Source: Candidatus Hatepunaea meridiana (GTDB taxonomy: Bacteria; Electryoneota; AABM5-125-24; Hatepunaeales; Hatepunaeaceae). Taken from it: a stretch of DNA of 64,000 nt. Where the stretch lies: contig JAVCDD010000015.1 of NCBI GenBank assembly GCA_030765125.1, positions 2,939 to 66,938 of the forward strand, written 5' to 3'. Positions 1-64,000 of the stretch are shown here, piece by piece. The notes under the pieces were generated by a model. That model had not been told where the DNA came from, did not search any database, and was given only the letters and a program-made list of their open reading frames with translations. Positions within the stretch are counted from its first letter, which is position 1, and every line of letters starts with the position of its first letter. Made by a program: the position numbers and the translations under genes.

Positions 1-1030
1 ATTGGAAATTACGATCTGAGCAATGTGCTGTTCCTCATCCACCCCGCAGATCACTGCCCCTTCATCGCCATAGAGCAGTTCACCATCAGAGTTTACACGT
101 TGAGTATAGATATCTTTATTGCTCCTGCCAAAATCCCTATAATTAACCCATACGACAAATGCACCGCCACTCCTGTCTGAACAGATTTTAGGTAATTCTT
201 GATATTCTCGATTATTGCAGACGATTATGCCATCACCCCAGAGAAGTTCTCCTTCTTCGGTGACACGCTGCACCCATACATTGTAGTCATCATCGTCTCT
301 GCCATCCTGCCAACAGACGATCATTCCACCGTCACCGTCTGAGCATAAGTTTTGTTGACGTTGACCTCCTACAGCTCTGACGATAGGGATACCGTTCTCT
401 TCCCAGTTGCGATCCATTACTCCATCACCGGTAACGTGCATTCCATAGATATCACCCATGTCACCTCTTCGCCCATCCCTCCAGATAATGAAGCAGCCAT
501 TGTTTGAATCTTCGAGTACACGAATATCGTCGGATCTGCAGTGTTGTACAGCACAAACGGGAACACCGCGTTGATTTTCACCCCAGAGTCGTTCGCCTCT
601 CGAATTGATCTTTGTACAGTGAATGCTGCCATCTATCTCAACACTGAAATTCTCGCTGAAATCCTCCCAGGCAACGAACCAGCCGCCGTCGGAACAGGCG
701 CAAACGACGGGATTAACCTGCGCTCTGGTTGTATCAGCGACCAGGATGCCGTTTTCCCCGAATTTGAGTTCGCCGTCGGTATCGATGACCTGCATATAAA
801 TCCCATAGTCCCCGCTACGGCAGTCCGCCCAAACGAGAGCCACCTCCCCCGCGAGTTCCCCTTCAATACGGCTGGCGCCGGATCGAAACCATTCCGTATG
901 CCATCCCTGACGCACAGCGATCCCATTTTCAGGCGACCATCGGCGGAAGTTATCTTGAGTGAATGCGATAGAGGGAAGAAGGATTGATAAGACGAGAATT
1001 AAATTGAGGTTTTTTACAAATCTTGACATA
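1..1030 (-). CDS. secreted tandem-repeat protein (beta-propeller-like repeats), 3'-truncated by window edge
   Basis: Manual minus-strand translation from the ATG at 1028-1030 runs uninterrupted to position 1. It begins with signal peptide MSRFVKNLNLILVLSILLPSIAF, then ~55-aa repeats with recurring W-x-D-x-R-x-G-D...DIY...QRV and CSDG-GG motifs. It is absent from the ORF track because no stop lies inside the window. Confidence 0.5.
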
Positions 1031-1141
1031 ACGAAAATCTCCTTTATACAACGATTTGTTATTCAGCAGCGAAGGCGTCTCTGCCTGTGGGATTGAGCAA
1101 GTTACAAGTAATCACAACATTACAACATTACAACATAATCT

Positions 1142-1611
1142 CTATGATTTAAACACCTTTGTCAACTTCAGAAACATCCCTTTACCGACCATTTTATCCG
1201 CTGCACACATTAGGCGCTTGACAATCTCCAGAATGTCCCCTTCCCCAGCCCAATTACGCTGGACAACTTCAGGAGCAACATTGTTCATGAGGTTAAATAT
1301 AATAAACAAATATGTTAATGTCAAGTTCTTATTTAAGCGCTTATGGGGATTAAGCCCGTCAGAAAATTTATTGGTGAAGTAAAGTAAGCGATAGCTATGA
1401 GCAATTGGGCTTTATGTCTGGGGGGTACGTCTTTGTCAAGAGACAACTTCACAAAGAGATGAAAAAGATCAGGGGCTAATACAGCGAGTTCTATCCATTT
1501 ATGATCGGCATATTTTTTACCTCGGAAGCCTTTGATGCGGTTTCTTAGTTTTTGGTAGAAATCTCGTTGCTGTGAGGGAATTTCTTTGGATATTGACTCA
1601 TTGAGGGGCAT
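1142..1611 (-). pseudogene. disrupted DUF1232 (YkvA-like) paralog; frameshift splits it into ORFs 1333..1611 and 1142..1324
   Basis: The 92-aa ORF matches the N-terminus of the 2155..2652 protein (SKEIPSQQRDFYQKLRNRIKG...WIELAVLAPDLFHLFVKLSLDKD). The 60-aa ORF matches its C-terminus (NNVAPEVVQRNWAGEGDILEIVKRLMCAADKMVGKG), in a different frame. Confidence 0.5.
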
Positions 1612-1894
1612 CTGTCTTCTCTAATTAAGGTCTACTGAAAAACTCCAATGTTTAATAATAATTTCCTCATTTTGTCATTCCTTTGGAAGTAAATTTCAAG
1701 GATGCTATTACCGGAGTGTCGAAGCTTGCTTCGGCAATGTTCAAGCAAGCTTGAGCACTCCGATTTTCATGCTCCGTGGTGTAGGACGTAACATGAATAT
1801 TCCAGCGAAATAAGCTGATCGAGAATGACCAATCAGTAGCGTCAGGCGGGAACGCCTGACGGTTAATTGTACTGACAAATAAGGTTGTCATAAA

Positions 1895-1992
1895 CTCTAA
1901 CCCGCTGACAGACGCCTCCGTCTGACAGTTAAGTGCATGCTATAACTATATATTGCTGTCAGACGGGGGAGTCTGACAACGGGTTGATTTAT
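1895..1992. repeat. GTCAGACG-type double-hairpin element
   Basis: cccgctgacagacgcctccgtctgacagttaag ... gctgtcagacgggggagtctgacaacgggtt; homologous to the insert at 23113..23192. Confidence 0.5.
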
Positions 1993-2154
1993 GTGCTAAC
2001 CTATCGTGTCTGTACAGTCAATATATAGATATCTATCAACATAAACGACAGGCAGGGGGCCTGTCGCTCCCGGTTTCCTGTTTTGGACATCCTGTTTCAT
2101 TGATATGACAGAAGATGATCAAAATTCCAGTAAATCGGGATTCTTGCAGTAGAC

Positions 2155-2652
2155 CTAATTAGTTTCAGGTACTTTGGTATCAGTCTTCGTCTTTAATAAA
2201 TTAACCAACCTTCGGTATAATCCTTCACCGACCATTTTATCAGCATCATTCATCAGCTTCTTGATAAGCTCCAGGATATCATCTTCACCTGCCCAATTTC
2301 GCTGTATAACTTCAGGCTCAACGTTGTTCAAGAGGTCATTCAAGACATAAGCCGCGACAACGATGTCGTCGAGTAAACCTACAATGGGGATGAAATCCGG
2401 TATTAAGTCTATTGGGGAAGCAAAGTAGGTGATAGCAAAGGCTAATTTTACCTTCTTTTTAGTTGGTATGTCCTTGTCAAGAGATAACTTAACTAAAAGA
2501 TGAAAAAGGTCGGGAGCTAAAACAACGTATTCTATCCACTTATTATCCGAATGTTTTCCGCTTTTCCAACCTTTAATGCGGTTTCTTAGTTTATGATAGA
2601 AATCGCGTTTTTGTACTGGGATTTCTCTGGTTTTTAATTCTTCTTCAAACAT
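2155..2652 (-). CDS. DUF1232 (YkvA-like) family membrane protein
   Basis: 165-aa ORF with the DUF1232 signature FASPIDLIPDFIPIVGLLDD; intact tandem paralog of the disrupted copy at 1142..1611. Confidence 0.6.
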   Translation of the reverse strand: MFEEELKTREIPVQKRDFYHKLRNRIKGWKSGKHSDNKWIEYVVLAPDLFHLLVKLSLDKDIPTKKKVKLAFAITYFASPIDLIPDFIPIVGLLDDIVVAAYVLNDLLNNVEPEVIQRNWAGEDDILELIKKLMNDADKMVGEGLYRRLVNLLKTKTDTKVPETN

Positions 2653-2764
2653 AATACTGAGTAGTTCCTATTATTTAGAGGGCAGAGACACTTTCCCTGC
2701 TCGTGATATTACCTGACGTTTTAATGTGTTGTCGGGCGCCATCACCCGACAACACAACCATTCA

Positions 2765-3706
2765 TCAAGTCCGCTCATCCACTTCAACAACCGCAGTCTT
2801 AACGGCTTTCAGTGAATTATCCAGCAGCGCTTGTTCGTCGCCGGTCAGCTTGACTTCAACTATTTTCTCTACACCGCCAGCGCCGATGACAACCGGTACG
2901 CCGAGGTAGTAACCATCGATGCCATACTCGCCTTCAAGATAAGCTGCCGCCGTAAGGACGCTTTTCTTGTCTAACAGGTAAGCCTCCGCCATCATAAGCG
3001 ATGAAGCTGCCGGTGAGAAGAAGGCTGAGCCGTTGCCGAGCAGTTTGACGATCTCGGTGCCTGCCTCGCGAGTGCGAGTAACGATAGCGTCAATCTTCTC
3101 TTGTGACATTACTTCGTTCAAGGGAATACCGCCAACCGTGCACAGCCTGGGCAGCGGAACCATTGTCGGACCGTGTCCGCCGAGCACCGTCGCTGCGACG
3201 TCTTCAACTGAAACGTCCAGTTCCATTGCCACGAATGAACGGAAGCGAGATGTGTCCAGCACTCCAGCCATACCGCATACCATATTCTTTGAAAACCCAG
3301 TGATCTTCTTAAAGCCATAGACCATCGAATCCAGTGGGTTGGTAACGATAATGCAGAAGGCGTCGGGGCAATATTTCTTTACATTATTTGCAACGTTGCT
3401 GATGATCTTGACGTTGACGTCGAGCAGATCGTCGCGGGTCATACCCGGTTTGCGGGGCAGCCCAGCAGTAACGATAACTACGTCCGAACCTGCGATGTCC
3501 GCATAGTCAGATGTGCCGGTTAGTTTAGCGTCATAACCGCCAACAGCCTGCGACTCAGCGATGTCCAGCATCTTGCCCTTGACCATTCCCTCCATTTCGG
3601 GAATATCAAGCATTACTACGTCGCCTAATTGTTTCTGAGCACACATCAGCGCTTGAATGCCGCCAATTTGACCGCCGCCGATTAGTGTGATTTTCTTTCT
3701 TGCCAT
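2765..3706 (-). CDS. mdh: malate dehydrogenase (LDH-like NAD-dependent MDH)
   Basis: 313 aa with Rossmann motif [12 protein letters not shown]. Substrate-specificity loop [14 protein letters not shown] carries Arg, not Gln, which indicates MDH rather than LDH. LDH/MDH catalytic His region present. Confidence 0.9.
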
Positions 3707-3904
3707 TTTTTCTCCAGTTTTGTAAGAATTAAATTAATTGTTGTTTGATTGTTTGATTGCCGTATTGTTAAGCGCAGTATCTATTTATACGCCTTGCTTC
3801 GGTGACAAACACTATAAATAGTAACTATCTGTTCCTTTGAATTAATTGTATAAATAACCCGCCAGTTACCAACACGAAGACGATAGCCTGCCCCTATTTT
3901 AAGC

Positions 3905-4036
3905 TTAATTGCTCCAACTAGGAAAGGGATTGTTTTTCAACTCAACGATTTTACGGTCAACCTGTTGAATAACTTTATCGGTAAATTTTCGCATCTCGCG
4001 CTGGGCGCGAGGAGTAAATCTTACAATCCACCTCAA
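3905..4036 (-). pseudogene. truncated RelE/ParE-family toxin (N-terminal 43 codons only)
   Basis: A TTG start overlaps the stop of the upstream antitoxin ORF. Translation is LRWIVRFTPRAQREMRKFTDKVIQQVDRKIVELKNNPFPSWSN*, a typical RelE/ParE N-terminus that stops prematurely. Confidence 0.5.
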
Positions 4037-4239
4037 ACGGGACGACCTTCCTTGCGCAGTTCTTGTATAAGTGTATCGTAATCTATCGTTGGTTCACCTT
4101 GTTGAGAAGCGATAATCATTGCGTCTTCCAGATCTTCAAAAAGCGAATCATCGCCTAATAATTGACGAATCAGGTCATTCTTTTCCGGTTCTTCTAATTT
4201 CTTAACTATTCTCATTATGTCTTTTACTCGTTGAGTCAT
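4033..4239 (-). CDS. putative addiction-module antitoxin component (TIGR02574-like small protein)
   Basis: 68-aa acidic protein (KKLEEPEKNDLIRQLLGDDSLFEDLED) immediately upstream of the toxin fragment, with start/stop overlap. Confidence 0.45.
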   Translation of the reverse strand: MTQRVKDIMRIVKKLEEPEKNDLIRQLLGDDSLFEDLEDAMIIASQQGEPTIDYDTLIQELRKEGRPV

Positions 4240-4330
4240 TATTTACTCCATTGAATGGTGTTAACCGAAGTTAGAGCATCCTTCAGCCTCAAATAAGCGA
4301 TGTTATAACGGGGATCGTAAGATAATTCCA

Positions 4331-4540
4331 TTAGATTGACTTTCCTGACTGGTATTGCGAAATTAGCCTGCGAACTCTTGGAACCAGTTCATTAGGAATA
4401 TCTAACATACAAAAGCCATCGTGTTCATAAGCAGCTTCATCTTCGGCTACCGCTTCTTCTTCTGTTTGATTCTCGTAGTGAGATAGAACGCGGCGGACTC
4501 GATCTTCATCCCAACCGGGAGGGAATTTATTTTGTTTCAT
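4331..4540 (-). CDS. small conserved hypothetical protein (possible antitoxin-like)
   Basis: 69-aa ORF FPPGWDEDRVRRVLSHYENQTEEEAVAEDEAAYE; third small gene in the same minus-strand TA-like string. Confidence 0.35.
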   Translation of the reverse strand: MKQNKFPPGWDEDRVRRVLSHYENQTEEEAVAEDEAAYEHDGFCMLDIPNELVPRVRRLISQYQSGKSI

Positions 4541-4582
4541 TATTTTCTTCTTCGCCTCCGTCTTTTAAAGGCTAAGAACAAG

Positions 4583-5314
4583 TTAATCAGCAGGAGTAAG
4601 CCTCACATCAGGCACATCCATGTCTTCCCACCAGAGATTAGTAAGTTTGTTCCGTACAACTATTGAGTCCGTAAAACCCAATCTCCACATATAACTGTCG
4701 GACTTTGTAGGTACATCATAGACCACAACACACCTTGTCCACTCATTGGCACTGGCAAAAGTAGGCCAAGACGGATGGAGACTCTTCATAAATTGAGTGG
4801 GCTTATCAGCAGGGCTGCAATCCGACCAAGCTGGGTACTTGGGATCAGCCCTGAAAGGTCGACCTCCTGTGGATTTGAGGATGTCTGCATCAGTAACTCC
4901 TAATCTATGCAGATTGTCAAGTGACTCGTTGTAAGCATTAACCCTTTCAATATAACGCTTCTCAAGAATATTAGCCGCCTCATCGGAGCACTCATACTCC
5001 CGACCCTGCGAGTCCACCACATGCCAGGTCCAACCAGTAGTAACTAATGCCTTGTCTTTTGAATTATGAATTGCGTGGTAAACCACAAGAAACACACCCT
5101 CTGGAAAGACATTCTCCACTATTATTCCACGGTCAACCACCAAAGAGGTAACAAACTCGCAACCATAAACCTTATAGGTTAAAGAGCCAACGGACACCTC
5201 ATCATAGAGTCCCATTGTAAGTGTATCTTCTGCACCAGAAGTCGAGACAAGAAACAGAGTTACCAAGAACAGAATCATTCGGTACTTCATTCTTATCTCC
5301 TTACTGTAAATCAT
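4583..5314 (-). CDS. secreted hypothetical protein
   Basis: 243-aa ORF with N-terminal signal peptide (MKYRMILFLVTLFLVSTSGA); no recognisable catalytic motif. Confidence 0.5.
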   Translation of the reverse strand: MIYSKEIRMKYRMILFLVTLFLVSTSGAEDTLTMGLYDEVSVGSLTYKVYGCEFVTSLVVDRGIIVENVFPEGVFLVVYHAIHNSKDKALVTTGWTWHVVDSQGREYECSDEAANILEKRYIERVNAYNESLDNLHRLGVTDADILKSTGGRPFRADPKYPAWSDCSPADKPTQFMKSLHPSWPTFASANEWTRCVVVYDVPTKSDSYMWRLGFTDSIVVRNKLTNLWWEDMDVPDVRLTPAD

Positions 5315-5966
5315 GTGGATAAGAGCTGTATCTTCCTCCTGCTAAAATCAGTTCTTCATAGAACGGCATAAGCTTATTGAATACCCTTCGGTAATCTTTG
5401 GGTGTCTTTGTAATAGCCTCACTGATGTTCCAAAGTTTACCAATGAAAATGAATACAGGTTTACTATCTGGAGGAATTATGAATGTCTCTAAATCGATAT
5501 CTTCATTATACTTATGTTGAAATTGAGTTACAAAACCATTCTCTTTAACACAATTATAAAATGCATCCCTAAATGGCAATGGTGGTCTGATACAAAGAAA
5601 TGTCTGTAGTACTTGAAAAGCGGGAGGTTTTGGATTTACCTGTCTGCCTATCTGAAAGCCAAGTCCCACTCTTATAAATTCTGACCACATACCAATATTT
5701 AACTGAACTTGGTTCTGGTCTCCTCCAACATTAAATAAAAACCAATGTTTAGAAGAACCTCTGGGATGACCAAAAACCAGATCGTCTCTACTTCTCATTT
5801 TTTTTCTTACTATATGCTTCTCGAAATATTCTAGTTTAAATTCAGTAAAATTATCAAGTTCATTTCTGAGTTCGTTGATCTTATTTTCTAGTGGTTTAGG
5901 AATAGGTTTTTTCTTTTCCTGTTCCATTAATTCAAAATCTTCCTTGGTAAATGGTGAAAATGCCAT
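5301..5966 (-). CDS. hypothetical protein
   Basis: 221-aa ORF with a 14-nt overlap onto the downstream secreted protein gene; no recognisable motif. Confidence 0.45.
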   Translation of the reverse strand: MAFSPFTKEDFELMEQEKKKPIPKPLENKINELRNELDNFTEFKLEYFEKHIVRKKMRSRDDLVFGHPRGSSKHWFLFNVGGDQNQVQLNIGMWSEFIRVGLGFQIGRQVNPKPPAFQVLQTFLCIRPPLPFRDAFYNCVKENGFVTQFQHKYNEDIDLETFIIPPDSKPVFIFIGKLWNISEAITKTPKDYRRVFNKLMPFYEELILAGGRYSSYPHDLQ

Positions 5967-6027
5967 TTTAACCTCCTATATATGTGAGTGTTAATGTGTG
6001 ATTATTACGATTTATTAAAATTTGTTT

Positions 6028-6267
6028 TCAATTTCCTGTTACAAACTCCACTACCTCAACCTCCCGCCTAACCGCAAATTCCCTACGATGTTGCATAATC
6101 CGGTCAATCTGATGCACCGTTTCTGCGGTCAGATAACTTTCGCTGCAGTTTGGGCAAGAGATTATCGGGACATTCTCTATCACAAGCAGATCTTCTCCCT
6201 CGTCATAAGTACGGGTTATATGGTGGATGCGAACGCGCTCTCTATCGCAATTATCGCATATCATCAA
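6028..6267 (-). CDS. YgiT-type (MqsA N-terminal-like) zinc-ribbon protein
   Basis: 79 aa with CDNC...CPNC (C-x2-C ... C-x2-C) spacing typical of the YgiT/MqsA zinc-binding domain; no HTH. Confidence 0.55.
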   Translation of the reverse strand: MMICDNCDRERVRIHHITRTYDEGEDLLVIENVPIISCPNCSESYLTAETVHQIDRIMQHRREFAVRREVEVVEFVTGN

Positions 6268-6291
6268 TCATATCCTCTTCAGTTTTCCGCT

Positions 6292-6762
6292 TTATCTTTC
6301 TAATTGAACAATACCGGCTTGATAGTCGCACACAAAGCGAAACTGGTTGATCAAATCACGTCCCAACACAGATGGGAGTCTGATAATGCGCGCAACTTCA
6401 TCGGGGGGCAGCCTATCTAAATCATGTTGTACAACCCATATATCTTGTCTAAAAACAACATTGCTTTCATTTGAAGCAAATTTGATGTCTACATTTTGCA
6501 ATTGAAATGATCGAACACTTCCTCCAATGCCAACAATAGGCAGAGAGGATGGCTTGAGTAACTCAACCGGAATATCCAATAGCCTGACATCACGATCCAA
6601 AAGGGTTGTACGAGATGCTCCTGTGTCTGCAAGAAGCCAAACTAATCCTTGAAAACCGGTGGAATTGAGATAAATAGCTAAATATGGTGCATTGCCAATA
6701 AAACGCCCCTGAATGATCACAGCACCATCTCTATAGGTTCTCGAGTAATATATTCGACACAC
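6292..6762 (-). CDS. retropepsin-like (clan AA) aspartic protease domain protein
   Basis: 156 aa with the active-site motif LLADTGASRTTLL (D-T-G-A). Size matches bacterial/archaeal standalone retropepsin families. Confidence 0.6.
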   Translation of the reverse strand: MCRIYYSRTYRDGAVIIQGRFIGNAPYLAIYLNSTGFQGLVWLLADTGASRTTLLDRDVRLLDIPVELLKPSSLPIVGIGGSVRSFQLQNVDIKFASNESNVVFRQDIWVVQHDLDRLPPDEVARIIRLPSVLGRDLINQFRFVCDYQAGIVQLER

Positions 6763-7022
6763 GTATGCGGTGGGTCTGGTAATTTGGACATCAGCCCTTC
6801 CAGATCCGGATCGCTGGCGATAATTTTACAATTCTTAACCGCAATCCACTGATCAGAATATTGCTCTAATAGGGTTTCTAAGTTATCGCTGATCCATAAG
6901 TGATCGGAACTAAATGTAAGCAATTCATCATTTAATGTCTCATTCAAGTTTACCTCCAAAGTTGAATTCCTAATTTTTCCCTTTACAAAAGCCATCTCCT
7001 TCTCCGCATTATCCAAAGACAA
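6717..7022 (-). CDS. hypothetical protein (overlaps protease gene by 46 nt)
   Basis: 101-aa ORF with no known motif; linked in an operon to the retropepsin and nucleotidyltransferase genes. Confidence 0.4.
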   Translation of the reverse strand: MSLDNAEKEMAFVKGKIRNSTLEVNLNETLNDELLTFSSDHLWISDNLETLLEQYSDQWIAVKNCKIIASDPDLEGLMSKLPDPPHTCVEYITREPIEMVL

Positions 7023-7314
7023 CTACACCATTTTCAGTGATCTCACGGGCTAAAGTAGTGGCAATAGGCTTAAACCGCTCAAGTTCTTCAGAAGTTAAGA
7101 TAAAAACATCCAATGACAACATAGAACTCATAAATAGCCTGTATATATCTAACTCTACGTCGCCTTTAGATTTATCACCGTCGTAAATAATCGCTAAGTC
7201 ATAATCGCTATCCAGTCGTGCATCACCCCGTGCCCTCGATCCGAATAGAAATATCTTAACCGGATTGATATATGCGGTTATCTTTTTAACTATTTCAGCA
7301 AGTTGAGGATCCAA
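7009..7314 (-). CDS. minimal nucleotidyltransferase (MNT-type antitoxin-like)
   Basis: 101 aa with FGSRARGDARLDSDYDLAII, the GS-x9-13-D-x-D pol-beta nucleotidyltransferase motif. Confidence 0.6.
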   Translation of the reverse strand: MDPQLAEIVKKITAYINPVKIFLFGSRARGDARLDSDYDLAIIYDGDKSKGDVELDIYRLFMSSMLSLDVFILTSEELERFKPIATTLAREITENGVVVFG

Positions 7315-7485
7315 TTTGCTTTCCTTCGATATTCTGATGCTATTTAACGTAAAAAAAGGACATAGTTATCCGCAATCACTTGAAAATCAATTCAAGGATA
7401 GTAGAATATTGGTTAACAGGCAGGAGCGTCTATCCTACTGATAAACGACAAACAGGAATGTCTGTCCTACCGTACAGGATTAAAC

Positions 7486-7995
7486 CTATTTCTCAGCCTT
7501 TAAAACAATCGTTCCGGCTAACTTATCATGCCAGGCTTGTGAATTCTTATCGAATAAAGCCCACCAATAGCCCAATGACAGGAAGAGCATACTTATAATT
7601 CTTCCGACAATCTCGCGTAGAATCATTTTACCGAGTCCCGGATTTTCTCCTGTTTGATAGTTGACAACGTGAAGACCTAAAATCCTTTTACCGGGAGTTA
7701 CTCCTTCTTTTAAAAGTGTAAGGAACCAAATAAGATATAATATGGGAAGTACGACCGCGGCAGTTATACCCATAATAGCGCCCAATTTATCAGAGATTAT
7801 CGAGAAGATACCTCCGATTATCCCTGTACCAATAAAGACAAGAATAACTGCAATAAGCGGATCAATAAGCAACGCTATAAAGCGTGCGAAAAAACCAGCC
7901 TTTTTCCCTTTTTCCGGCACTGGAATGAAAACATTGCACCACGAGCACAAAACTGAATCGGGTGCAACCTCTTTTTCACAACTTGGACAATTCAA
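7486..7995 (-). CDS. RDD-family membrane protein with N-terminal zinc ribbon
   Basis: 169 aa with CPSC...CSWC followed by transmembrane segments and RDD-family conserved residues (GKRILGLHVV ... WHDKLAGTIVLK). Confidence 0.6.
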   Translation of the reverse strand: MNCPSCEKEVAPDSVLCSWCNVFIPVPEKGKKAGFFARFIALLIDPLIAVILVFIGTGIIGGIFSIISDKLGAIMGITAAVVLPILYLIWFLTLLKEGVTPGKRILGLHVVNYQTGENPGLGKMILREIVGRIISMLFLSLGYWWALFDKNSQAWHDKLAGTIVLKAEK

Positions 7996-8110
7996 TTGTC
8001 CTCCTGTTTTTGGTGATGATTATTTGTTTTTAATTTTTGTTATAAGTAAATATGATGGGTAAATCTATTAATTTAGGCTTTAGGCTTCGAGATCGTAGAG
8101 ATATAATTCC

Positions 8111-8413
8111 TCACTGCGCATAAATCACCCTTGAGCTGTTGATGACGCTATCACGTATAATTGGCTTAAGACCATCTTTAACAACGAGATCAACTTTTCG
8201 TTTTAATAGATCACTAAGTGCATTTTGCATACCGGTCAGTTCAAAAAAACCTATTGATGCATCCTCCTCGAATTGAACAAGAAAGTCCACGTCGCTATCA
8301 GTGCGGAAGTCATCCCTAAGAACTGATCCGAATAGAGCCAGCTCGCGAACATAGTACTCTTGGCAGAGGCGTCTGATTGCTTTCATTGGTAGTTTTAGAT
8401 TAGGTATAATCAT
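8111..8413 (-). CDS. minimal nucleotidyltransferase (MNT-type)
   Basis: 100 aa with LFGSVLRDDFRTDSDVDFLV, the GS...D-x-D nucleotidyltransferase motif. Confidence 0.6.
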   Translation of the reverse strand: MIIPNLKLPMKAIRRLCQEYYVRELALFGSVLRDDFRTDSDVDFLVQFEEDASIGFFELTGMQNALSDLLKRKVDLVVKDGLKPIIRDSVINSSRVIYAQ

Positions 8414-8426
8414 GATAAATTCATAG

Positions 8427-8636
8427 CTTACAGGCGTTTACGCTCGATTTCCTCAACAGCTTGATTAAAAGGAATAACTTCATCATCTGAAGCCTTTGCT
8501 TCATCATAAGCACGAATATCTTCCTGCTCTTCAAGTTCTTCAATAAGTTGTAGAAAGTCATCTATATCGAGCTGAACACTGATACGTTTACCGCTTTCAT
8601 CGACTACATATTGAGTTTTAAAAGTGTGCGTTTTTA
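8427..8636 (-). pseudogene. Phd/YefM-like antitoxin remnant lacking a start codon
   Basis: The frame reads [71 protein letters not shown]. An in-frame TAA lies immediately upstream and no ATG/GTG/TTG start is available. It abuts the rpmA stop. Confidence 0.3.
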
Positions 8637-8888
8637 CTACTCGTTATAAACACTAACCGCCTGCCGTCCCCGAAAGCGCTCAAACTTGACCTTGCCGTCA
8701 ATCAGTGCAAAGAGTGTGTGATCCCTTCCGCAGCCTACATTGCGACCCGGATGATGCCTGGTGCCGCGCTGGCGAAGGATGATCGTTCCGGTTCTGACGG
8801 CTTGACCACCGTAACGTTTAACGCCTAACATTTTGGGTTTTGAATCACGCCCGTTGCGAGAACTGCCGCCGCCTTTTTTATGAGCCAT
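8637..8888 (-). CDS. rpmA: 50S ribosomal protein L27
   Basis: 83 aa; [17 protein letters not shown]-terminus is diagnostic of L27. Confidence 0.95.
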
Positions 8889-8891
8889 TTT

Positions 8892-9206
8892 CTATTCCCC
8901 TTTATCTATTGATTTAACTTTAACTAAGGAGTATTGCTGGCGGTGTCCGAGCTTCCTGCGCATCCCACCGCGTCGCTTGAACACTCGCGAGATTACCTTG
9001 CGATGGCGACCATGCTCGATTACCTCGAGTTTAACCTGATATGGTACACGAGGCGTGCCGATCTCGGTATTTTCACCTTCGGCATACATTATCACATCGG
9101 TGATCGTTACATCGTCACCAGGTTCAGCCTTTAGTTTGTCGACTTTTATTTCTTCATCCGGAGAAGCACAATACTGTCTCCCCAGGATTTTTACGATTGC
9201 ATACAT
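8892..9206 (-). CDS. rplU: 50S ribosomal protein L21
   Basis: 104 aa; MYAIVKILGRQY start; conserved rplU-rpmA order. Confidence 0.95.
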   Translation of the reverse strand: MYAIVKILGRQYCASPDEEIKVDKLKAEPGDDVTITDVIMYAEGENTEIGTPRVPYQVKLEVIEHGRHRKVISRVFKRRGGMRRKLGHRQQYSLVKVKSIDKGE

Positions 9207-9320
9207 TTTATAAATCCTTTATAATTTAGTAAAGCTATGTAATATAGTGTTATTTTCATAACTAAGTCAAGGTTGTTGGTTTTATGCTTTGGTTTAATGA
9301 ATATTATTCACTTTAAAATT

Positions 9321-9464
9321 GAAGTTCAGAGTTCAACCTTCAGGTTGCTTCCGCGCTGTCAATCCCGCCGCGGTTGACAGAATTGTCAAGAGTGTTGCTG
9401 TCAGGGACGGCGCTCTGACAGCAGACCGAGAAAAACACGCTAAAGCGCGAACTCTAAACTCTGA
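9321..9464. repeat. REP/MITE-like palindromic element (CTGTCA hairpin pair inside AGTTCAGAGTTCA inverted repeats)
   Basis: ctgtcaatcccgccgcggttgacag and ctgtcagggacggcgctctgacag hairpins are flanked by gaagttcagagttcaacc / gaactctaaactctgaa. The same families recur at five or more other loci. Confidence 0.6.
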
Positions 9465-9467
9465 ATA

Positions 9468-11138
9468 TTAAATGAAGAACACCAGTGTAACAATCACAAA
9501 CACCGGCAGCAGGAAAACTCCAGACCACAGCATATATCCAAAGAAACTCGGCATCTTAATTCCCTGTTCTTCAGCAATTGACCTGACCATAAAATTAGGC
9601 GCATTGCCGATATAGGTCATAGCGCCGAAGAAAACTGCGCCGGTGGATATTCCCTTCAGATAAGTTACGAATTCAGGACCAACAACGTGCGACATCCCCG
9701 TCAGGATTTGCGTTACTTGTGGCTCGCTTAATCCAAGCCTGCCGAGCGCCAGATTAAAGAACGTTAGATAAGTAGGCGCATTATCAAGAAAACTCGAAAG
9801 CGCACCGGTTATCCAGAAATAATGTATTGGTTTCTTGACCATTTCGACTATAAACGCCATCGAACCCGCACTGCCGGCGTGGAGCATCGCCAGCATTGGA
9901 ATGATACACATAAATATCCCCGCAAACAAATAAGCCACTTCCATAATGGGAAACCATGAAAAATCGTTATCCTTGCGAATCGCTATGTGCGTTGTTTTCA
10001 GGGATAGAATGCCCATCATAATAATACCCAGGTCTCGCGCAACGTTCTGCAATTCCAAATGAACGCCATAAACGTTGATATGCCCCGGCTTCCATGTCCC
10101 TGACATTAACACAAAGGCAAGAATCCCACCCAGGAACAGAAAGTTATGCACACCTTCAAGCCGTAGGGGATATTTTCCAGCATCCTTTTCATTCTTTTCA
10201 GGCGGTTTAACTCCTTCCCGCTTGTAAATGATACTGTCCAGAATATAAAATATCACCAGCAGGATCACTGCTGTCAGCGCAAAGTGCGGGAATATATTAA
10301 ACGTCCAGAAGAACGGTACTCCGTGCAGGAAGCCGAGGAACAGCGGAGGATCACCCAAGGGCGTTAATGATCCACCGACGTTGGCAACCAAGAAAATGAA
10401 GAAGATGATTATATGCACTTTGTTCTTGCGATAGGCATTAGCGCGGAGAATCGGTCGGATCAACAACATAGCTGCGCCAGTCGTTCCCATCCAGGAGGCG
10501 AGGATAGTTCCAATCAGTAGTAATTTGAGGTTAAGCTTAGGCGTACCAACCAAAGAACCCCGCAAGAGAATACCTCCTGAGACGGTATACAATCCCCAGA
10601 GCAGGATAATGAACGGAATATAGTCAATCAGATAAATATGGAGTATCTCATATATAGCCAATCCCTTGTAAACGAAGATAAAGGGAATTGCGAAGACTAA
10701 AGACCAGGCAAAGGAAACCTTGGGGAAGTGTTTATGCCAGAAGTGTGGTAAAATTAACGGAAAAAACGCTATTGACAGCAATATTCCTGCAAATGGCAAC
10801 CCTGCCCAAAGCGGTAGTTCTCTCGCCATCTTCTCTGCCGCAGCATGAAAGCCATATTTGTCTTCAGTATGATGGTCGTCGCTTGATGAATGATCGGTAT
10901 GATCCAGTTCATTAATCTCATTTTGAGATGTATCAGAAATATGAGCAGTTGCAACAACTTCAGCATTAACTGTGGTATCTACCTTGTTGGGCAATAGACT
11001 TAATTCAGCATTATCGGTAGTTTCGGCGAGAACCAAAGCCGTGCCTGTAAGGGAAAAAAGACAAAACAATATAGCTAAACCAACGCCTGTTATTGCTGAA
11101 CAGGTTTTAAAGCGATTAATATATCTAATATGACGCAA
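9468..11138 (-). CDS. IT-superfamily (NhaD/ArsB-like) ion transporter permease
   Basis: 556-aa polytopic membrane protein with a His/Asp-rich N-terminal extension and a central RANAYRKNKVHIIIFFIFLVANVGGSLTPLGDPPLF motif resembling NhaD/ArsB-type permeases. Confidence 0.5.
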   Translation of the reverse strand: MRHIRYINRFKTCSAITGVGLAILFCLFSLTGTALVLAETTDNAELSLLPNKVDTTVNAEVVATAHISDTSQNEINELDHTDHSSSDDHHTEDKYGFHAAAEKMARELPLWAGLPFAGILLSIAFFPLILPHFWHKHFPKVSFAWSLVFAIPFIFVYKGLAIYEILHIYLIDYIPFIILLWGLYTVSGGILLRGSLVGTPKLNLKLLLIGTILASWMGTTGAAMLLIRPILRANAYRKNKVHIIIFFIFLVANVGGSLTPLGDPPLFLGFLHGVPFFWTFNIFPHFALTAVILLVIFYILDSIIYKREGVKPPEKNEKDAGKYPLRLEGVHNFLFLGGILAFVLMSGTWKPGHINVYGVHLELQNVARDLGIIMMGILSLKTTHIAIRKDNDFSWFPIMEVAYLFAGIFMCIIPMLAMLHAGSAGSMAFIVEMVKKPIHYFWITGALSSFLDNAPTYLTFFNLALGRLGLSEPQVTQILTGMSHVVGPEFVTYLKGISTGAVFFGAMTYIGNAPNFMVRSIAEEQGIKMPSFFGYMLWSGVFLLPVFVIVTLVFFI

Positions 11139-11167
11139 ATTAATCCTCCATTATCAATATACCTTCC

Positions 11168-11232
11168 TGCTGTCAATCCACCGCTAATGATAGTATAAGC
11201 GGTGCTGTCAGTGACGGTGCCATGACAGCGGG
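11168..11232. repeat. CTGTCA-hairpin REP-like element
   Basis: ctgtcaatccaccgc...ctgtcagtgacggtgccatgacag; member of the dispersed hairpin family. Confidence 0.5.
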
Positions 11233-11348
11233 TAAACAATAAATATATACACTATACAATTAATAGTCAATTACAGTAGCAATTATCGTTACAAACTTCA
11301 TCATTATTTCACTTTCATCCTTCATCTTTCGTCCTTCGTCCTTCATCC

Positions 11349-12404
11349 TTACACTATCAGCATCGCATCCCCATAGCTGTAGAAGCGAAATCCGCCCTCC
11401 AGCGCTGTTTGATATGCAAGATTGAGCAAATCCCATCCTATCAAAGCCGCTGTTAATTGAAGCAGAGTTGAATCAGGACGATGAAAGTTAGTAAGCAGCC
11501 GGTCAACGACTTTGAACTGGTAAGGTGGATAAATAAAAATATCTGCTGTATATTCACCACTGCGAATTGGCAGACCGTCGGCAGCAGCATCCTCAAGAGC
11601 GCGTACAACCGTTGTTCCTACCACCGTTATATTTCTACTCGACTGTTTGGCTGAGTCTATCTGTTCTATGGTTTGATTCGGTATGTAATAACGTTCCTCG
11701 TGCATTCTATGAGCTGACAGGTCTTCAGAGCGGATTGGAATAAATGTTCCTAATCCGACGTCCAGAGTTATAGAAACAATATCACAACCCGAAGTTATCA
11801 ATTTATCTATCAATTCCCTGGTGAAGTGAAATCCTGCGGTTGGCGCCGCTAATGATCCCGGTTGGCGAGCATAGACAGTCTGATAGCGTTCAACGTCTGT
11901 GGTCTCCACTGGTCTGCGAATGTACGGTGGCAGCGGCGGTTGTCCGACATGATACAACCATTCCGCAAAAGGACGTTTGCTTTCACCGCATAACCAGGTT
12001 CCACGCCATTTACCATCGGTTGTTTTATCCTTTAGCAGCAAACGGGCATCATCGGGTAAATGTAGACAAACGCCACTACGTAAACGTCGTCCGGGATTGA
12101 CTAAGGCTTCTATTTCACCTTCCAAGCCTATCGTCTGAATGTCGGAAGACAGAAACAGGATATTGATCTTCCCTCCACTGGAGCGTCGTCCATCCACGCT
12201 TACCGGCAAAACGCGCGTTTCATTTATAAGAATAAGATCTCCGCCAATATATTCGACAATATTTCGAAACCGACCGGCATCATTAACCGTTTTTCGACCT
12301 CGATCAACTATCAGCAACCTGGAATCATCACGCATTTCTGCAGGATATTGCGCTGTTCGATCTTCGGGGATATTTACTTTGAATTCTTTTGGCGCTCGGC
12401 TCAT
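11349..12404 (-). CDS. queA: S-adenosylmethionine:tRNA ribosyltransferase-isomerase
   Basis: 351 aa with QueA hallmarks LPPYI, VGTTVVRALE and FYSYGDAMLI. Confidence 0.9.
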   Translation of the reverse strand: MSRAPKEFKVNIPEDRTAQYPAEMRDDSRLLIVDRGRKTVNDAGRFRNIVEYIGGDLILINETRVLPVSVDGRRSSGGKINILFLSSDIQTIGLEGEIEALVNPGRRLRSGVCLHLPDDARLLLKDKTTDGKWRGTWLCGESKRPFAEWLYHVGQPPLPPYIRRPVETTDVERYQTVYARQPGSLAAPTAGFHFTRELIDKLITSGCDIVSITLDVGLGTFIPIRSEDLSAHRMHEERYYIPNQTIEQIDSAKQSSRNITVVGTTVVRALEDAAADGLPIRSGEYTADIFIYPPYQFKVVDRLLTNFHRPDSTLLQLTAALIGWDLLNLAYQTALEGGFRFYSYGDAMLIV

Positions 12405-12563
12405 AGGATATTTATGTTTATAATCATTGTATCGCTTGACTTCTCTGTTTGAATATAGTAAAATTATAGGTTTAATCCAAAGAATAAAAGACCACGCATT
12501 CCCGAAGGGAATGAATATGAATAGCGGTGGGTGAAACCCACCGAATTAAATTGCAGACCCTTA

Positions 12564-12806
12564 GTGAAATATGGGGACAGTATACCTATTTTTATGAGTA
12601 GTTTTAGAAAGACCAACAGTATTTAGTGTCTGAACGAAAACCCTCATTTTTCTGAATATTAACCCTCTTTTGTCATTCCCGCGAAGGCGGGAATCCAGGA
12701 GAAACAATAAGTTATCTGGATTCCCGCCTTCGCGGGAATGACAAAAGAAGGGTTTTCGGTCAGACACTATTTAGAAAAATAGGTATACTGTTCCCATATT
12801 TCACTG
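12564..12806. mobile_element. MITE-like nested palindrome; inner 94-bp element has 38-bp TIRs AACCCTCTTTTGTCATTCCCGCGAAGGCGGGAATCCAG
   Basis: Near-perfect inverted repeats at 12661..12754. Outer inverted repeats AAATATGGGGACAGTATACCTATTTT lie at 12567 and 12781. The same TIR family occurs at 23071..23283 and 46596..46697. ORF 12561..12767 inside it is spurious. Confidence 0.6.
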
Positions 12807-12854
12807 TTTATTCAACCCCTTCGGGATTTTTGTAACAAGTCAATTATTTCGATA

Positions 12855-13631
12855 ATGGTAAATATGCTAAAAAATAAAACCATACTCATCACTGGCGCTT
12901 CCGCCGGAATTGGAGAGGCTTGCGCTAATGCGTTTGCTGCTGAAGGAGCAAATCTTGTTTTAGCTGCCAGACGACACGAACGCCTCGTAAAGATGGCTGA
13001 TGAGTTAACTACGAAATGTAATATTAAATGTCGCGTGTCACCTCTCGATGTGCGAGATAATATACAGGTTGAGGAATTTATTCACAATTTGCCTGTTGAA
13101 TTTCAGAATATTGATATTCTTATCAATAACGCCGGACTGGCGCGAGGATTGGATTCAATACAAAACGGCAATATTCGCGACTGGGATGAGATGATAGACA
13201 CCAACCTCAAAGGATTGCTCTATATAACCAGAGCGGTTATTCCAGGGATGATTGAGCGTGGAAATGGGCACATCATCAATATAGGCTCAATTGCCGGAAG
13301 ACAACCATATCCGAATGGTACGGTTTATTGTGCGACAAAGTTCGCCGTGCGCGCACTCACGCAGGGAATGCTGATGGACATGGTTGATACACCGATCCGC
13401 GTCTCTACGGTTGATCCTGGTATGACAAAAACGGAGTTCTCGCGGGTTCGTCTCAAACGAGATGATGTCAAAGCCGATAGTGTTTATGATGGACTAACAC
13501 CGTTAACAGCACAGGATATTGCAGAAGCGGTACTGTTCTGCGCTACTCGTCCACCACATTCTAATATCACAGAAATGGTCATTTTACCGGCGGATCAGGC
13601 TTCAGCTTATCACGCGCATAGGAGGAAATAA
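12855..13631 (+). CDS. SDR-family oxidoreductase (YdfG-like NADP-dependent 3-hydroxy acid dehydrogenase)
   Basis: 258 aa with TGASAGIG cofactor motif, NNAG, and catalytic YCATKFAV (Y-x3-K). Confidence 0.8.
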   Translation: MVNMLKNKTILITGASAGIGEACANAFAAEGANLVLAARRHERLVKMADELTTKCNIKCRVSPLDVRDNIQVEEFIHNLPVEFQNIDILINNAGLARGLDSIQNGNIRDWDEMIDTNLKGLLYITRAVIPGMIERGNGHIINIGSIAGRQPYPNGTVYCATKFAVRALTQGMLMDMVDTPIRVSTVDPGMTKTEFSRVRLKRDDVKADSVYDGLTPLTAQDIAEAVLFCATRPPHSNITEMVILPADQASAYHAHRRK

Positions 13632-13702
13632 GAGGCTTTGGATTTAAGCCCAGAGCCCAGAGCCTAAAGCCATTTAATATAAAACGCTAAATAAACTATC
13701 AA

Positions 13703-14440
13703 ATGAACAAATATCATTCACCGGCATATTTCTTATCCGACTGCCATCTGCCATTGATACCTCGACCAGGGCAAGAGGAATGGACTCCGACAGTAGTACG
13801 ATTCCTGCGTAAGATTGCCTCTGATGCAAGAACGCTGTTTATTGTTGGGGATCTCTTCGACTTCTGGTTTGAATGGCGGTATTCCGTCCCGAGCGCCGCA
13901 TTCCCGATTTTGACCGAACTATCTAATCTGAGAAAGAAGAATATAGACATCATATACATTGCCGGAAATCACGATGGACACTTAGGGAATTTCCTAAAAA
14001 ACGAGGTTGATCTTACGATTTCACGTGAACCGATAGACGTTGAAATCGACAGCAGGAAATTCCATATAATTCATGGTGATGGAATTGCAAAAAGTGACCA
14101 TGGTTACCGTATTCTAAGAGGACTTGTACGCTGGAAAATGACTGAGAAAATATACAAATTAGTCCATCCTGATTTAGGAATCTGGTTCGCACGCTGCATA
14201 TCGAAACACTCTCGTATTACAGGTGGTAACCCGAAGGCTGGCAGATTAGAGTATTACACCAATTATGCTGACAGAAAGCTGGACTCCGGTTTTAATTTCG
14301 TAGTAATGGGGCATATACATGAGGCAAAAATGTTTCCACACCATAACGGCGGTTTTTTTTCTATCGGTGAATGGATGAAAAAACACAGCTATGGGGTGTT
14401 CAAGGAAGACGAGATGGAATTGGAATTCTTTGAGGAATAA
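13703..14440 (+). CDS. lpxH: LpxH-like calcineurin-type metallophosphoesterase (UDP-2,3-diacylglucosamine hydrolase candidate)
   Basis: 245 aa with FLSDCHL, GDLFDFW, AGNHD, IHGD and GHIH motifs in LpxH order. Confidence 0.6.
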   Translation: MNKYHSPAYFLSDCHLPLIPRPGQEEWTPTVVRFLRKIASDARTLFIVGDLFDFWFEWRYSVPSAAFPILTELSNLRKKNIDIIYIAGNHDGHLGNFLKNEVDLTISREPIDVEIDSRKFHIIHGDGIAKSDHGYRILRGLVRWKMTEKIYKLVHPDLGIWFARCISKHSRITGGNPKAGRLEYYTNYADRKLDSGFNFVVMGHIHEAKMFPHHNGGFFSIGEWMKKHSYGVFKEDEMELEFFEE

Positions 14441-14466
14441 TACTTCACCACGAAGGGAGCGAAGAT

Positions 14467-14497
14467 GGCTTTGGGCTTTAGCCAAAAGCCCAAAGCC
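14467..14497 (+). terminator. stem-loop (13-bp stem, 5-nt loop) after the lpxH-like gene
   Basis: ggctttgggcttt-agcca-aaagcccaaagcc, a perfect hairpin 27 nt past the stop. A weaker related hairpin follows the SDR gene at ~13641. Confidence 0.4.
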
Positions 14498-14532
14498 GAT
14501 TTATCTTCATCGTGAAATCAAATTAAACAAAT

Positions 14533-16701
14533 ATGCTAAAAAGAATCTGGCGATTTTTATCCAGTTTAACAAGTAGTATCTGGCGATTTCTCGGACCTAA
14601 TGATTTTGTCCGTACAATCACATCAGGTTTTGTAATAGTTTTCATCGGACTATCCGGGATCGGTCTGTTACTATGGTTCCTTTCGTCCGGTTTGCCTGAT
14701 CTGCAGAAACTAAGAGGCTATGAACCGCGGTTGACTACTCGTATCCTCGATCGTGATGATAAGCTAATATTTGAGTTGTACAGCCAACGCCGGATTATGG
14801 TGCCGTTAGACCAGATTCCCCAGCATACAATCGACGCCATTCTTACTATCGAGGACACCCGATTCTACGATCATTGGGGAGTAGATTTGATCGGAATAAC
14901 CCGCGCTGCCGTGATTGACGTCCTTACCCTCAGCCTACGCCAGGGCGCCTCTACTGTTACTCAGCAATTAGCACGCGATCTTTACCTCCATAAAAGACGC
15001 ACCTTCGGTCGTAAAATTCAAGAGACGCTGGCTTCTATTCAGATTGAGCGTAATTATTCGAAGAACGAAATCCTTGAGATGTATCTGACCCAAATTCCAC
15101 TGGGACACGGCGCTTATGGAATTGGATCAGCCGCAAAGCTCTATTTCGATAAGTCAGCAAGAGATTTGACCCTTGCTGAATCAGCCCTCTTAGCAGCTCT
15201 GCCGAAAGCGCCGTCGCACTACTCACCGTATTTCCACTTTGATAGATCGCTGGCGAGACGAAACCTTGTCCTCAAGAGGATGCTGGTGGAAAATGTCATT
15301 TCTCAACATCAGTATGCAATGGCTGTAGCAGAGACGCTCAATGTTGTTCCTCGCTCCAAAGAAACCTCGTTGGGGATTGCGCCCTATTTTACTGAAACGA
15401 TCCGGCAAAATCTGTCGGAAGAAGGTAAAAATCGAGGTTTTAGTTATCTGACCGATGGCTTAACCGTTCAGACAACTTTAGATTCCAGCCTGCAAGTATT
15501 TGCAGAAATTGCTGTCGATTCACACCTTACAAACATGCAGCCTCTTTATAGAAAACGTTTCATAAAGAGGTCGTTAACCGAAATCTGTTCTACTCTATAC
15601 GGTCCGGAAGAACCACCAGATATCAAACGCGCCTTATCCGATAGCGTAATAATTGACTCGATATTCTCAGCACGTTCTAAATTACAGGTAGCTTTAGTGG
15701 CTTTGGATCCACATTCCGGTGACATCCTGGCAATGATTGGCGGACGCAATTTCAAGGAATCAAAGTTCAATCGAGCAGTGCAAGCTGTCCGCCAGCCCGG
15801 ATCTGTGTTCAAACCCTTTGCATATATGACCGCAATTGATAACGGCTATTCGACTACTTTTGAACTGTTGAATCAGGACGTTGTCCTGACAATGCCGGAC
15901 GGAAAAAGATGGGTACCGCAGAACTACGATCATTCTCACGGCGGTTTAACAACTCTTCGGGAAGGGCTGCGCAGATCGTTAAACCTCGTTGCCGCAAGGT
16001 TGGTGCAGGAGGTCGTACCTCCACGAATGGTGGTGAAATATGCTAAACAAATGGGAATAACCACGCGAATAGCAGCGGTTGACGCGGTGGCGTTAGGCGC
16101 TTCGGGAGTTATACCTATTGAGATGGTCTCTGCTTTTTCAGTGTTTGCCGCGGGTGGAATCTATCATACACCGCGTTCAATACTAAAGATAAACGACCGC
16201 TTTGGCGAAAACATCATCACGTATCCCATTCAGCGCAAGGTTGCAATATCGGCTGAGACTTCTTACATAATGACCGATTTGTTACAAACGGTTATTAATC
16301 GCGGGACGGGCGGATCGGCGCGCTGGAAATACGACTTTAGAGCACCCGCTGCCGGTAAAACCGGAACTACTAACGATTTCACCGATGCCTGGTTTATCGG
16401 TTTCACACCGCAATTGGTATGTGGTGTCTGGGTAGGTCTTGACGATCCACAGGAAAGGCTTGGCGCAGGATATTCTGGAGCCGCCGCTGCCCTGCCGATC
16501 TGGGCTAAGTTTATGAAAATGGCGTATGATTCGCTTGAATTCGAAGATGAGAAGTTCGAAATGCCCACTGGAGTAGTCAAAGTTACAATCTGTCTGGATA
16601 CCAAACAAATAGCTACACCATACTGCCCGAATAAAGTAGTTGAGGTTTTCAGGCAGGATTCCAGACCTCTGACAAAATGTCGTAAACATAGAATGAGGTA
16701 A
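14533..16701 (+). CDS. mrcA: class A penicillin-binding protein 1A (glycosyltransferase GT51 + transpeptidase)
   Basis: 722 aa with N-terminal TM helix, GT51 motifs EDTRFYDHWG, GASTVTQQLAR and RKIQE, then transpeptidase SVFKPF (SxxK) and KTGT. Confidence 0.9.
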   Translation: MLKRIWRFLSSLTSSIWRFLGPNDFVRTITSGFVIVFIGLSGIGLLLWFLSSGLPDLQKLRGYEPRLTTRILDRDDKLIFELYSQRRIMVPLDQIPQHTIDAILTIEDTRFYDHWGVDLIGITRAAVIDVLTLSLRQGASTVTQQLARDLYLHKRRTFGRKIQETLASIQIERNYSKNEILEMYLTQIPLGHGAYGIGSAAKLYFDKSARDLTLAESALLAALPKAPSHYSPYFHFDRSLARRNLVLKRMLVENVISQHQYAMAVAETLNVVPRSKETSLGIAPYFTETIRQNLSEEGKNRGFSYLTDGLTVQTTLDSSLQVFAEIAVDSHLTNMQPLYRKRFIKRSLTEICSTLYGPEEPPDIKRALSDSVIIDSIFSARSKLQVALVALDPHSGDILAMIGGRNFKESKFNRAVQAVRQPGSVFKPFAYMTAIDNGYSTTFELLNQDVVLTMPDGKRWVPQNYDHSHGGLTTLREGLRRSLNLVAARLVQEVVPPRMVVKYAKQMGITTRIAAVDAVALGASGVIPIEMVSAFSVFAAGGIYHTPRSILKINDRFGENIITYPIQRKVAISAETSYIMTDLLQTVINRGTGGSARWKYDFRAPAAGKTGTTNDFTDAWFIGFTPQLVCGVWVGLDDPQERLGAGYSGAAAALPIWAKFMKMAYDSLEFEDEKFEMPTGVVKVTICLDTKQIATPYCPNKVVEVFRQDSRPLTKCRKHRMR

Positions 16702-16705
16702 CTAT

Positions 16706-16918
16706 AAATGTTGTAATGTTGAGATGTTGTAATGTTGTGATTTCAAATTACAATCTAACATTTCCCAGTTCGTAATTTCCTCATTCCCAACTTGATTGGG
16801 AATCCAGTAAGCCCTTGAATTCTCTGGATTCCCAATCAAGTTGGGAATGAGGAAAAAACTGTAAAGTGGAAATGTTAATCACAACATTACAACATTACAA
16901 CATCACAACATCAAAGAG
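16706..16918. repeat. long imperfect palindrome: (TGTTGTAA/TGTTGAGA)n arms enclosing a 75-bp MITE-B with TIRs CTCATTCCCAACTTGATTGGGAATCCAG
   Basis: Left arm atgttgtaatgttgagatgttgtaatgttgtgat; right arm atcacaacattacaacattacaacatcacaacatc; inner inverted repeat at 16778..16852. The same octamer repeats occur at 1111..1136, 40278..40314 and 42978..42998. Confidence 0.6.
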
Positions 16919-16930
16919 GATCAATAAATT

Positions 16931-17608
16931 ATGATAAAAGCTGTCTTTTTCGACCTCGATAACACCCTTGTTGACTTCTTCCGGGCGAAGAAATCGGCGG
17001 TAAAAGCTGCCGTAAGCGCAATGCTGGACTCCGGATTGCAGGGAAGTTTCAAGGAAGCATACGATCTCATTATGCAAATCTACAAAGAGGAGGGTATTGA
17101 GTATCAATCAGTATTTGATCGTTTTCTAATAGATAAATACGGTGAGATTAAATACAAGATGTTAGCTGCCGGAGTAGTTGCTTATCGTAAGGCTAATGAG
17201 GATGCGTTAACGCTCTTCCCGCACGTAACTACAACACTTACAACCCTCGCCAAGCGTGGAATTAAACTTGCTATTATTACAGACGCTCCCGCAAAGCAGG
17301 CGTGGCAAAGGCTCTGCTATTTACAACTTCACCACCTGTTCGATGAGGTTGTTGTATCCGAGGACACCGGCGCTTTAAAGCCATCACCTCTGCCATTTCA
17401 ATATGCTCTTAGCAAGTTGGGGATACAACCTTCAGAAGCATTAATGATTGGAGATTGGCCCGACCGCGACATTGTAGGCGCTAAGAACGTCGGAATACAT
17501 ACCGTATTTGCCCGCTACGGCGACCCGCGCGAAATTGAAATATCGGGAGCGGATTATGATATTGACGATATCTTTGAGCTTGTCAGGATTGTTGAAGAGA
17601 TTGGTTGA
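16931..17608 (+). CDS. HAD-family hydrolase
   Basis: 225 aa starting MIKAVFFDLDNTLVDF (DxDxT motif I), with the distal GDWPDRDIVGAKNVG motif. Confidence 0.75.
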   Translation: MIKAVFFDLDNTLVDFFRAKKSAVKAAVSAMLDSGLQGSFKEAYDLIMQIYKEEGIEYQSVFDRFLIDKYGEIKYKMLAAGVVAYRKANEDALTLFPHVTTTLTTLAKRGIKLAIITDAPAKQAWQRLCYLQLHHLFDEVVVSEDTGALKPSPLPFQYALSKLGIQPSEALMIGDWPDRDIVGAKNVGIHTVFARYGDPREIEISGADYDIDDIFELVRIVEEIG

Positions 17609-17654
17609 TGGGTGTTTGTCCCCCAATCGTTGTTATTCCTTTGAAAGTAGCGCC

Positions 17655-17725
17655 CCGCTGTCAACCCGCCGTGGTTGACAGCATAACCGGGAGCATTGCC
17701 GTCAGGGACGGCGCCCTGACAGCAG
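17655..17725. repeat. CTGTCA-hairpin REP-like element
   Basis: ctgtcaacccgccgtggttgacag ... cgtcagggacggcgccctgacag between convergent genes. Confidence 0.55.
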
Positions 17726-17821
17726 GTTGAATTTTCATGTTGCGTTGTGCAATCTGTTGAATGAATATTCCGGACTTGATTCGGAATCCAGTCTTTCTCA
17801 CTTTCTCACTTGCCTACTTGC

Positions 17822-19573
17822 TCACTTCAACAATACCATCCGACTGACATTTCTGTATTGAACATTGTTATCATTCTTAGCAATAAACCTGTAGAAATAT
17901 ACTCCCGAAGAGACGGGGTTTCCTGCTTGGTTCATACCAAACCAGATCGCGCTATGATTGCCAGGCGTTTGTCGTTTATTAATCAGTTCTGTTATGAGAC
18001 GACCGGCGACATCATAGATGCTGATACAAACATCTGCCTCAAATGGGAGCGAGTAGCCGATCTCGGTTGATGAATTGAAAGGATTAGGATAGATACCCAT
18101 TATAGCAAATTCCATTGGCAGAGCTTCGTCGGACAATTCAACGCCTAACGCCGTGCCAATTAACTGGATTTCGAGTTCACCCTCGTCTCTATCATTGGAC
18201 TCGATTAGAAGAACGGCTTCATATTCGCCTTCATCCGGGGGATAGAAATAAATCATCAAGGTATGCGATGAATCGGGGGGGAGTTCAAGGTGATTGTCCT
18301 GGTCGCCTAAATCGAAAGGTGCATCGTCAGGCATTATCCTTAACCAAGTGATATCGAGTGGTTCCAGACCGACGTTGCTGATTTCCAATTCCGCTTCCGA
18401 AATATAATCCATCTGAACATCATTGAATTCAACTGATTCCGGTTCCACAAAGATATTGCATTGAGGAAAAAAGAAAGGTCCAATGTCGGCTGTAGTGCTG
18501 TCAGGGTCGGGATCGCCGGTCGGATCACCTGCGTCTATGCAGGGAGAGTCTTCGGTGGGAAAATAGCTTTCCGGGAAATCACCTTCCATTGCCAGCTCGG
18601 GATCCATAAACAGATTGCCGAAAACATCTGTTGAATCGCCGTTGACATTAACCCGGTCAAGGACTCCGAACTCATCTAATTCTAAATCTTCGGAAAGATT
18701 TAGATCGGCATTTTCGCGTCGATTGAAAAATAGATTATTCTTAATTTCAGGCATAGCAAAATCCTGATTAAAATCACCTTCTATCACCGTAATCATAGAT
18801 CCCTCACCCATAAAGATATTGTTGGTAATCTGACAGGAATCACAAACAGTTATAGCAGTCCCTCGATTGGGTAGATAGAAGAGACAGTTTGAAATAGAAG
18901 TAATAGAAGAACACTCTCCTGTAATTACGATACCCCCACCGTTAGCCATTTCAAAAACACATTGTGAAATTATAGAAACATCAGGTGATCTTGTTTCAAT
19001 GATTATGTCAAGCTCTATCCTAATTCTGAATCTACATTTGTACATCTCGTATCCATAATAGCTGTGTATTACTTGTCCTTCTCCTTGAAAAGAGCAATTC
19101 CTGAAAACCGGTTTATGGTCGTTTGATCCAACTAATATTAAGTTATTAAGTTCAGGCCAAAATTGGGTATAGCGTCTCCAATTTCTGAATTGGCAGTATG
19201 TAAACAGCACATCCTGTATTTCAACCTCATTCCAGGTAGTGTCCATGAAGGTAATGCCGCCCCAATTCCTTTCTCCTGCTTTATCAAAAGTAATGGAATC
19301 ATCCTCAGTCCCTTCAGCGATCAGCACACCCCAACAACCGATCCCGCCACTAGCAGGGAAGAGTACTGTAATTCCGGCTTCGATGATTAAAGTATCACCT
19401 CTCTCTATTCCAAATCCTCGATCCCCATCAAGATCACATATATAAGGACTTCCTTCTTGTGTCAACCGTCCGCTGATCCAACCGCCGATATGAGTCTCAG
19501 CGCCAGCCAAACTATAGAGTAACAGGGCTGAAAAGAATAAGAATAGTATTTTGTTTTTCATAATTGTATCCAT
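17822..19573 (-). CDS. T9SS cargo protein: signal peptide + right-handed beta-helix + Ig-like (choice-of-anchor-D-like) domain + T9SS C-terminal sorting domain
   Basis: 583 aa. Signal peptide, beta-helix N-cap (DTLIIEAGITVLF), and C-terminus GIYPNPFNSSTEIGYSLPFEADV...SGVYFYRFIAKNDNNVQYRNVSRMVLLK (T9SS CTD, TIGR04183-like). Confidence 0.75.
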   Translation of the reverse strand: MDTIMKNKILFLFFSALLLYSLAGAETHIGGWISGRLTQEGSPYICDLDGDRGFGIERGDTLIIEAGITVLFPASGGIGCWGVLIAEGTEDDSITFDKAGERNWGGITFMDTTWNEVEIQDVLFTYCQFRNWRRYTQFWPELNNLILVGSNDHKPVFRNCSFQGEGQVIHSYYGYEMYKCRFRIRIELDIIIETRSPDVSIISQCVFEMANGGGIVITGECSSITSISNCLFYLPNRGTAITVCDSCQITNNIFMGEGSMITVIEGDFNQDFAMPEIKNNLFFNRRENADLNLSEDLELDEFGVLDRVNVNGDSTDVFGNLFMDPELAMEGDFPESYFPTEDSPCIDAGDPTGDPDPDSTTADIGPFFFPQCNIFVEPESVEFNDVQMDYISEAELEISNVGLEPLDITWLRIMPDDAPFDLGDQDNHLELPPDSSHTLMIYFYPPDEGEYEAVLLIESNDRDEGELEIQLIGTALGVELSDEALPMEFAIMGIYPNPFNSSTEIGYSLPFEADVCISIYDVAGRLITELINKRQTPGNHSAIWFGMNQAGNPVSSGVYFYRFIAKNDNNVQYRNVSRMVLLK

Positions 19574-19738
19574 AAGATTGAGATAGGTGGACAGTAGTGA
19601 TACTGTCCACCTATCTCACTTTTACCTTTTGTCATTCCGGTTCCCCTTTTGTCATTCCGGACTTGATCCGGAATCCAGCCTTCCTTTTCGGTGCACTTTT
19701 CTTACATGCTTACTTGCTCACGTGCTTACTTTCTTACC

Positions 19739-21394
19739 TCACTTCAACAATACCATTCGGTGAATATTCCTATACTGGACATTGTTATCATTCTTAGCAA
19801 TAAACCTGTAGAAATATACTCCCGAAGAGACGGGGTTTCCTGCTTGGTTCATACCAAACCAGATTGCGCTATGATTACCAGGTGTTTGTCGGTTATTAAT
19901 CAGTTCAGTTATGAGACAACCGGAAACATCATAGATGCTGATGGAGACATCTGCCTCAAATGGGAGCGAGTAGCCGATCTCGGTTGATGAATTGAAAGGA
20001 TTCGGATAGATACCCATTGCTGCAAATTCCGTAGGCAGAGCTTCGTCGGACAAACCAACGCCCAATGCTGTGCCGACTAACGGGATTTCGAGTATATCTT
20101 CATCGCGGTCGTTGGATTCGATGAGCAGGCTGGCTTCATATCTTTGCTCTACAAGGGGTGCGAAACTGATAGTGACGACGCGGGATGAATCCGGTGAAAG
20201 CTCAAACTCCTGCTCTAAATCATTGATGCTGAACGGCATATTAACCGGATGAATCGTCCAGCTCTCAATCTGGAGCGGCAGCACACCGATATTCATTATT
20301 TCCAATTCCAATTCTACTATCTCATCAATCTGAACACCAATAAATTCAACGGTATCCGGTTCAACATCGATATTGCATTGCGGGTAGAAGAATGCGCCGA
20401 TGTCGGCACGTGTGCCGTCAGGGTCGGGGTCTGATTCGGGATCACCGGCATCGATGCAAGGGGAGTCGGAGGTTAAATAGTAAGAATCGGGGTAGATCCA
20501 AACGCTGTCTATCGGTCCGACCTGTAGCGGGTCTTGAAACAGGTTGCCGTACCTGTCCGTCGAATCGCCGTTGGCGTTGACCCGGTCGAGGATGCCGATG
20601 CCCTCAATATCAACGTTCTCGAATTCCTGATCATTGAACATGAAACAGTTATACTCCACATTATCATCGATTCCGGATAGTGCGATCCTATGACACACTA
20701 AGATATTGTTAAAAACCGAAGTCTCGTTATAAGCGTACAAAGCGCCTGACCAATTATTGCATATTTCACCGCGGAAAACACGCATACTACCGTAAATGAC
20801 GCATCGCTGTATTAAGCTGAAACCACCACGTAACCTCTCCCTGACAGGTAGCCCAGAGTAGGTGAAATAACAATCGGTAACAAACACATTTGAATTACGA
20901 CTTGTTCTTAGGCCGATCGAGGAAGTTACAAAAGTGCAATGAGAAAGAGTTGCGGTTAATTCTTCCCCGCCAAAAATCGAGACGGAACCTATATCAAGTT
21001 CCATATCGCATCCTTTAAGCCTGAATTCACAGAAAGACGCTCTGAAATCACTGTCCCCCTCTATCGAGATATATGACCAGCCATATCTATTATCTATATC
21101 CCTGAAGAATATGGAGTCATCTGCCGTCCCCTCCGTTATGAGCTTCGCACCTTCAACTACAAGTTCATGAGAAGACTCGAAAAGCACTTCAACGCCCGGT
21201 TCAATGATCAGAGTATCATTCTCCGCGATCCAAATAGCACGTTCCCTACCCGTAAGTATATATGGACTTCCATCGGTTGACCATATACCGGAAACCTCTC
21301 CTTCCACCCAGGTCGTGTCCGCAAATGAATTGACTAACGATAAGGGCGCAAGAACCAAAACAAAAAAGAATAATCGTTTCATGAACCACCTCAT
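19739..21394 (-). CDS. T9SS cargo protein paralog (beta-helix + conserved Ig-like module + T9SS CTD)
   Basis: 551 aa. Shares the module NRVNANGDSTD...DSPCIDAGDPESDPDPDG...ELELEIMNIGVLPL...SNDRDEDILEIPLVGTALGVGLSDEALPTEF with the two downstream paralogs. CTD is nucleotide-identical to that of 17822..19573. Confidence 0.75.
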   Translation of the reverse strand: MRWFMKRLFFFVLVLAPLSLVNSFADTTWVEGEVSGIWSTDGSPYILTGRERAIWIAENDTLIIEPGVEVLFESSHELVVEGAKLITEGTADDSIFFRDIDNRYGWSYISIEGDSDFRASFCEFRLKGCDMELDIGSVSIFGGEELTATLSHCTFVTSSIGLRTSRNSNVFVTDCYFTYSGLPVRERLRGGFSLIQRCVIYGSMRVFRGEICNNWSGALYAYNETSVFNNILVCHRIALSGIDDNVEYNCFMFNDQEFENVDIEGIGILDRVNANGDSTDRYGNLFQDPLQVGPIDSVWIYPDSYYLTSDSPCIDAGDPESDPDPDGTRADIGAFFYPQCNIDVEPDTVEFIGVQIDEIVELELEIMNIGVLPLQIESWTIHPVNMPFSINDLEQEFELSPDSSRVVTISFAPLVEQRYEASLLIESNDRDEDILEIPLVGTALGVGLSDEALPTEFAAMGIYPNPFNSSTEIGYSLPFEADVSISIYDVSGCLITELINNRQTPGNHSAIWFGMNQAGNPVSSGVYFYRFIAKNDNNVQYRNIHRMVLLK

Positions 21395-23031
21395 TTCAAA
21401 ACCGACATCTTTCTGGTCGCGTTGTAAACGGTCCCATGCTCCGTTACAGCCTCGATCTCATAGAAATATATTCCGGTAGGAACCGTTCGACCATTCGATG
21501 AAGTTCCGTTCCATGCAGCAGAGTGCCAACCGGCATTACGTAAACCTTCGTTCAACCGGCAGATCAATCTGCCCTCTATATCGAAGATGTCAATTCTTAC
21601 CCGTGACGGAGAATTGAGCGAATAAGGGATGTTTGTGGAAGTATTGAAGGGGTTGGGGTAGATGTCCGCTACAGCAAATTCAGTTGGCAGATCCGTATCG
21701 GACAAACCAACACCCAATGCCGTGCCGACTAACGGGATTTCGAGTATATCTTCGTCGCGGTCATTGGATTCGATGAGCAGGCTGGCTTCATATCTTTGCT
21801 CTTCAAGGGGTGCGAAACTGATAGTGACGACGCGGGATGAATCCGGTGAAAGCTCAAACTCCTGCTCTAAATCATTAATGCGGAACGGCATATTAACCGG
21901 ATGAATCGTCCAGCTATCAATCAGAAGCGGCAGCACACCGATATTCATTATTTCCAATTCTAATTCCGCTCTCTCATCTGGCTGAATATTTATAAATTCA
22001 ATGGTATCAGGTTCAACGTTGATGTTACATTGCGGGTAGAAGAACGCGCCGATGTCAGGGAAGGTGCCGTCAGGGTCGGGGTCATCTTCCGGGTTGCCGG
22101 CGTCGATGCAGGGGGAATCGTCTTGAAGGAAATGCTGGTCGGGGAAGTCGTCTCCTCCAACAAGCTGAGGGTCGAGTATCACATTGCCGAATCTGTCGGT
22201 GGAATCGCCGTTGGCGTTGACGCGGTTGAGGACGCCGACTTCTTCGATATCTTCCGAGGTTATTTCTGCATAATTATAAAAGCAATTGTTTGAAACGTTA
22301 ACAGCGTTACCGACAATCGCCGTCCCGCCGCCGCGGCTTAAAAAGATCGAATTAGTAACGCTGCCGCCTCCGTCATTGCATAGTACAAAACAAGTATTAT
22401 AAAATATGCAGTGATCAGCAATTCCCTTAACAGTTGCATGACCATAGGAGACCCTCTTAAATATACATCGTCTTACGATTGTACTGTCGTCTCTTTGTGG
22501 TATAATAGCCCTCCCATATACAATTCCGTCAAATAAACAGTCTTCAATGATGTAATCTGAACCACTTACATCTATACCTTTAGCAAGGCTATTGAATGTT
22601 GAATGCCTGACTTCAAGTGATGAAGCACCACTAATAGCTTCTGATGTACAAAAATAACCAAATACTGCGTAAAAATGACAATAATCGAATCTACCAGTTG
22701 AATTCTCACCTCTGAAATTTATACCACCCCAGCTTTCATGATCATCATAATTAAGAGGAATGAACAATATTGAATCGTCTATTGTTCCTTCGGCTGTTAT
22801 TGTTAGGTTATCACCTGCTATGTTAACATGAAAGCGAAATAAAACAATTACACCGGGTTCAATAATTAAATCGGCATCATCACTAAAACGCACATTTGTA
22901 TCAACTATATAAGGACTCCCCTCAATATCCCATACACCACCTTCCATTTGACCTCCGACGTGAGTTTCAGAGAACAAAAGAGGAGATAAAAGGAATTGAA
23001 GCAACAAAATAGTAAAGATTTTCTTAATCAT
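21391..23031 (-). CDS. T9SS cargo protein paralog (beta-helix + conserved Ig-like module + divergent T9SS CTD)
   Basis: 546 aa; 4-nt overlap with the upstream paralog; CTD variant IYPNPFNTSTNIPYSL...TRKMSVLK. Confidence 0.75.
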   Translation of the reverse strand: MIKKIFTILLLQFLLSPLLFSETHVGGQMEGGVWDIEGSPYIVDTNVRFSDDADLIIEPGVIVLFRFHVNIAGDNLTITAEGTIDDSILFIPLNYDDHESWGGINFRGENSTGRFDYCHFYAVFGYFCTSEAISGASSLEVRHSTFNSLAKGIDVSGSDYIIEDCLFDGIVYGRAIIPQRDDSTIVRRCIFKRVSYGHATVKGIADHCIFYNTCFVLCNDGGGSVTNSIFLSRGGGTAIVGNAVNVSNNCFYNYAEITSEDIEEVGVLNRVNANGDSTDRFGNVILDPQLVGGDDFPDQHFLQDDSPCIDAGNPEDDPDPDGTFPDIGAFFYPQCNINVEPDTIEFINIQPDERAELELEIMNIGVLPLLIDSWTIHPVNMPFRINDLEQEFELSPDSSRVVTISFAPLEEQRYEASLLIESNDRDEDILEIPLVGTALGVGLSDTDLPTEFAVADIYPNPFNTSTNIPYSLNSPSRVRIDIFDIEGRLICRLNEGLRNAGWHSAAWNGTSSNGRTVPTGIYFYEIEAVTEHGTVYNATRKMSVLK

Positions 23032-23070
23032 TTTTCTCTCATTTTAATGATTCTGCTGAAAAACATCCTA

Positions 23071-23283
23071 TTTTGTCATTCCCGCGAAACAGACAGTCCG
23101 AGAATGCTGAAATCCCGCTGGCAGACGCCCTCGTCTGCCAGTTAAGTCCTTGTTTTTTCGTCAGACGAGGGCGTCTGACGACGGGTGAATATCTATTCTC
23201 GGACAGTCTGGAAAGCTGGAATCCAGATGGAGTGTTAAATACTTGAAAACTCTGGATTCCCGCTTTCGCGGGAATGACAAATA
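23071..23283. mobile_element. MITE-A copy (TTTTGTCATTCCCGCGAA... TIRs) interrupted by a nested ~125-bp hairpin element
   Basis: The left TIR is truncated after ttttgtcattcccgcgaaa. It is followed by an insert with its own inverted repeats cagacagtccgagaa/ttctcggacagtctg, carrying GTCAGACG hairpins homologous to 1895..1992. The insert is followed by the MITE-A centre and an intact right TIR. Confidence 0.55.
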
Positions 23284-23319
23284 AATGATCGCAGGCAGAG
23301 ACACCTACGCTACTATCAA

Positions 23320-25158
23320 TTATCGGATTAAAACCATCCGGTTTACAATATTTTCAGTATTGCCCGCATCATATTCAATGGAAATATTGTATAAATAGAT
23401 ACCTGAAGCAACTTCCAAACCACTTCTGTCAAGACCGTTCCAGGTAACACGGTTAGCGCCTGCTTGCTGCATACCGGAAACAAGTTCCTTAACGAGCCTG
23501 CCTTTGATGTCGTAGATCCTTAAGCTGACTTCACCGGATTGCGGAATGCTATAGCTGATCTCGGTTGATGAGTTGAAAGGATTCGGATAGATACCCATTG
23601 CTGCAAATTCCGTAGGCAGAGCTTCGTCGGACAAACCAACGCCCAATGCTGTGCCGACTAACGGGATTTCGAGTATATTCTCGTCGCGATCATTGGATTC
23701 GATGAGCAGGCTGGCTTCATATCTTTGCTCTTCAAGGGGTGCGAAACTGATAGTGACGACGCGGGATGAATCCGGTGAAAGCTCAAACTCCTGCTCTAAA
23801 TCATTGATACGGAACGGTATATTATCCGGGTGAATCGTCCAGCTCTCAATCAGAAGCGGCAGCACACCGATATTCATTATTTCCAGTTCCAATTCCGCTC
23901 TCTCATCAGGTTGAATATTTACAAATTCAACGGTATCGGGTTCAACGTTGATGTTACATTGCGGGTAGAAGAATGCGCCGATGTCGGGGAAGGTGCCATC
24001 AGGGTCAGGGTCTGACTCGGGGTCGCCAGCGTCGATGCAAGGCGAGTCATCGGACAGGTGGAAGTCGTCGTTATCATGATCGATGAATTGAGGATCTTCA
24101 TGAATTACATGATCACTGTACTCCTCAAGCCATTCGCCTTCAATATCGCAATAGGATAAGATCACCTCGTCAACATCTTCATAGAAGTGAACTTGAGGTC
24201 CTTCATAGGCACGGTTTCCCCAGAATATACAGTTCGATACAATACTCCATTCATTAGCCACAACACAGATACCACCACCAATTTCACTTTCGTTAAATAC
24301 GATAGTATTTGAATGGAATCGAAAAGGTCTCGCAGAATGATCAAAATATATAGCTCCACCCGCGTTTCCAGCACTATTATATGAAAAAACGTTATATTGC
24401 ACTTCTGCTAAGGTGAGATGACCCAAGCTTAATGCACCGCCATTGTAACCTGCTTGGTTACCGATAAACATATTTCCTGTTATGGTAAATTCCCCGAAAG
24501 GTGATTCCCAAGTCCCGATTGCTCCACCAGACCCTAAAGCGGAATTATCAATAAACAGGTTCTCAACAACCCTGATATCTCCGGAAAACCTAATACTCAA
24601 TGCTCCACCGCTGACTCCACAATTCTCTATAAATAAGTTTCTTTCAATAGTTACGGGATGGCAAAAATATGTGCATATAGCTCCACCCCACCAGTAACAT
24701 TGATTGTCTGAAAAAGTGGAGTTACTGATATTCAATTCGGCTTCCTCACAATAAAGAGCACTGCCTCGGACGTAGTTATCTTCATCACCTACGATGCAAT
24801 TACTGACTATACAATATCTTAATGTTACCACAGCACCACTATCAGCCCTGATACCACACCAGAATTCCTCGTCTTCATCGGAATGAAAAACTATGGAGTC
24901 ATCTACCGCTCCCTCTGCAAGAAGTTCACCATAAACCAACAGCGAATAGGGACCATTGAAATTTATTATTACACCGGGTTCAATCATCAGTGTATCTTCA
25001 GCGGGGATAAAGATGGTGTCCAGGACGACTACAGGCGAATCGTCGATAGTCCATGTACCACTTACTTCGTCTTCAACTTCAATTGCGTATAGATTATTTA
25101 ATGCAAGTATGCAGAATATTGACAAGGCGACGCAAATAAGTATTTGTTTTTTGTTCAT
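23320..25158 (-). CDS. T9SS cargo protein paralog with pbH1-type parallel beta-helix repeats, conserved Ig-like module and T9SS CTD
   Basis: 612 aa with glycine-rich pbH1-like repeats (SGGALSIRFSGDIRVVENLFIDNSALGSGGAIGT), the conserved module shared with 19739.. and 21391.., and CTD ...GIYLYNISIEYDAGNTENIVNRMVLIR. Confidence 0.75.
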   Translation of the reverse strand: MNKKQILICVALSIFCILALNNLYAIEVEDEVSGTWTIDDSPVVVLDTIFIPAEDTLMIEPGVIINFNGPYSLLVYGELLAEGAVDDSIVFHSDEDEEFWCGIRADSGAVVTLRYCIVSNCIVGDEDNYVRGSALYCEEAELNISNSTFSDNQCYWWGGAICTYFCHPVTIERNLFIENCGVSGGALSIRFSGDIRVVENLFIDNSALGSGGAIGTWESPFGEFTITGNMFIGNQAGYNGGALSLGHLTLAEVQYNVFSYNSAGNAGGAIYFDHSARPFRFHSNTIVFNESEIGGGICVVANEWSIVSNCIFWGNRAYEGPQVHFYEDVDEVILSYCDIEGEWLEEYSDHVIHEDPQFIDHDNDDFHLSDDSPCIDAGDPESDPDPDGTFPDIGAFFYPQCNINVEPDTVEFVNIQPDERAELELEIMNIGVLPLLIESWTIHPDNIPFRINDLEQEFELSPDSSRVVTISFAPLEEQRYEASLLIESNDRDENILEIPLVGTALGVGLSDEALPTEFAAMGIYPNPFNSSTEISYSIPQSGEVSLRIYDIKGRLVKELVSGMQQAGANRVTWNGLDRSGLEVASGIYLYNISIEYDAGNTENIVNRMVLIR

Positions 25159-25167
25159 TTCGTCAGC

Positions 25168-25631
25168 TCCATTTTTATTATTCCTGTTTCGTAGCCTGCT
25201 TGTATTTTGCAGAAATAGACACCTGAATTTACAAGGATTCCATTGCCATTTACACTATCCCATATTAAGTTATTCGGTATTGTTCTTTGCGCTCTCAATT
25301 ATGCCGTCTTCGAGGAAATCATCGCATAGTTCAAGTTGATCTACTGCTGGAGTGAGGGTATATTAGACAAGGTACGCTCCGGTGCTCATTACCTTTATGG
25401 TCTCACAATCCTGCGACGAGATCAGGTTATTGATTTGAGTTTGAGTGACAGAGCCCTCGAATTTTACCATAATTTCGGTGCCAACAAGCTTATAGTTACA
25501 CCCTGGTAGACCTCATACCATTCCCCTTCAATCTGCGTATACTCACGCCCATTGAACGTGTACGCTTCCGCGGTCTGTACGCTGAAAAAGACCGCAATAC
25601 AGATGATTAAAACATTCCTCAAGTTCTTCAT
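25168..25631 (-). pseudogene. decayed T9SS cargo gene: intact signal peptide ORF followed by frameshifted CTD fragments
   Basis: MKNLRNVLIICIAVFFSVQTAEA... (part of ORF 25464..25724), then out-of-frame pieces YTLTPAVDQLELCDDFLEDGIIESAKNNTE and WDSVNGNGILVNSGVYFCKIQAGYETGIIKMELTK. The latter resembles the CTD consensus W.G.N..G..VSSGVYF...K. Confidence 0.4.
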
Positions 25632-25961
25632 TGTTCCTCTCCGTTCTAATTTGTTTAGCGCCAAAAGGTTATTTAAACAAACCACACCTATATTCATAAT
25701 ACTAAAAGAAAAAGGACTTGTCAAGCATTATTTTCATTTTTATGGGATATTATTACCCCAAAAATCGATGAATATTGGATTTGTATCTATGGTATTCATT
25801 TGCATAGAATCCCCTATATGCTCGTAAACTTTCTAACATTCAATTTTCAAACTTATATTTCACTTGACTTCATATCCTATTAAATCTATATTATATAACT
25901 GATTTAGTCTTAACTCAAACTCCAATCATCCTGCTGTATTCCGAAGTAAGGGAGTTTTTCT

Positions 25962-25995
25962 TAGTTGTGTCAGGTGTTAACACCTGACACAACTA
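25962..25995. promoter_or_regulatory. perfect 34-bp palindrome ~65 bp upstream of the giant LVIVD gene start (candidate operator)
   Basis: tagttgtgtcaggtgttaacacctgacacaacta, exact dyad symmetry around GTTAAC. Confidence 0.4.
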
Positions 25996-26059
25996 AATAT
26001 AGAACGCTTCGTTGTGCGGAATACGCCGGCGGAGCTTTTTTATTATAAGGGAAGAAACA

Positions 26060-29000
26060 ATGGTTCACCGATTTGCTTTAATTCTCTCGCTGATGGTTTT
26101 CTGCTTAACCATCACAACCGTATCAGCCCAGGAAATCATCGAAGTAGGAGACTTTGATACACCAGGGCTGGCTAAGGACGTTGTCGTCGCCGGTAACCAC
26201 GCATACATTGCGGATTACGGCAGCGGTCTGCGTATCATCAACATATCCGATCCGGAAAACCCTGATGAAGTCGGGGCTTTTGACACTCAGGGGAATGCTT
26301 GGGGCGTCGTCGTTTCCGGTGATTTCGCTTACATAGCTGACTACGCAAGCGGATTGCGTATAGTCAATATTTCCGATCCGGAAAATACCAATGAGGTTGG
26401 TAATTACGACACGCCAAGTCACGCCTTTAGCGTCGTCGTTATAAACAGCCTTGCTTATATCGCAGATGGCGAGGAGTCCGGATTACTCATAATAAACGTC
26501 GCCGATCCGGCAAATCCCGACATAGTTGCAAGCTTTGAGACTGAGGGAACCGCCTTCGACGTTTCCGTTGTCGGTAATCTTGCATACATCGCAGACGCTG
26601 GTTTTCTGCGCATTATTGATGTGTCTGATTTAGACAATATGGTCGAAGTCGGAACTATTGAAACTCGGGGTACCGCCAAAGGCGTAGCTGTCGCCGGTGA
26701 TTATGCTTACATCGCTGATGGCGAAAGCGGGTTGCGTATTATCAACGTATCCGATCCGGAGAACCCGGAAGAAGTGGGGGACTTCAATACACCCGACGAT
26801 GCCAGCGATGTTACCGTTGTCGGCAGCTATGCCTACGTAGCTGACGGTGAAAGCGGTCTTTACATAATTGATGTTTCTAATCCGGAGGAACCGGAAGAAG
26901 CAGGTTCTTTCGATACCCCGAACGAGGCGATAGGCGTCACCGGAAATGATGAATATATATACATAGCAGATAACACAAGCGGTCTGCTTATTCTAAACGT
27001 ATCCGAATTTCACATTCCTATTATTGCCGTTGCCCCTGAAGCCCTTGACTTTGAAGAGGTCGAGTTAAACCAGAGTGCGGAATTGACTTTGACCATCAAT
27101 AACGAGGGTGGTAATGATCTGACCATTTCGGATGTCTCATTAACTGGAGACCACTTCAGCGTTGACTTTGAAGATGAAGTTGTCGTTGAACGAGATGAAG
27201 ACTATGAATTAACGGTAACCTTTGCGCCTGAGGAAATCGGTGAACTACGGGATACTTTAATAATTACATCCAACGATCCTGATAACGGTGAAGTAACCAT
27301 ATTCCTGAGTGGTGTTGGCGTAGGACCGGTTATTTCCATTGATCCCGAGACGATGGTCTTCGGTCAGGTGTTAGTCGGTGAAGCTGGTGAGATGATTATT
27401 ACAATCAGCGACTCTGGAAACACTAATCTAATTGTGTCTGATATTTTAGTTGAAGGCGATTATTTCTACGTTGATTTCGAGCAGGAGTTAGTAATTGAAC
27501 CGAACGGCGCCGCTGAAGTGTCGGTCAGCTTTGCACCTGAAGAATTCCGCGATTGCCAGGGAACACTGACTATTACATCCAACGATCCTAATCGGGATGA
27601 GATAGTTATCAACTTAACTGGTTCTGGGGTTGCAGTAGCCATCCGCGAGGTCGGCGCTTTCAATACGCCGGGCGAGGCGCGGGGCATTGCGGTAGTTGGT
27701 GATATTGCTTACATTGCAGATGGTCAAACCGGTTTGATTATTTTCGATATTTCCAATCCTGCCGAACCGGATTCTCTTGGAGCCTGTGATACGCCTGGTG
27801 ATGCATACTACGTCATCGTCGTAGGTGAATATGCTTACATCGCCGATCAAACAGGCGGTTTAAGGGTAATTAATGTTTCCGATCCAACTGAACCCGAAGA
27901 AGTCGGATACTACGATACTGCCGGTGAAGCCAGAGGCGTTGCTGTGCTTGGGAACTATGCTTATATCGCAGACGGTGATCCAGGTCTCATAGCAATAAAC
28001 ATCTCTAATCCTGAAGATCCGGAGCAGGTAGGAGCATTCAATTCTCCCGGAACGGCAAGGGGTGTCACAATCTCAGGGGAATACGCTTATGTATCGGATG
28101 GAGGAAGCGGTCTTCGTATCGTAGACTTGTTTGATCCACGCAGCCCGGAAGAAATTGGCTCTTTCGATACACCGGGGTGGGCGTTGAGTTCCTTTATCGC
28201 TGGAGATTACGCTTATGTTGCCGACTGGCGCAATGGTATGCAGATCATTGATATATCCGATTTGGAAAATCCTGATTTGGTGAGCTCTTTTGATACACCG
28301 GGTGAAGCTTTGAACCTTGCAATTGTTGGTAATTACGTTTATATTGCTGATTTAGGTAGTGGTCTGCGAATGATCGACGTATCCAACCGTCGTCAACCTG
28401 AAGAAGCCGGATACTTTGATACACCCGGTAACGCAAGAGGCGTTGCCGTAATTGGTGACTATGCTTACGTAGCTGATGGACCGGGTGGATTGCGTATCCT
28501 CGATGTATCTAACATCGGCGAACCCTTACCGTTTATCTCAGTAGCGCCTTTAGAATTGGACTTCGGTGAGGTGATGCTGAATGAAGGTACGCAGTTGGCT
28601 ATAACAATCAGCAATGTTGGCGGTGCTGATCTGACCATTTCAGAAGTTGTCAGCAATTTTGGATGCTTTACAACCGATTTCGAGGATGAGATTGTCCTTG
28701 AACCAGATGAAAGTGAAAATGTAATGGTTACGTTTACACCGGATCATCACGGACTATTTGAAGGAACTATAACCATTACTTCAAATGATCCATTTACCGA
28801 AGAAGTAACTGTTACTCTGCGTGGAAACGGAATTATCGGCGTTATCCATCATATTGGTTTCTTTGATACGGAAGGGCATGCACTGGATGTGGTAATTGAA
28901 AATAATTATGCCTATGTGGCTGACCGGCGAGCTGGAATGAGCATAATCAGTATTGCCGATCCGTTTAATCCGAGTGAAGTTGGATACATCGATTCACCGG

Positions 29001-31234
29001 GTGACGCACGCGGTGTTGCCGTCCAGGGTGATTATGCTTATATAGCGGATTGGAATCAAGGATTGCGTATTATACTCGTCAGCCGTCCAACCCTTCCGCG
29101 CGAAGCTGGATTCTTTGTTACCGATGGAAATGCTCGAGGTGTCGCCGTAGCCGGGAACTATGCTTATGTTGCAATGCAGGAGAGCGGTCTTAGTATCATT
29201 GACATATCCGATCCCGCAGAACCCAGCGAAGTTGGCTCTTTCGATACACCGGGAGCTGCCTATGCCGTTGCCGTTGTTGAAGACTATGCTTATGTCGCTG
29301 ACGGAACAGGTGGACTTAGGGTGATAAATGTTTCAGATCCGCAAGAGCCTCGGGAAGTCGGCGCTTATGATACTGAGGGTCAATCTTATGGCATTACAGT
29401 TGATGGTGAGTTAGCATACGTTGCTGATGGTGACGGCGGTTTACGCATCATTAACATATCCGATCCGGAACATCCTGAAGAAGTGGGAGCATATCAAGAA
29501 TTGGAGCAATCCTGGGACGTTGCTGTTGAAGACGGCTTTGCATACATAGCGGACTATGAAAACGGTCTGCGCTTAATAGACGTTTCCGATCCCGAAAATC
29601 CCAACGAGGTCGGAGACTATGACACTCCTGGACTAGCTTACGGAGTCGCTGCCGCAAACGAGCATTACGCTTACGTAGCAGATTATGATAGCGGATTACG
29701 TATCCTTGACGTATCTGAAGTCATCGGTTGGGAAGCGCAAGATCCTGCTATTATCGTTTCACCGGATGAGTTAATCTTCGATCAGGTTGAGATCGGTCTG
29801 AATCGTAATCTCAACATTACTATTCGCAATGAAGGCAATGCTGATTTGATTGTATCCAATATTTATGTTACTGACAATGCTTTCAGTGTAGATTTCCCTG
29901 ATCAGCTCGCTATAGAGCCCGGCAACAGCGAAGAGATTGTGGTTACTTTTGCACCTGACAGATTCAGCGAATCCGAAGGAGACCTGATTATCGAATCCAA
30001 CGATCCGAATGGCGACGTATCAATCTCTTTGATCGGTTCAGGTGTTTACATTGTGATTAGCGAGATGGGGTATTTCGATACTGAAGGAAATGCTAAAGAC
30101 GTCGCAATCGTGGGTGATTACGCCTATGTAGCTGATGGTGAAGCGGGAATAAGCATAATAGATATTACCGATCTGCAAAACCCCAATGAAGTAGGAACAT
30201 TAGATACACCGGACGAAGCTTTTGCAATTGAGGTAGTTGGTGATTATGCTTATGTGGCAGACAAAGAGAGCGGGTTGCGCGTCATTAACATCTCAAATCC
30301 TGAGCAACCGGAAGAGGTTGGTTCTTATGACACACCGGGAATGGCAAGAGAAGTTGTTGTTGTCGGCAACTATGCTTACGTTGGCGATGGCGCTGATGGT
30401 TTCCGAGTGATTGACATATCAACTCCTGACGACCCACGTGGTACAGGCATCTATAATACACCTGACGAAGCCTGGGGAATCACCATTATCGGTGAATACG
30501 CATACGTAGCGACAAGGGAAAGAGGGTTGCGTATTCTAAACATCTTCGATCCGCAACGTCCAAATGAGGTTGGATTCTACGATACGCAGAGATACGCCCG
30601 CGACGTCAGCGTGTCCGGTGACTATGCTTATGTGGCAGACGGCACCGGCGGACTGGTCGTGTTAAATATTTCTGATCCGGAGCATCCTCGTAAAGAGGGC
30701 GAATTATTAACTATGGACGAAGCTCGCAGTATCACCATCCGTGGAAATTTTGCATTCGTCGCCGATAAGGAAGGTGGATTGCGGATTATTGATATCTCGC
30801 ATCCGGATGATCCGGAAGAGATCGGATTCTATAATACTTCAGACGAGTCTTTCGGAGTTACTGTTGTGGATGACAGATATGCCTACGTAGCGGACGGAGA
30901 GAACGGACTGCGAATACTTGACGTTTCAAACATCCACGGCGTAAACGATCAACAGGATAATCCTATTCCAACGGAATTCAATTTATCGGCAGCCTATCCG
31001 AATCCGTTCAACTCGACTATGAATATATCGTATGACCTGCCCGTCCTGACAAATATTTCATTGCAGATATTCGATGTCAACGGTAGAGTTACAGCAACGC
31101 TTTATTCAGGTGCAAGAGCGCCGGGGCGTTATCATTCAATTTGGAACGGACGCAATTCACCATCAGGCATTTACTTGATTAGGTTGAATTCATCCGATTT
31201 CAATGCTGTACGTAAAGTAGTACTAACGAAATGA
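26060..31234 (+). CDS. giant secreted LVIVD-repeat protein: four ~7-bladed LVIVD beta-propellers separated by choice-of-anchor-D Ig-like domains, with T9SS C-terminal sorting domain
   Basis: 1724 aa from the ATG at 26060 (track ORF begins at an upstream TTG). Signal peptide MVHRFALILSLMVFCLTITTVSAQ. Contains >25 copies of a ~40-aa unit G.YAY[IV]AD...GL[RV]I[IV][DN][IV]SDP.NP.EVG.[YF]DTPG.A.GV.V. Ig-like segments such as ELTLTINNEGGNDLTISDVSL...ITSNDPDNGEV appear four times. C-terminus AAYPNPFNSTMNISYDL...IRLNSSDFNAVRKVVLTK. Confidence 0.8.
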   Translation: MVHRFALILSLMVFCLTITTVSAQEIIEVGDFDTPGLAKDVVVAGNHAYIADYGSGLRIINISDPENPDEVGAFDTQGNAWGVVVSGDFAYIADYASGLRIVNISDPENTNEVGNYDTPSHAFSVVVINSLAYIADGEESGLLIINVADPANPDIVASFETEGTAFDVSVVGNLAYIADAGFLRIIDVSDLDNMVEVGTIETRGTAKGVAVAGDYAYIADGESGLRIINVSDPENPEEVGDFNTPDDASDVTVVGSYAYVADGESGLYIIDVSNPEEPEEAGSFDTPNEAIGVTGNDEYIYIADNTSGLLILNVSEFHIPIIAVAPEALDFEEVELNQSAELTLTINNEGGNDLTISDVSLTGDHFSVDFEDEVVVERDEDYELTVTFAPEEIGELRDTLIITSNDPDNGEVTIFLSGVGVGPVISIDPETMVFGQVLVGEAGEMIITISDSGNTNLIVSDILVEGDYFYVDFEQELVIEPNGAAEVSVSFAPEEFRDCQGTLTITSNDPNRDEIVINLTGSGVAVAIREVGAFNTPGEARGIAVVGDIAYIADGQTGLIIFDISNPAEPDSLGACDTPGDAYYVIVVGEYAYIADQTGGLRVINVSDPTEPEEVGYYDTAGEARGVAVLGNYAYIADGDPGLIAINISNPEDPEQVGAFNSPGTARGVTISGEYAYVSDGGSGLRIVDLFDPRSPEEIGSFDTPGWALSSFIAGDYAYVADWRNGMQIIDISDLENPDLVSSFDTPGEALNLAIVGNYVYIADLGSGLRMIDVSNRRQPEEAGYFDTPGNARGVAVIGDYAYVADGPGGLRILDVSNIGEPLPFISVAPLELDFGEVMLNEGTQLAITISNVGGADLTISEVVSNFGCFTTDFEDEIVLEPDESENVMVTFTPDHHGLFEGTITITSNDPFTEEVTVTLRGNGIIGVIHHIGFFDTEGHALDVVIENNYAYVADRRAGMSIISIADPFNPSEVGYIDSPGDARGVAVQGDYAYIADWNQGLRIILVSRPTLPREAGFFVTDGNARGVAVAGNYAYVAMQESGLSIIDISDPAEPSEVGSFDTPGAAYAVAVVEDYAYVADGTGGLRVINVSDPQEPREVGAYDTEGQSYGITVDGELAYVADGDGGLRIINISDPEHPEEVGAYQELEQSWDVAVEDGFAYIADYENGLRLIDVSDPENPNEVGDYDTPGLAYGVAAANEHYAYVADYDSGLRILDVSEVIGWEAQDPAIIVSPDELIFDQVEIGLNRNLNITIRNEGNADLIVSNIYVTDNAFSVDFPDQLAIEPGNSEEIVVTFAPDRFSESEGDLIIESNDPNGDVSISLIGSGVYIVISEMGYFDTEGNAKDVAIVGDYAYVADGEAGISIIDITDLQNPNEVGTLDTPDEAFAIEVVGDYAYVADKESGLRVINISNPEQPEEVGSYDTPGMAREVVVVGNYAYVGDGADGFRVIDISTPDDPRGTGIYNTPDEAWGITIIGEYAYVATRERGLRILNIFDPQRPNEVGFYDTQRYARDVSVSGDYAYVADGTGGLVVLNISDPEHPRKEGELLTMDEARSITIRGNFAFVADKEGGLRIIDISHPDDPEEIGFYNTSDESFGVTVVDDRYAYVADGENGLRILDVSNIHGVNDQQDNPIPTEFNLSAAYPNPFNSTMNISYDLPVLTNISLQIFDVNGRVTATLYSGARAPGRYHSIWNGRNSPSGIYLIRLNSSDFNAVRKVVLTK

Positions 31235-31257
31235 GATGTAATGTTAGCTGTCATCCC

Positions 31258-31416
31258 ACCGTGGTTGACAGCCTGTGAACAGAGCCCGTTCAGAAAAGAA
31301 ATGCTGAACGGGCTCTGTTATGTAAAACGGAGAGAGCGGATATTCCTGTCCACCACATTATTCATCTTCAAACCAACCCAGCTGTCAGGGCGCCGTTCCT
31401 GACAGCAATACAACAA
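31258..31416. repeat. cluster of REP-like hairpins (CTGTCA family plus a perfect 16-bp stem)
   Basis: ctgtcatcccaccgtggttgacag; aacagagcccgttcag...ctgaacgggctctgtt; ctgtcagggcgccgttcctgacag. Confidence 0.55.
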
Positions 31417-31670
31417 TCAAGCAATTAAGCAATCATATCTTCTTAGTATTTCCACTATTCATTTGACATCTAACTCAAATAACAATAAATTAACATAAAA
31501 TCATTTTGCAGTGAAGCTGGGCGAATTAAGAGTGCAAAAACAAAAAACAAACACCTTCTTAATGAAAAGCTGCTTATCCGGTTTTCATTTCTTTTAAAAT
31601 AGCATCTTATCAACCTTGACACCGGTAATACTGAATAGTATATTCACTGAAGCCTATAGAAAGTATTAAT

Positions 31671-31777
31671 CAGTAGCGTAGACGTACCCGCCTGTGGAAA
31701 CACTTCTAGCAGGCAGAAGGGAGGGGGGGGCCGCTCCTAATTATTTACTTTCGCAGGCAGGGACGTCTACGCTACTG
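31671..31777. repeat. inverted repeat CAGTAGCGTAGACGT...ACGTCTACGCTACTG enclosing a G8 homopolymer tract
   Basis: cagtagcgtagacgtacccgcctg ... caggcagggacgtctacgctactg with gggagGGGGGGGGcc at 31723..31730, 30 bp upstream of the OMP gene start. A related half-site lies at ~23291. Confidence 0.5.
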
Positions 31778-31806
31778 TATTTTCAATCAACCAACGGAGT
31801 TACCTT

Positions 31807-33099
31807 ATGAGAAAACTAATCGTTATTTTCCTTTGCGCACTGCTGTTTACAGTTTCAAGTGCATTCAGCCAATTACTTACCGATTACACAGATGTAGGCA
31901 ATGGCGCTCGCGCGGCTGCAATGGGTAATGCCTTCACCGGGCTCGCAGATGATGCCACGGCTGTTGCATGGAATCCTGCCGGTCTAACGCAATTGGGTAT
32001 GCCTGAGTTCAGCATCGTTGGACGCTACAATCTGGGATACTCAACAATGAAATGGTCAAATGTCGAATTTCTCGATAAATTCAGCATTTCTCAATCATCT
32101 CAGTTTGACATCAACTTTTTAAGTTTCGTCCTTCCAATAAATACAGAAAGTATCGGGCTTGGAGTATTAGCGGATATCGGTATCTCCAAGTTTGTTCCTG
32201 CGATAGCTTATCGTACAATGTATGACTGGGCTTTCAAGCAGAAGAGAACCCGAAAATACAGTGATGACGATACAGAAATAGAAATAGTTGAAGATATTAA
32301 GCAAAAAGGCGGCATTAAGGTGCTTTCTACTGCATTCGCAACCGAATTTGGACGTCTCTCCGGTGGTATGACATTAAACTTTATCAAAGGCGACCTTGAA
32401 TATAAATACGAACATAAGCAGGACGGTCAAATTCAAGATTCTGACAACTACAATGTCGAGGACTACAAAGGCAGGTCCGTTGACTTTGGTCTTTCATTGG
32501 ACGGCACCTGGATTGGTAATAGCGGTGGAAGAACTGGGATAGTACTCGGAGCGAAGCTATCCCCTGGGTACGTCCGAAGCAATGTTTACGTAGACGCCAA
32601 TGATAATCGTACTAAGCGCGAACTGAAAATTCCATATTTCTACACTTATGGCGCTGCCGTGCTATTTAGTGAAAGCTTTACGGTAACCGTTGACTATCGA
32701 TCTCATAATTGGTCTGATTCGGAATCCCGGAACGAAGTGAATGGAGCGTGGACCGATTGGGCAGAGTATACAAACAATGACCTGAATGCATGGCATTTTG
32801 GAATGGAGAAATTAAACCTCACAACTGGTGCATCATTTCGGTTGGGCTACTATAATAAACCGTATGTTGACGATGACGCCAATGGAGACCAGATTGTAAA
32901 TGAAGTTTTTACAATAGGAATGGGATTTGCCAAAAAGAACTTCAGTCTGGACTTTTCGTCACAGTTCGAACTACACAGCTATTTATGGCGTAAAATTGAC
33001 GAATCTGAATATACAGACAAAGGCGGTGAATTAAGCTTTTCTTCAAGCTTGATTATCTACATTGACTTTATGGACATATTTGATAAACTGCAGAGGTAG
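31807..33099 (+). CDS. FadL-like / PorV-PorQ-type beta-barrel outer-membrane protein
   Basis: 430 aa with signal peptide and N-terminal motif GNGARAAAMGNAFTGLADDATAVAWNPAGL, typical of the FadL/PorV-like OMP superfamily. It sits immediately after the T9SS cargo genes. Confidence 0.5.
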   Translation: MRKLIVIFLCALLFTVSSAFSQLLTDYTDVGNGARAAAMGNAFTGLADDATAVAWNPAGLTQLGMPEFSIVGRYNLGYSTMKWSNVEFLDKFSISQSSQFDINFLSFVLPINTESIGLGVLADIGISKFVPAIAYRTMYDWAFKQKRTRKYSDDDTEIEIVEDIKQKGGIKVLSTAFATEFGRLSGGMTLNFIKGDLEYKYEHKQDGQIQDSDNYNVEDYKGRSVDFGLSLDGTWIGNSGGRTGIVLGAKLSPGYVRSNVYVDANDNRTKRELKIPYFYTYGAAVLFSESFTVTVDYRSHNWSDSESRNEVNGAWTDWAEYTNNDLNAWHFGMEKLNLTTGASFRLGYYNKPYVDDDANGDQIVNEVFTIGMGFAKKNFSLDFSSQFELHSYLWRKIDESEYTDKGGELSFSSSLIIYIDFMDIFDKLQR

Positions 33100-33129
33100 C
33101 GTCTTATCTTGTTCAACTCAATAAAATAT

Positions 33130-33230
33130 ACAAAATCAGTAGAAGCGACACTCTTGTCGCTTGAATGTTAGATTTACCACAACTTTGTAAGCGACGCAAG
33201 CGACAAGAGTGTCGCTTCTACTGATTTTGT
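33130..33230. mobile_element. MITE-C (33-bp TIRs ACAAAATCAGTAGAAGCGACACTCTTGTCGCTT)
   Basis: Perfect terminal inverted repeats flank a 35-bp centre; a second copy with the same TIR core lies at 40149..40240. Confidence 0.55.
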
Positions 33231-33277
33231 AACTCTTTAATAATTGAAGAATAAACGCTATTTTTAAAGGGAGTATC

Positions 33278-36200
33278 ATGAAAACAAACAAGAACTTATT
33301 CCTCATTTCAGCGCTTATAGCAATAATATGCTTTCAAGTAAACACTGCCGGCGCTGCAAACTGGTACGATCTATATGCACGCGGAACCAGACTGATGAAG
33401 AAGGAAAACTACGACAAGGCAGCCGAATGCTTTGCTAATGCGCTGAAACAGAACGATTCGGATAATCCGCGTGTTCGTACTTCAGGAATGCGCTTTATTA
33501 AATACTACCCACACAGAGAACTGGGTATATGCTATTACAATCTGGGTCGGTATTCAGAAGCTATGGAACAATTACGGGTTTCAATCCGGCAGTCTTCTAC
33601 CTCCAGTGCAAAGAGTTATCTGTCATTGGCTGAAAAGCAGATGGTTAATGTTCAAAATCAGATTAAGCAAGACAAGATAAAACAGGACGCTCTCGCCAGG
33701 GAAGCTCAAGAACGGGAAAAACAAGAAAGAATTAAAAAGAACGAACTCGCCAGGATAGAGTCGTCTGATCTGGGAGTCGCGGGTCAAGAATCCCACATAG
33801 AGATTACTCCATTGAAGAGGTTGAAGGAACAACCTGGATTGGTTGTCAGTATGGCATTCAGTCCCGATAGCAAATACTTAGCAAGCAGAAGCGGCAGCAA
33901 CATCCAACTATGGAATACTGAAACCGGTTCAAGCGCCGGGAAACTTACCGGGCATTCAGATGGTGTCTGGGATCTATGCTTCAGCGGGGATGGACAGCTT
34001 GCAAGCGCCAGCTTTGATGAAACTTCCAGGTTGTGGTCTATTGTAAACAAGCAATCAACCAGAACAATAACCGGACATTCGGCAAAGGTTCGGGCTGTTG
34101 CTCTCAGCCCTGACGGCAAGAGGCTCGCAAGCGGTGACGGGGATGGTATTATTAAACTATGGGATATGCAAAACGGACAGGAATTGAAATCGTTCAATCA
34201 TTATAACCGATGGATCAATACACTTGAGTTTAGTCCAAATGGATCCATACTTGCGAGCGGAGATGGCAATGGGACAATCAAACTGTGGAATATATATAAC
34301 GGTGAAGAGATTAAAACGCTTAAAGGACATTACGAAAGAGTAGATGTAGCATTCAGTCCGGACGGAAAGTATCTCGCCAGCGGTAGCAAAGACACAAAGA
34401 TTAAAATATGGGATGTTGAGAACGGCAATGTGATCAGAACATTGGAGGGACATACTTCCTCTGTCAATTCGATCTGCTTCAGTCCGGACGGCTTTTGGCT
34501 GGCAAGTGGAAGTGGGAAATGGGACGGTGGAGGCGAGAACAATTCGGTCAGGATCTGGTTAGTTGGCAGCGGTCAGGAAGTTAGAAAAATAAAAGCCTAC
34601 AATACTGTCTATTCAGTTGCATTCAGTCCGGATGGCTCTATGCTCGCCGCTGGAAGCGGGGATTATAGCACTGCCAAAGGTGAAGTCGAACTGTGGCGGG
34701 TTAAAATGCACAAACCGGAATTCGGTCTTCCTCCAAACCTGTTTGCCGAACTTAGCTTTGAAGATGACAATGGTAACGGTATACTCGATGCGATGGAATC
34801 AGCGCTGTTGGAAGTAACCCTCTATAACAAAGGGAAAGGTACTGCCCATCTTCTGCAGATTTGTATTGAGGACGATCAATATGATCCTGAACTGAAAATC
34901 GGAGGGAATGTAGTCTGGGAGTTACCCTCTAAAAATCAGACGAAAGTCACTATTCCTATTAGAACAGGCATGGACCTGAAATCTGCAAAACACCGGTTTA
35001 AAATCAGTGTTCTCGAGTACTTCGGATATGATATGGATCCAGCATACCTATCGCTCAACACGCAGGAATATTCGCCTCCAAAACTTGTCTATTCCGGTAT
35101 GGACATTGATGATTGGAGTGAGGGAACCGGCGGCAATGATGAGGATGGTCAGTTGCAGGCTGGTGAACTGGTTAAAATGAAGATTGTTGTGCAGAATATT
35201 GGTCAGGAGCCTGCGCTTAATACGAAATACTCCGTCAGAAGCGATGATAATAATATACGCCTCAAAGAAGGATACGGCACACTCGGCACAATAAAACCAG
35301 GGGAAGTCAAGGAATTTTGGATCACCATCAGTCCAAACAAACGTGTTACAACTGAGGATGATCTGCCCGTTTATCTGACGATGACTGAATCGATAGGCAA
35401 AGGCAAACTTTTAAATTTCCAGTTACCGATAAAGCTCAACCAGAAGCCTCCCCAAATGAATGTTGTCGAGGTCAAACCGGATTTGTCGCGACTCCAGCAA
35501 CAGATCGCAAAGTTTGAATACACATCTTCTAAATTCAAGACCCGTATTAAAAAGAAAGAAGATGTATGGGCTGTCAAGCGGTCTCGTTCGAGTCGACCGA
35601 ATTCTACAGCAGTCGTGATAGGCGTAGAAAATTATAAAAAACTTGCGCCGGCGCCATTTGCTGCAAGAGACGCTGATCTAATGGAAAAGTATTTTAGGGA
35701 GCTGCTTGGTGTTGATAATGTTGTTCTGTATAAGGATAACGACGTCTCAGGTATGGTGTTCGATGATATTTTCAACCCTGACAATGGTGAACTTCAGACG
35801 TCAATTATCCAAGGGGAAACAGAACTGTTTGTATATTACTCCGGTCACGGCATCCCGAATAAAACCGGTTCAGAGGTATATCTTGTTCCTTCTGATGTAA
35901 AAATTCACCGGCTTGAAGAACAGGGATACAGCTTGAACAAGTTCTATAAGAATCTGAGCGAGTTGGGCGCTAAAAATACGATGGTGATACTCGATGCCTG
36001 TTTCAGCGGTGGGTCGCGTTCAACCGGCAGTATAAAAGAAGAGAATCTCGTTGCACACAAGGCTGTTGGACTAAAGATCAAGGAGCCGTGGCGGACTTAT
36101 AAGAACTTTACGGTAATAAACTCGTCAACCGGTAGTGAGACCTCGTTGGGATTTGACCAGTCGGAGACAGGGCTGTTTACCTACTATCTGGCATTAGGAC

Positions 36201-36358
36201 TGAAAGGCAAAGCTGATGACAACAATGACCAAAAGGTAACGGTCGGTGAACTCAAACGATACGTAATCGCAAACGTAAAGGAAACGTCGAAGAAGATGTT
36301 AGGTTTACAGACGCCGCAATTCTACGGTGATGAGAGTCGGGTGTTGGTGGAGTATTAA
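33278..36358 (+). CDS. secreted multidomain protein: signal peptide - TPR - coiled coil - WD40 beta-propeller - Ig/CARDB-like domains - C-terminal caspase-like (peptidase C14) domain
   Basis: 1026 aa. About 8 WD40 repeats (TGHSDGVWDLCFSGDGQLASASFDETSRLWS; GHTSSVNSICFSPDG...). C-terminal caspase His/Cys dyad contexts YYSGHGIPN and MVILDACFSGGS. Confidence 0.7.
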   Translation: MKTNKNLFLISALIAIICFQVNTAGAANWYDLYARGTRLMKKENYDKAAECFANALKQNDSDNPRVRTSGMRFIKYYPHRELGICYYNLGRYSEAMEQLRVSIRQSSTSSAKSYLSLAEKQMVNVQNQIKQDKIKQDALAREAQEREKQERIKKNELARIESSDLGVAGQESHIEITPLKRLKEQPGLVVSMAFSPDSKYLASRSGSNIQLWNTETGSSAGKLTGHSDGVWDLCFSGDGQLASASFDETSRLWSIVNKQSTRTITGHSAKVRAVALSPDGKRLASGDGDGIIKLWDMQNGQELKSFNHYNRWINTLEFSPNGSILASGDGNGTIKLWNIYNGEEIKTLKGHYERVDVAFSPDGKYLASGSKDTKIKIWDVENGNVIRTLEGHTSSVNSICFSPDGFWLASGSGKWDGGGENNSVRIWLVGSGQEVRKIKAYNTVYSVAFSPDGSMLAAGSGDYSTAKGEVELWRVKMHKPEFGLPPNLFAELSFEDDNGNGILDAMESALLEVTLYNKGKGTAHLLQICIEDDQYDPELKIGGNVVWELPSKNQTKVTIPIRTGMDLKSAKHRFKISVLEYFGYDMDPAYLSLNTQEYSPPKLVYSGMDIDDWSEGTGGNDEDGQLQAGELVKMKIVVQNIGQEPALNTKYSVRSDDNNIRLKEGYGTLGTIKPGEVKEFWITISPNKRVTTEDDLPVYLTMTESIGKGKLLNFQLPIKLNQKPPQMNVVEVKPDLSRLQQQIAKFEYTSSKFKTRIKKKEDVWAVKRSRSSRPNSTAVVIGVENYKKLAPAPFAARDADLMEKYFRELLGVDNVVLYKDNDVSGMVFDDIFNPDNGELQTSIIQGETELFVYYSGHGIPNKTGSEVYLVPSDVKIHRLEEQGYSLNKFYKNLSELGAKNTMVILDACFSGGSRSTGSIKEENLVAHKAVGLKIKEPWRTYKNFTVINSSTGSETSLGFDQSETGLFTYYLALGLKGKADDNNDQKVTVGELKRYVIANVKETSKKMLGLQTPQFYGDESRVLVEY

Positions 36359-36430
36359 GCGGATATCTTCGTATTTGATTGTGTCGCTACAAAGTTGTTA
36401 GAAGCATTCGAAGAAGATCATTTCCGTGCT

Positions 36431-36573
36431 GATGGGAATCCAGATTCCGAGAACGTTCAGCAGGTCGTTATACTGCAGCCTGGAACAGCGTGAACGCACC
36501 ATCCGGTATCTATTTATTGCGATTAGAGTCGCTTGATTTCAATGCTATGTGCAAGGCTGTGCTTGTGAAATGA
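36431..36573 (+). pseudogene. orphan T9SS C-terminal-domain fragment
   Basis: The frame reads (stop)WESRFRERSAGRYTAAWNSVNAPSGIYLLRLESLDFNAMCKAVLVK*. It aligns with the giant protein's terminus GRYHSIWNGRNSPSGIYLIRLNSSDFNAVRKVVLTK, but no upstream coding body exists. Confidence 0.45.
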
Positions 36574-36706
36574 TATAATGGTAAAATATGGGGACAGCAG
36601 TGATACTTGTCCCCATATTTACAAAGATCACATTAGCCTCGACATCGTTAGTCCGGTCAACATCGGAGAAGATATATAGAATTATTTTCTCGGAATATCT
36701 CTTTAT

Positions 36707-36891
36707 CGGTTATGCCTTTAGCTCAGCAATGTATAAACCTAATAACACCGGAGTAGCGAAGCTTGCTGCGCGTCCACTTAACAATACCGGAAGTAGTAAA
36801 GCTTGCTGCGTTCTTGCACTGTGGCGCATGCGTGTCTGCTTGCGAGCGCGCAGCAAGCTGCGCTACTCCGGCTGAGCTAAAGGCATAACCG
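36707..36891. mobile_element. MITE-E (TIRs CGGTTATGCCTTTAGCTCAGC) flanked by a 9-bp direct repeat TCTCTTTAT (target-site duplication)
   Basis: TSD copies at 36698..36706 and 36894..36902. Internal sub-palindrome ccggagtagcgaagcttgctgcgcg...cgcgcagcaagctgcgctactccgg. A second copy begins at 63841. ORFs 36588..36875 and 36723..36977 inside it are spurious. Confidence 0.6.
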
Positions 36892-37247
36892 ATTCTCTTT
36901 ATTTCTTTCCAATCATTAAAAATCCAATCTAAAATCTCACACGCTACCCGTTTGATCTCTTTTAGCATGATGATCATCTTTTAGAAGGCGATAGAGGCGA
37001 TAACGAAGTTGCGTCCATTACCGGTGACAAGGGATTTAGCACACCTTATGCGTTGAGATACTTGATTTTCCATCGTGTGCTATCTATATTGTGATAAGTG
37101 GAAAAACACAAACCACTATACAGGCAGGAGCGCGACTATGCCACCATTATTGCAGGGATATGAAAATCCCAGGACAGTATCCTTCGGGCGCCTCCAAACT
37201 TTTCATGTGGCACGGTCAGGCAATGACCAGAAAAAGAGAGGAATAAC

Positions 37248-38540
37248 ATGGCTAAAATAGAAGGATTCAGAATTCAAAATTATCGTGTGTTGAAAGACGT
37301 GACACTCGGAAAACTTTGGAATATGCAACAAGCACAGCCACTAACGCCGTTGACAGCCGTTATTGGGAAAAACGGTGTCGGCAAGAGCTCTCTGTTTGAT
37401 GCATTCGGCTTCCTTGCTGATTGCTTGAAATTGGGTGTCGAAGAAGCTTGTGATACCAAAGGGCGGGGAGGGTTTGATCGTATTCGCTCTCAAGGGAGTG
37501 ATGATCCGATTGAGTTCCAGATATATTACAAGCAAGATGGAAATGCCCGACCGATCACCTATGAACTTGCCATTGACACAGATAAAACTGGTCGTCCTTA
37601 CGTAAAACAGGAACGTTTTCGTCAAAGACGTAAAGGACAAAATCGTGGCTGGCCCTTCTCGTTTCTTATGTTAATCGAAGGCAAAGGAGCCGTGTGGAAA
37701 GGCGAGGAATTGGGACTACAGAGTGACGAAGGTAAGAGTCCTCTCAACTTTATACAGTTGATGGAGATAATTAATGCAGAATCACCAAAAGAGGAGAGCC
37801 ACGAAACGGAGGTTATTGAACTGCAAGACAAGCGTAAGCTTGGTATTGCAACCCTTGGTGCGCTGAAGCAACATCCTCGAATATCGGCTTTTAGACAGTT
37901 CATCGAAGGATGGTATTTGAGTTACTTCACTCCAGACGCAGCCCGCAGCCTGCCCTTGGCGGGTCCACAAAGGCACTTGAGTATCCACGGTGACAATCTT
38001 GGCAATGTTGTCCAGTTCATGCAGCGTGAACATCCTAAACGTTTTGCGAGTATCCTCAATCGCATTGCTGAAAAAATCCCTGGAATTGACAAGATTGATA
38101 CTAATCAAAGTCAGGATAAACGATTACTTCTCCGTTTTAACGACAAAGGTTTTAATGACCCTTTTTACGCTCAACAAATGTCTGATGGCACACTAAAAGT
38201 CTTTGCCTATCTGCTTTTATTGGAAGATCCAACACCGCCACCTTTCATCTGTATTGAGGAGCCTGAAAACGGTCTTTATCACAAACTCCTTGAAACTCTT
38301 GCAACTGAATTCCGTACACATGCAACCGGAAGGAAAAACGCACCACAACTCTTTATCACAACTCATCAACCATATTTTGTCGATGCACTCGCACCGGAAG
38401 AGACATGGTTACTTGAAAAAGGTTCGGATGGTTTTTCGACTATCCGCAGAGCAAGTGATGATGAAACCGTCAACGCAATGGTGGAGGAGGGATTACCTCT
38501 TGGGAGTCTCTGGTACAGCGATTACCTTGATGCAAGGTGA
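37248..38540 (+). CDS. ABC-type AAA ATPase (AAA_21/AAA_15-like; OLD/AbiLi/RloA-like ATPase component)
   Basis: 430 aa with Walker A VIGKNGVGKSSLFDA, ABC signature-like QMSDGTLKVFAYLLLL, Walker B PFICIEEPENGLY and H-loop FITTHQPYF. The stop overlaps the start of the next gene (ATGcaaggTGA). Confidence 0.7.
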   Translation: MAKIEGFRIQNYRVLKDVTLGKLWNMQQAQPLTPLTAVIGKNGVGKSSLFDAFGFLADCLKLGVEEACDTKGRGGFDRIRSQGSDDPIEFQIYYKQDGNARPITYELAIDTDKTGRPYVKQERFRQRRKGQNRGWPFSFLMLIEGKGAVWKGEELGLQSDEGKSPLNFIQLMEIINAESPKEESHETEVIELQDKRKLGIATLGALKQHPRISAFRQFIEGWYLSYFTPDAARSLPLAGPQRHLSIHGDNLGNVVQFMQREHPKRFASILNRIAEKIPGIDKIDTNQSQDKRLLLRFNDKGFNDPFYAQQMSDGTLKVFAYLLLLEDPTPPPFICIEEPENGLYHKLLETLATEFRTHATGRKNAPQLFITTHQPYFVDALAPEETWLLEKGSDGFSTIRRASDDETVNAMVEEGLPLGSLWYSDYLDAR

Positions 38541-39198
38541 ACCAGTGCACTTTGAAATACTTGTTGAAGATAAGTCAGGGAAAATCGCATTGGAATCTTT
38601 TTTGGGAAAAATACTTAGCCCAAACGGGCAAGATCACACCTATAAAGTAATTTCCTACAAAGGAATTGGACGCATTCCAAGAAATCTAAGAGGAACAACA
38701 GATCCGCAGAAGCGGATTCTTCTGGATCAATTGCCCAGGTTACTCAGAGGATATGGGAAAAGTTTCCGAGAATATCATCATGCAGTTGTGGTGGTCGTTG
38801 ACCTTGATAATAAGAATTGTCTAAACTTCAAACAAGAACTCCTCAATGTGTTATATGCCTGCAATCCAAAGCCAAAAACACTGTTCAGAATTGCGATAGA
38901 GGAAGGCGAAGCATGGTTATTGGGAGATCGTAACGCCGTAAAAACTGCCTACCCACATGCAAAAGTGCGGGTATTAGACGCTTATGTACAAGACAGCATT
39001 TGTGGTACGTGGGAAAAGCTTGCAGATGCAATCTATCTGGGTGGATCACAAAAACTTAAACAAATGGGATACCCCCTTACGGGACAGGCTAAGTGCGAAT
39101 GGGCGAAAACAATAGCTCCCCACTTAGATGTGGAGAATAATCAGTCGAAAAGTTTCCAAGTTTTTCGTGATGGAATCAGAAATCTGGCGGGATCGTGA
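38530..39198 (+). CDS. small TOPRIM-like protein (DUF4276/RloB-like), partner of the upstream ATPase
   Basis: 222 aa from the ATG at 38530; the track ORF 38203.. carries a spurious N-terminal extension inside the ATPase gene. Conserved Glu in strand 1 (HFEILVEDKSG) and DxD motif (AVVVVVDLDNKN), consistent with a TOPRIM nuclease fold. Confidence 0.55.
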   Translation: MQGEPVHFEILVEDKSGKIALESFLGKILSPNGQDHTYKVISYKGIGRIPRNLRGTTDPQKRILLDQLPRLLRGYGKSFREYHHAVVVVVDLDNKNCLNFKQELLNVLYACNPKPKTLFRIAIEEGEAWLLGDRNAVKTAYPHAKVRVLDAYVQDSICGTWEKLADAIYLGGSQKLKQMGYPLTGQAKCEWAKTIAPHLDVENNQSKSFQVFRDGIRNLAGS

Positions 39199-39234
39199 CC
39201 TGATGAATGATTATGTTGAAAAGTCAATTATTAT

Positions 39235-40131
39235 ATGAACACACCCATCCCTTACCTCGGTGAATCCCTTGCCTTACTAACAGCATTTATCTGGGCGTCT
39301 GCAGTTATTCTGTTCAAGAAGAGCGGTGAATCGGTTCACCCTATAGCGCTCAACCTCTTTAAGACCGTGATGGCTACTGTTTTAATCATCCCTACGATGT
39401 GGCTGTTTGGTGAGACCTTCTTTCGTCCGGTTTCAACGAGTGATTATATTCTTTTACTATTAAGCGGCGTCATCGGCATCGGTTTATCGGATACGATGTT
39501 CTTTAAGAGTCTTAACTTACTCGGCGCTGGATTGTCAGCGATTGTCGACTGCCTATATAGTCCGTTTATTATTGGGCTGTCGGTATTATGGATCGGTGAG
39601 CGGCTAAATGGCTGGCAGGTTTTAGGCGTAGTGATGATTGTAGCTGCTGTACTTACTGCGACAAGTAAGGAAAAGCAGAACCGTATCAGCTCACGTAACC
39701 TAATATGGGGGATAATATGGGGCGTGGCAGCGATGGCGTCTATGGCGGTGGGAATTGTGATGATTAAACCAATGTTAGAACACTCTCCGGTGCTGTGGGC
39801 GACTGAAGTGCGGTTGATTGGCGGTGGTATTACACTGATCCTGATCTTATTGTTTTATCCATCACGCCGGGCGGTTATTAACTCTCTATTAAAATCACAC
39901 AATTGGAAATATACAATCTCTGGTTCGTTTCTGGGAGCATACCTGGCAATGATAGTCTGGTTGGCAGGAATGAAGTTCGCTCAAGCTTCAATAGCATCAG
40001 CGCTAAATCAAACTTCCAATGTTCTCGTTTTTATTTTTGCTGCTATCTTGTTGAAAGAACCCGTTAATACCCGTAAGATTATTGGGATTGGACTGGGGGT
40101 TGGGGGAGCCTTTCTGGTAACTTTTGGATGA
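39235..40131 (+). CDS. DMT-family (EamA-like) transporter
   Basis: 298 aa, ~10 TM segments, two EamA-like halves. Confidence 0.7.
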   Translation: MNTPIPYLGESLALLTAFIWASAVILFKKSGESVHPIALNLFKTVMATVLIIPTMWLFGETFFRPVSTSDYILLLLSGVIGIGLSDTMFFKSLNLLGAGLSAIVDCLYSPFIIGLSVLWIGERLNGWQVLGVVMIVAAVLTATSKEKQNRISSRNLIWGIIWGVAAMASMAVGIVMIKPMLEHSPVLWATEVRLIGGGITLILILLFYPSRRAVINSLLKSHNWKYTISGSFLGAYLAMIVWLAGMKFAQASIASALNQTSNVLVFIFAAILLKEPVNTRKIIGIGLGVGGAFLVTFG

Positions 40132-40148
40132 TGAAAAGTGACAAGGAC

Positions 40149-40240
40149 GAAAAATAGTAGAAGCGACACTCTTGTCGCTTTGGCAATGTCTCTGAAACTC
40201 GAAAGCCCAAGCGACAAGAGTGTCGCTTCTACTATTTTTC
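40149..40240. mobile_element. MITE-C second copy
   Basis: TIR gaaaaatagtagaagcgacactcttgtcgctt ... aagcgacaagagtgtcgcttctactatttttc, followed by the (CAACATYA)n tract at 40278..40314. Confidence 0.55.
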
Positions 40241-40318
40241 AAGGGGTGGCACAGGCAATAAATAGCCTGCGCCACCCAATCACAACATCTCAACATCACA
40301 ACATTACAACATCAAGAA

Positions 40319-41503
40319 TCAAAACTGCCCACTATGCCAGATCAACTGCTTCTTAACCCTTTCGAAAGTATGCGTCGTGTGGTCAGCGGGGATATCTGCG
40401 CTTTCAGAGTTCGGGATGCCGTCGTAATATAGGCTGACATCCGGTGACATACTTGCTGCGGCAAGCGCACCGGCAAAAACCTGATGTGCTCCATATAACC
40501 CGAGATCATCGTCTAACCCGGCGTCCAGGTATACTTTAACTCCAACCAGAGACGTTAATTGTCCACCAGAGAAACGACTCACTATATCGCGTGCCATCCA
40601 ACGGTTCCAGACCGGCATATATAACGTGCCATCTATATTAATCGGCAGGTCAACCCCTACTGCAGCAATAGAAGTCGGCACAGGCGCCGCAGGATTTGTC
40701 GGGCTGAATGCGGCTGCCATAGCAAACGCCATCGAAGTCAGACGCCTATCAGGAGCAGGATAAAACATTGCACGGAAAGCAGCAGTATCACCAACGCCCG
40801 GATTTGCTTCAAGGACGGAATCATAGTTGGTTTCTGCCAAAATTGACGGCAGCAGTGCCTCTATGCCCTTGTAGGTTTCATCATTGTGAGGCGGCATTGT
40901 CTTGGTTCCCCAGAAGGCAATCGGAGCAGCGATAACAGAAATACTGCCGAAAACACCTGTTGAGTCCAGTGGAACACTAAGCGCTCCGTATCCACCCATC
41001 GAATGACCACCAATACCACGGCTTGCCGGGTCTTCGATAGTGTTGTAGTTAAGGTCTACATCGGAAACGATGGTCAGGATATGATTCGCACTCTGACCGA
41101 CATAGGGATGAGGACTGTTGGTATAAAACGACCCACCAAAGTTGTTATGTCCTGATGGGAAAACCAGGATCATAGGTTCTATGTCGCCGCGCGAGAGCAG
41201 CCAGTCGGCAGCGTCAACGGCGCTGAAAAGCGCAACAAAGTAGTTCTCATCGGCACCGAAGCCATTGAGTAAATACAGCGTCGGATAACCCTGGGCGCGA
41301 TTCACATCGTAACCGGGTGGTGTATAGACATAGTAGCAGCTCGAAGTCGTATCACCGATAGTCGCCATAAATGGGTCTACAACAGGTGTAATGGAACCTT
41401 TTGTAACCGTTGGCGCCGTCGGAGCAATCTCTTCGGAAGCGCAACCGATGAACAGACCGACGATTAATCCGACGGTCAGGATGTATAGTAGAATTTTGTG
41501 CAT
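40319..41503 (-). CDS. alpha/beta-hydrolase esterase lipoprotein (putative esterase family)
   Basis: 394 aa with lipoprotein signal LIVGLFIGCAS and nucleophile elbow GGHSMGGYGA. Confidence 0.65.
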   Translation of the reverse strand: MHKILLYILTVGLIVGLFIGCASEEIAPTAPTVTKGSITPVVDPFMATIGDTTSSCYYVYTPPGYDVNRAQGYPTLYLLNGFGADENYFVALFSAVDAADWLLSRGDIEPMILVFPSGHNNFGGSFYTNSPHPYVGQSANHILTIVSDVDLNYNTIEDPASRGIGGHSMGGYGALSVPLDSTGVFGSISVIAAPIAFWGTKTMPPHNDETYKGIEALLPSILAETNYDSVLEANPGVGDTAAFRAMFYPAPDRRLTSMAFAMAAAFSPTNPAAPVPTSIAAVGVDLPINIDGTLYMPVWNRWMARDIVSRFSGGQLTSLVGVKVYLDAGLDDDLGLYGAHQVFAGALAAASMSPDVSLYYDGIPNSESADIPADHTTHTFERVKKQLIWHSGQF

Positions 41504-41514
41504 AATTGATTCCT

Positions 41515-42939
41515 TTAAAACTGATAACCGATTGACAACCCAAACGTATCCACTTGTAGCTTCCAGTCACCGGCTATGTTGTCCATCTCGCCGTCTTCAT
41601 TGTAGAGAGCGACAATTGAGCGCGTATTGGTGAAGAGATGCTCCCAGTAACCTTCGAGGCTGACGTTCTTCCATGGTTCACATTTGAAGCCCAAACTGAC
41701 GTTATGCTTGTCGGCTACGTCAGTGATAGTCGGGCGGAGGCTGCCGGCTGGAATCGGTGTCGGATCGAAGTAATAGCCTAATCTGACGTGTAGATCCTTC
41801 TCTTCGGTGATAAGATAATCCGCGCCGATGTTGAACCTGTAAGTATCCTCGTAATTCATCAGCAACTTGTTGTCTTCAGCAGGTTCTTTGATGCCGTCAC
41901 CATCCGTATCAACGGGACCTTCACCGCTCATTTTGATCTCAATCTCGTCAATCGATCCCCAATTTGTCCAGACTATATCAAAAGCGACAGTCAGCTTGGG
42001 GTTAGGGAATAACGCTACGCCAAACCCGGCGTCCATCGGAATCGGGAAGTCAGCGCTGCCATCCGGTTCAGCTTCGCTGACGCCGCCGTTGAACAGGTGT
42101 GCAACTTCAGGCATGGCAGCTTGCAATCCCAGGCTGTAAGGATGTATCAGCTTCTGCTTGACTGTTCCCTCGATTGCAATATCTACGGGACCACGGTAAG
42201 AAGCACCGAATTTGATTGTCTCGCTGATCTTGTATAGAACGCCGAGGTTGAAACCAAATCCCAACCCTGTTCCTTCAAGGACTGCATCAACGTAGAAATG
42301 CTCAAACGGAAACGGCGCTCCGGATGGAACCATTTTCGGGCTTTCCAGGCAGATGTCACCATATTGGATTGCCAGCCCAAGTCCGACGTCAAGTTTTTCA
42401 TTGACTGAGTATGCAATCGTCGGGTGAAAGTCAATCACCTTAAGATCACTGTTCCAACCCTTCTCCGGATAAGGTTCGGTATTATTATATCCGTAGGGTG
42501 GACCCGTGAAAAGGTTTTGCCAGTCTGCACCAAGAGCTGATGGAGCAAACACGCTGAAACCAACTGTCAGGTTCTTCGGTAGTTGGTAAGTTAAACCAAA
42601 CCCACCGGCAAGAAAACCTGTTTCCTTGGTGGTCTGCTCGATACCGTTATGGTAACCTTCGTATCCCGGATAGTGAGACGGCACATCAGGTGTCAACCAG
42701 ACTATCGGGTAGAGCATTTTGCTGCCGATGGTGAAAGCATTGGCTTGCCCAGCCAGACCGGCGGGGTTCCAATACATAGCGCTCCAGTCATCCGACACGG
42801 CGCGAAAAGCTCCCGACATAGCCAGTGCTTTAGACCCAACGCCGGCAAGGTTATATCCTCCGGCATAAGCGCCTGTGCATAGAACGCTGATAATAAGCAG
42901 CGTCGAAAGCAGGCACAGTAACGGTTTTGTGTTAATCAA
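41515..42939 (-). CDS. FadL-family outer-membrane hydrophobic-compound channel
   Basis: 474 aa with signal peptide, N-terminal GSKALAMSGAFRAVSDDWSAMYWNPAGLA and C-terminal aromatic residue (...SIGYQF). Immediately upstream of the esterase, as a probable operon. Confidence 0.65.
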   Translation of the reverse strand: MINTKPLLCLLSTLLIISVLCTGAYAGGYNLAGVGSKALAMSGAFRAVSDDWSAMYWNPAGLAGQANAFTIGSKMLYPIVWLTPDVPSHYPGYEGYHNGIEQTTKETGFLAGGFGLTYQLPKNLTVGFSVFAPSALGADWQNLFTGPPYGYNNTEPYPEKGWNSDLKVIDFHPTIAYSVNEKLDVGLGLAIQYGDICLESPKMVPSGAPFPFEHFYVDAVLEGTGLGFGFNLGVLYKISETIKFGASYRGPVDIAIEGTVKQKLIHPYSLGLQAAMPEVAHLFNGGVSEAEPDGSADFPIPMDAGFGVALFPNPKLTVAFDIVWTNWGSIDEIEIKMSGEGPVDTDGDGIKEPAEDNKLLMNYEDTYRFNIGADYLITEEKDLHVRLGYYFDPTPIPAGSLRPTITDVADKHNVSLGFKCEPWKNVSLEGYWEHLFTNTRSIVALYNEDGEMDNIAGDWKLQVDTFGLSIGYQF

Positions 42940-43224
42940 TGGACTCCTCCATTTATAAAAATAGATTTTATAATTTCGAGATGTTGCGATGTTGTGATTT
43001 ATTTTTTTCTTTCACGTTTTGTATTTGATTAAGTAAGGTAGGTAATCAGGTTCCTATTAGTATAGTGATTAATTGACGGGAATTCAAGTATATTTTAAAA
43101 TCAAGCGTCTAACAGAGAAATATATTAACTATTATGCATCAGTTATTGCTAATATTACGTAATCACTATATATTACATAAATGGAGAAAACACTGACACT
43201 TACTAAATCGGAGTACAAACCCGC

Positions 43225-44349
43225 TTGACAATAGGCGATTTAATCTACTGGTTAACCGTCTCAACCGGCATTATATGGGCAATTGTAACGATAGCTCTAT
43301 CTATCGGTTTAAGGTTGCTTAAAACTGTTAAGGACATTGCCAAGCCTACAGTGTCCGTTCTGATAGCAGCACGCAATGAAGAGGACAACATAGGCAACTG
43401 CCTGGAAGCGTTATCAAAACAGGACTATCCGGTTCACATGCGCGTTATTTTGGTTATTGATGACAACTCGACCGACGACACCTGGAAAATAGCTAACGGA
43501 TTCATCGGAAATATTCCAGGATTAAAGGTCATCAAGGCAGGTAAACCAGCGGGAAATATTGCGCCTAAGAAAAATGCTCTGATAACCGGCATCGACGCAA
43601 CAGCCGGAGACGTCATAATCACAACCGATGCGGATTGCACGCCTCCAACGGGCTGGATTTCCAGCATAGCCGGTCTATTTGAACCGGACGTGCAGGCTGT
43701 AGTCGGTTTTTCACCACTGAAAGGACACGGGATAGCCGGTGCGATCTCCCGCTTTGACAGTCTTGTAAACGCCGTGATCTCTGCCGGCGCGTTAGGTCTC
43801 GGAAAAGCAGCCAGCGCCGTCGGACGCAACTTCGCATATCGTCGCAGCGCCTATGACGACGCCGGAGGATTCGGTTCCAGCGCCATCGGAGCTTCCGGTG
43901 ATGACGATCTTCTGTTACAGCGAATCGCCTCAAAGGGTGGAAAGATAATCTTCGCAACCGATCCCAACAGCTTCGTTCCCGCCAGGGGCAAAGATACCAT
44001 CGTCGACTGGTTACGAATGAAACGACGCCATTTCTCGGCGGGAAAACGATACTCAACTGATCTAATCATTTTAGGAACTTTACTTTACCTCTTCAATCCA
44101 GTGCTGATTGCTTCAACTATTCTTTCAATAGTCGGTATTCTTGACCCTGTTGTAATCGCCGCTATCTGGGGCGCAAAATTATCCGTTGATGGTCTGGCGC
44201 TTTCACGAGGAGCGAGGCTCTTTCACACACAGAGCTGGATTATTCCCTGGATATTCGCTGAATTGATCTCACCGTTTCTTCTCACAGTATTAATTCCCGC
44301 ATCTCAAATAGGGAAAATTCGATGGAAGGGTAGAAAATTGAAAAAGTAA
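43225..44349 (+). CDS. family 2 glycosyltransferase (membrane-anchored)
   Basis: 374 aa (TTG start in track) with N-terminal TM helix, then GT2 motifs VSVLIAARNEEDNIGNCLEAL, VILVIDDNSTDDT and TDADC. Confidence 0.7.
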   Translation: MTIGDLIYWLTVSTGIIWAIVTIALSIGLRLLKTVKDIAKPTVSVLIAARNEEDNIGNCLEALSKQDYPVHMRVILVIDDNSTDDTWKIANGFIGNIPGLKVIKAGKPAGNIAPKKNALITGIDATAGDVIITTDADCTPPTGWISSIAGLFEPDVQAVVGFSPLKGHGIAGAISRFDSLVNAVISAGALGLGKAASAVGRNFAYRRSAYDDAGGFGSSAIGASGDDDLLLQRIASKGGKIIFATDPNSFVPARGKDTIVDWLRMKRRHFSAGKRYSTDLIILGTLLYLFNPVLIASTILSIVGILDPVVIAAIWGAKLSVDGLALSRGARLFHTQSWIIPWIFAELISPFLLTVLIPASQIGKIRWKGRKLKK

Positions 44350-44477
44350 GGGGAAATAAGGGGACAATATACCTGTTTTATAAATATTCTTTAAAATAAC
44401 GATAGTCCATAGAAAAGTAGGTATACTGTCCCCTTATTTCCTCATTCGATGTTTAAACTACTTTACGGGAACACCAT

Positions 44478-45731
44478 ATGGATCGTCCAATCGAAAAGAA
44501 ATTCTGGACAGCGAAGCGCATCGTTGGGATTACTCTCGTCTGTCTAATTATATTTGCGATTTTTTATATGCTGCTGTTCAGAGACAGCAGCTCACGTTTG
44601 AATGTCTCTGCCGAACGGTTGACCATCTCTGAAGTGGAACGCGGTGCATTTCAGGAATGGATTCCCATCAACGGTATCGTCGTACCGGTGAAATCCGTCT
44701 ATATAGACGCCATCGAAGGTGGTCGGGCAGAAGAGGTATTTGCAGAAGAAGGCAGTATGGTTGAAAGCAATCAACCGATTCTTAAGCTCTCCAATACCAA
44801 TCTCCTGCTGGACATTATGTACCGCGAAGCAGAACTCTACCGGCAGATAAACGATCTCCGCAATACCCGCCTCGCAATGGAGAAACACCGTCTTGAGCTT
44901 CGAAGCGCTCTGCTTGACCTCGATTATCAGCTATCCAAAGGTGAAAGAGACCTTAAACGGGTTAAAGTGCTGCAAAAGACAAAAATGATCTCCGATGAAG
45001 AGTTCAAAGAAGCACAGGATGAATATGATTACCTGTTTGACCGTCGTGAACTGACCCTCGAAACACACCATCAGGATTCACTTTTTCGCCAAGTTCAGAT
45101 TGCGGCGCTGGAAGCGTCAGTTGAACGGATGCAGTCAAATCTTGAAATAGTAAGAGGAAAGCTCGATAATCTGCTCATTCGAGCGCCGATAGCCGGACAG
45201 TTAACGTCGCTGGACGCCGAAGTCGGGCAGTTAAAAGCGCCCGGAATGCGGATTGGACAGATCGATGTATTAGAGAGTTTCATTTTACGCTGCGGGATCG
45301 ATGAACATTATATCGCCAGGATCACCAAGGGATTGATCGGCGAATTTAACTTCGCCAACAACGCATACCGCCTGCAGGTGATTAAAATTTATCCGGAGGT
45401 ACAGGAAGGTCGTTTTGAAGTGGATATGGGATTTATGGATAATGAACCGGAGGGCATCCGTCGCGGGCAGACATTTCGCATCCACCTCGAGCTTAGCGCT
45501 CCTGTTGAGGTGGTAATGCTGCCACGAGGGGGCTTCTACCAGAGTACAGGTGGTCGCTGGATTTTCGTCCTGGATGAGACGGGAGAATATGCTCTTAGGC
45601 GACCGATCCGGCTTGGTAGGCAAAACACGCAAATGTATGAAGTGCTCGACGGTCTGGAACCTGGCGAGCGAGTATTAACCTCATCCTACGAAAACTTTGG
45701 GGATGCAGATAAACTTGTTTTAAAGAAATAG
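44478..45731 (+). CDS. HlyD/MacA-type periplasmic adaptor (membrane fusion protein)
   Basis: 417 aa with N-terminal TM anchor, long coiled-coil region, and beta-barrel/lipoyl-like C-terminal part. It precedes the ABC ATPase and FtsX-type permease genes. Confidence 0.75.
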   Translation: MDRPIEKKFWTAKRIVGITLVCLIIFAIFYMLLFRDSSSRLNVSAERLTISEVERGAFQEWIPINGIVVPVKSVYIDAIEGGRAEEVFAEEGSMVESNQPILKLSNTNLLLDIMYREAELYRQINDLRNTRLAMEKHRLELRSALLDLDYQLSKGERDLKRVKVLQKTKMISDEEFKEAQDEYDYLFDRRELTLETHHQDSLFRQVQIAALEASVERMQSNLEIVRGKLDNLLIRAPIAGQLTSLDAEVGQLKAPGMRIGQIDVLESFILRCGIDEHYIARITKGLIGEFNFANNAYRLQVIKIYPEVQEGRFEVDMGFMDNEPEGIRRGQTFRIHLELSAPVEVVMLPRGGFYQSTGGRWIFVLDETGEYALRRPIRLGRQNTQMYEVLDGLEPGERVLTSSYENFGDADKLVLKK

Positions 45732-45817
45732 GAACACGGATGACGCGGATTCAACGGATTATCGCAGATTTTTTTATCTGCGATAATCCGCAAAAATCCG
45801 CGTCATCCGCGTTCCAA
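45731..45817. repeat. 87-bp near-perfect palindrome between the adaptor and ABC ATPase genes
   Basis: ggaacacggatgacgcggattcaacggattatcgcagat ttttttatctgcgataatccgcaaaaatccgcgtcatccgcgttcc. Confidence 0.55.
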
Positions 45818-45833
45818 TAAACTGGACTAACTA

Positions 45834-46499
45834 ATGATACAAACCAAAAACTTACAAAAAATCTACCGTACTGAAGAGGTGGAAACAGTCGCGCTGGACG
45901 AAATCAACCTCGAAATCAAAGAGGGTGAGTTCGTAGCGATTATGGGTCCTTCCGGCTGTGGGAAATCCACGCTGATGAATGTCCTGGGGCTTCTGGATAA
46001 TCCCACTAATGGACAATACTATTTCCTCGATCAAGAGGTCGCGCACTACTCGGAACGGCAACTGGCAAATCTGCGCAAGTCGAACATAGGGTTTGTATTC
46101 CAGAGCTTCAACCTGATCGACGAACTGACCATTTATGAAAACGTCGAATTGCCGCTTCTCTACCAGGGAGTATCATCTTCCGAGCGAAAAACAATGGTTT
46201 CAGAAGTGCTTGAAAAGATGGAGATCGCCCATCGAAAGAAACATTTTCCACAGCAGCTTTCAGGTGGCGAGCAGCAGCGTGCTGCAGTTGCTCGTGCGGT
46301 GGTAGGCAAACCAAAACTCATCCTCGCTGACGAACCCACCGGCAACCTCGACTCCGCTCGTGGTGAGGATGTGATGAAACAACTCGCCATGCTTCACTCG
46401 GAAGGCGCTGCTATTGTGATGGTCACTCACTCTGCAGCGTATGCTGAGTATAGCCAGCGTATTGTGCATCTGTTTGATGGTCATATCGTGACATCTTGA
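45834..46499 (+). CDS. ABC transporter ATP-binding protein (MacB/LolD-type)
   Basis: 221 aa with Walker [10 protein letters not shown], signature LSGGEQQR, Walker B LILADEPT. Confidence 0.85.
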
Positions 46500-46890
46500 C
46501 AGGTAGCGTAGGGCGGGATCTTATCCCGCCGAACTGCTTTTCTTGATAATGAAGATGTCCGGCAATACTTACTATTAATGATCCTGTTGAAATACTTCCC
46601 ATTTTGTCATTCCCGCGAAGGCGGGAATCCAGTTTAAAGAGTTTAAATACTTGAAAACTCTGGATTCCCGCCTTCGCGGGAATGACAAAGTGGGAAGCAA
46701 ATTCTGTAATAATTGACTTTTTCAACAGAATCATTAATCCGACCGTTTAATAGTTGACGTTGCGTTGCTGTCAGGTTACGCTTCGCTTGAAACCTGACGG
46801 GAACGTGTATATTATTAAGCGGTCTGGTTAATAATTTGAGTGATGTTAGACTTACGGCGGGTTAAGAACCCGCCCTACGTTTCAGGATTA
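46500..46890. repeat. composite nested palindromic region inside the efflux operon, containing a MITE-A copy at 46596..46697
   Basis: Outer inverted repeats cgtagggcgggatcttatcccgcc / ggcgggttaagaacccgccctacg; middle inverted repeats ttaatgatcctgttgaaa / tttttcaacagaatcattaa; inner MITE-A TIRs cttcccattttgtcattcccgcgaaggcgggaatccag. ORF 46423..46734 is spurious. Confidence 0.55.
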
Positions 46891-47036
46891 CCTTCAACAA
46901 GCAATTTATCAAGGTAAAACAGAGTTCAGAGTTCGGCATTTAGATTGTTTTTCCTTCTCGAACTAACGAAGTGAATTCTAAATCAAACACACTAAAGTGC
47001 GAACTCTGAACTCTATTTCTAAAGGAATATTAAATT

Positions 47037-49448
47037 ATGAACCTATCCGATGTAAAACTATCCTGGCGAACCCACAAGAAGAGTCCGCTCTTCGCGGTAA
47101 TCAACATACTTGGCTTGGCTGTGGCTATGGCTGCGGTTATCCTGATTGCTATTTACGTTCGTTATGAACTCAGCTATGATGCTCATTGGAAGAATGCCGA
47201 CAGAATTTACCGTGTGAATGGCGTCTGGACTACCGAAACCGGTGAAGAGATCACATCGCCAACCAGCGTGGGGGCTCTGAAAACCGCATTTGACCGAGAT
47301 ATTCCCGGCATTGAAGCAAGCGCGAGAATCGTTGACTTTGGCTGGCTTGAATATATATCCACAGAAAAAGCTTCCGCGCAAGTACTGATTCCAATGGCAG
47401 ATTCAACACTTTTAGATGTTTTTGATATTAAACTTCTTAAAGGTGATCCCAACACCGCATTGAGCGTCCACAATTCGGTTATCATAAACGAATCGTCAGC
47501 AAAGAAATTTTTCGGTGATGAGAACCCGATAGGAAAAAATTTAGAATTCAAAGCAGGTGCTTTCTATACTGTGACAGGCGTTTTCGAGGATATCTCTCAG
47601 CCGACACATCTAAAAAAGTATGCAATGTTTAACGGAATGCCGAGAATCTGGATCAATGACAATTGGGGATTTGAACTCCCTAATACGTATGTTATGCTCC
47701 AGGAAGGCGTAGATCCACATTCATTGCAACCGGCTTTGGATTCACTCGTTAAACCGCATGTTAAAAATCTTTCTTCTCAAGAAGGAAAGGTGTTCCGACT
47801 CGATCTCCAACCCGTTCGCGATATTCATCTCTATTCTACTCTATCAAATAGATTCTCATGCTGCGAAGAAAACACCACTCCAGCGATAGAAAACATCAGG
47901 TTGTTTTCCGGTGTCGGATTGCTCATTTTGATAATAGCTTGTTTAAATTTCATTAACCTTTCCTCTGCACGCAGTGCAGCCCGAGGAAAACAGGTTGGGA
48001 TTGCTAAGGTGGTTGGAGCCACGCGAGGCAGGCTATTCCGGAGCTTTATGCTCGAATCGATAGTTATGACAACCGGTTCAATGGTGATCGCCTTGTTGAT
48101 CTCAGGATTGCTATTGCCACATTTCATAAACATTTCCGGCATAAACCCGGATGTTGTTCAACTATTAGATTTAAGGTCCCTCGGGTTATTAGGATTATTT
48201 ACTGTTACTGTCGGCTTATTGGCGGGCTGTTATCCGGCTGCTTTTTTATCAGGTTTTCGTCCGGCTCAGGTTCTTAAGGGAACTCTTAGCCAGGGCTTAA
48301 AAGGATCTAAGCTGAGAGCTATATTAGTGATTTTCCAGTTTTCTATCTCGATAGCGCTTATAACCGGAATATTGATTGTCCATAATCAGATTAGTTACAT
48401 ATTCAATAAACCGCTCGGTTATAACATAGAAAACATCGTTATATTGGATCTGATGAGATTCCAGGGTGATTGGAGCGAGGAAGCTTTCATCAACGAATTA
48501 AGTTCATTGCCGGGAGTTGTTGATTTGACGACATCGCTCATGGTCCCGTTACTTGCAGGAGTCAATTGTTCAGGACCGGGTGAATGTTTTATACCTGGAT
48601 CCAACGATGAAATTTTAAATCCGCATTTTATGAAAGTAGGAACGAATTTTCCACAAATGTTTCAAATGAACTTGTTATCCGGCGCGTGGCTTGATAAAGA
48701 GATAAATTATGATAAAAATAACATCTCAATAATCATTAACCAGACAATGGCAAAGCGGTTGGGGTTCGATGATGCGGTTGACAAACAAATAAAGTCTCCT
48801 ATAAATGATGGAACTCGAACGTATACAATCATCGGTATAGTTGAGGATTTCCATTTAAAATCTCTACATTCGCGAATTGAACCAACCTTTTTAGTACCTA
48901 ATTGCAAAACCATTTGGAAGATACTGCTCAAGCTCGATCCAAACGACATACCCGGAACATTGACTGCTGTAGAGAGAATTTGGCTGGAATTAGGTCCACC
49001 GGTGGTTTTTAATTATCAATTTCTCGAAGATGTTTTTCGGCAGATTCATTCGGCTGACAAACGGTTTCAGGAAATTTTCATCAACTTAACTCTACTGGCG
49101 ATCTTCATTGCCTGTCTGGGTCTGTTCGCTTTGGCTGCTTACGCCGCAGAACGACGAACGAAGGAGATTGGCATCCGCAAAGCCCTGGGGGCATCAGTAT
49201 CCGGGATAGTAATGCTACTGTCGAAGGAATTCCTTATTCTAATAATGATCTCAAACGTGATAGCAACGCCGATAGCTTACTATTTTATGCAGCGTTGGTT
49301 GGAGAACTTTGCCTATAGGATTAGTATTGGAACAGGGGTTTTCCTGTTCGCAGCCATCCTAAGCGTACTGATAGCTTTACTCACCGTCAGTGCTCATGCT
49401 GTTCGAGCGGCAATGATGAAGCCAGTGGATTCGTTGAGACATGAATAA
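47037..49448 (+). CDS. ABC transporter permease, FtsX/MacB-type with two FtsX domains
   Basis: 803 aa; N-terminal TM + periplasmic MacB_PCD-like domains + FtsX 4-TM bundle, repeated twice. Confidence 0.8.
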   Translation: MNLSDVKLSWRTHKKSPLFAVINILGLAVAMAAVILIAIYVRYELSYDAHWKNADRIYRVNGVWTTETGEEITSPTSVGALKTAFDRDIPGIEASARIVDFGWLEYISTEKASAQVLIPMADSTLLDVFDIKLLKGDPNTALSVHNSVIINESSAKKFFGDENPIGKNLEFKAGAFYTVTGVFEDISQPTHLKKYAMFNGMPRIWINDNWGFELPNTYVMLQEGVDPHSLQPALDSLVKPHVKNLSSQEGKVFRLDLQPVRDIHLYSTLSNRFSCCEENTTPAIENIRLFSGVGLLILIIACLNFINLSSARSAARGKQVGIAKVVGATRGRLFRSFMLESIVMTTGSMVIALLISGLLLPHFINISGINPDVVQLLDLRSLGLLGLFTVTVGLLAGCYPAAFLSGFRPAQVLKGTLSQGLKGSKLRAILVIFQFSISIALITGILIVHNQISYIFNKPLGYNIENIVILDLMRFQGDWSEEAFINELSSLPGVVDLTTSLMVPLLAGVNCSGPGECFIPGSNDEILNPHFMKVGTNFPQMFQMNLLSGAWLDKEINYDKNNISIIINQTMAKRLGFDDAVDKQIKSPINDGTRTYTIIGIVEDFHLKSLHSRIEPTFLVPNCKTIWKILLKLDPNDIPGTLTAVERIWLELGPPVVFNYQFLEDVFRQIHSADKRFQEIFINLTLLAIFIACLGLFALAAYAAERRTKEIGIRKALGASVSGIVMLLSKEFLILIMISNVIATPIAYYFMQRWLENFAYRISIGTGVFLFAAILSVLIALLTVSAHAVRAAMMKPVDSLRHE

Positions 49449-51858
49449 AATGTATTTGACGGATCTCAAACTATCCTGGCGGACTCACAAGAAGAATCCG
49501 CTCTTCACGGCAGTCAACATACTTGGCTTGGCTGTGGCTATGGCTGCGGTTATCCTAATCACCATCTACGTTCGTTATGAACTCAGTTATGATGCACATT
49601 GGAAAAATGCAGACAGGATTTACCGTGTGAATGGCACCTGGATTACTGAAAGCGGTGGAGAGATCACATCGCCAACCAGCGTAGGGGCTCTGCAAACCGC
49701 ATTTGAACAAGACATTCCTGGAATCGAAGCAAGCGCGAGAATCATGGACTGGGGCTGGCTTACATCTATATCCTCAGAAAAAGCTTCAGCGCCGGTGTTG
49801 ATCCCAATGGCGGACTCAACTCTTTTCGATGTCTTTGATCTAAAGCTACTGAAAGGTGATCCCAACACTGCATTAAGCGACCCCTTCTCGGTTGTAATAA
49901 ACGAATCATCGGCAAAGAAGTTCTTCGGCGATGAAAATCCGATTGGAAAATATCTCGACACCGATGCAGATACTTTCTACACAGTAACAGGCGTATTCGA
50001 GGATATTTCCAAACCGACACACCTCAAAAAGTATAAGATGTTTATTGGGTTGCAAAGAAAATGGATCGATGATTTCTGGGGATTAGACGCCCAAAATACT
50101 TACATAGTGCTCCAGGAAGGCGTCGATCCATACGGTTTGCAACCCGCTTTGGATTCACTCGTTAAACCGCATGTTAAAGATATTTCTTCTAAAAAAGGAA
50201 AGGTGTTCCGGCTCGATCTTCAACCCCTTCGCGATATTCATCTCTATTCTACTCTATCAAATAGATTTTCATGCAGCGAAGAAAACACCACTCCAGCGAT
50301 AAAAAACATCAGGTTGTTTTCCGGTGTTGGTTTGCTGATTCTTATAATAGCCTGTCTAAATTTCATTAACCTTTCCTCTGCACGCAGTACAGCTCGAGGG
50401 AAACAGGTTGGGATTGCCAAGGTGGTTGGAGCCACGAGAGGCAGATTATTCCGGAGCTTTATGCTCGAATCGATAGTTATGACAACTATTTCAATGGTGA
50501 TTGCCTTGTTGATCTCAAGATTACTATTGCCGCATTTCATAAACATCTCCGGTATAAACCCGGATGTTGTTCAACTATTAGATTTTAGGTCCCTCGGATT
50601 ATTAGGGTTATTTACTGTTATTGTCGGCTTATTGGCGGGTTGTTATCCTGCCGCTTTTTTGTCGGGTTTTCGTCCGGCTCAGGTTCTTAAAGGCACTCTC
50701 AGCCTGGGTATGAGAGGATCGAAGTTGAGAGCAATATTGGTGATTTTCCAGTTTTCTATTTCGATAGCGCTTATAACCGGAATATTGATTGTCCATAATC
50801 AGATTACGTACATTTTCAACAAACCGTTGGGCTATGACATAGAAAATATTGTTCTAATGGATCTGATGAAATACGATGGTGATTGGAGCGAGGAAGCTTT
50901 CATTAACGAATTGAGTTCGTTGCCGGGAGTTGTCGATTTAACGACAGCGATCCATGTTCCGTTACTTCCGGGAGTCGGTTGCGCAGGATTAGGTAGATGT
51001 TTCATACCTGGCACGAATGATGAAAAGCTTGATCTGCATATGTTGCGGGTGGGAACGAGCTTTCCACAAATGTTTCAAATGAACTTGCTCGCCGGCAGAT
51101 GGTTTGATAAAGAGACAGATTTAAAAAAAGACGTCTCACTAATTATTAACCAGACGATGGCAAAGCAATTGGGGCTCGATGATCCGGTTGGCAAACAAAT
51201 AAAATCTCCCTATATGGATAAAATTCGAATGAGAACAATCATCGGTTTAGTCGAGGACTTTCATTTAAAATCATTACATTCACAAATCGAACCGACTTTT
51301 TTAAGTCTCGATGACGATGCCAACTGGAATATACTGCTCAAGCTCGATCCAAACGACATACCCGGAACATTGACTGCTGTTGAGAGAATTTGGCAGGAAT
51401 TGGCTCCACCGGTAGCTTTTAACTATCAGTTTCTCGAAGATGTTTATCAGAAGATTCACTTGCCTGACAAACGGTTTCAGGAAATTTTCATCAGCCTAAC
51501 TCTACTGGCGATCTTCATTGCCTGTCTGGGTCTGTTCGCTCTGGCAGCTTATGCTGCAGAACGTCGAACCAAGGAGATCGGCATCCGCAAAGCCCTGGGA
51601 GCATCAGTATCCGGGATAGTAATGCTGCTGTCAAAGGAATTCCTTATTCTAATAATGATCTCAAACGTGATAGCAGCGCCGGTAGCCTACTATTTTATGC
51701 AGCGTTGGTTGGAAAACTTTGCCTACAGAATAACCATCGAACCGGGAGTTTTCCTGTTGGCAGCGGTTTTAAGTTTGCTTATTGCTTTAGCAACTGTCAG
51801 TACTCAGGCGGTCCGAGCTGCAATGATGAAGCCAGTGGATTCGCTGCGATACGAGTAG
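49441..51858 (+). CDS. ABC transporter permease, FtsX/MacB-type (tandem paralog)
   Basis: 805 aa; collinear with, and about three-quarters identical to, the preceding permease; 8-nt overlap. Confidence 0.8.
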   Translation: MNKMYLTDLKLSWRTHKKNPLFTAVNILGLAVAMAAVILITIYVRYELSYDAHWKNADRIYRVNGTWITESGGEITSPTSVGALQTAFEQDIPGIEASARIMDWGWLTSISSEKASAPVLIPMADSTLFDVFDLKLLKGDPNTALSDPFSVVINESSAKKFFGDENPIGKYLDTDADTFYTVTGVFEDISKPTHLKKYKMFIGLQRKWIDDFWGLDAQNTYIVLQEGVDPYGLQPALDSLVKPHVKDISSKKGKVFRLDLQPLRDIHLYSTLSNRFSCSEENTTPAIKNIRLFSGVGLLILIIACLNFINLSSARSTARGKQVGIAKVVGATRGRLFRSFMLESIVMTTISMVIALLISRLLLPHFINISGINPDVVQLLDFRSLGLLGLFTVIVGLLAGCYPAAFLSGFRPAQVLKGTLSLGMRGSKLRAILVIFQFSISIALITGILIVHNQITYIFNKPLGYDIENIVLMDLMKYDGDWSEEAFINELSSLPGVVDLTTAIHVPLLPGVGCAGLGRCFIPGTNDEKLDLHMLRVGTSFPQMFQMNLLAGRWFDKETDLKKDVSLIINQTMAKQLGLDDPVGKQIKSPYMDKIRMRTIIGLVEDFHLKSLHSQIEPTFLSLDDDANWNILLKLDPNDIPGTLTAVERIWQELAPPVAFNYQFLEDVYQKIHLPDKRFQEIFISLTLLAIFIACLGLFALAAYAAERRTKEIGIRKALGASVSGIVMLLSKEFLILIMISNVIAAPVAYYFMQRWLENFAYRITIEPGVFLLAAVLSLLIALATVSTQAVRAAMMKPVDSLRYE

Positions 51859-52252
51859 CTCCGCTGAAACAGATATGAATTGAACCCATCTCCTCCTTAC
51901 TTCCGGTAATTTTACAACTATTTTACATTCTGAAGTAGCAAAAATTTCCATTTGCTGATTTGCTTTAATATATTTGGGTAAATCACGATCTGGTTTGTTA
52001 ACCGAATTTGAAGGAAAATCTCATGAGCAGAATTATAAAGAACTTCCGTCTATTGGCAATAATAGTCTGCATGGTTGCCGTTCTGTTGTTGCAGTTGCGC
52101 AGCAGTTACCTCATCGAATTCTGGTAGCAAGCCTTTTATAATAAGTGGAAATACGATTTTCGACATACTGAGCAACTGATCAGCGGTCTTATTCGTGATA
52201 AACTTACTGAAAAAAGAAACAACACTTAAGAGAATATAATCTGGAGGTTTCA

Positions 52253-52666
52253 ATGAAAAAAACAGTGTTTACAGTCCAAATCTGGTGTGCAGCGGCGTTT
52301 ATCGGGTCAATGCTGCTCTTATCATGTGCTTCTGTCAAGCAACAGAGTGATCCCATACCAGAACTGATTGAAGGAGTAAAAATGGTCATTATTACGACTA
52401 TTAACGCCAATCAGTTCTTCAAGGAAGATTACAAACAGGACGCACTGAGTTTTGTTATGCTTGAAAAAATGGATTATCTTATGATAGATCCATACACAAA
52501 GAAGATATTTGCTTTTACCTTGACACTCAAAGATGGGAAACTGGTGACTATTACTGCCACTACCACTGAGGAGTCCCCTGTAGGATCGGGAAAGAAGGTC
52601 ATTTATGATGTCAACTCTCAAAACTGGAGCGGTGATCTGGTCGAATTGTACCGTTCACAAAAGTAG
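52253..52666 (+). CDS. hypothetical lipoprotein
   Basis: 137 aa; lipobox LLLSCAS after a signal peptide. Confidence 0.5.
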   Translation: MKKTVFTVQIWCAAAFIGSMLLLSCASVKQQSDPIPELIEGVKMVIITTINANQFFKEDYKQDALSFVMLEKMDYLMIDPYTKKIFAFTLTLKDGKLVTITATTTEESPVGSGKKVIYDVNSQNWSGDLVELYRSQK

Positions 52667-52726
52667 ATCATACAAACTTGGTTTGACGGTAGTATTTTAC
52701 AGCCTCAGAGTGATTTAGATAGACCC

Positions 52727-53146
52727 TTGAATATAGAGGAGGTCCATGTGGATCGTCCGATCAAGAAGAAAATCTGGACGCCGAGGCGTATCGTTTGGAT
52801 CGCTCTTGCCTGTCTGGGGCTGTTCGCATTAGCAGCATGCGCCGCAGAACTGCGAACGAAGGAGATTGGCATCCGCAAAGCCCTGGGGGCATCAGTATCC
52901 GGAATAGTAATGCTGCTGTCAAAGGAATTCCTTATTCTAATAATGATCTCAAACGTTATAGCAGCGCCGATAGCTTATTATTTTATGCAGCGTTGGTTGG
53001 AGAATTTTGCCTATAGAATAACCATCGAACCGGGAGTCTTCCTGTTGGCAGCGGTTTTGAGTTTGTTAATCGCTTTAGCAACTGTCAGTACTCAGGCGGT
53101 CCGAGCGGCGATGATGAAGCCGGTTGATTCGCTGCGATACGAGTAG
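52727..53146 (+). pseudogene. chimeric deletion remnant: HlyD-adaptor N-terminus fused to C-terminal ~115 aa of an FtsX permease
   Basis: The first ~20 aa (VDRPIKKKIWTPRRIVWIAL) resemble the start of the 44478 adaptor (MDRPIEKKFWTAKRIVGITL). The rest is near-identical to the last 115 aa of the 49441..51858 permease. The ~160-bp 3' flank (53147..53310) duplicates 51859..52022. Confidence 0.55.
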
Positions 53147-53309
53147 CGCTGCTGAAACACAAATGAATTGAACCCATCTCCTCCTTACTTCCAGTAATTT
53201 TACAACTATTTTACATTCTGAAGTAGCAAAAATTTCCATTTGCTGATTTGCTTCTTATATTTGTATAAATCACAATCTGGTTCGTTAACCGAATTTGGAG
53301 AAAATTACC

Positions 53310-54980
53310 ATGTTACAGAAATTAAAAAGTCTGCGTTTACTACTTATCCTGATAATCTTCGCAGTCTTTATCATACTGTTTGGGATTAGCGATGTTCTGA
53401 ACAAATTCTATCAGGAACAAATGCGTCACATTCAGATTTCAGGTACCTTTAGGACGGAAACCTTAGTTCGAAAGTTATTTCTCTATCGAATCAGTGAACC
53501 AATAACCAAAATTGAAAAAACTCTTACTCAGCATGTTAAGACTGATATGAATGATGAGGAATTCATTGATTGGCTGAAAAATTATTCCAATGATGAATCT
53601 CTTATCGGTGCAGGTTTTGTCTGGCGAAGACTAACAGGTAAGATAGAAATCATATCTCTTTCTTTAAAAATAGACACAAAGACCAAGATATCTATAGAGG
53701 AATACATCCGGACTGTCTATAATCCGGAGTTTGTTCCTGCTTATCCTCCCTGGCGAAAGGCTCTGATTGATTCCCTCAAAGCAGAGATTAATCAGAATGT
53801 TGGCTTTACGCTCTTTCATAAAGATAATTTCCCGGATATCAAACCCCGAAGTAAGGCAATTGAGGCAGTTAATACAGTTTATGGTATAATATGGGATAGT
53901 GATTATTATCTCACTGATTACTTTGCCCCGCTGAAGAAGGAAATTGAAGATAATCCCTGGAATTTTGGTCTGATTTTCTTTACCATCTATAATAATACCA
54001 GAATAGAGGGTGATTATTCGGGAATGTTGCTTGTAGATGCTAATAATGATACTTTATTCAGTTGTGGTGGAATTCAACTGGAGCCTTATTTATTTCAGAA
54101 TCAGAAACAAATTGGTCCTTGGAAAACTAAAATAGACTGGTCCCCAGGCTGGGAGATGTATGCACAAGATCATCAGGCGTTGTCTTCAGTAATCGACTCA
54201 GACCTGTTAGCAAAATTCCGGAAGAGATTAAGACTATTGTTCCTTGTTGCTTTAATAATTTTGTTCGCTGTATTGTGGGTACAAATTAAAGCCCGTGAGA
54301 AGCAGCGAAAAATCATAGCTCACATTTCTCACGAGCTTAGAACTCCAGTCTCAAAAGTCAAGCTTTTCGCCGAAACTCTACGGAATGATCGGACAGTTTC
54401 AGAAGAGAAAGAAGATGAATATCTCGATAAAATTCTGCATGCATCTGACCATCTTTCAGTGTTGATAGACAATACGCTTAACCTGGCACGTCTCGATGCA
54501 GGAAAATTCAAGGTCACACTATCCCCCCAGAATTTCGGAGACTGGTTGGCAACATTTTACAAATCTCACTCTGGTTTCTTAACGGATGCCGGCTTTGAGA
54601 GCACACTCAAGGTGGAGCCCGATCTGCAGGATGTTACCTTTGACACTGAAGCAATGGAGCTAGCGTTGCGAAACATATTAGACAATGCTGTGAAGTATTC
54701 CGAACGAAATAAAGAGATTGAAATCATCGCCGAAAGAAAAGATACAAAGAGAGTAGTTTTATCAGTAAAAGATCGCGGGACAGGCATACCTGAAAAGAAG
54801 AGAAAAGCGATTTTCAAGAGGTTTTACCGAATTAAACAGAAGGATCGTGAACCTGTGGGTGGCGTTGGATTAGGCTTAAGCATTGTTAAAGAAATTGTCA
54901 AAGCTCATCGCGGCAAGGTCTGGTGTGAAGGACGAGAGGGGGGCGGAAACAACTTTAAGATTGAACTGCCGGTTGCCTGA
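53310..54980 (+). CDS. sensor histidine kinase
   Basis: H-box ISHELRTPVSKV, N-box LRNILDNAVKYS, G-boxes DRGTGIP and GGVGLGLSIV; two N-terminal TM segments. Track ORF starts at the TTG at 53295. Confidence 0.85.
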   Translation: MLQKLKSLRLLLILIIFAVFIILFGISDVLNKFYQEQMRHIQISGTFRTETLVRKLFLYRISEPITKIEKTLTQHVKTDMNDEEFIDWLKNYSNDESLIGAGFVWRRLTGKIEIISLSLKIDTKTKISIEEYIRTVYNPEFVPAYPPWRKALIDSLKAEINQNVGFTLFHKDNFPDIKPRSKAIEAVNTVYGIIWDSDYYLTDYFAPLKKEIEDNPWNFGLIFFTIYNNTRIEGDYSGMLLVDANNDTLFSCGGIQLEPYLFQNQKQIGPWKTKIDWSPGWEMYAQDHQALSSVIDSDLLAKFRKRLRLLFLVALIILFAVLWVQIKAREKQRKIIAHISHELRTPVSKVKLFAETLRNDRTVSEEKEDEYLDKILHASDHLSVLIDNTLNLARLDAGKFKVTLSPQNFGDWLATFYKSHSGFLTDAGFESTLKVEPDLQDVTFDTEAMELALRNILDNAVKYSERNKEIEIIAERKDTKRVVLSVKDRGTGIPEKKRKAIFKRFYRIKQKDREPVGGVGLGLSIVKEIVKAHRGKVWCEGREGGGNNFKIELPVA

Positions 54981-55675
54981 TGAATGAAACGATACTCATA
55001 GTTGAAGACGATCAGGAGATACGCCAGGGACTCCGGGATAATCTTGAGTTCGAGGGTTATCGAGTCGAGGATGCCTGGAACTTCTCGGATGCAGAGGAGA
55101 AGTGGCGGGCAGCAAAACCTTCGCTCGTTATTTTGGATCTGATGTTACCGGGGCGAAGCGGTTATCAACTGCTTAAAGAGATGAGAGCATCCGGATTGGA
55201 AACGCCGGTGATAATCCTTTCAGCACGAGGTGAGTTGTGGGACAAGGTTAAGGGATTCAGGCTCGGATGTGATGACTATGTGGTTAAACCTTTCAGTATC
55301 ATCGAGCTTCTCGCTCGCATAAAAGCCTTGCTGAAAAGGTCAATCCCACCGGATGAGCCAAAAGAGATAATCCGTTTTGCCAATCTAAAACTGGATATTC
55401 CAAACAGAAGATTGACAACGAGTGATAAGGTAAATGAACTTGCATTAAAGGAGTTTGAGCTGCTTTTTTACTTCCTCAATAATCCGGGCAGGGTGATTCC
55501 CAGAAAAGAGCTGCTTGCTGAAGTGTGGAATTCATCACCGAAAATCGTAACCCGCACGGTAGATGTTTACGTCTCTAATCTTCGTAAAAAGCTCACCGGG
55601 TCCGGTTACGAAATCCAGGCGGTTTACAAGGTTGGATATAGGTTTAGAGTGATGGATGAGGAGATTCAACATTAA
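54980..55675 (+). CDS. OmpR/PhoB-family response regulator
   Basis: 231 aa. Receiver with canonical acid pocket (IVEDDQ), phospho-acceptor LVILDLMLPG, conserved VVKPF Lys, and winged-helix C-terminus TRTVDVYVSNLRKKL. Confidence 0.9.
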   Translation: MNETILIVEDDQEIRQGLRDNLEFEGYRVEDAWNFSDAEEKWRAAKPSLVILDLMLPGRSGYQLLKEMRASGLETPVIILSARGELWDKVKGFRLGCDDYVVKPFSIIELLARIKALLKRSIPPDEPKEIIRFANLKLDIPNRRLTTSDKVNELALKEFELLFYFLNNPGRVIPRKELLAEVWNSSPKIVTRTVDVYVSNLRKKLTGSGYEIQAVYKVGYRFRVMDEEIQH

Positions 55676-55691
55676 TGTATTATTTAATTCT

Positions 55692-56393
55692 TCAGCGAGA
55701 AGGAATATCGATTACAGGTTGTTCCCATTTATATCCTTTCTGATAAACCGTTATAATACATTTCCCGATTGCTTGCCATTTCGAACGGATACGATGGATG
55801 TGCATATCAACCGTCCGTGTGGTGACATCGACCTCCTCCCCCCAGATCTCGTCAAGGATACGGTAACGGCGTACAACCTCACCCTCACTTCGAATTAACA
55901 ACGCGAGGATCATAAATTCGCTCTTGGTTAGATTTATTTCACTCCCCTCTAACACTGCCTGTTGAGTCTGTAAATCCAACGTAAAACCACCAGATTTGAG
56001 CAGCCTTGGAGCATTCTGATCGGAACCGACACGACGCAGTATCGCTTTTGCTCTACCAAACAGTTCATGCAGTGAAAAAGGGATCGCTACGAAATCGTCA
56101 CATCCCTCATTAAAGGCTCTAATCTTTTCTCTCTCCGCATCCTGAGCCGACAGTATAATCACTGGTGTTGTTCGAGCTTCCTGACGAAGTTTCCTCAGAA
56201 TGTGCCATCCATCAACTCCGGGAACCATCAGGTTAAGCACTATCAGATCAATATGATTGTGCAGTGCATATTCCAGTCCGTTTTGTCCATCGCGGAACCG
56301 AATGATCTGAAAACCTTCGCTCTCAAAACCATCTTGAAGCATCCGTCCGATGACAGGATCAAATTCGATTATTAGAATCGAAGTCATAATCAA
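55692..56393 (-). CDS. atypical OmpR-family response regulator (phospho-acceptor Asp replaced by Asn, conserved Lys replaced by Ile)
   Basis: 233 aa. Aligned to the 54980 regulator, LIVLNLMVPG stands against LVILDLMLPG, and VAIPF against VVKPF. The winged helix TRTVDMHIHRIRSKW is intact. Confidence 0.8.
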   Translation of the reverse strand: MIMTSILIIEFDPVIGRMLQDGFESEGFQIIRFRDGQNGLEYALHNHIDLIVLNLMVPGVDGWHILRKLRQEARTTPVIILSAQDAEREKIRAFNEGCDDFVAIPFSLHELFGRAKAILRRVGSDQNAPRLLKSGGFTLDLQTQQAVLEGSEINLTKSEFMILALLIRSEGEVVRRYRILDEIWGEEVDVTTRTVDMHIHRIRSKWQAIGKCIITVYQKGYKWEQPVIDIPSR

Positions 56394-58052
56394 CTAAACC
56401 GTCAACTCGATTCTAAAGATACTCCCGCCATCAGGATTTGGTCTCATATTAAGACGTCCTCTGTTTGCCTTGACTGCACATTTTGCCTGATAGAGTCCAA
56501 GCCCAATTCCTGCTCTGAATCTATGCTCATCATCAGGGATGATATAGAAAGGTTTGAACACTCTTCGTCTGAATCGCTTTTGAATACCGATCCCATTGTC
56601 GATGACTTCGATTGTTATTCTGTCATCTTGATGATAGCCTTTAACAACGACATTTTTTCCCTCATCCTCGGATGAATATTTTACCGCATTGCCTATGAGA
56701 TTATCAAGCGCGGTTCTCATATTTCCAACATTCCACCTCCCGCTCCAACCGGATTCGGGTAGATCCACAGTGTATGTAAATCCCTTCGCTTCAACATTAG
56801 TACGCCATCTTTCAGCAGCTTGTCGAAGCTCAACGCATAGGTCGGCATCTTCCTTCAACGCGGTTTGCGACTGTCTTTTCATCACGGCAAGTGTTGTCCT
56901 CGTAGCTCTCTGCAGATTGTCGGATTCCACCTGAAGTTGTTCCATAATTTCCTCTTCCTGTTGTGGAGTGTCAAAGCGTTTATCTTTTATCGATTCGATC
57001 AATATCCCGATTCGGGAAACCGGCATCTTCATAATATAACCATAATGAGCCATCAGAACCCGCTGATGTTTGAAAGCACGGAAGTAGATAAAGACCAGAG
57101 ACGCCAAAACAATTACAATAATGCCGATGCCTGTTAGGTTGATCAAGAAAAACTTCTTAACGTAGTCTCGGGCTCTTATTACCCGATTGTAAAATTTCCG
57201 TTCTCCGAAAATAGTTATATGTCTGAGTTGAGGCGCCATGGTTATGTGAGTTTCACTACGTATGGATTCAAGATAAGGGTCATCAGGATTTGCCATTAAT
57301 TTATCTCCCCACCAATATATCGTGTCATTTTCAGACACAGATCCGAATCCGAAGTCATGATTTTTCCTGTTTTCCGGAAAAGAATATAAGCGAAAATGCA
57401 GCCAGTTGATTTGAACACTGTCCCATACAGCAGGTAGTCTCTCAATAAACCAGTCTGGATTAAAAACCATTCCCACCGCGGTATCACCGAATGTTATACC
57501 ATCCGACGAGGGAAACAGAAGTAATCCACCAAAAGAATCCGTTGGAGAATACAATTTCAACAACCTTCCATACCCTCCGAATTTCTCAGATATAACTTCT
57601 GAGAGCTTGCCATCGACCCACTTTTCGATATAGGGCATAAGAGAAGTATCCAACTCTTGATCAGTAAAATTTTCAATACCGATTTGACCGATTACACCTG
57701 AGCTGTCAAATAGAAATGTTGAGTAAATCTCAGCTCTTTCAGAGATACTGACTGCAAAGTCATAACTGCTTGGTAAAAAAGTATTTTCGCGAGAGTTCTT
57801 TATTACGAACCTTGCAAGTGGCTGATATAGACCTCGGTACGCGGTGATCAGACCTGAGCGAAAGAACAGCTTCTGACTGGTGTTCGATAGCCTCGCCAAA
57901 CCGGGACCTCCCTCAAGAATAAACAGTTTAATCCTCTCGTATCTATGGATCCCTTTCAACGGAAAACAGACCGTCCAAAGCAGCACAACGACTCCAATTG
58001 CAACTGCAATGATGCGCCAATTTAAGAATCTCCACCTCATTTCATCCTCCAA
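56394..58052 (-). CDS. sensor histidine kinase (non-canonical H-box)
   Basis: 552 aa with TM segments, HATPase_c N/G boxes LDNLIGNAVKYS, DNGIGI, GIGLGLYQAK. The H-region reads LMAHYGYIMKMPVSRI rather than H-E-L-R-T-P. Immediately upstream of the atypical regulator. Confidence 0.75.
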   Translation of the reverse strand: MEDEMRWRFLNWRIIAVAIGVVVLLWTVCFPLKGIHRYERIKLFILEGGPGLARLSNTSQKLFFRSGLITAYRGLYQPLARFVIKNSRENTFLPSSYDFAVSISERAEIYSTFLFDSSGVIGQIGIENFTDQELDTSLMPYIEKWVDGKLSEVISEKFGGYGRLLKLYSPTDSFGGLLLFPSSDGITFGDTAVGMVFNPDWFIERLPAVWDSVQINWLHFRLYSFPENRKNHDFGFGSVSENDTIYWWGDKLMANPDDPYLESIRSETHITMAPQLRHITIFGERKFYNRVIRARDYVKKFFLINLTGIGIIVIVLASLVFIYFRAFKHQRVLMAHYGYIMKMPVSRIGILIESIKDKRFDTPQQEEEIMEQLQVESDNLQRATRTTLAVMKRQSQTALKEDADLCVELRQAAERWRTNVEAKGFTYTVDLPESGWSGRWNVGNMRTALDNLIGNAVKYSSEDEGKNVVVKGYHQDDRITIEVIDNGIGIQKRFRRRVFKPFYIIPDDEHRFRAGIGLGLYQAKCAVKANRGRLNMRPNPDGGSIFRIELTV

Positions 58053-58559
58053 TCTTAAAGATTAATCAACAGGTAAGATAATTTCGCCTGGATATGCAAA
58101 CCAAGCGAATTAATGCTTATCTTTAAGATAAACTCGTCAGAGCGCCGAATTGTCACAAAGTTGTAACATTTCATCTCTGAGCGAGATTCAATACTTATAG
58201 GTTGAACAGGTTGCTTTTAAAGGCTGATTACAAGGTGGGCGCTTCTTTGGATTAGGATTGTATTACCGGTCTTCCTTACTGTTAGTGAAACAAGATTAAG
58301 ATAGGACAAGTTATCGATTAGAGAGTCGAACTGACGGGTGAGTTCAAGATGGCATTCGATGAAGGCACGATTGAAGAGAAGCGGCTGTTTCTACGGGCTT
58401 CATTCCGTTCCAGCTACCAACCGTTCCCACCAGAAGGAATGGACAGATAAAGCGACAACTTTTTTTCAGGACGGGACAATGCGGATTTATATTTTAAAAA
58501 GCGAGTTTTAATATTATTTCTCGAGAAAAGTATAAATATCTCTTGACTTCTTGTGATTA

Positions 58560-58582
58560 TTGTATATATTGAATATATACAA
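58560..58582. promoter_or_regulatory. perfect palindrome TTGTATATA-N5-TATATACAA overlapping the GntR gene 5' end (candidate autoregulatory operator)
   Basis: ttgtatatattgaatatatacaa, 12 bp upstream of the ATG at 58595; TTGACT at 58544. Confidence 0.45.
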
Positions 58583-58594
58583 TATGGACAAATA

Positions 58595-58975
58595 ATGCTG
58601 TTAAACCTTTCAGAACTATCATCGGAACCTTTGCATAGCCAGATTACCCGGCAACTGCGTGCAATGATTCTAGCTGGGCATCTCGAGTCCGGTGACACGC
58701 TTCCATCGATCCGCGCAATGGCTCAAGAGCAGCGCGTCAGCGTGATCACGGTGCAGACCGCCTATGATAACCTGCAGCGGGAGGGATTGATTCATTCAAT
58801 GCGCGTAAAGGGCAGCATCGTATCCGAACTGACCGCCGAACAGAGAAAAACAATTGCTGTGAACCGTTTAGTAGAGGATTTAGCTCCAGTTTTATCAAAC
58901 GCGCAGGCAGAGGGTTTGACGCGTCGGAAAGTTCTTAACACTATCACAAAGATACTGAAGGGAGATGTGGAATGA
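58595..58975 (+). CDS. GntR-family transcriptional regulator (YtrA-like short subfamily)
   Basis: 126 aa from the ATG at 58595 (track begins at an upstream GTG). Winged HTH LPSIRAMAQEQRVSVITVQTAYDNLQREGLI. First gene of an operon with ABC ATPase + permease. Confidence 0.75.
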   Translation: MLLNLSELSSEPLHSQITRQLRAMILAGHLESGDTLPSIRAMAQEQRVSVITVQTAYDNLQREGLIHSMRVKGSIVSELTAEQRKTIAVNRLVEDLAPVLSNAQAEGLTRRKVLNTITKILKGDVE

Positions 58976-59838
58976 GTTATTCTTTCTGTATTGACAATAT
59001 GACAAAATCTTTTGGCGATTTTGTACTGGGTCCGATTGATCTAACGCTTGAGAAAGGAGTATCACTCGGGCTAATTGGAGCCAATGGTGCGGGCAAGACG
59101 ACTCTGCTGAACTGCCTGTCGGGGTTGATTATACCTAACAGTGGAGATATTTCAATTTTGGATAGAAAGTTGAATCTGTTTGATAAAACCTGGAAAAGAC
59201 AAATCGGTTATATCACTGATGAACCCATATTCTATGAAAACTGGACAGGCGCCAAAAACCTACGCTTCCTTTCAAAGTACTTTCCTGAATGGTCGAAGGA
59301 ATTTGAAGATGAGCTAATCAAGCGTTTTAATTGCCCAGTCAACAAGAAAACCCGCGACCTCTCAAAAGGCGAGAGAGTGATGCTCGCAATTATCAGCGTA
59401 CTGGCGCGTAAACCGAAGCTGCTGTTGCTCGATGAGCCAACGGCGGGACTTGATCCCGTGAACAGATCCAGATTGCTGGAATTGTTATGGGATTTGCTAA
59501 AGGAAGGTGAACAGTCAATCTTCTATTCAACACATATCATATCAGATGTCGGCAATATAGCGGAAGAGCTGGTTTTTATCAATGAAGGCAAATTGACTCT
59601 CCGAACACCGAAAGACAGTTTGACAAACAAGTGGCGGAAGATGACATTCATACATCAGGATCCAGCACTGAATTTGTCATCAATTGTCGAATCCAGGATT
59701 GAAGGATTAAAACGATTAATTGTCAGTTCCGATTACAACGTTACGCTATCCGAGTTACGGGAAGCAAAAGCGGAAGAGATTGAGACAACCCGGATAGGGC
59801 TGGATGAAATTGTCGTGCATATTCTGAAGGAGGAGTAA
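58972..59838 (+). CDS. ABC transporter ATP-binding protein
   Basis: 288 aa with Walker A GANGAGKTT, signature LSKGERVM, Walker B LLLLDEPT; 4-nt overlap with the GntR gene. Confidence 0.85.
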   Translation: MSYSFCIDNMTKSFGDFVLGPIDLTLEKGVSLGLIGANGAGKTTLLNCLSGLIIPNSGDISILDRKLNLFDKTWKRQIGYITDEPIFYENWTGAKNLRFLSKYFPEWSKEFEDELIKRFNCPVNKKTRDLSKGERVMLAIISVLARKPKLLLLDEPTAGLDPVNRSRLLELLWDLLKEGEQSIFYSTHIISDVGNIAEELVFINEGKLTLRTPKDSLTNKWRKMTFIHQDPALNLSSIVESRIEGLKRLIVSSDYNVTLSELREAKAEEIETTRIGLDEIVVHILKEE

Positions 59839-59842
59839 ACTA

Positions 59843-60514
59843 ATGTGGCGCTTAATTGTTACTGAACTTAGTTATAAGTGGTCGCGGATTCTCGTGATGT
59901 TTGCTCTTATGTTATTTTTGATAAATTTCTTTAGTCAGATCATAACTTTTTTCGATCCTGATACTAAAAAGAGATTAGGCGCAGCCTTAGGCTTTGTATT
60001 TTTTTCTGAGTGCGCAACATTGCCTATTACGATTATGTTCTTTTCGGCGAAATCCAGAAAAAACAGGTTATCGGTTCATTCAATGCTAACGTTAAATCCC
60101 GTTGAATTAGGATTAGCGCGTATTGTACCATTACTCATAATCCATATAATTTTAACTGCGGTCTGGATGATCTCGACTCAATATCATAATATTGAGGAGC
60201 AGCAAAGAGTATTAACTTTGATAATAGCTATGAATGGACTGTGGATTTCATTGTTTCTGATAGTGAATATGTGGATGGAATATTGTAGAGAAAAGAAGGT
60301 TTTGAAGACTATATTCCTTACCGTACTAATCATTGCAGGTTTGAGTTTTATGCTGGAACTAAAGTTTGAGTACAAAGCAGTGTATTACCTCGTCAAATGG
60401 CTGTTCAAATCTGTGCTTGTTAACAAAAGCTATATAATTCACAGTCTGATTGCAGTTTCAGTCATGGGTTTCTATCTCCGGACATTTGCCAGGAGAAGAT
60501 CTTTTCTCAGTTAG
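59843..60514 (+). CDS. ABC-2-type integral membrane protein (putative permease partner)
   Basis: 223 aa, ~6 TM helices, follows the ABC ATPase gene by 4 nt. Confidence 0.55.
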   Translation: MWRLIVTELSYKWSRILVMFALMLFLINFFSQIITFFDPDTKKRLGAALGFVFFSECATLPITIMFFSAKSRKNRLSVHSMLTLNPVELGLARIVPLLIIHIILTAVWMISTQYHNIEEQQRVLTLIIAMNGLWISLFLIVNMWMEYCREKKVLKTIFLTVLIIAGLSFMLELKFEYKAVYYLVKWLFKSVLVNKSYIIHSLIAVSVMGFYLRTFARRRSFLS

Positions 60515-60545
60515 CAATTTTTAGAAAGATAAAAGGAGTTTTAAG

Positions 60546-63500
60546 ATGTCGCATCGATTAGTTTCCAAACGGATCCTCAGTGCAATCCTGCTCTGTATGT
60601 CGATCCTTTTGATTTGCAATTCCGCTCAGGCGGTCATAAAAACAGACGTTAAAGATGGTCTGCGATTTGATCCCCCGATCACTACAGACCTCCTGGGCGC
60701 CGAGACGGGTCATTTGAGGTCGGGCAGCAGCTTTGCCCGAATCAATGAATGGGAATGCCTGCTATTCCAGGAAACCAAGGGGATATCCCGTGCTTTTGGC
60801 GCGCCCATTCCCCTTGTAAATGACCGGAAGAATGATAAGGCAGTCTCGGATTCTGGGATATTGTTTGCAAAGACTTGGGCTGAGGAGTTCAATTTTCATG
60901 GCTGCGACTTTACGGTCAGCTCAGTGAAACATACCTGGAAATGGACGATAGTCACTATTAAACCAGAGATTAAAGGCATACCGGTTTACGATGCAAATAT
61001 TGTCTTGAGCGTCAACCATAAAGGTCAACTGGCTAGCCTGAAGGCGCAGGGGTTTGGCTCTGATGTCAACGGCGCTTTCGTATTGACCGGAACCAATGCT
61101 GTTAACATTGCTAAGCGCGAGATCGGAAAAACAGACAGTAGGGCTGATGCAGAGCCTATCTACATGCCGTTTGTTGACAATGACGACAAGATCAAGCTCA
61201 AAGCCGCCTACCGGATCGTTATGACTACTTCAAACCCAGCCCTTCAACCGACTCTGTTTATCGATGCGTCAAACGGTAAAATCTTCGCCGCCGAAAACCG
61301 AGTGTACTTTGATGCAATGCAGGGACAAACTCAGGGGTATCACTTTCCTTTGTACCACTCAGACGATCCAGAGTTGATAGAATTTCCAAACGAATGGCTG
61401 GAAGTCAGAGGGGTTGATGAGCTTTACAGCGGGGATGACGGCGCTTTTGAGATTGAGGTCGATCCCGATGAAGCGCCTTTTGAAATAAATACAACTCTAA
61501 CTGGACGCTGGGTTGAAGCAGTTCGTTATCCGAATGAGAATTCAACAGCCTATTCGTTTGAAACCGAAGAAATTGACGATGTTGAAATAACATGGGATGA
61601 CGACAACTCTTTCCATGATGAAAGAAACCTCTACTGGCATGTTAATTTTATTCATAGTTACTGGACAACATTAGAGGAGGATTTTGACGCGCTTGATTAC
61701 CCGATGATCGCCGGCTGCAATCTTGGCGGCGAGGGTTTTGAAGCGTATGAGGATAATGCATTCGCCTCTGAACTAGGGCTCTTTTTTGGGCGCGGCAACC
61801 AGTTGGATAATTTTGCATTGTACGCCGACGTTGTCTGGCACGAATATTCGCACATGGTTACCGCAGAAGTGTATGATGACTTCGGCGGCATGCTCGCTGG
61901 TGAAGCCGGCGCGATGAATGAGGCATGGTCGGATTACTTTCCCTGCTCGATATCTGATGAACCGTTGATAGGTGAAGGCGGATTGATGAGAGAATACGCC
62001 GACTATATGCGGAACCTCGACAATGATCTGATTTACCCCGATAGTATTACGGGTGAAGTCCATGACGACGGCAGGATTATCGGCGCCGCGATGTGGCATA
62101 CGCGTGAGGTTTTCGGCGCGGATTACAGCGATTCTCTGTTTCATTTCTCCAAATATCTTCGTGCTCGCAGATTTAAATCATACTTCCAGGATGTCCTTCT
62201 AACTGACGATGACGATGGCGATCTCACTAATGGAGCGCCGAATTATCGAGGAATATTCGAGCAGTTCAAACGGCACGGCATAGATCTTGGCGATTACCCG
62301 CACTTCAATTTCCGCAGGCTCGAGATTGCAGATGACAATCATAACGGCGCGGACGGCAATAGCAACGGTCTATGGGAACCGGACGAGACGATCAGAATCG
62401 ATCTGGAATTCTTCCGTAGCGGTTGTATGGAGTTTCCGGCTGAAGAGGATGTGGTGGTGAGTGTAACCTGCGACAATCAGTATGTAGAATTGAATGAACA
62501 ATCTCGCAATCTGGGCGAGGTTCAAGTCGGTGATGTCGTCAACCTTGACCAGCCGTTGCTGTTCACCATCAGCGAAGACGCTGAACTAAGCGATGCTGTC
62601 CTGCACATTACAATATCCAGCGATGACGATACTCTGCCCGGCGTCGATTCTCTCAATATTGTAATCGGATTTCCGAATCTGTTTATAGTTCGTGATGGTG
62701 AGGAAGAGCGTGATTACAGTGAATACTACCGCGAAGGTTTAGATGAGATCGGCGTCTTTTACGCCGAGCACGGCGTGTGTCTGTTTGAACAGACGTTGGC
62801 AGAACAGCTTGGCATGTTTGAAAGCGTCATCTGGTTTACCGGCGACGATCAGGAAGGCGTCCTGGACAGTGACGAACGGGACGCTCTGACGGAATATCTT
62901 AACGACGGCGGCAATCTCATTCTTACCGGACAGACAGCGGGAACCGCCGAAGGGGCGGAGCCGTTCTTCAACGAGATGCTGATGGCGCACAACGTGATCG
63001 ATTCGCTCCGGCAGCGTGAAGTGCAGGGAGTTGAAGGAGACATTATAGGCGACTCACTCTGGTGCCTGCTCATCGGGGGTGGAGGCGCGGCGAATCAGGA
63101 CCGACCCGGCGGAGTGCGGGCGATCATGCCTGCAGCAGAGTGTTTTTACTGGAATAGAATGGAGGAAACTCCCGGAGCGGGTGTTCGATATCAGAACGAC
63201 GAGACTGGCGCTAAAAGCGTTTACTTATCATTTGGACTAGAATCGGTAAACGACGCGAGTCGATCTAATTCAAGGGGTGAAGTTTTACAGAGGATTCTGA
63301 CGAGTTTTGAGTCTGATTGGTCGGCGGCGCCTGAATTAACCATACCACTGGTTTTCCAGATTGGCAACCCCTTTCCCAACCCATTCAACAGCTATGTAAA
63401 ATTACCGGTGAGCATCAGCCGGTCCGGACTGATAACAATAGCGCTGTACGATATTCGCGGCAGAGCAATCTTCACCTACAGCCAACGCCTGAACGCGGGA

Positions 63501-63608
63501 ACCTCGCAAATACCGATCAACGCGCTGAACTGGTCGGCGGGTAAATATATTCTCAAAGTCAACTCCGGAGAGGAAGTCTATTTTACTCCGGTGACTTTAG
63601 TGAGATAA
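60546..63608 (+). CDS. secreted thermolysin-like (M4/M36-type) zinc metalloprotease with T9SS C-terminal sorting domain
   Basis: 1020 aa with signal peptide, HExxH (VVWHEYSHMV), third-ligand motif GAMNEAWSDYF, and CTD IGNPFPNPFNSYVKLPVSISRSGLITIALYDIRGRAIF...VYFTPVTLVR. Confidence 0.75.
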   Translation: MSHRLVSKRILSAILLCMSILLICNSAQAVIKTDVKDGLRFDPPITTDLLGAETGHLRSGSSFARINEWECLLFQETKGISRAFGAPIPLVNDRKNDKAVSDSGILFAKTWAEEFNFHGCDFTVSSVKHTWKWTIVTIKPEIKGIPVYDANIVLSVNHKGQLASLKAQGFGSDVNGAFVLTGTNAVNIAKREIGKTDSRADAEPIYMPFVDNDDKIKLKAAYRIVMTTSNPALQPTLFIDASNGKIFAAENRVYFDAMQGQTQGYHFPLYHSDDPELIEFPNEWLEVRGVDELYSGDDGAFEIEVDPDEAPFEINTTLTGRWVEAVRYPNENSTAYSFETEEIDDVEITWDDDNSFHDERNLYWHVNFIHSYWTTLEEDFDALDYPMIAGCNLGGEGFEAYEDNAFASELGLFFGRGNQLDNFALYADVVWHEYSHMVTAEVYDDFGGMLAGEAGAMNEAWSDYFPCSISDEPLIGEGGLMREYADYMRNLDNDLIYPDSITGEVHDDGRIIGAAMWHTREVFGADYSDSLFHFSKYLRARRFKSYFQDVLLTDDDDGDLTNGAPNYRGIFEQFKRHGIDLGDYPHFNFRRLEIADDNHNGADGNSNGLWEPDETIRIDLEFFRSGCMEFPAEEDVVVSVTCDNQYVELNEQSRNLGEVQVGDVVNLDQPLLFTISEDAELSDAVLHITISSDDDTLPGVDSLNIVIGFPNLFIVRDGEEERDYSEYYREGLDEIGVFYAEHGVCLFEQTLAEQLGMFESVIWFTGDDQEGVLDSDERDALTEYLNDGGNLILTGQTAGTAEGAEPFFNEMLMAHNVIDSLRQREVQGVEGDIIGDSLWCLLIGGGGAANQDRPGGVRAIMPAAECFYWNRMEETPGAGVRYQNDETGAKSVYLSFGLESVNDASRSNSRGEVLQRILTSFESDWSAAPELTIPLVFQIGNPFPNPFNSYVKLPVSISRSGLITIALYDIRGRAIFTYSQRLNAGTSQIPINALNWSAGKYILKVNSGEEVYFTPVTLVR

Positions 63609-63840
63609 GGAAATTTTCCCTAAACGTAAGCGGCTCCATATTGTGTTACTCGCTTTTCTTCATTGAGGGCGTATCGAACTTAACGAGCCGCTTGCGCTGT
63701 CGGTTTGACCGTTGTTGAAGGCGTCCGTTCTGAAAAAATAACCCTGGAAACGACGAGACACAAGCCTCCGGTTGGGGCGATGCTGATATTGATGTTCGAT
63801 AGCCTCACCAAACCGGGACCTCCCTCAAGAATAAACAGTT

Positions 63841-64000
63841 CGGTTATGCCTTTAGCTCAGCAATGTATAAAATTAATAACACCGGAGTAGCGAAGCTTGC
63901 TGCGCGTCCACTTAATAATACCGGAGTAGAAAAGCTTTCTGCATTCTCGTACGGTGGCGCATGCGTATCTGCCTGCGAGCGCGCAGCAAGCTTCGCTACT
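63841..64000. mobile_element. MITE-E second copy (truncated by window end)
   Basis: cggttatgcctttagctcagcaatgtataaa...ccggagtagcgaagcttgctgcgcgtccactt, nearly identical to 36707..36891. Confidence 0.55.

Follow-up and report, generated by a model that had tools for sequence, protein, structure and literature searches.

The closest described relatives of the gene analyzed here are the orthocaspases and bacterial metacaspases of peptidase family C14, such as Microcystis MaOC1 and Geobacter GSU0716 (PDB: 3BIJ). In orthocaspases, the p20 domain comes first and additional domains are usually C-terminal; metacaspases sensu stricto (types I–III) have a p10 domain with a conserved Ca2+-binding Asp at its N terminus, and the acidic S1-pocket residues of TbMCA2 are Asp95 and Asp211 (PMC6426788). 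Among the accessory domains of prokaryotic C14 proteins, WD40 and TPR are reported to be the most frequent, and possible signal peptides have been mentioned for these proteins too (PMC3501461). In the paracaspase MALT1, Ig domains flank the caspase domain, with Ig3 following it.

The gene lies in a 64-kb window (the whole stretch of DNA that was analyzed). Its ORF, 33278–36358 on the + strand, starts with ATG and encodes 1026 amino acids, as the preliminary description had it and as read from the sequence and its translation. The product is identical to NCBI MDP8237586.1, a "caspase family protein" of Candidatus Hatepunaea meridiana; a full-length homolog search yielded only this identity match (P0121), and the list was dominated by unrelated WD40 proteins. 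The gene alone, already deposited under that name, is unsurprising: it is an ordinary member of a large, uncharacterized family of exported caspase-like proteins. The surrounding region is rich in secreted and T9SS surface proteins, and six other window proteins carry a T9SS sorting domain. Between the caspase gene and an upstream PorV/PorQ-like ORF lies an inverted repeat with 55-nt arms. An Rfam MIR6140 match at 33096–33261 was rejected; it is far under the gathering score and reflects a long palindrome. The domains of the protein follow one another in the order signal peptide, TPR, long helix, WD40 propeller, Ig, Ig, linker, and C14, with AF2 pLDDT values of 82.8 for the core and 87 for the full-length model:

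33266..33273, + strand: Shine-Dalgarno-like AAAGGGAG, read directly, ending 5 nt before the ATG
33278..33355, + strand: predicted Sec/SPI-type signal peptide, residues 1–26, MKTNKNLFLISALIAIICFQVNTAGA, with cleavage predicted after AGA and before A (heuristic)
33356..33595, + strand: TPR-like helical module, residues 27–106 (Pfam, and AF2 helices of low confidence)
33596..33787, + strand: long K/E/Q-rich helix or linker, residues 107–170 (AF2 helix 109–163)
33797..34717, + strand: seven-bladed WD40 β-propeller, residues 174–480 (Pfam, motifs, AF2 propeller 174–477)
34730..35071, + strand: Ig-like β-sandwich 1, residues 485–598 (AF2 strands 488–596; Foldseek)
35078..35425, + strand: Ig-like β-sandwich 2 (CARDB-like), residues 601–716 (AF2 strands 603–715; sub-threshold Pfam)
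35426..35584, + strand: basic linker, residues 717–769, with the family motif A[KR]FEYxSxKF (alignment A1)
35585..36355, + strand: peptidase C14 (caspase/metacaspase-fold) catalytic domain, residues 770–1026

A C-terminal caspase-like domain had been proposed from the YYSGHG and ILDACFSG contexts. Both motifs are present, and Pfam Peptidase_C14 (PF00656) matches residues 777–1016 with 56.1 bits in the whole protein and 61.1 bits in the isolated domain, above the cutoff of 21.4. The caspase-hemoglobinase α/β fold is present in the AF2 model as an α/β caspase domain at residues 773–1025. A phmmer search of the caspase domain against the PDB gave no match and a profile of close relatives (A1) returned only noise; a profile of diverse family domains (A3) reached metacaspases at 1e-6. 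Profile alignment to the solved structures of Yca1 (PDB: 4f6o), C. glabrata metacaspase-1 (PDB: 7qp0), and MALT1 (PDB: 3v4o) located the following positions in and around the active site, listed with two loops of the same domain:

35669..35671, + strand: Asp798, candidate for the first acidic residue of the S1 pocket, unchanged in 32 diverse domains
35846..35848, + strand: predicted catalytic His857 (YYSGHG), invariant, aligned with HYSGHG of the yeast metacaspase Yca1 and YYAGHG of MALT1
35993..36001, + strand: Asp906-Ala-Cys908 (LDACFSG), predicted catalytic Cys908 and second acidic S1 residue Asp906, invariant and aligned
36008..36073, + strand: flexible loop, residues 911–932, GGSRSTGSIKEENLVAHKAVGL, where caspases have their intersubunit linker
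36215..36253, + strand: EF-hand-type Ca2+-binding loop DDNNDQKVTVGEL, residues 980–992, found by pattern within the caspase domain

Cys908 aligns with the Cys of Yca1 FDSCHSG and of MALT1 LDMC, and His857, Cys908, Asp798, and Asp906 are all invariant even in relatives as distant as about 28% identity. In the locus set behind the neighborhood and motif statistics, which was retrieved by YSGHG and DACFSG patterns, the apparent invariance of the dyad is inflated. The alignments show His857 and Cys908 as the predicted catalytic dyad. In the "CINDA" motif of Yca1 and C. glabrata metacaspase-1, the Asp lines up with Asp798, which is equivalent to TbMCA2 Asp95; Asp906, two residues before the Cys, lines up with the Asp of "DSCHSG" and is equivalent to Asp211. 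Both remain invariant across the 32 diverse domains. The P1 pocket, which the preliminary description had singled out for comparison, matches that of metacaspases: at the level of sequence alignment, Asp798 and Asp906 are shown to sit where the S1 pocket turns acidic in metacaspases and MALT1. Because these pocket residues are acidic, cleavage after Arg or Lys, and not after Asp, would be expected.

The profile alignments to solved metacaspases end at about the Cys. The stretch that follows Cys908 (NSS..ETS, GLFTYY) completes the fold, and the EF-hand-type loop stands in place of the p10 Ca2+ feature. The pLDDT of loop 911–932 is below 50 in the core model and 66–81 in the full-length model. 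The loop contains R and K and may be a site of autoprocessing, and the basic A[KR]FEY linker could likewise be a candidate autoprocessing or pseudosubstrate site. NCBIfam NF047832 (caspase_w_EACC1) scored 70.5 bits, below its cutoff of 140, and neither EACC1 nor any other effector-association domain was found in the window protein with Pfam or NCBIfam.

The sequence DDNNDQKVTVGEL fits the 12-residue EF-hand loop pattern (PROSITE PS00018). The pattern was matched at the same position in 202 of 246 family members, although it also has an appreciable background rate, with 45 matches among 182,615 residues of unrelated WD40 proteins. E991 is invariant in 55 diverse representatives, helices 966–978 and 989–1006 flank the loop in the AF2 model, and the profile weakly matches EhCaBP (E 0.38). 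Conservation of an EF-hand-type loop inside the caspase domain suggests possible control by Ca2+.

Upstream of the catalytic domain, the two Ig/CARDB-like segments reported previously are modeled by AF2 as two β-sandwiches. The conserved family core begins with the first (GLPPNLF...FGYDMDPAYL), which is matched by ASH/HYDIN/CEP192-type Ig domains in Foldseek and in which E507, N517, G519, G521, E580, and G583 are invariant. In the second, the window protein has Pfam CARDB and HYDIN Ig matches just under threshold at about 625–700; of 55 relatives, 32 have a CARDB call. The linker motif reads QIAKFEYTSSKFKTRIKKK in the window protein; R271, F272, E273, Y274, and K278 (A1 numbering) are near-invariant in the linker of alignment A1.

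The 552-amino-acid Ig-Ig-C14 core defines a family of 1168 50%-identity clusters at E≤1e-30, present in at least 576 species genomes, mostly of FCB-group phyla, with neighboring phyla also represented, and common in Bacteroidota-related bacteria. The window core is 52–66% identical over 97–100% of its length to over 100 proteins, and representatives align over core positions 5–552, up to their own C termini. These data show that the Ig-Ig pair, the basic linker, and C14 form the invariant C-terminal catalytic unit that defines the family. Of 233 full-length family members, 222 have C14 at the C terminus and 209 pass the signal-peptide heuristic; a C-terminal caspase combined with export, at first considered unusual, is instead the family norm. 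We found no biochemical or other experimental work on any Ig-Ig-C14 family member in the literature.

The signal peptide itself, already suspected at the start of the protein, has two lysines (K2 and K5), a hydrophobic core of 13 residues (maximum of 3.12 over Kyte-Doolittle 10-mers), and A-G-A at −3 to −1; calls for the window protein and its relatives are heuristic. The TPR-like helices were also recovered, as Pfam TPR_2/TPR_1 matches at residues 32–105 (TPR_2 44 bits versus a cutoff of 27; TPR_16 also matched), and AF2 places N-terminal helices at 5–105, with low confidence over about 24–89. Only one other sampled family member (P0326) has the TPR segment. The Lys/Glu-rich stretch (K10 E10 Q9 R5 over residues 107–185), given as a coiled coil in the preliminary description, is modeled as a single long helix. 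A WD40 array had been described correctly, although with about eight repeats; seven FSPDG-type motifs and seven Pfam WD40 repeats over about 190–480 (E 1.3e-65) give seven blades, in a propeller with AF2 pLDDT above 95. No NTPase (NACHT/NB-ARC/AAA) was among the Pfam or NCBIfam matches of the window protein, and residues 1–190 consist of TPR and helices only.

Among 55 extended representatives, 13 from several phyla have an N-terminal WD40 fusion. In other family members this end is bare or consists of a PQQ/BamB-type propeller, SH3_3, or a further Ig domain. The same MAG encodes a paralog that aligns collinearly with the window protein through propeller and core, at 48% identity overall. Within the family, it is the N-terminal module that evolves fast and can be swapped.

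Recurrent neighbors were found at related loci. An exported DUF4384-like gene lies within 3 genes of the caspase gene in 33 of 81 loci, a second exported family of ~285 amino acids is nearby in 28 of 81, and one or the other is within 3 genes in 48 of 81. Homology of the ~285-amino-acid family to DUF4384 or to the Ig core was considered and rejected, with hhalign matching signal-peptide regions only. Some Bacteroidota relatives, at few of the 81 loci, directly follow genes for an ECF sigma factor and a putative anti-sigma factor. In the 64-kb window, tblastn and HMM searches for partner genes (DUF4384-like C1/C2, C3, C9, ECF sigma, Kelch C4, and the ~285-amino-acid family) gave nothing significant; the best score (8.2 bits, E 0.078) was to the upstream PorV-like ORF, without support from hhalign. 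Because the usual partners are absent from the window, the family context may not transfer to this gene.

On balance, we consider it fairly probable that the protein is a Sec-exported C14 cysteine endopeptidase of the metacaspase/orthocaspase/paracaspase type that processes envelope proteins at Arg or Lys, with TPR/WD40 modules for recruitment. It would act most likely in the periplasm or cell envelope, where the variable N-terminal part (TPR, long helix, and seven-bladed WD40) could serve as a family-typical plug-in bringing one particular substrate or partner protein to the protease, and the EF-hand-type loop might place activity under Ca2+ regulation. In relatives, the usual exported DUF4384-like partner, sometimes lying within an ECF-sigma/anti-sigma operon, suggests that envelope proteins are cut in a limited and regulated way, and speaks less for a cell suicide enacted in the cytoplasm.

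The same modules could instead form a ligand-gated extracytoplasmic switch, in which WD40/TPR senses a signal in the periplasm or from outside (a protein of an invader, a damaged component of the envelope, or a signal from kin), oligomerization activates C14, and an anti-sigma factor or DUF4384 protein is cleaved. The propeller blades best resemble the WD40 arrays of STAND NTPases (HET-E, cyanobacterial NACHT/NB-ARC) at about 40–46% identity, and such sensor arrays are their nearest matches (about 45%); swapping of the N-terminal module across the family and the position of some Bacteroidota relatives directly after sigma/anti-sigma genes also fit a sensor, and the full-length pTM of 0.66 suggests a defined packing between domains. 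We nonetheless regard a switch as rather unlikely, since the sigma-factor linkage is confined to few loci and absent from the window, and the blades are not unusually alike: identity from blade to blade is only 40% on average, and there is thus no sign of recent repeat diversification. Generalized to the whole family, the proposal becomes an extracytoplasmic apoptosome-type machine, whose swappable sensor (WD40, TPR, PQQ propeller, or SH3) would respond to a cue in the periplasm or at the surface and, with Ca2+, activate a metacaspase-like protease directed at anti-sigma factors or DUF4384-type partners; we think this quite improbable.

A role as one more bulk nutritional protease, a secreted peptidase feeding a proteolytic heterotroph, is similarly doubtful. 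Ca. Hatepunaea meridiana is described as a specialist in the breakdown of proteinaceous matter, equipped with many peptidases that bear signal peptides (PMC9324843), and that diet, together with a gene region full of secreted and T9SS surface proteins, would suit such an enzyme. Unlike its neighbors, however, the caspase protein has no T9SS sorting domain (Por_Secre_tail or CHU_C), its C-terminal 255 amino acids matching C14 and C13 only, and release from the cell is therefore not predicted. The conserved pairing with particular small exported proteins in relatives also suits a specific protease better than a bulk one. Enzymes of the metacaspase/paracaspase type process their targets with narrow specificity, which again speaks against a nutritional role.

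Some conflict systems use caspase-like proteases as effectors, and the preliminary description took the adjacency to an ATPase/TOPRIM module as a sign of a defense or death island. In such an island, a caspase-like effector and the adjacent ABC-ATPase/TOPRIM pair would together kill the phage-infected cell. The pair is on the same strand; PADLOC models match HEC-01A at 37248–38540 (657 bits) and HEC-01B at about 38545–39198 (311 bits), and the caspase gene ends at 36358. The caspase ORF itself matches no HEC model and only weakly matches the PADLOC "caspase" model (28.5 bits). HEC-01, a PADLOC candidate defense system, is defined as a two-gene system, for which defense was not detected in E. 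coli (bioRxiv 10.1101/2024.01.29.577857); DUF4276 is a TOPRIM-superfamily domain (PMC12065111). The 890-bp gap before HEC-01A holds a strong ~190-nt hairpin element (z −11). The idea that a 95-amino-acid ORF at 36588–36875 is the remnant of a partner gene was dropped; the ORF matches no family and overlaps this strongly folding element. No HEC-01A homolog occurs within ±6–8 kb of 90 related caspase loci, where the conserved neighbors are exported DUF4384-like proteins. The window protein, like most of its relatives, is predicted to be exported and would thus not share a compartment with an ATPase/TOPRIM pair that targets DNA or RNA, and it lacks the NTPase and effector-association domains noted above. 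With linkage not conserved, the island is largely refuted and we judge it very unlikely; the HEC-01 pair is an independent, self-contained neighbor, and its position beside the caspase gene looks coincidental. Least probable of all is a T9SS-linked transpeptidase, a clan-CD enzyme like the PorU sortase with the PorV/PorQ-like outer-membrane protein immediately upstream, given that the PorV-like assignment is a sub-threshold match, the 55-nt-arm inverted repeat separates the two genes, and no PorV-like gene was found near 90 relatives of the caspase gene.

The useful outcome is a picture of the family: more than 1000 clusters of exported metacaspase-like proteases with an invariant Ig-Ig-C14 core, an EF-hand-type loop, swappable modules, and recurrent DUF4384-like partners. 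It moves part of the debate over bacterial caspases as agents of programmed cell death toward envelope proteolysis, and it removes the false lead of an apparent caspase-nuclease defense island. Cultured hosts include Bacteroides sp. ET71 and Chryseolinea sp. T2. If the apoptosome-type reading were true, an unrecognized envelope signaling or envelope-suicide pathway would extend across FCB bacteria.

Set against the described systems, HEC-01 (ABC ATPase plus DUF4276/TOPRIM) has no protease component and describes the neighboring genes, not the caspase gene. MALT1 differs from the window protein in being a cytoplasmic eukaryotic signaling protease with a death domain and with Ig domains on both sides of the caspase domain; identity is only 16–20%, and no homology is implied past the level of the domain. 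With the metacaspase-NACHT/NB-ARC-WD40 (STAND) proteins of cyanobacteria, actinobacteria, and fungi, the window protein shares the joining of WD40 or TPR arrays to a caspase-like protease, but it has no NTPase or effector-association domain, its domain order is reversed, and it is predicted to be exported. Compared with the orthocaspases, it is remote at the sequence level, places C14 last, after two Ig domains, is predicted to be exported, and carries an internal EF-hand-type loop.

The caspase gene (33278-36358, plus strand) is the sole long reading frame in its interval; it starts with ATG just after AAAGGGAG and encodes a 1026-aa protein identical to NCBI MDP8237586.1, a 'caspase family protein' from Candidatus Hatepunaea meridiana. 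Pfam assigned TPR_2/TPR_1 to residues 32-105, seven WD40 repeats to ~190 to 480 (E 1.3e-65) and Peptidase_C14 to 777-1016 (56-61 bits; gathering score, 21.4), with slightly sub-threshold CARDB and HYDIN Ig matches at ~625-700. AlphaFold2 models were made for the core, the C-terminal Ig-Ig-C14 module (475-1026; pLDDT 82.8), and for the full-length protein (pLDDT 87.0, pTM 0.66).

Layout of the caspase protein in the AlphaFold2 models (residues)
5-105: helices, low confidence at ~24-89
109-163: single long helix
174-477: 7-bladed propeller
488-596 and 603-715: two β-sandwiches
773-1025: α/β domain

The propeller contains seven FSPDG-type motifs, which confirms seven blades. The N terminus (K2, K5, a hydrophobic core of 13 residues and AGA/A) is heuristically predicted to be a textbook Sec signal peptide. 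Pfam matches, models and N-terminal features therefore show that the preliminary description of a secreted TPR-WD40-Ig-caspase fusion was essentially correct, with the exception that there are seven WD40 blades and not about eight.

That description also considered a C-terminal caspase in an exported protein to be unusual, which did not hold at the family level. Residues 470-1026 used as a query retrieved over 1400 proteins. Identity to the query in the top 120 was 42-66%, and 52% or more in all but one, with at least 95% of the query aligned. Most of these are ~587 aa long and consist of a signal peptide and the core alone; others are ~800 aa, or ~880 aa with WD40. When 1.84 billion cluster representatives were scanned exhaustively with HMMER, 1168 matched at E≤1e-30 and 7173 passed the looser threshold of E≤1e-10; the best 150 matches almost always spanned ~5-552 and reached the protein C terminus. 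The core ends within 10 residues of the protein end in 222 of 233 full-length members, and 209 of the 233 pass the signal-peptide heuristic, so C-terminal placement and predicted export are the rule for the family. Nothing but a signal peptide precedes the core in 122 of these members; the rest carry N-terminal extensions of ~50-600 aa (at least 100 aa in 109).

WD40 was found in 13 of 55 extended representatives; others have a PQQ/BamB-type propeller, SH3_3, an additional CARDB domain or unknown segments. Proteins combining WD40 with the core occur in Bacteroidota, Neomarinimicrobiota, Elusimicrobia and unclassified MAGs. An earlier survey reported WD40 and TPR as the domains most often joined to C14 in prokaryotes and noted possible signal peptides (PMC3501461). 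Only one other sampled member, itself without WD40, shares the TPR-helix segment, and among the sequences sampled the TPR-helix-WD40 front end is confined to this MAG. Another contig of the same MAG encodes an 878-aa paralog, MDP8239228.1 (WD40-Ig-Ig-C14). Its WD40 and core are collinear with those of the caspase protein, overall identity is 48%, and the TPR-helix extension is absent. A genome scan placed relatives in 576 or more species genomes. Most are Bacteroidota; Ignavibacteriota/Chlorobiota, Cloacimonadota, WOR-3, Latescibacterota and others are also represented. Cultured hosts of family members include Bacteroides sp. ET71, Chryseolinea sp. T2 and Bacteroidetes bacterium UKL13-3. The Ig-Ig-C14 family is large and catalogued, yet apparently unstudied, and as a whole it is of greater interest than the single caspase gene.

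In sequence, the catalytic domain is remote from solved structures: PDB searches with the single C14 domain, then with a profile of close relatives, found nothing. Foldseek ranked MALT1 paracaspase first in the PDB (E 5.4e-10, TM 0.69); caspase-3 and Arabidopsis metacaspase 4 came next. A profile built from 32 diverse C14 domains of the family (A3) reached metacaspase-1 (7qp0, 1e-6), MALT1 (8e-6), Yca1 (4f6o, 1.2e-5), AtMC4 and AtMC9. Its alignments place YYSGHG on HYSGHG of Yca1 and YYAGHG of MALT1, LDACFSG on FDSCHSG and LDMC, and A-A-R-D-A on C-I-N-D-A, and identify His857 and Cys908 as the dyad; the proposed C14 domain with a His/Cys dyad is therefore upheld. The pocket residues also agree, as Asp798 and Asp906 align with TbMCA2 Asp95 and Asp211, which render the metacaspase S1 pocket acidic (PMC6426788). 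All four residues are invariant in 32/32 of the A3 domains. Motif statistics from the loci around relatives are biased, as these loci were retrieved by patterns that contain the dyad motifs. P1 specificity is probably for Arg/Lys. A flexible, R/K-containing loop (911-932) follows the catalytic Cys directly, where caspases have their intersubunit linker. A further loop, of EF-hand type (DDNNDQKVTVGEL, 980-992), is flanked in the AlphaFold2 model by helices 966-978 and 989-1006 and fits the PROSITE EF-hand pattern; the pattern fits at the same position in 202/246 relatives.

ORFs were called and clustered at 90 loci around relatives, and recurrent clusters were annotated; partner frequencies are lower bounds because many contigs are short. 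An exported DUF4384-like protein, comprising two mutually homologous clusters (hhalign probability 99%), lies within three genes of the caspase in 33/81 non-redundant loci, a second exported family of ~285 aa occurs at 28/81, and one or the other is present at 48/81. Several Bacteroidota share the order ECF sigma, ~225 aa, ~490 aa, DUF4384-like, caspase, ~285 aa, with fn3/Lcl_C or Kelch proteins coming next. The family combines an Ig-Ig-C14 core that is invariant with an N-terminal module that varies, has exported partners that recur and, by the heuristic, carries export signals across its members.

We propose that the protein would perform limited proteolysis after Arg/Lys in the cell envelope, that its EF-hand-type loop may place it under Ca2+ control, that it may process itself in the 911-932 loop or in the basic A[KR]FEY linker, and that its TPR and WD40 segments may recruit substrate or partner. 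That these segments instead make the protein a sensor-gated switch is unlikely. A nutritional role is more doubtful still. In its favour, the source organism, an Ace Lake MAG of the FCB-group phylum Ca. Electryoneota, has been described as a facultative anaerobe that degrades protein and has many peptidases for export (PMC9324843).

The window has ordinary chromosomal content (Mdh, QueA, PBP1A, transporters, two-component systems) and includes a T9SS surface-protein gene cluster at 17822-33099.

Genes flanking the caspase gene in the window
17822-25158, minus strand: four β-helix/Ig proteins with Por_Secre_tail
26012-31234, upstream of the caspase gene: 1740-aa T9SS cargo protein (LVIVD repeats, 26; Ig domains, four; T9SS tail)
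31807-33099, upstream of the caspase gene: 430-aa PorV/PorQ-like outer-membrane protein (sub-threshold match to NF033709, 50.8 bits; cutoff, 90)
37248-38540, 890 bp downstream of the caspase gene: HEC-01A ABC ATPase (AAA_21; PADLOC, 657 bits)
~38545-39198: HEC-01B (DUF4276/TOPRIM; PADLOC, 311 bits), likely GTG start at 38545

The candidate system HEC-01 consists of two genes, for an ABC ATPase and a TOPRIM protein, and did not protect E. coli when tested there (bioRxiv 10.1101/2024.01.29.577857); DUF4276 belongs to the TOPRIM superfamily (PMC12065111). By its PADLOC matches the candidate pair is complete, and its adjacency had suggested a defence or death island. HEC-01A, the PorV-like protein and the EamA transporter had no homolog at any of the 90 loci, and none of the usual family partners was detectable anywhere in the 64-kb window; the caspase/HEC-01 adjacency is therefore not conserved. 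The products are also predicted to occupy different compartments, and a joint defence island is very improbable.

An inverted repeat with 55-nt arms separates the PorV-like and caspase genes. A palindromic REP-like element with arms AGTAGAAGCGACACTCTTGTCGCTT, each a small hairpin by itself, occurs twice (33109-33251 and 40155-40234; chance expectation, 0 copies), bracketing the caspase gene, HEC-01A/B and the EamA transporter; a spurious Rfam MIR6140 match stems from the first copy. The 890-bp gap contains a ~190-nt nested inverted repeat (36705-36893; outer arms 23 nt and perfect, inner arms 25 nt; MFE -106 kcal/mol, z -11), with a further arm copy at 63839-63861 near the window end. A 95-aa ORF (36588-36875) overlaps this repeat; it matched no family and is unlikely to be a gene.

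A T9SS-linked transpeptidase is the least credible reading. The absence of a C-terminal sorting domain sets the caspase protein apart from T9SS cargo. Lacking an NTPase, it also differs from STAND architectures, and the EACC1-associated caspase model NF047832 scored 70.5 bits against a cutoff of 140. By score, intact fold and aligned dyad the protein belongs to family C14, and its acidic S1 residues would place it in the branch with basic P1 specificity.

Follow-up and report, generated by a model that had tools for sequence, protein, structure and literature searches.

The spacer between a WD40-caspase gene and an AAA_21 ATPase gene, within the 64,000-nt stretch of DNA analysed here (hereafter the window, meaning the whole of that stretch), holds a short element with complementary ends, and the question raised by this locus is what kind of element it is and by what means it arrived there. 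From the letters of the DNA it had been predicted to bear the signature of a transposase-mediated insertion, a view which is now supported both by target-site duplications (TSDs) found at most complete copies of the family and by terminal inverted repeats (TIRs) shared with an insertion sequence (IS) of the IS1595 family. The TIRs and flanking repeats, together with the fact that a transposase-bearing IS has the same TIRs, point to a miniature inverted-repeat transposable element (MITE) of the IS1595 type. It is considered very probable, on these sequence comparisons, that the element is a non-autonomous MITE which depends for its movement on an IS1595-family DDE transposase acting in trans and which enters AT-rich spacers by way of a short staggered cut.

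The element and its flanking repeats

The coordinates of the features discussed are collected in Table 1. When measured from CGG to CCG the core of the element (MITE copy 1) is 185 bp in length, and the terminal (A)T, 1-2 nt per side, probably belongs to it as well, its size being 185-189 bp according to the boundary that is chosen. The original prediction of a 185-bp element lying between direct repeats is therefore right for the core but not for the stretch between the repeats, which is 187 bp.

Table 1. Positions in the window of the two MITE copies, their component repeats and the duplicated gene fragment.
Feature	Position	Strand	Remarks
Left direct repeat TCTCTTTAT	36698..36706	.	Target-site duplication, length ambiguous (7-9 nt)
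MITE copy 1	36705..36893	+	Core CGG...CCG at 36707-36891, 185 bp
Left TIR CGGTTATGCCTTTAGCTCAGC	36707..36727	+	Repeat finder
Internal tandem units, 39-40 nt	36747..36811	+	ACCGGAGTAGCGAAGCTTGCTGCGCGTCCACTTAACAAT followed by a second, partial unit; spacing 40 nt
Right arm of internal inverted repeat	36847..36871	+	Pairs with 36748-36772; with the TIRs gives a near-continuous hairpin
Right TIR	36871..36891	-	Perfect reverse complement of left TIR; repeat finder
Right direct repeat TCTCTTTAT	36894..36902	.	Exact; AT (36892-36893) between repeat and TIR
HK-gene duplicate	63793..63840	+	48 nt; matches 57881-57928 at 47/48; abuts left TIR of copy 2
MITE copy 2	63841..64000	+	Same orientation as copy 1; AAAATTA subfamily; cut by end of window

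The TIRs and the internal sub-palindrome that had been noticed in the letters were both recovered by the repeat finder. The arms of the TIRs are 21 nt long and 100% complementary (23 nt if the adjoining AT is counted), the core of the 25-nt end being CGGTTATGCC, and the two arms of the internal inverted repeat, each of 25 nt, are 96% complementary. The window contains the 21-mer of the TIR at three places, the last being the start of copy 2, compared to 0 occurrences in 100 dinucleotide-preserving shuffles. Whichever strand is considered, the whole of copy 1 folds as one hairpin, with energies of -105.8 and -103 kcal/mol (z = -12.8 and -10.0, respectively). Two ORFs overlap the element (95 and 84 aa) and neither has a match in Pfam; scans of the whole window against Rfam, at gathering thresholds, and for tRNAs also returned no match.

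Exact direct repeats are present at both of the predicted positions on either side of copy 1, although 9 bp could not be upheld as the sole length of the duplication since the offsets vary among copies. The AT which lies between the right repeat and the TIR gives rise to two readings, either CGG...CCGAT with a 9-bp repeat or ATCGG...CCGAT with the 7-bp repeat TCTCTTT. It had been anticipated that the case for an insertion would weaken if other copies were without flanking repeats; exact direct repeats of 8-10 nt were in fact found at the ends of nine of the 11 complete MITE copies, the two with no clean direct repeat being those on contigs L044 and L052. Among 156 mismatched pairs of left and right flanks, which served as a control, one pair reaches 8 nt and one reaches 7 nt, and the difference between 9/11 copies and 1/156 control pairs indicates that the duplications are a property of the family and not the product of chance.

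The length of the duplication was approached through the repeat offset, that is, the distance between the two copies of the repeat, measured from CGG and CCG. This offset is 10 nt in L039 and L040, 11 nt in window copy 1, L033 and L030, and 12 nt in L012, L014, L028 and L047. A model in which the element is CGG...CCGAT with a 9-bp TSD was rejected as five copies (L014, L028, L039, L040 and L047) do not fit it, as was a model of TCGG...CCGA with a fixed TSD length, for which no one length suits all copies; indeed, no single combination of TSD length and boundary was found to fit every copy exactly. The offsets of 10-12 nt fit a putative duplication of 8 bp together with 0-2 element-borne nucleotides of terminal (A)T per end. 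The AT content of the flanks climbs to 0.8-1.0 over positions -12 to -1, and at all 53 distinct ends, those of the MITE and of the IS taken together, the base preceding CGG is T and the second base before it is always A or T.

Dispersed copies in public data

When 185,579 species-representative genomes were scanned for exact matches to the TIR, these were found in three MAGs of uncultured bacteria, nearly always at contig ends, and a slightly degenerate scan of the JGI metagenomes gave 42 contigs, while a scan of viral contigs gave 0 matches. The elements with paired TIRs fall into two size classes, one of ~145-262 bp, which is the MITE family, and one of exactly 993 bp. The MITE-type ends have 21 distinct right-end flanks and 18 distinct left-end flanks. 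The search for further copies, which had been put forward as a check on the prediction, thus yielded at least about 22 distinct insertion sites in public metagenomes, with two copies lying within the window. It is unlikely that these sites represent one locus which has been assembled repeatedly, because their flanks are unrelated. Many of the copies sit at contig ends, as is expected of a dispersed repeat.

The MITE contigs come mostly from the samples Ga0075114, Ga0075115 and Ga0208279, and their GC content (0.40-0.47) matches that of the window. Two of these samples, Ga0075114 and Ga0208279, also hold pieces of the window which are 100% identical to it: L037, which corresponds to positions 35899-37085 and includes MITE copy 1, L054, which matches from 37140 to 39822, and L056, which matches from 37142 to 39810. 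We infer that the window and the metagenome copies come from one genome lineage.

Between copy 1 and the copies of the MITE at other loci the identity is 92-100%. The bases that follow the left TIR (AACCTA, AACTTA and AAAATTA) divide the family into three subfamilies, the two copies in the window falling in different ones. In the alignment the 39-nt internal unit is present twice in the canonical form, once in L030, three times in L028 and four times in L039 and L052, and it is this variation in the number of units which gives elements of 145-262 bp. A solo left MITE end of 59 nt, followed by unrelated sequence, was seen in L031 (2309-2367; the same site is found in L016) and is a decayed or truncated copy, and a diverged copy is present in L047. 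Other non-autonomous elements with the same TIR and different interiors were found in other MAGs (L007, L001, L013, L048 and L053).

The second copy in the window begins at the position that had been given for it and runs to the end of the window. Aligned with copy 1, it is 97% identical in its first 86 nt and 88% identical in the 76 nt that follow. It had also been noticed that a 49-bp fragment of a histidine kinase (HK) gene is duplicated beside this copy; the duplication is real, but its length is 48 nt, of which 47 are identical. The source of the fragment lies inside the HATPase_c gene at 56394-58052 on the minus strand, and the gene which adjoins copy 2 is not the HK gene but encodes a T9SS-tail protein (60546-63608). 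Two possibilities may account for the fragment, an aberrant transposition which carried donor flank along with the element, or a join made by the assembler from a strain-variant insertion in the HK gene. A more elaborate reading would have an IS1595-type enzyme pair the right TIR with a cryptic end located 48 nt beyond the left one, so that host DNA moved with the MITE in a bacterial analogue of transduplication, and would at the same time give the interior of 39-nt repeats and hairpin a host function, for example as an RNA or protein-binding module upstream of the HEC-01 pair described below; we regard this combination as very improbable. The left edge of the HK fragment was inspected for a cryptic TIR, but the resemblance is weak, gapped and not convincing.

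The empty site of copy 1, as reconstructed in silico, would read ...TCGGAATATCTCTTTATTTCTTTCCAATC.... No empty-site allele was found, as the four contigs recovered by look-up of the ATPase all begin to the right of the element; exact-protein look-ups for the caspase-WD40, the T9SS-tail protein, the HK (with two start codons) and the ABC protein gave no record of these proteins; and BLAST of all the fetched loci against the window revealed no insertion site which is occupied elsewhere but vacant in the window.

The IS1595-family partner and competing explanations

The elements of 993 bp, found in L027, L046, L050 and L058-L061, are bounded by the identical 21-nt TIR and have one ORF of ~300 aa. 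This ORF matches Zn_ribbon_IS1595 (PF12760; E = 1.7e-19) and DDE_Tnp_IS1595 (PF12762; E = 2.5e-28) in Pfam as well as transpos_IS1595 in NCBIfam (NF033547; 190 bits against a cut-off of 75), by which the element is a predicted insertion sequence of the IS1595 family. The ORF ends ...AELKA*, encoded by GCTGAGCTAAAGGCATAA, inside the right TIR of the IS; as the stop codon (TAA in GGCATAACCG) is located within it, this TIR also encodes the C-terminal residues AELKA (L027, L046 and L050). The prediction had been held vulnerable to the TIRs proving to be without any transposase-bearing partner, and this IS, whose TIRs are the same base for base, is such a partner. Among the plasmid-borne IS1595-family transposases in PLSDB none exceeds 45% identity to that of this IS, hence the IS itself appears to be an undescribed member of the family; the protein database holds 3,298 relatives of the transposase at E ≤ 1e-30, none of them informatively named. 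A single-copy relative (L065), which lies on long contigs and was seen on 11 contigs, is flanked by the 9-nt direct repeat ATTCTTTTA; the offset here is 11, which is compatible with 8 bp plus terminal nucleotides. No TSD was found at the multi-copy IS contigs (~1 kb, three or more), presumably reflecting collapsed or chimeric assembly.

The proposed mechanism is as follows. A DDE transposase of the IS1595 family, with a zinc ribbon at its N-terminus and a DDE_Tnp_IS1595 domain, would bind and cut at the termini of 21-25 nt, and this transposase would be supplied in trans by the 993-bp IS with the same ends. It would join the ends of the element to an AT-rich target that is cut with a stagger, the repair of which would leave the short direct repeat on either side. 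The part derived from the IS would be the ends only, with the interior consisting of one to four of the 39-nt tandem units and a complementary arm, which would together form the long hairpin. Mobilisation by the IS transposase and a stagger of 8 bp are what we infer from the shared ends and from the offsets.

Whether such movement continues in the source lineage depends upon the whereabouts of the partner. No copy of the IS was found by tblastn within the 64-kb window, the TIR matches from Ga0075114, Ga0075115 and Ga0208279 are all of the MITE type, and exact look-ups of the transposase (P0001, P0130, P0131 and P0135) led to other samples only; copies of the IS have been seen only in metagenomes and MAGs other than the samples that carry the window organism. 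The absence of the partner from the TIR matches of the source samples means that the element may be an orphan in the source genome. It is accordingly possible, though we think it unlikely, that this is a real IS1595-type MITE which is now a fossil in its lineage, having spread with a former partner IS or through cross-mobilisation by an IS that resided on a transient mobile element, and that it no longer moves. Such a history would agree with there being no IS-type ends among the ~35 TIR matches from samples carrying the window organism and, conversely, no end of the window-MITE type among the TIR matches seen from three IS-carrying JGI samples (Ga0307990, Ga0307991 and Ga0214473) and from the CAZAGU and CAYLYZ MAGs; it would also agree with the divergence of the copies into three subfamilies at 88-97% identity and with the decayed copies in L031 and L047. 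However, the copies in L012, L043, L017 and L022 lie at different loci and are 98-100% identical, which suggests recent movement. Moreover, a multi-copy IS of 1 kb is easily missed by metagenome assemblies with a 1-kb cut-off, and a partner with diverged TIRs would escape a scan for the exact pattern.

A second question is how the MITE was derived. Only the terminal 22-27 nt are common to the MITE and the IS: the left end of the MITE continues like the right end (IRR, the transposase-C-terminal end) of the L050-type IS, with CAGCAAT and a match of 25-27 nt, and its right end continues like the left end (IRL), with CAGCC and a match of 22-24 nt. That each end of the MITE resembles a different end of the IS would be in keeping with the classic route to a MITE, internal deletion of the IS, in place of the capture of unrelated DNA between IS ends. 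However, BLASTN with a word size of 9 gave no similarity between the MITE interior and the IS beyond those 22-27 terminal nt, and the interior is made of its own 39-nt tandem units, so that derivation by deletion is judged improbable. The weakest alternative, that the element is a repeat of the REP/BIME type or a regulatory or terminator hairpin which was spread by recombination or by another enzyme (e.g., a RAYT-type HUH transposase) and that the flanking repeat arose by chance in AT-rich DNA, draws on the very stable hairpin, the intergenic position between two same-strand genes and the several other palindromic repeat families in the genome, but is extremely improbable given termini which are base for base those of an IS1595-family IS, the excess of direct repeats over the control pairs and the lack of an Rfam match, in addition to which REP elements are not known to have TSDs.

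Genomic setting and comparison with known systems

The IS1595-type MITE favoured here lies 348 nt past the stop of the WD40-caspase gene (33278-36358) and 355 nt before the AAA_21 ATPase gene (37248-38540). The ATPase and the DUF4276 protein encoded next to it (38500-39198) match the candidate defence pair HEC-01A/HEC-01B of PADLOC, with 657 and 312 bits, respectively. The element had been placed between the caspase gene and an ATPase/TOPRIM module, and the placement is correct, the module being the HEC-01A/B pair of AAA_21 ATPase and DUF4276 protein. Whether the hairpin affects read-through between the flanking same-strand genes is a matter of speculation; a promoter and terminator scan of 36300-37300 gave nothing above shuffles.

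The suggestion that the MITE marks the boundary of an island was not borne out, as the element is simply located in an AT-rich spacer and the assembly breaks are found ~240 bp further to the right and at 39810-39822. The contigs of four independent assemblies (JGI 3300025649, JGI 3300005919, ENA ERZ27315452 and Logan SRR5458848) start at 37133-37142, and those of three of the four end at 39810-39822, inside an EamA gene. The breaks at ~37140 and at 39810-39822 suggest that the population has a segment which branches or varies, and the positions 37133-37142 and 39810-39822 are better candidates than the MITE for the edge of that segment. Att-like repeats linking the breaks at ~37140 and 39815 were sought and dismissed, the two having merely an 8-mer in common.

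Other repeats were observed in the window. A hairpin repeat family (AGTAGAAGCGACACTCTTGTCGCTT and its complement) is present at 33109-33251 and 40149-40240, with 94% identity between the two loci, and brackets the block from the WD40-caspase gene to the EamA gene, which holds MITE copy 1 and the HEC-01 pair. A palindromic repeat family (TTTTGTCATTCCCGCGAAGGCGGGAATCCAG and its complement) is found at 12663-12751, 23235-23281 and 46595-46697, with a variant at 16776-16855; contig L043 has a 95% copy of the repeat at 46595-46697 (3279-3381), beside a copy of the MITE, and shorter matches to this family occur in MAG JABMRV01 (L007) and in L053. Arrays with a period of 8 nt (ATGTTGTA-like), in inverted blocks, are located at 16683-16911, 40278-40313 and 42956-43008, and similar arrays are seen in L044 (~3870-4230) and L040 (~190-550). 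In both of these contigs a copy of the MITE is centred in an inverted (ATTGTTNN)n array, from which it follows that the insertions are nested. The window also contains a long gene with many 126-nt (42-aa) repeats of the YAYVADG..GL.IIDVS type and two tandem paralogous gene sets with periods of ~1.9 kb and ~2.4 kb (26141-31000; 17800-24000; 47000-53100).

The value of the finding lies largely in annotation, in that a MITE family and its IS1595-family partner are defined in an uncultured lineage with T9SS-tail proteins. The many contigs that end inside the MITE, copy 2 likewise running off the end of the window, explain the fragmented short-read assemblies of the source organism, and the element provides a marker for insertion polymorphism at the level of the strain. 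Knowledge of transposition is unchanged by it; what remains odd is that a fragment of a host gene adjoins copy 2 and that the duplication varies in its apparent length. Both the IS and the MITE appear to be undescribed, while IS1595-family MITEs as such are already on record.

In the IS1595 family of ISfinder (Siguier, Gagnevin & Chandler 2009, summarised in PMC8101967) the TSDs are usually 8 bp long, and each element encodes one transposase, which bears a zinc finger at its N-terminus. The partner IS resembles these elements in its size of ~1 kb, in its single transposase with Zn_ribbon_IS1595 and DDE_Tnp_IS1595 domains, and in its short TIRs, AT-rich targets and putative direct repeats of ~8 nt. 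The MITE has the exact TIRs of this partner but differs in having no transposase and in sharing only 22-27 nt at each end. The eukaryotic Merlin transposons and their MITEs (Feschotte 2004, cited in PMC8101967) are alike in having a related DDE_Tnp_IS1595 catalytic domain and TSDs of 8-9 bp; however, Merlin and IS1016 are without the zinc ribbon and have TIRs which begin GG, and there is no direct relationship to the MITE of the window. A close parallel by description is the IS1595-related MITE of Haloquadratum walsbyi, which is 165 bp long and present in seven copies, with an IR of 25, a DR of 8 and ISHwa6 as its putative partner (PMC3852290, Table 4). Compared on this basis, the two share their size class, a similar length of TIR, duplications of ~8 bp, their multi-copy state and their pairing with an IS1595-family IS, but the H. 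walsbyi element has an archaeal host, whilst the MITE of the window has an internal 39-nt repeat of variable number and occupies at least 22 sites.

Follow-up and report, generated by a model that had tools for sequence, protein, structure and literature searches.

The question raised by this locus, found on the forward strand of a 64,000-nucleotide stretch of DNA (the window), is whether its two adjoining genes belong to a known kind of phage defence. To judge from the sequence, two genes form an intact cassette here: an ABC-type ATPase (gene A) and, after it, a predicted nuclease that is small and Toprim-like (DUF4276; gene B). On sequence comparison, the catalytic motifs are intact in both. 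The best explanation, and one that we consider probable, is an intact member of HEC-01, a candidate anti-phage pair made up of the ABC-type ATPase and the predicted nuclease of the DUF4276 Toprim family. Gene A (HEC-01A; 37248..38540, + strand) encodes 430 aa and was delimited by its ORF and by Pfam and PADLOC matches. A Walker A, a signature, a Walker B and an H-loop had been proposed for this ORF in the original prediction, and all of them were located on the + strand: Walker A GKNGVGKS (aa 40-47; nt 37365-37388), the signature, which reads MSDGT (aa 311-315; nt 38178-38192), Walker B ICIEE followed by PENGL (aa 334-343; ICIEE at nt 38247-38261) and the H-loop TTHQP (aa 371-375; nt 38358-38372). 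All ATPase motifs of the protein are kept across 75 homologues, and a D-loop is also present. The two Pfam families named beforehand for comparison were both matched above threshold, AAA_21 with 162 bits (cut-off 27, E 3.9e-47) and AAA_15 with 54.5 bits (cut-off 32.1, E 2e-14). Motif conservation suggests a competent ATPase, with an ABC fold predicted. A protein 100% identical to A is annotated in a Candidatus Hatepunaea meridiana MAG. For A, the AlphaFold2 model reached a pLDDT of 50, probably because the input alignment contained only sequences 83-89% identical. PDB sequence searches with A, the A profile and the B profile returned no solved relatives. In the PHROGs search, A matched only ATPase families of unknown function and B had no match.

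The start of the second gene had to be revised. It was originally predicted that the ORF at 37248..38540 is coupled to an in-frame ORF ending at 39198, both of which were found, through the stop/start overlap ATGcaaggTGA. This string exists at the A/B junction (38530..38544, + strand), where an alternative ATG at 38530 precedes the TGA stop of A (38538-38540) and a 4-nt spacer leads to a GTG at 38545, but its ATG is probably not the start of B. In all 80 related loci, a start codon (74 ATG and 6 GTG) stands 4 nt past the stop of A and directly before the conserved HFEILVED, and the equivalent position in the window is GTG 38545. A further set of 147 homologues begins there too, as do the 50%-identity cluster representatives. 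ATG 38530, which falls in the Asp-Ala codons of A, is absent from several relatives (e.g. L015, L020-L022). Since a start codon stands at the first position in all 80 loci and ATG 38530 is missing in several relatives, B most likely begins at GTG 38545 and extends over 38545..39198 (217 aa), so that the two genes would be closely linked, 4 nt apart, without overlap. The stop of A lies inside a Shine-Dalgarno-like motif, AAGGTGA, and the pattern AGGTGA/AGGTAA, 4 nt and ATG/GTG is conserved in the alignment of the 80 loci; this motif presumably couples the translation of B to that of A.

Gene B (HEC-01B; + strand, GTG start with comparative support) carries the two segments quoted at the outset as TOPRIM hallmarks, ILVEDKSG and VVVVVDLDNKN. 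Among divergent relatives, E8 (nt 38566-38568), D86xD88 (nt 38800-38808), E122 (nt 38908-38910) and K183 (nt 39091-39093), all on the + strand, are invariant. The structure prediction suggested for this protein was carried out, and the AlphaFold2 model (pLDDT 82) has a predicted fold whose closest match is the Toprim region of OLD. It shows a Glu ending strand 1, a DxD after strand 3 and an alpha/beta fold with a four-stranded sheet. The assignment to DUF4276 made in the original prediction is probably right: the Pfam alignment with PF14103 is full length (1-190/192; 28.6 bits, E 2e-06, just under the gathering threshold of 30.2 bits), and almost every close homologue has PF14103 as a precomputed annotation. 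The TOPRIM assignment of HEC-01B and DUF4276 has also been made independently in the literature (bioRxiv 10.1101/2024.01.29.577857; PMC12065111).

The family assignment is carried by the PADLOC models. Gene A matches HEC-01A (PDLC04182) with 657.1 bits over residues 1-429 of 430 (model 1-402/406), and gene B, adjoining A on the same strand, matches HEC-01B (PDLC04205) with 312.6 bits over model positions 1-211/213. These matches, like those to Pfam, are far above chance. The architecture of an ABC-fold ATPase (AAA_21/AAA_15) followed by a small TOPRIM-like protein had been correctly anticipated; the suggestion that the pair may be an uncharacterised variant was not borne out, as both proteins match catalogued components over their full length. 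The cassette is already catalogued in kind: it is an ordinary representative of a widespread and horizontally spread family and no new type of system. HEC-01 (Hma-embedded candidate 01) was described by Payne et al. and first found embedded in Hma loci (bioRxiv 10.1101/2024.01.29.577857). The present cassette resembles it in gene order, in protein sizes and in joining an ABC ATPase to a TOPRIM-like partner, and its relatives are likewise embedded within larger defence operons. It differs in that it is solitary among non-defence genes of an Electryoneota genome, and the embedding of its relatives is in BREX (PglXI type), not in Hma.

A family search gave about 970 clusters at 50% identity, and HEC-01 is reported to rank in the top twelve system types by abundance in microbial genomes from cold seeps (PMC12881386). 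Gene A lies directly upstream of B in 80 of the 80 loci compared, which come from bacterial phyla and archaea, and the amino-acid identity of relatives in different phyla is 75-89%. Purifying selection on the pair is strong (dN/dS 0.05-0.28 overall), with values against relatives of 0.05-0.09 for A and 0.11-0.28 for B. The relatives are scattered in MAGs and isolates of many phyla and are not found throughout any lineage. This patchy distribution, in place of the universal housekeeping conservation that would have spoken against the original prediction, indicates horizontal transfer of the pair across phyla and domains. One copy is cargo of the conjugative plasmid pGLE121P3, and in a Rahnella lambdoid prophage the pair is located between the antiterminator and lysis genes. 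In several loci it is embedded in BREX, in the order BrxC-PglXI-[A-B]-...-BrxH/PglZ-BrxA. The immediate neighbours in the 80 loci include six PglXI, and among the others are methyltransferases or helicases. The 415 neighbouring ORFs of these loci form 317 clusters, most immediate neighbours are unrelated genes, and only about 10-15% are defence-like.

A possible trace of this association is also seen in the window. About 88 nt 5' of A (37160..37247, + strand) resemble the 3' end of the BREX gene pglXI, as found by nhmmer, alignment and tblastn. A profile built from the final 100 nt of pglXI in 5 BREX-embedded loci matched the window by nhmmer with E 1.1e-09, and the match ends directly before the ATG of A. 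With tblastn, the PglXI C-terminus (residues 934-956) matched 37163-37231 with 48% identity (E 0.08). The leader includes a ribosome-binding-like site, AGAGAGGA, and a 51-codon orphan ORF (37091-37246) has its stop there. This remnant also occurs where no PglXI adjoins the pair, in loci L058, L017, L014, L018 and L019. It may be a fossil of the gene found ahead of A in relatives embedded in BREX, or else a conserved leader; as a pglXI remnant, it suggests that the cassette descends from a BREX-embedded copy.

The original prediction had called the pair OLD-, AbiL- or PARIS-like. The first part of this stands in a broad sense, since an ABC-fold ATPase with a Toprim-like partner places the pair, by its sequence features, in the OLD-like group of ABC ATPase + TOPRIM systems, which takes in PARIS, AbiL and Mad3-Mad4 (PMC11464382). 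By the defining second component it is none of the three named, as B matched no DUF4435, RloB or Toprim_Old model in Pfam and PADLOC even at E<=1. In PARIS, a hexamer of AriA holds the TOPRIM protein AriB and frees it on sensing anti-restriction proteins. PARIS too has two genes, an AAA_15/21-type ABC ATPase and then a small TOPRIM-superfamily effector, but we find this identification barely credible. The AriA match of A has the same length and coordinates as its AAA_21 match (304 positions, residues 35-379), and is accordingly a match to the generic domain, against 657 bits for HEC-01A. The effector here is DUF4276 and not DUF4435, has no AriB match at E<=1, and at 217 aa is about 90 residues shorter than AriB (about 305 aa). 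That the locus is an AbiL abortive-infection pair (AbiLi/AbiLii, RloA/RloB) or a restriction-linked Rlo module would agree with the AbiLi matches of A in PADLOC (84.8 and 39 bits), with the methyltransferases adjoining some relatives and with the report that RloB and DUF4276 are both of the Toprim superfamily (PMC12065111). It is nevertheless highly improbable, because scores with the HEC-01 models are higher by a factor of four to eight and B matches neither RloB (PF13707) nor AbiLii at E<=1. A detached Mad3-Mad4 pair of methylation-associated defence (MADS/Hma), non-functional without its other subunits, is also very unlikely. Gene A matches the mad3 models (PADLOC 75 bits, NCBIfam MAD3 85.8 bits), Mad4 is reported as a DUF4276 homologue (PMC12065111) and HEC-01 was discovered inside Hma loci (bioRxiv 10.1101/2024.01.29.577857). 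The NCBIfam score, however, is far under the cut-off of 420 bits, and an ordinary ATPase of an ABC transporter, also encoded in this window, reaches 100 bits on PADLOC mad3, so the match of A is generic. Furthermore, B matches no mad4 model in PADLOC, no mad genes occur among the neighbours of the cassette in the window, and the pair stands alone under strong purifying selection in many contexts. Both Mad3-Mad4 and AbiL share with the cassette the pairing of an ABC ATPase with a Toprim-superfamily protein, tied to methylation or restriction loci (PMC12065111, PMC11464382). In OLD (P2 Old, class 2 BpOLD) and Gabija GajA, ATPase and Toprim form a single fused polypeptide, in OLD with the ABC ATPase N-terminal and the Toprim C-terminal. 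In the cassette a stop codon, kept in all 80 relatives, separates two genes; B lacks a Pfam Toprim_Old match and the cassette a GajB-like helicase partner. The Menshen NsnC variants with a DUF4276 C-terminal domain are alike in using this Toprim-assigned effector family within an ABC ATPase-containing system (PMC12065111), but Menshen has three genes (NsnA/B/C), A scores only 37 bits against NsnB, and the cassette has no NsnA or NsnC scaffold.

A different kind of reading gives the pair no role in immunity: it would be a selfish module for addiction or stabilisation, or would serve in the repair or processing of nucleic acids, and would spread with mobile DNA. Its very high conservation, both in the dN/dS of A and in identity across phyla, is atypical of fast-evolving immune sensors, copies are carried by a conjugative plasmid and by a prophage, and its neighbours are mostly non-defence genes. 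The published tests of HEC-01 conflict: the representative of Payne et al. gave no protection against any phage tested in E. coli MG1655 (bioRxiv 10.1101/2024.01.29.577857), whereas an HEC-01 from a cold seep made E. coli B resistant to at least one of T4, T5 and T7, a result reported without mutants or mechanism (PMC12881386). The former favours a non-immune role and the latter opposes it. With the recurrent embedding in BREX operons, the patchy distribution and an architecture common to several proven defence systems (PMC11464382), we regard a non-immune role as unlikely. If the cassette acts in defence as an HEC-01 member, its mechanism can be proposed by analogy with PARIS, OLD and Gabija. 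PARIS, in which AriA senses the trigger and frees AriB, leading to tRNA cleavage (PMC11464382), is probably the working model, with an ATPase that senses and a nuclease that is released. A and B would be carried on a single transcript, with B initiated from the ribosome-binding site inside the 3' end of A. The two proteins would form a complex, in which the ATPase would sense a cue of infection and control B; once licensed, B may cut nucleic acid (DNA, or tRNA as in PARIS) through its putative E/DxD/E metal site and the conserved Lys. Such cleavage would halt phage replication directly or through abortion of the infected cell.

A more specific proposal, that this HEC-01 subclade arose within BREX as a second-line, PARIS-like anti-anti-restriction sensor, is unlikely. 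It comes from the position of several relatives right after pglXI and from the pglXI 3' remnant kept by free-standing copies, and the unusually strong purifying selection on the ATPase would fit a sensor that recognises a conserved counter-defence protein of phages or guards a BREX component. If it were true, the 2-kb cassette would be an autonomous backup immune module, spread over bacterial phyla and archaea, that cuts conserved host or phage nucleic acid. The link to BREX suggests where the trigger may be sought. The activity of HEC-01 is disputed, and the comparative data may be useful to anyone testing the family; they include the corrected start of B, a 2-kb minimal cassette, the invariant E/DxD/E/K residues for mutation, and signs that the pair is under very strong purifying selection and has been transferred between domains.

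In the window itself, the cassette is surrounded by surface, transport and metabolic genes, and PADLOC and the neighbour survey found nothing defence-related in this neighbourhood, a point against the defence reading. A WD40-caspase gene does adjoin it, as was pointed out in the original prediction, but this adjacency is not conserved in any of the 80 loci. The N-terminus of this neighbour reads, by eye, as a signal peptide, and PADLOC gives it only weak, generic matches; on these grounds it was rejected as a defence partner. Scanning the window with Rfam and for tRNAs gave no hits, so it shows no tRNA integration site and no known RNA element; mobility genes or terminal repeats were looked for at the cassette ends and none was seen. 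An accessory island bounded by MITE copies had also been proposed. Copies of a 189-nt palindromic repeat do exist, at 36705-36893 and 63840-64000, but neither is at the cassette limits and the neighbours are not defence genes. Homology with relatives stops at about 37160 and about 39216, which sets the conserved cassette at about 2 kb. The repeats were rejected as its borders, as both limits lie away from them and from the terminator-like double hairpins at 33132-33228 and 40149-40240.

The gene pair at 37248-39198 on the forward strand of the window is a real feature that was rightly recognised in outline, and it belongs to the already catalogued candidate family HEC-01 (Hma-embedded candidate 01). 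In PADLOC, the ABC-type ATPase (A) matched HEC-01A (PDLC04182) with 657 bits and the small predicted nuclease (B) matched HEC-01B (PDLC04205) with 313 bits, both end to end, so the pair adds another member to this family and is not the uncharacterised variant that the original prediction had allowed for. The expected outline of an ABC ATPase with a small TOPRIM-like/DUF4276 protein was borne out in Pfam, where A matched AAA_21 (162 bits) and also AAA_15, and B matched DUF4276 over its full length with 28.6 bits, just below the threshold of 30.2 bits. An assignment to PARIS, AbiL or OLD was not borne out, since B had no match to DUF4435, RloB, Toprim_Old, AriB, AbiLii or mad4 in Pfam and PADLOC even at E<=1. 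Other PADLOC matches of A were far weaker or generic (AbiLi 85 bits, mad3 75 bits). The AriA model matched A with length and coordinates identical to those of the Pfam AAA_21 match, NCBIfam MAD3 reached 86 bits on A against a cut-off of 420, and with the mad3 model A was outscored by an ordinary transporter-type ABC ATPase encoded at another site of the window. Membership of PARIS, AbiL, MADS and OLD failed on the defining features of each. HEC-01 was defined by Payne et al (bioRxiv 10.1101/2024.01.29.577857) as an ABC ATPase and TOPRIM pair embedded in Hma systems; these authors described a conserved metal site in common with BpOLD and found no protection against the phages that they tested. 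DUF4276 and RloB are reported to be members of the Toprim superfamily, and Mad4 to be a DUF4276 homologue (PMC12065111). A published grouping of ABC ATPase and TOPRIM systems puts AbiL and Mad3-4 together with PARIS, OLD and Gabija (PMC11464382).

A is an ATG-initiated ORF of 430 aa (37248-38540, forward strand), whose Walker A (GKNGVGKS, residues 40-47), signature (MSDGT, 311-315), Walker B (ICIEE then PENGL, 334-343) and H-loop (TTHQP, 371-375) were all kept in an alignment of 75 homologues. A second, in-frame ORF ending at 39198 holds ILVEDKSG and VVVVVDLDNKN, and the motifs quoted earlier for both proteins were all found. B had been thought to start at ATG 38530, overlapping the stop of A in ATGcaaggTGA (TGA 38538-40), but comparison of 80 related loci from other genomes moves the start to GTG 38545. 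At this position, 4 nt 3' of the A stop and directly 5' of the conserved HFEILVED, a start codon was present in all 80 loci (74 ATG, 6 GTG), and homologous B proteins start at the equivalent position. The upstream ATG lies within the Asp-Ala codons of A and is absent from several relatives. Therefore, B most likely spans 38545-39198 on the forward strand (217 aa). In addition, an AGGTGA/AGGTAA motif across the A stop is conserved at the junctions of the related loci, and the two genes are tightly linked, most likely without overlap, and probably coupled via a ribosome-binding site inside the end of A.

In the AlphaFold2 model of B (from 147 homologues; pLDDT 82, pTM 0.80), four strands and the helices between them alternate, and the C-terminal part after them is helical. 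Foldseek returned no significant match for this model, sequence search of the PDB detected no solved structures of A or B relatives, and the model of A (pLDDT 50) was unusable. Among 54 family members, 33-72% identical to the window protein, E8, D86, D88, E122, W124 and K183 (counted from GTG 38545) are invariant; in the model the Glu follows strand 1, the DxD strand 3 and an acidic residue strand 4, and the Lys lies in the helical part. From what is known of Toprim and OLD active sites, a metal-dependent Toprim nuclease would be expected to have just such a Glu/DxD/acidic/Lys set. A and B would be translated together from one mRNA and may form a complex, in which the ATPase would serve as infection sensor or regulator. 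B would then act as a Toprim nuclease that is released or activated to stop the infection, along the lines of PARIS (PMC11464382), which may serve as a model for its action.

The A protein is annotated with identical sequence in a MAG of Candidatus Hatepunaea meridiana (Electryoneota, FCB group), an affiliation that agrees with the T9SS-sorted surface proteins of the window. Homologues of B number more than 6000 in a 90%-identity cluster database and form 969 clusters at 50% identity, and 495 stretches were confirmed among GTDB species genomes. The 80 related loci are the best 80 of these 495; they come from bacteria (Thermodesulfobacteriota, Nitrospirota, Dehalococcoidia, Vicinamibacterales, Nostocales, Gammaproteobacteria and Bacteroidales) and archaea (Methanosarcinales/ANME and one Promethearchaeota MAG). 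Each of these loci has an A homologue (55-89% identical) immediately 5' of B. Nucleotide homology to the window is confined to the stretch from ~37190-37250 to ~39186-39216, so the shared unit, as delimited by alignment, is a 2-kb two-gene cassette. Against ten relatives, dN/dS was 0.05-0.09 for A and 0.11-0.28 for B, and both are under strong purifying selection. In our judgement, vertical descent between phyla would have left a dS greater than the 0.4-1.4 seen here, and this indicates spread of the cassette by horizontal transfer. The closest genomic relative lies on a 17-kb contig of the Promethearchaeota MAG (JAIWHJ010000003.1; 86% nucleotide identity, with 88.8% and 81% amino acid identity for A and B), and its presence in this Asgard-binned contig reflects transfer across domains or else an error in binning.

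Whereas the HEC-01 of Payne et al is embedded in Hma, relatives of the window pair are embedded in BREX (related loci L002, L003, L016, L078, L080 and others), in the order BrxC-PglXI-[A-B]-(AlbA_2 protein)-BrxH/PglZ-BrxA. The 88 nt 5' of A in the window (37160-37247) are homologous to the pglXI 3' end as it abuts A in such loci (nhmmer E 1.1e-09); the homology is also seen in the alignment, the protein-level match is weak, and the remnant is kept in several loci without adjacent PglXI. From these matches we take the leader to be a fossil left from an ancestor embedded in BREX; alternatively, it may be a conserved leader. An orphan ORF of 51 codons (37091-37246), which ends 1 nt before the A ATG and resembles the BREX PglXI C-terminus in its last ~23 codons (KIP...KLxMWxxQAxTR), is probably a gene fossil travelling with the cassette. 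A further gene adjoins the pair in BREX-embedded L002, L016, L018, L019 and L078 (e.g. L016:9198-10958), which hints at the pglXI-brxH interval as a favoured site for embedded accessory genes; the annotated member of its cluster (L018:2965-4491) is a Schlafen/AlbA_2 protein with a Fic-like C-terminal domain. The pair is also cargo between T4SS genes and the relaxase gene of conjugative plasmid pGLE121P3, and a lambdoid prophage carried by Rahnella plasmid PRA1 has the pair between antiterminator and lysis genes, which is the classical moron position. Elsewhere it is rare, with 5 records in the plasmid collection and 1 in the phage collection.

The comparison establishes family membership and intact motifs as well as the obligate pairing of A with B, selection on both genes, mobility and embedding in BREX. 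A non-immune, selfish or repair role is the serious rival to the defence reading. It is favoured by one negative phage screen, by unusually high conservation and by neighbours that are mostly non-defence. The 80 loci have 415 neighbouring ORFs, grouped in 317 clusters, with defence-like immediate neighbours in the minority (6 PglXI, 3 BrxH and a few methyltransferases). In the window, a PADLOC check found no credible defence genes among the neighbours, which comprise a giant LVIVD-repeat T9SS protein, a TPR-WD40-caspase protein, an EamA transporter, an esterase, a FadL-type porin, a glycosyltransferase and an HlyD/ABC export set. A 2026 study of cold seeps counted HEC-01 with the most abundant system types and, on the side of defence, reported that one representative protected E. 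coli B from one or more of the phages T4, T5 and T7 (PMC12881386). A more novel reading, in which the pair arose inside BREX as a PARIS-like backup that senses anti-restriction proteins, seems to us improbable.

Repeats do exist around the pair, but they do not mark the limits of the cassette, so its description as an island bounded by MITE copies is inaccurate. A 189-nt palindromic MITE-like element, bounded by perfect terminal inverted repeats of 23 nt (TCGGTTATGCCTTTAGCTCAGC...), lies at 36705-36893, within the 890 nt of non-coding DNA 5' of the cassette, and had no Rfam match; a second copy (63840-64000, 92% identical) continues past the window end. Paired inverted terminator-like hairpins (AAGCGACAAGAGTGTCGCTT plus T-run) occur as two intergenic copies (33132-33228, 40149-40240) and resemble terminators that work in both directions, or REP-like repeats, more than the ends of mobile elements. 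In the 36 nt that separate B from EamA (39199-39234) no terminator-like site was predicted, so read-through is possible; this spacer has a 91%-identical inverted copy at 46707-46739, and the two may be a common regulatory or repeat motif. A short ACAACATCACAACATTACAACATC-type repeat recurs at several intergenic sites (40278-40315; 16708-16757/16862-16911; 1110-1136; 42964-42999), at one of them as a 50-nt inverted pair. A separate intergenic family with the hairpin GGATTCCCGC(C/T)TTCGCGGGAATGACAAA is found at 12699-12745, 23235-23281, 46643-46689, 23044-23088 and 46575-46619, with paired units at about 23.0-23.3 kb and 46.6-46.7 kb.

The exported-looking WD40-caspase protein (33278-36358, 1026 aa) has a Pfam beta-propeller match for WD40 repeats and a C-terminal Peptidase_C14; by reading, its N-terminus is signal-peptide-like and a TPR-like region is present. 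Its neighbourhood with the pair is unconserved elsewhere. The window carries T9SS-sorted surface proteins, such as the LVIVD protein (26012-31234, 1740 aa), with 25 LVIVD repeats, several Ig-like (HYDIN/ASH/DUF1573) domains, a T9SS C-terminal sorting domain and an internal 126-nt periodicity in the DNA. Furthermore, there are two tandem paralogue arrays, one (17821-25158) for some four proteins with beta-helix and T9SS tail, each roughly 550-610 aa long, and one (47037-53105) with ORFs of 803 and 805 aa and a further, partial copy 3' of an ABC ATPase; their copies are 81-96% identical in DNA, and the annotation comes from the 612-aa member only.

Follow-up and report, generated by a model that had tools for sequence, protein, structure and literature searches.

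Organization of the locus

The window, that is, the whole 64-kb stretch of DNA that was analysed, belongs to Candidatus Hatepunaea meridiana, an uncultured lineage of the FCB group from Ace Lake (PMC9324843). The host is an uncultured Antarctic-lake bacterium, and the only paper naming this organism makes no mention of efflux, MacB, pseudogenes or two-component systems. The region of interest begins with an operon (44478–51858), hereafter pump A, in which an adaptor, an ABC ATPase and FtsX/MacB_PCD permeases are encoded together (Pfam), as in MacAB-like pumps. The ATPase is a separate protein of 221 aa and is not fused to a four-helix permease, as it would be in the MacB architecture. The two permease genes, X1 and X2, are the product of an exact one-gene tandem duplication, with direct repeats spaced 2410–2413 nt apart and a full-length dS of 0.47. 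No ORF between 40 and 60 kb was recognized as an OEP/TolC outer-membrane partner gene or as a mobile-element gene. Downstream of pump A lie two copies of a flanking sequence (F1 and F2), each of which runs up to an ATG in equivalent register (52023 and 53310), and between them the 5' stump of a kinase gene, an intact gene (orf137) and a chimeric ORF. An intact two-component system, HK_B and RR_B, follows F2 (Table 1).

Table 1. Features of the pump-sensor locus, in window coordinates
Feature	Position	Strand	Remarks
HlyD-family adaptor gene, intact (pump A)	44478..45731	+	Pfam HlyD_3, E = 9e-07
ABC ATPase, intact (pump A)	45834..46499	+	Pfam ABC_tran, E = 2.7e-34
FtsX permease X1, 803 aa	47037..49448	+	Pfam, two MacB_PCD + FtsX halves; tandem paralogue of X2
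FtsX permease X2, 805 aa	49441..51858	+	Pfam; last 113 codons are repeat copy R1
Flank F1	51859..52022	+	Permease 3' UTR (51859–51908) and putative two-component-system promoter region (51909–52022)
Stump of a second histidine kinase, hkA'	52023..52204	+	61 codons; TAG at 52125–52127; homology ends at ~52200 (junction J1)
orf137, lipoprotein-like, intact	52253..52666	+	Homologues 54–71% identical
Chimera, probable pump B remnant	52748..53146	+	22 HlyD-like codons (52748–52813) in frame with the last 113 codons of an FtsX permease, X3 (52806–53146)
Flank F2	53147..53309	+	X3 3' UTR (53147–53196) and putative promoter
Histidine kinase HK_B, intact, 556 aa	53310..54980	+	Pfam HisKA + HATPase_c
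OmpR-family response regulator RR_B, intact	54980..55675	+	Pfam Response_reg + Trans_reg_C; 88% identical to the regulator of L004

The same junctions are present in contigs of this species from three other public assemblies, the samples of which may not be independent of the source of the window. One ENA contig (L001, 99.5% identity) spans both repeat copies, a second (L002, 100%) runs from the first flank to the chimera, and a JGI contig (L019, 99.2%) extends from X2 to orf137.

The chimeric ORF

An earlier note on this DNA had described an HlyD-like start fused to a permease end in an ORF running from 52727 to 53146. The fusion is indeed in frame, but translation is better placed at GTG 52748 than at TTG 52727, since this GTG is the in-frame equivalent of the hlyD ATG and is preceded, at a spacing of 5 nt, by GGAGG, a strong ribosome-binding site. 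The resulting chimera has 132 codons. The adaptor gene of pump A served as the reference for its 5' part, and the first 22 codons of this gene match 52748–52813. In the alignment that the earlier note had called for, positions 52744–52815 and 44474–44545 were 81% identical over 72 nt without gaps (BLASTN within the window, E = 1.6e-14), far above chance, and the adaptor homology breaks off 4 nt before the hlyD start. The likeness of the remainder to the end of the permease was borne out in the same way: 52806–53146 and 51518–51858 were 91.2% identical at the nucleotide level and 97% at the amino-acid level, with 4 of the 113 residues differing between the chimera and X2. Significant nucleotide identity was found for every pair of segments that had been named. 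The two homologies overlap at 52806–52815 in TTGCCTGTCT, a junction microhomology, so that the fusion point has only ~10 nt common to both parents, far below assembler k-mer size. The adaptor start directly adjoins the permease end, colinear and without a change of orientation, but nothing of the interior is left; in pump A, 6,982 nt separate the corresponding points.

The chimera matches Pfam PF02687 (FtsX) over residues 17–123 with 42.4 bits (cut-off 25.5), and it has the C-terminal FtsX domain, consisting of three transmembrane helices and a cytoplasmic coupling segment. Pfam gave no MacB_PCD match, and the N-terminal transmembrane helix and the periplasmic core domain are missing; the chimera is a permease fragment and not a member of the family in the functional sense. 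Pfam gave no HlyD match either. The coiled-coil hairpin, lipoyl and beta-barrel domains of adaptors are lacking, and what is left of the adaptor, 22 codons, amounts to its cytoplasmic tail and one half of the membrane anchor. The fusion recreates a 19-residue hydrophobic helix, preceded by an N-terminus with 6 Lys/Arg, a charge that would be expected to turn the permease helices round relative to their native orientation. Outside the species, no small protein with an HlyD-like N-terminus homologous to the chimera was found among 5.8 billion proteins. The other matches of ~140 aa in this search were plain C-terminal permease fragments, and we rejected a stand-alone "mini-FtsX" family of that size because they begin inside normal permease sequence and lack an adaptor-like N-terminus. 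We suggest that 52748–53146 should be annotated as a pseudogene fragment (adaptor::permease fusion) and not as an "FtsX-like permease".

Divergence and past selection

Comparison of X2 with the permease part of the remnant (X3) gave a dS of 0.385 and a dN of 0.020, hence a dN/dS of 0.05, although such a low ratio would also arise if the chimera were still under selection. The remnant's own branch carries 14 effectively synonymous and 3 non-synonymous changes, and under neutrality so few non-synonymous changes (3 or fewer) would be expected with a probability of 1.4e-6; the X2 branch is skewed in the same way (10 and 1, respectively). Since the remnant differs from X2 almost only at synonymous sites, it functioned as a gene through most of its existence, and its truncation is recent. 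A fragment without function from the outset could not show such a pattern, which speaks for strong purifying selection on the permease part after its split from X2. The adaptor stub and hlyD have a dS of 0.62, calculated from 6 synonymous differences and compatible with the value for the permease part. Two of the three remnant-specific replacements are unusual and adjoin the junction, and may be regarded as signs of relaxed constraint. In one, Tyr is replaced with Cys at a position occupied by F or Y in 99 of 105 homologues, and in the other, Arg is replaced with Leu where 97 of the 105 have Q, R or K.

X2 and X3 are the closest permease pair, with a dS of 0.385 versus 0.57–1.0 to the permeases of relatives. 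This closeness, together with the single permease gene of the relative L020, indicates that the amplification arose within the lineage. The divergence of HK_B between the window and the L004 organism (0.40) is about equal to the dS between X2 and X3. A simple tandem duplication with a period of 1288 nt was rejected, since a different sequence follows the second unit and the permease copy had been subject to selection. Gene conversion between paralogues was observed at 50169–50328 and could distort divergence estimates.

The duplicated flank and its putative promoter

F2 is about 91% identical to F1, with 14 mismatches and one indel in 164 nt; the duplication of ~160 bp reported in the earlier note is therefore real, and its description as almost exact was slightly generous. 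Permease tail and flank together make up two repeats of ~508 nt. The flank is not simply the 3' flank of the operon. Its last ~115 nt correspond to a putative two-component-system promoter, which L004, a relative lacking a pump at this place, also has in front of the orthologous kinase gene. This orthologue of HK_B is 84% identical and has the same ATG and promoter, with no pump upstream. The promoter region is also conserved upstream of HK_A, the kinase of the relative L048. Each flank copy contains a 7-4-7 direct repeat, TTTTACA-ACTA-TTTTACA, at 51910–51927 in F1 and 53198–53215 in F2, and a sigma-70-like TTTCCA/TATATT pair at 51945–51974 and 53233–53261, respectively. The repeat is invariant in the four promoters (F1, F2, L048 and L004) of two paralogous OmpR-type systems, and the 27-mer ATTTTACAACTATTTTACATTCTGAAG is likewise invariant in all four. 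In the 64-kb window, the box was found in the two flank copies only and does not precede the pump operon; the orf137 loci of relatives lack it as well. There was no terminator-like site on the + strand between 51859 and 53310, and no RNA family of Rfam matched 51700–53500. The F2 promoter is of the A type almost up to the ATG, so an extra recombination or conversion step is needed under the two-module origin proposed below.

Pho-box-type sites of OmpR/PhoB-family regulators consist of two 7-bp direct repeats with 4 bp between them. The box at this locus has the same 7-4-7 layout, ~18–35 nt upstream of the -35-like hexamer, with direct repeats about one helical turn apart, a -35/-10-like pair downstream and conservation in orthologous promoters. 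The Pho box of Escherichia coli is unrelated in sequence to TTTTACA-ACTA-TTTTACA, and the RR_B site is putative. TTTTACA-N4-TTTTACA within the invariant 27-mer may be considered a candidate operator for an uncharacterised family of OmpR-type regulators.

The kinase stump and orf137

The two flank copies had been thought to drive different genes, a small hydrophobic peptide at 52023 and the histidine kinase at 53310. A promoter-like flank does precede both positions, but 52023 is not the start of a separate gene: the ORF 52023–52127 corresponds to the first 34 codons of a truncated kinase A. An intact counterpart is provided by a metagenome contig (L048) with the order permease, flank and intact 597-aa histidine kinase, the first 61 codons of which match 52023–52204 with 85.7% nucleotide identity. 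A CAG codon of this kinase is TAG in the window, and the TAG is also found in L001, L002 and L019. We suggest that 52023–52127 should be annotated as a pseudogene fragment (kinase 5' stump) and not as a small peptide gene. The possibility that this ORF is a diverged N-terminus of HK_B was rejected, the similarity (~42% nucleotide identity by eye) being unconvincing and L048 assigning the stump to another kinase, HK_A. The two kinases, A and B, are paralogous: their sensor domains are 28–38% identical and their cores 70–92%. A scan of GTDB species representatives with the kinase, in which the species is not represented, returned only an unrelated 25% match, and a 42% identical kinase homologue of a more distant relative (L060) lies directly downstream of an RND efflux operon.

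The homologues of orf137 are always located between a response-regulator gene and a gene for a protein of ~1045 aa, with a conserved hairpin motif upstream. In the window, neither these neighbours nor the hairpin motif are present around orf137. In relatives, no pump was found downstream of its homologues, and the partner is always the ~1045-aa protein, which is missing from the entire window. As orf137 is without its native upstream motif and downstream partner, its place between the modules of the proposed origin calls for further breakpoints. The locus has at least two scars, with orf137 stranded between them and torn from its usual neighbours, a feature absent from the earlier note.

Origin of the locus

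Taking as established the homologies and their junctions, the past selection, the intact kinase A of a relative and the conservation of the promoter, we consider it probable that two paralogous pump-sensor modules, arranged head to tail, have decayed reciprocally and that the chimera is the deletion remnant of a second pump, pump B. In each ancestral module, an HlyD-ABC-FtsX efflux operon would have preceded a two-component system of its own (a kinase and an OmpR-type regulator). In module A the pump would have survived and the sensor been lost, apart from the promoter and a 61-codon 5' fragment of kinase A interrupted by a nonsense codon at 52125; in module B the sensor (53310–55675) would have survived and the pump been lost. 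Pump B would once have been a complete operon, as judged from two short ends only, of 66 nt and 341 nt. A deletion of ~5–7 kb, with its ends at short GCCTGTCT-like microhomologies, two in number, in sequence that codes for transmembrane segments, would have fused adaptor codon 22 in frame with codon ~692 of the final permease gene, giving rise to the chimera. These deletions may have been slippage or illegitimate-recombination events, with the chimera and the kinase stump as presumably non-functional by-products. RR_B may bind the identical 7-4-7 box in both promoter copies, a prediction made from the sequence; in that case, its own operon would be regulated through F2, and the stump and orf137 (and read-through) through F1. 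The locus would be a case of step-by-step pruning of duplicated pump-sensor modules in an uncultured FCB-group lineage, in which permease amplification was followed by microhomology deletions and conversion-like exchange between paralogues. As an end state, pump A would be paired with sensor B, and an orphaned box-bearing promoter would stand before the stranded orf137. The scars are ordinary genome decay, and no general concept is changed by them.

The large deletion within a duplicated macA-ABC-FtsX operon that was proposed in the earlier note thus agrees with the colinear ends, their common orientation, their similar dS (0.39 and 0.62) and the past selection, but the second scar, the kinase stump, had been missed and a related genome with an intact second operon, the proposed comparison, was found neither among GTDB representatives and JGI metagenomes nor in the set of 5.8 billion proteins. 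The closest relatives have one permease gene (L020) or the order permease-flank-kinase (L048). Since L004 has no pump upstream of HK_B, the adjacency of pump B and its two-component system was either derived in the lineage of the window or lost in L004.

The absence of a pump in L004 would also fit a piecemeal assembly of X3 and its flank, the adaptor 5' fragment, the kinase stump and orf137, without a full second HlyD-ABC-FtsX operon ever having been present. Permease genes do amplify alone here (the X1/X2 pair and the single copy of L020), and at least four novel junctions occur within 1.3 kb (~52200, the orf137 flanks, 52806–52815 and about -10 of the HK_B ATG). The joins would have come from several illegitimate or homologous recombinations, such as a crossover between the paralogous A and B promoters. 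We nevertheless regard this patchwork as unlikely, because the two pieces of the chimera, adaptor stub and permease tail, follow the order of the operon, share one orientation and reading frame, and have diverged from pump A to a similar extent at synonymous sites. X3 long remained functional, and for its function a permease requires an ATPase and, as a rule, an adaptor; a single internal deletion is the simplest route to an adaptor-start::permease-end fusion. We are still less inclined to see the second module as a xenologue (dS ~0.4) from a related strain or species that was integrated beside the resident module and then trimmed. The X2–X3 dS (0.385) does approximate the divergence of HK_B from that of L004 (0.40), and the breakpoints coincide with homology edges (the promoter, and 4 nt before the hlyD start). 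However, none of the permeases recovered from relatives comes as near to X3 as X2 does, and no mobile-element genes accompany the locus in the 40–60 kb interval. The present data do not separate transfer from duplication, and in either case the chimera is a deletion remnant.

Several features of the chimera could suggest a new small membrane protein, a three-helix FtsX fragment binding the ABC ATPase or the kinase and modulating the pump or signalling: the frame is open behind a strong GGAGG 5 nt before the GTG, the in-frame fusion restores a 19-residue hydrophobic helix, dN/dS is 0.05, the FtsX match exceeds the Pfam threshold, and the ORF is kept in a second population with one amino-acid difference. 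We consider a function of this kind very improbable, since an in-frame junction is expected by chance in 1 of 3 cases and the synonymous bias is fully explained by the history before the deletion, the X2 branch being alike (10:1). The lack of homologous proteins outside the species (5.8 billion proteins), the two unusual replacements near the junction and the conflict between the positive-inside rule and the native orientation also count against it. It is just as doubtful that the deletion products are otherwise not inert, with F1 co-opted to put orf137 under RR_B and the chimera translated and tuning or interfering with the pump A ATPase or the kinase; if true, this would represent the birth of a regulatory gene from a deletion scar. 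An assembly or binning artefact, a contig wrongly joined at the repeats, is scarcely credible. The window does come from a metagenome-assembled genome, and public contigs of the species tend to break near repeats, but the same junctions are found in two ENA assemblies (L001 and L002) and one JGI assembly (L019). With 9% divergence between the repeat copies and 19% in the adaptor stub, these are genuine paralogous sequences and not duplicated reads, and the stretch common to both parents at the fusion point is too short (~10 nt) for such a join.

Comparison with known systems

MacAB-type tripartite ABC efflux pumps combine an HlyD-family adaptor with an ABC ATPase and an FtsX/MacB-type permease bearing a periplasmic core domain (PMC8277102). 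Pump A resembles them in its HlyD-family adaptor, its ABC ATPase and its MacB_PCD and FtsX permeases, and the two parts of the chimera, its first 22 codons and its closing FtsX helices, represent the start of such an adaptor gene and the end of such a permease. Pump A differs in having its ATPase in a separate gene and permeases of ~800 aa with a double MacB_PCD/FtsX arrangement, in two tandem copies, and no gene for an outer-membrane factor was found adjoining its operon. The chimera itself is without the periplasmic domain, the first helix and all else needed for transport. In BceAB-BceRS systems, an FtsX-family ABC transporter is coupled both genetically and in its function to a two-component system. 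Here, too, an FtsX-type ABC transporter operon adjoins genes for a kinase and an OmpR-type regulator, and the same adjacency is seen in L048 and, with an RND pump, in the more distant L060. However, HK_A and HK_B have an extracytoplasmic sensor domain of ~280 residues between two helices, the first hydrophobic segment and the helix ahead of HisKA, and are not sensor-less intramembrane kinases; in addition, an adaptor is present, and the pump lies upstream of the sensor genes without a regulator box.

The chimera is similar to pseudogenes arising by microhomology-mediated (RecA-independent) deletion, both in the internal deletion between short GCCTGTCT-like direct repeats that would account for its in-frame fusion and in the synonymous-biased divergence that records its former function. 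The locus also resembles cases of reciprocal loss after duplication, as complementary losses would leave one working pump and one working sensor. It differs from them in that the sensors were already old paralogues (28–38% identity between sensor domains), and the outcome would be a rewired pair and not a simple return to a single copy.

Structure of the locus and the chimeric ORF

The DNA studied comes from Candidatus Hatepunaea meridiana (phylum Ca. Electryoneota, FCB group), and the histidine kinase at 53310-54980 is identical to a protein encoded by a MAG of this species. The species description (PMC9324843) is from Ace Lake, Antarctica, where it was found in anoxic water. An adaptor start, a permease tail and a duplicated flank had been noted between pump A (the intact HlyD-ABC-FtsX operon) and the histidine kinase HK_B, and all three are present in the sequence. 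A repeat finder aligned 52744-52815 with 44474-44545 (81% over 72 nt; BLASTN E = 1.6e-14 for the adaptor-like match within the window) and 52806-53105 with 51518-51817 (91%). Pairwise alignments showed that the permease-tail repeat runs on past the stop codon and through the whole flank to the ATG; the ATGs at the ends of flank copies F1 and F2 (52023 and 53310) are in register, and the copies differ at 14 positions and by one indel. The adaptor and permease homologies share TTGCCTGTCT at 52806-52815, and the permease frame is preserved across the fusion point. The ORF had been placed from 52727, a TTG that is merely the first possible start; the hlyD ATG corresponds to GTG 52748, which has GGAGG five bases before it. 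The same junctions recur in contigs of this species from three further public metagenome assemblies, whose samples may not be independent of the window's source (L001, 99.5% identical and covering both repeat copies; L002, 100%; L019, 99.2%). An assembly artefact is very unlikely.

Features of the pump and sensor region, in window coordinates
Feature	Position	Strand
Glycosyltransferase	43225-44349	+
HlyD-family adaptor (hlyD)	44478-45731	+
ABC ATPase	45834-46499	+
Permease X1, double MacB_PCD/FtsX, ~800 aa	47037-49448	+
Permease X2, architecture as X1	49441-51858	+
Flank F1, 164 nt	51859-52022	+
34-codon ORF	52023-52127	+
orf137	52253-52666	+
Chimeric ORF	52748-53146	+
Flank F2, 163 nt	53147-53309	+
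Histidine kinase HK_B	53310-54980	+
OmpR-type regulator RR_B	54980-55675	+

A second kinase and the identity of the flank

Two informative relatives, L048 and L020, came out of a JGI metagenome scan with X2 as query. In L048 (about 85% nucleotide identity), a permease 3' end and the flank are followed by an intact 597-aa histidine kinase that begins MSRMLKHFRLLAIVVCVVAILLLQLRSSYLIEFWQQAFYDKW; the first 61 codons of this kinase are 85.7% identical in nucleotides to 52023-52204. Codon 35 from 52023 is CAG in L048 and TAG in the window, L001, L002 and L019, and the kinase homology ends at ~52200, ~50 nt ahead of orf137. Thus, what the earlier note took for a gene encoding a small hydrophobic peptide is the stump left by a second kinase gene, HK_A. 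HK_A and HK_B are paralogues that align over their full length (sensor domain 28-38%, kinase core 70-92% identical). Across the final ~270 nt of the kinase core, HK_A of L048 (1908-2575) and HK_B of L004 are 92% identical, whereas both are only 73-80% identical to HK_B of the window, suggesting that L048 and L004 represent one sister lineage in which paralogous kinase cores were homogenised by conversion.

The closest orthologue of HK_B, P0002 on L004 (84% identical), has as neighbours a gene for a giant surface protein and a small ORF on the opposite strand, but no pump. Nevertheless, ~115 nt ahead of its ATG align to the window flank, including an invariant ATTTTACAACTATTTTACATTCTGAAG. The flank therefore consists of ~50 nt of permease 3' UTR followed by a two-component-system promoter. 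Within this promoter is a direct repeat of 7-4-7 layout (TTTTACA-ACTA-TTTTACA), which occurs only twice in the window, once in each flank copy, with a TTTCCA/TATATT pair downstream; we take this layout to be that expected of an OmpR/PhoB-type regulator, making the repeat a candidate site. F2 resembles the HK_A promoter (F1 and L048) as far as ~10 nt short of the ATG, and from there the HK_B promoter (L004), a mosaic that suggests crossover or conversion between paralogous promoters. The flank of L048 has an ~80-nt insertion of AT-rich AAATACGAA-like repeats (~625-745) between the -10-like region and the ribosome-binding site of HK_A.

The stranded orf137

Homologues of orf137 (54-71% identical), on Calditrichota-like and unclassified metagenome contigs, are always found 3' of a different kinase/regulator pair and 5' of a gene for a ~1045-aa protein. 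A conserved hairpin motif, CACAAGCAGGGACGCTTGTGCTACTG, lies upstream of them; in all relatives, the hairpin-containing motif CACA(A/G)GCAGGGACGC(T/C)TGTGCTACTG stands before both genes (L008, ~9960 and ~10570; L011, L014, L017 and L018), ~40 nt before the start codon and sometimes tandemly repeated, and may be a shared regulatory element. In the window, both motif and ~1045-aa partner are missing, and orf137 retains ~50 nt of unrelated sequence upstream and is separated from the adaptor stub by 81 nt; it has therefore been removed from its normal surroundings. The orphan promoter F1 now stands ahead of it, with no terminator-like site seen between the two.

Past selection and amplification of the permease genes

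Over their last 113 codons, X2 and the permease remnant in the chimera (X3) differ at 31 nucleotides and just four residues (dS 0.385, dN 0.020, dN/dS 0.05). Polarised with X1 as the outgroup, the remnant branch has 17 changes, effectively 14 synonymous and three non-synonymous, and the X2 branch 10 and one, respectively. Had the remnant drifted neutrally after parting from X2, non-synonymous changes should make up about three quarters of the total, and the probability of three or fewer is 1.4e-6. The remnant therefore belonged to a selected gene for nearly all its separate history and was truncated recently. Of its three replacements, two are unusual and lie within 11 residues of the junction: a Cys at an aromatic position (F or Y in 99/105 homologues) and a Leu where 97/105 have Q, R or K. 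An N-terminus containing six Lys/Arg precedes the hybrid first helix (residues 15-33), so that, by the positive-inside rule, the remaining helices would be flipped relative to the native permease. We read the chimera as a young pseudogene. Its adaptor stub differs from hlyD by six synonymous and seven non-synonymous changes, with a dS (0.62) statistically compatible with the duplication age of the permease remnant.

X1 and X2 form an exact one-gene tandem duplication (47037-51858, period 2410-2413 nt; full-length dS 0.47), the X2 ATG overlapping the X1 stop by 8 nt. In L020 (83.6% nucleotide identity), one permease gene stands alone, with X1-type sequence upstream and an X2-type flank downstream, and X2 and X3 are the closest permease pair (dS 0.385, versus 0.57-0.77 to L020 and 0.93-1.02 to L048); the amplification of permease genes is therefore specific to the lineage of the window. 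Positions 50169-50328 of X2 have 30-31 clustered mismatches with L001 (3189-3348) and L019, elsewhere >99.9% identical; here, X2 is 93% like X1 in the window and 83% in the other strains. This looks like an interparalogue gene-conversion tract, with a paralogue mix-up in one assembly as the alternative. The ATPase-X1 spacer (46500-47036) is unusually long (537 nt), with nested long inverted repeats, including one pair with 38-nt arms (97% complementary, containing GTCATTCCCGCGAAGGCGGGAATC) and another with 25-nt arms 323 nt apart. Together with 24-28-nt hairpins on both sides of hlyD (44352-44441, 45728-45818), these look like REP- or MITE-like elements. An inverted repeat at 46917-47018 is related to a ~27-nt GTTTAGAGTTCACGCTTCAGCGTGTTTA-like unit present in three tandem copies upstream of the single permease gene of L020 (1-100).

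Origin of the locus

The simplest reading is of two tandem modules, each a pump followed by its own sensor. Module A would have kept its pump and lost nearly all of HK_A and its regulator, and module B would have kept HK_B and its regulator and lost ~7 kb of its pump (6,982 nt on the assumption of colinearity with pump A). This deletion would have occurred between GCCTGTCT-like microhomologies, one in the adaptor membrane-anchor codons and the other in the last permease, within a transmembrane helix. The large deletion in a duplicate macA-ABC-FtsX operon proposed in the earlier note is partly supported, by the junctions and the past selection on the permease tail, but no genome with an intact pump B was found among GTDB representatives, JGI metagenomes and a 5.8-billion-protein set, so the complete second operon is deduced only. 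We consider it probable that the chimera is the remnant of such an operon after reciprocal loss in the two modules.

A patchwork origin, without there ever having been a full second operon, is unlikely; the missing pump upstream of HK_B in the L004 lineage speaks for it, but the long selection on the tail speaks against it. It is improbable that the second module is xenologous rather than duplicated; no permease recovered from relatives is as close to X3 as X2 is. We give little credence to a functional neo-gene; the open frame of the chimera speaks for it, and its potentially inverted topology against it. An assembly artefact is scarcely credible; the junctions recur in other assemblies. Under the favoured reading of reciprocal loss, the position of orf137 requires additional breakpoints. 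The scars are a textbook outcome of microhomology-mediated deletion and reciprocal loss after duplication, and what is new is limited to an example of this known process in a poorly known phylum. The additions to the earlier reading are a second scar, a promoter identity for the flank, and orf137 as a stranded gene.

Present working and relation to known systems

Pump A is intact, and system B (HK_B and RR_B) is the only sensor left at the locus. Since the box is identical in both promoter copies, RR_B should act on F1 and F2. F2 would provide autoregulation of system B; from F1, transcription would cover the kinase stump and orf137, perhaps also the chimera, and read through into the kinase operon. 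A search of the window found no 7-4-7 box upstream of the pump operon.

Pump A resembles MacAB in its adaptor, ABC ATPase and MacB_PCD/FtsX permease, but differs from MacB in its separate ATPase and double-length permeases; no TolC-type gene was seen among the ORFs of 40-60 kb. The pump-sensor adjacency recalls Bce-type systems; however, HK_A and HK_B have large extracytoplasmic sensor domains and therefore do not belong to this type. On L060 (4208-12489), a 42% identical kinase homologue and its regulator lie directly behind an OEP-MFP-RND efflux operon, indicating that pump-then-sensor adjacency recurs in the HK_B family across pump classes. A second two-component system (55692-58052, - strand), convergent with system B, begins 17 nt past the RR_B stop codon; its regulator (233 aa) is 32% identical to RR_B and its kinase (552 aa) 26% identical to HK_B.
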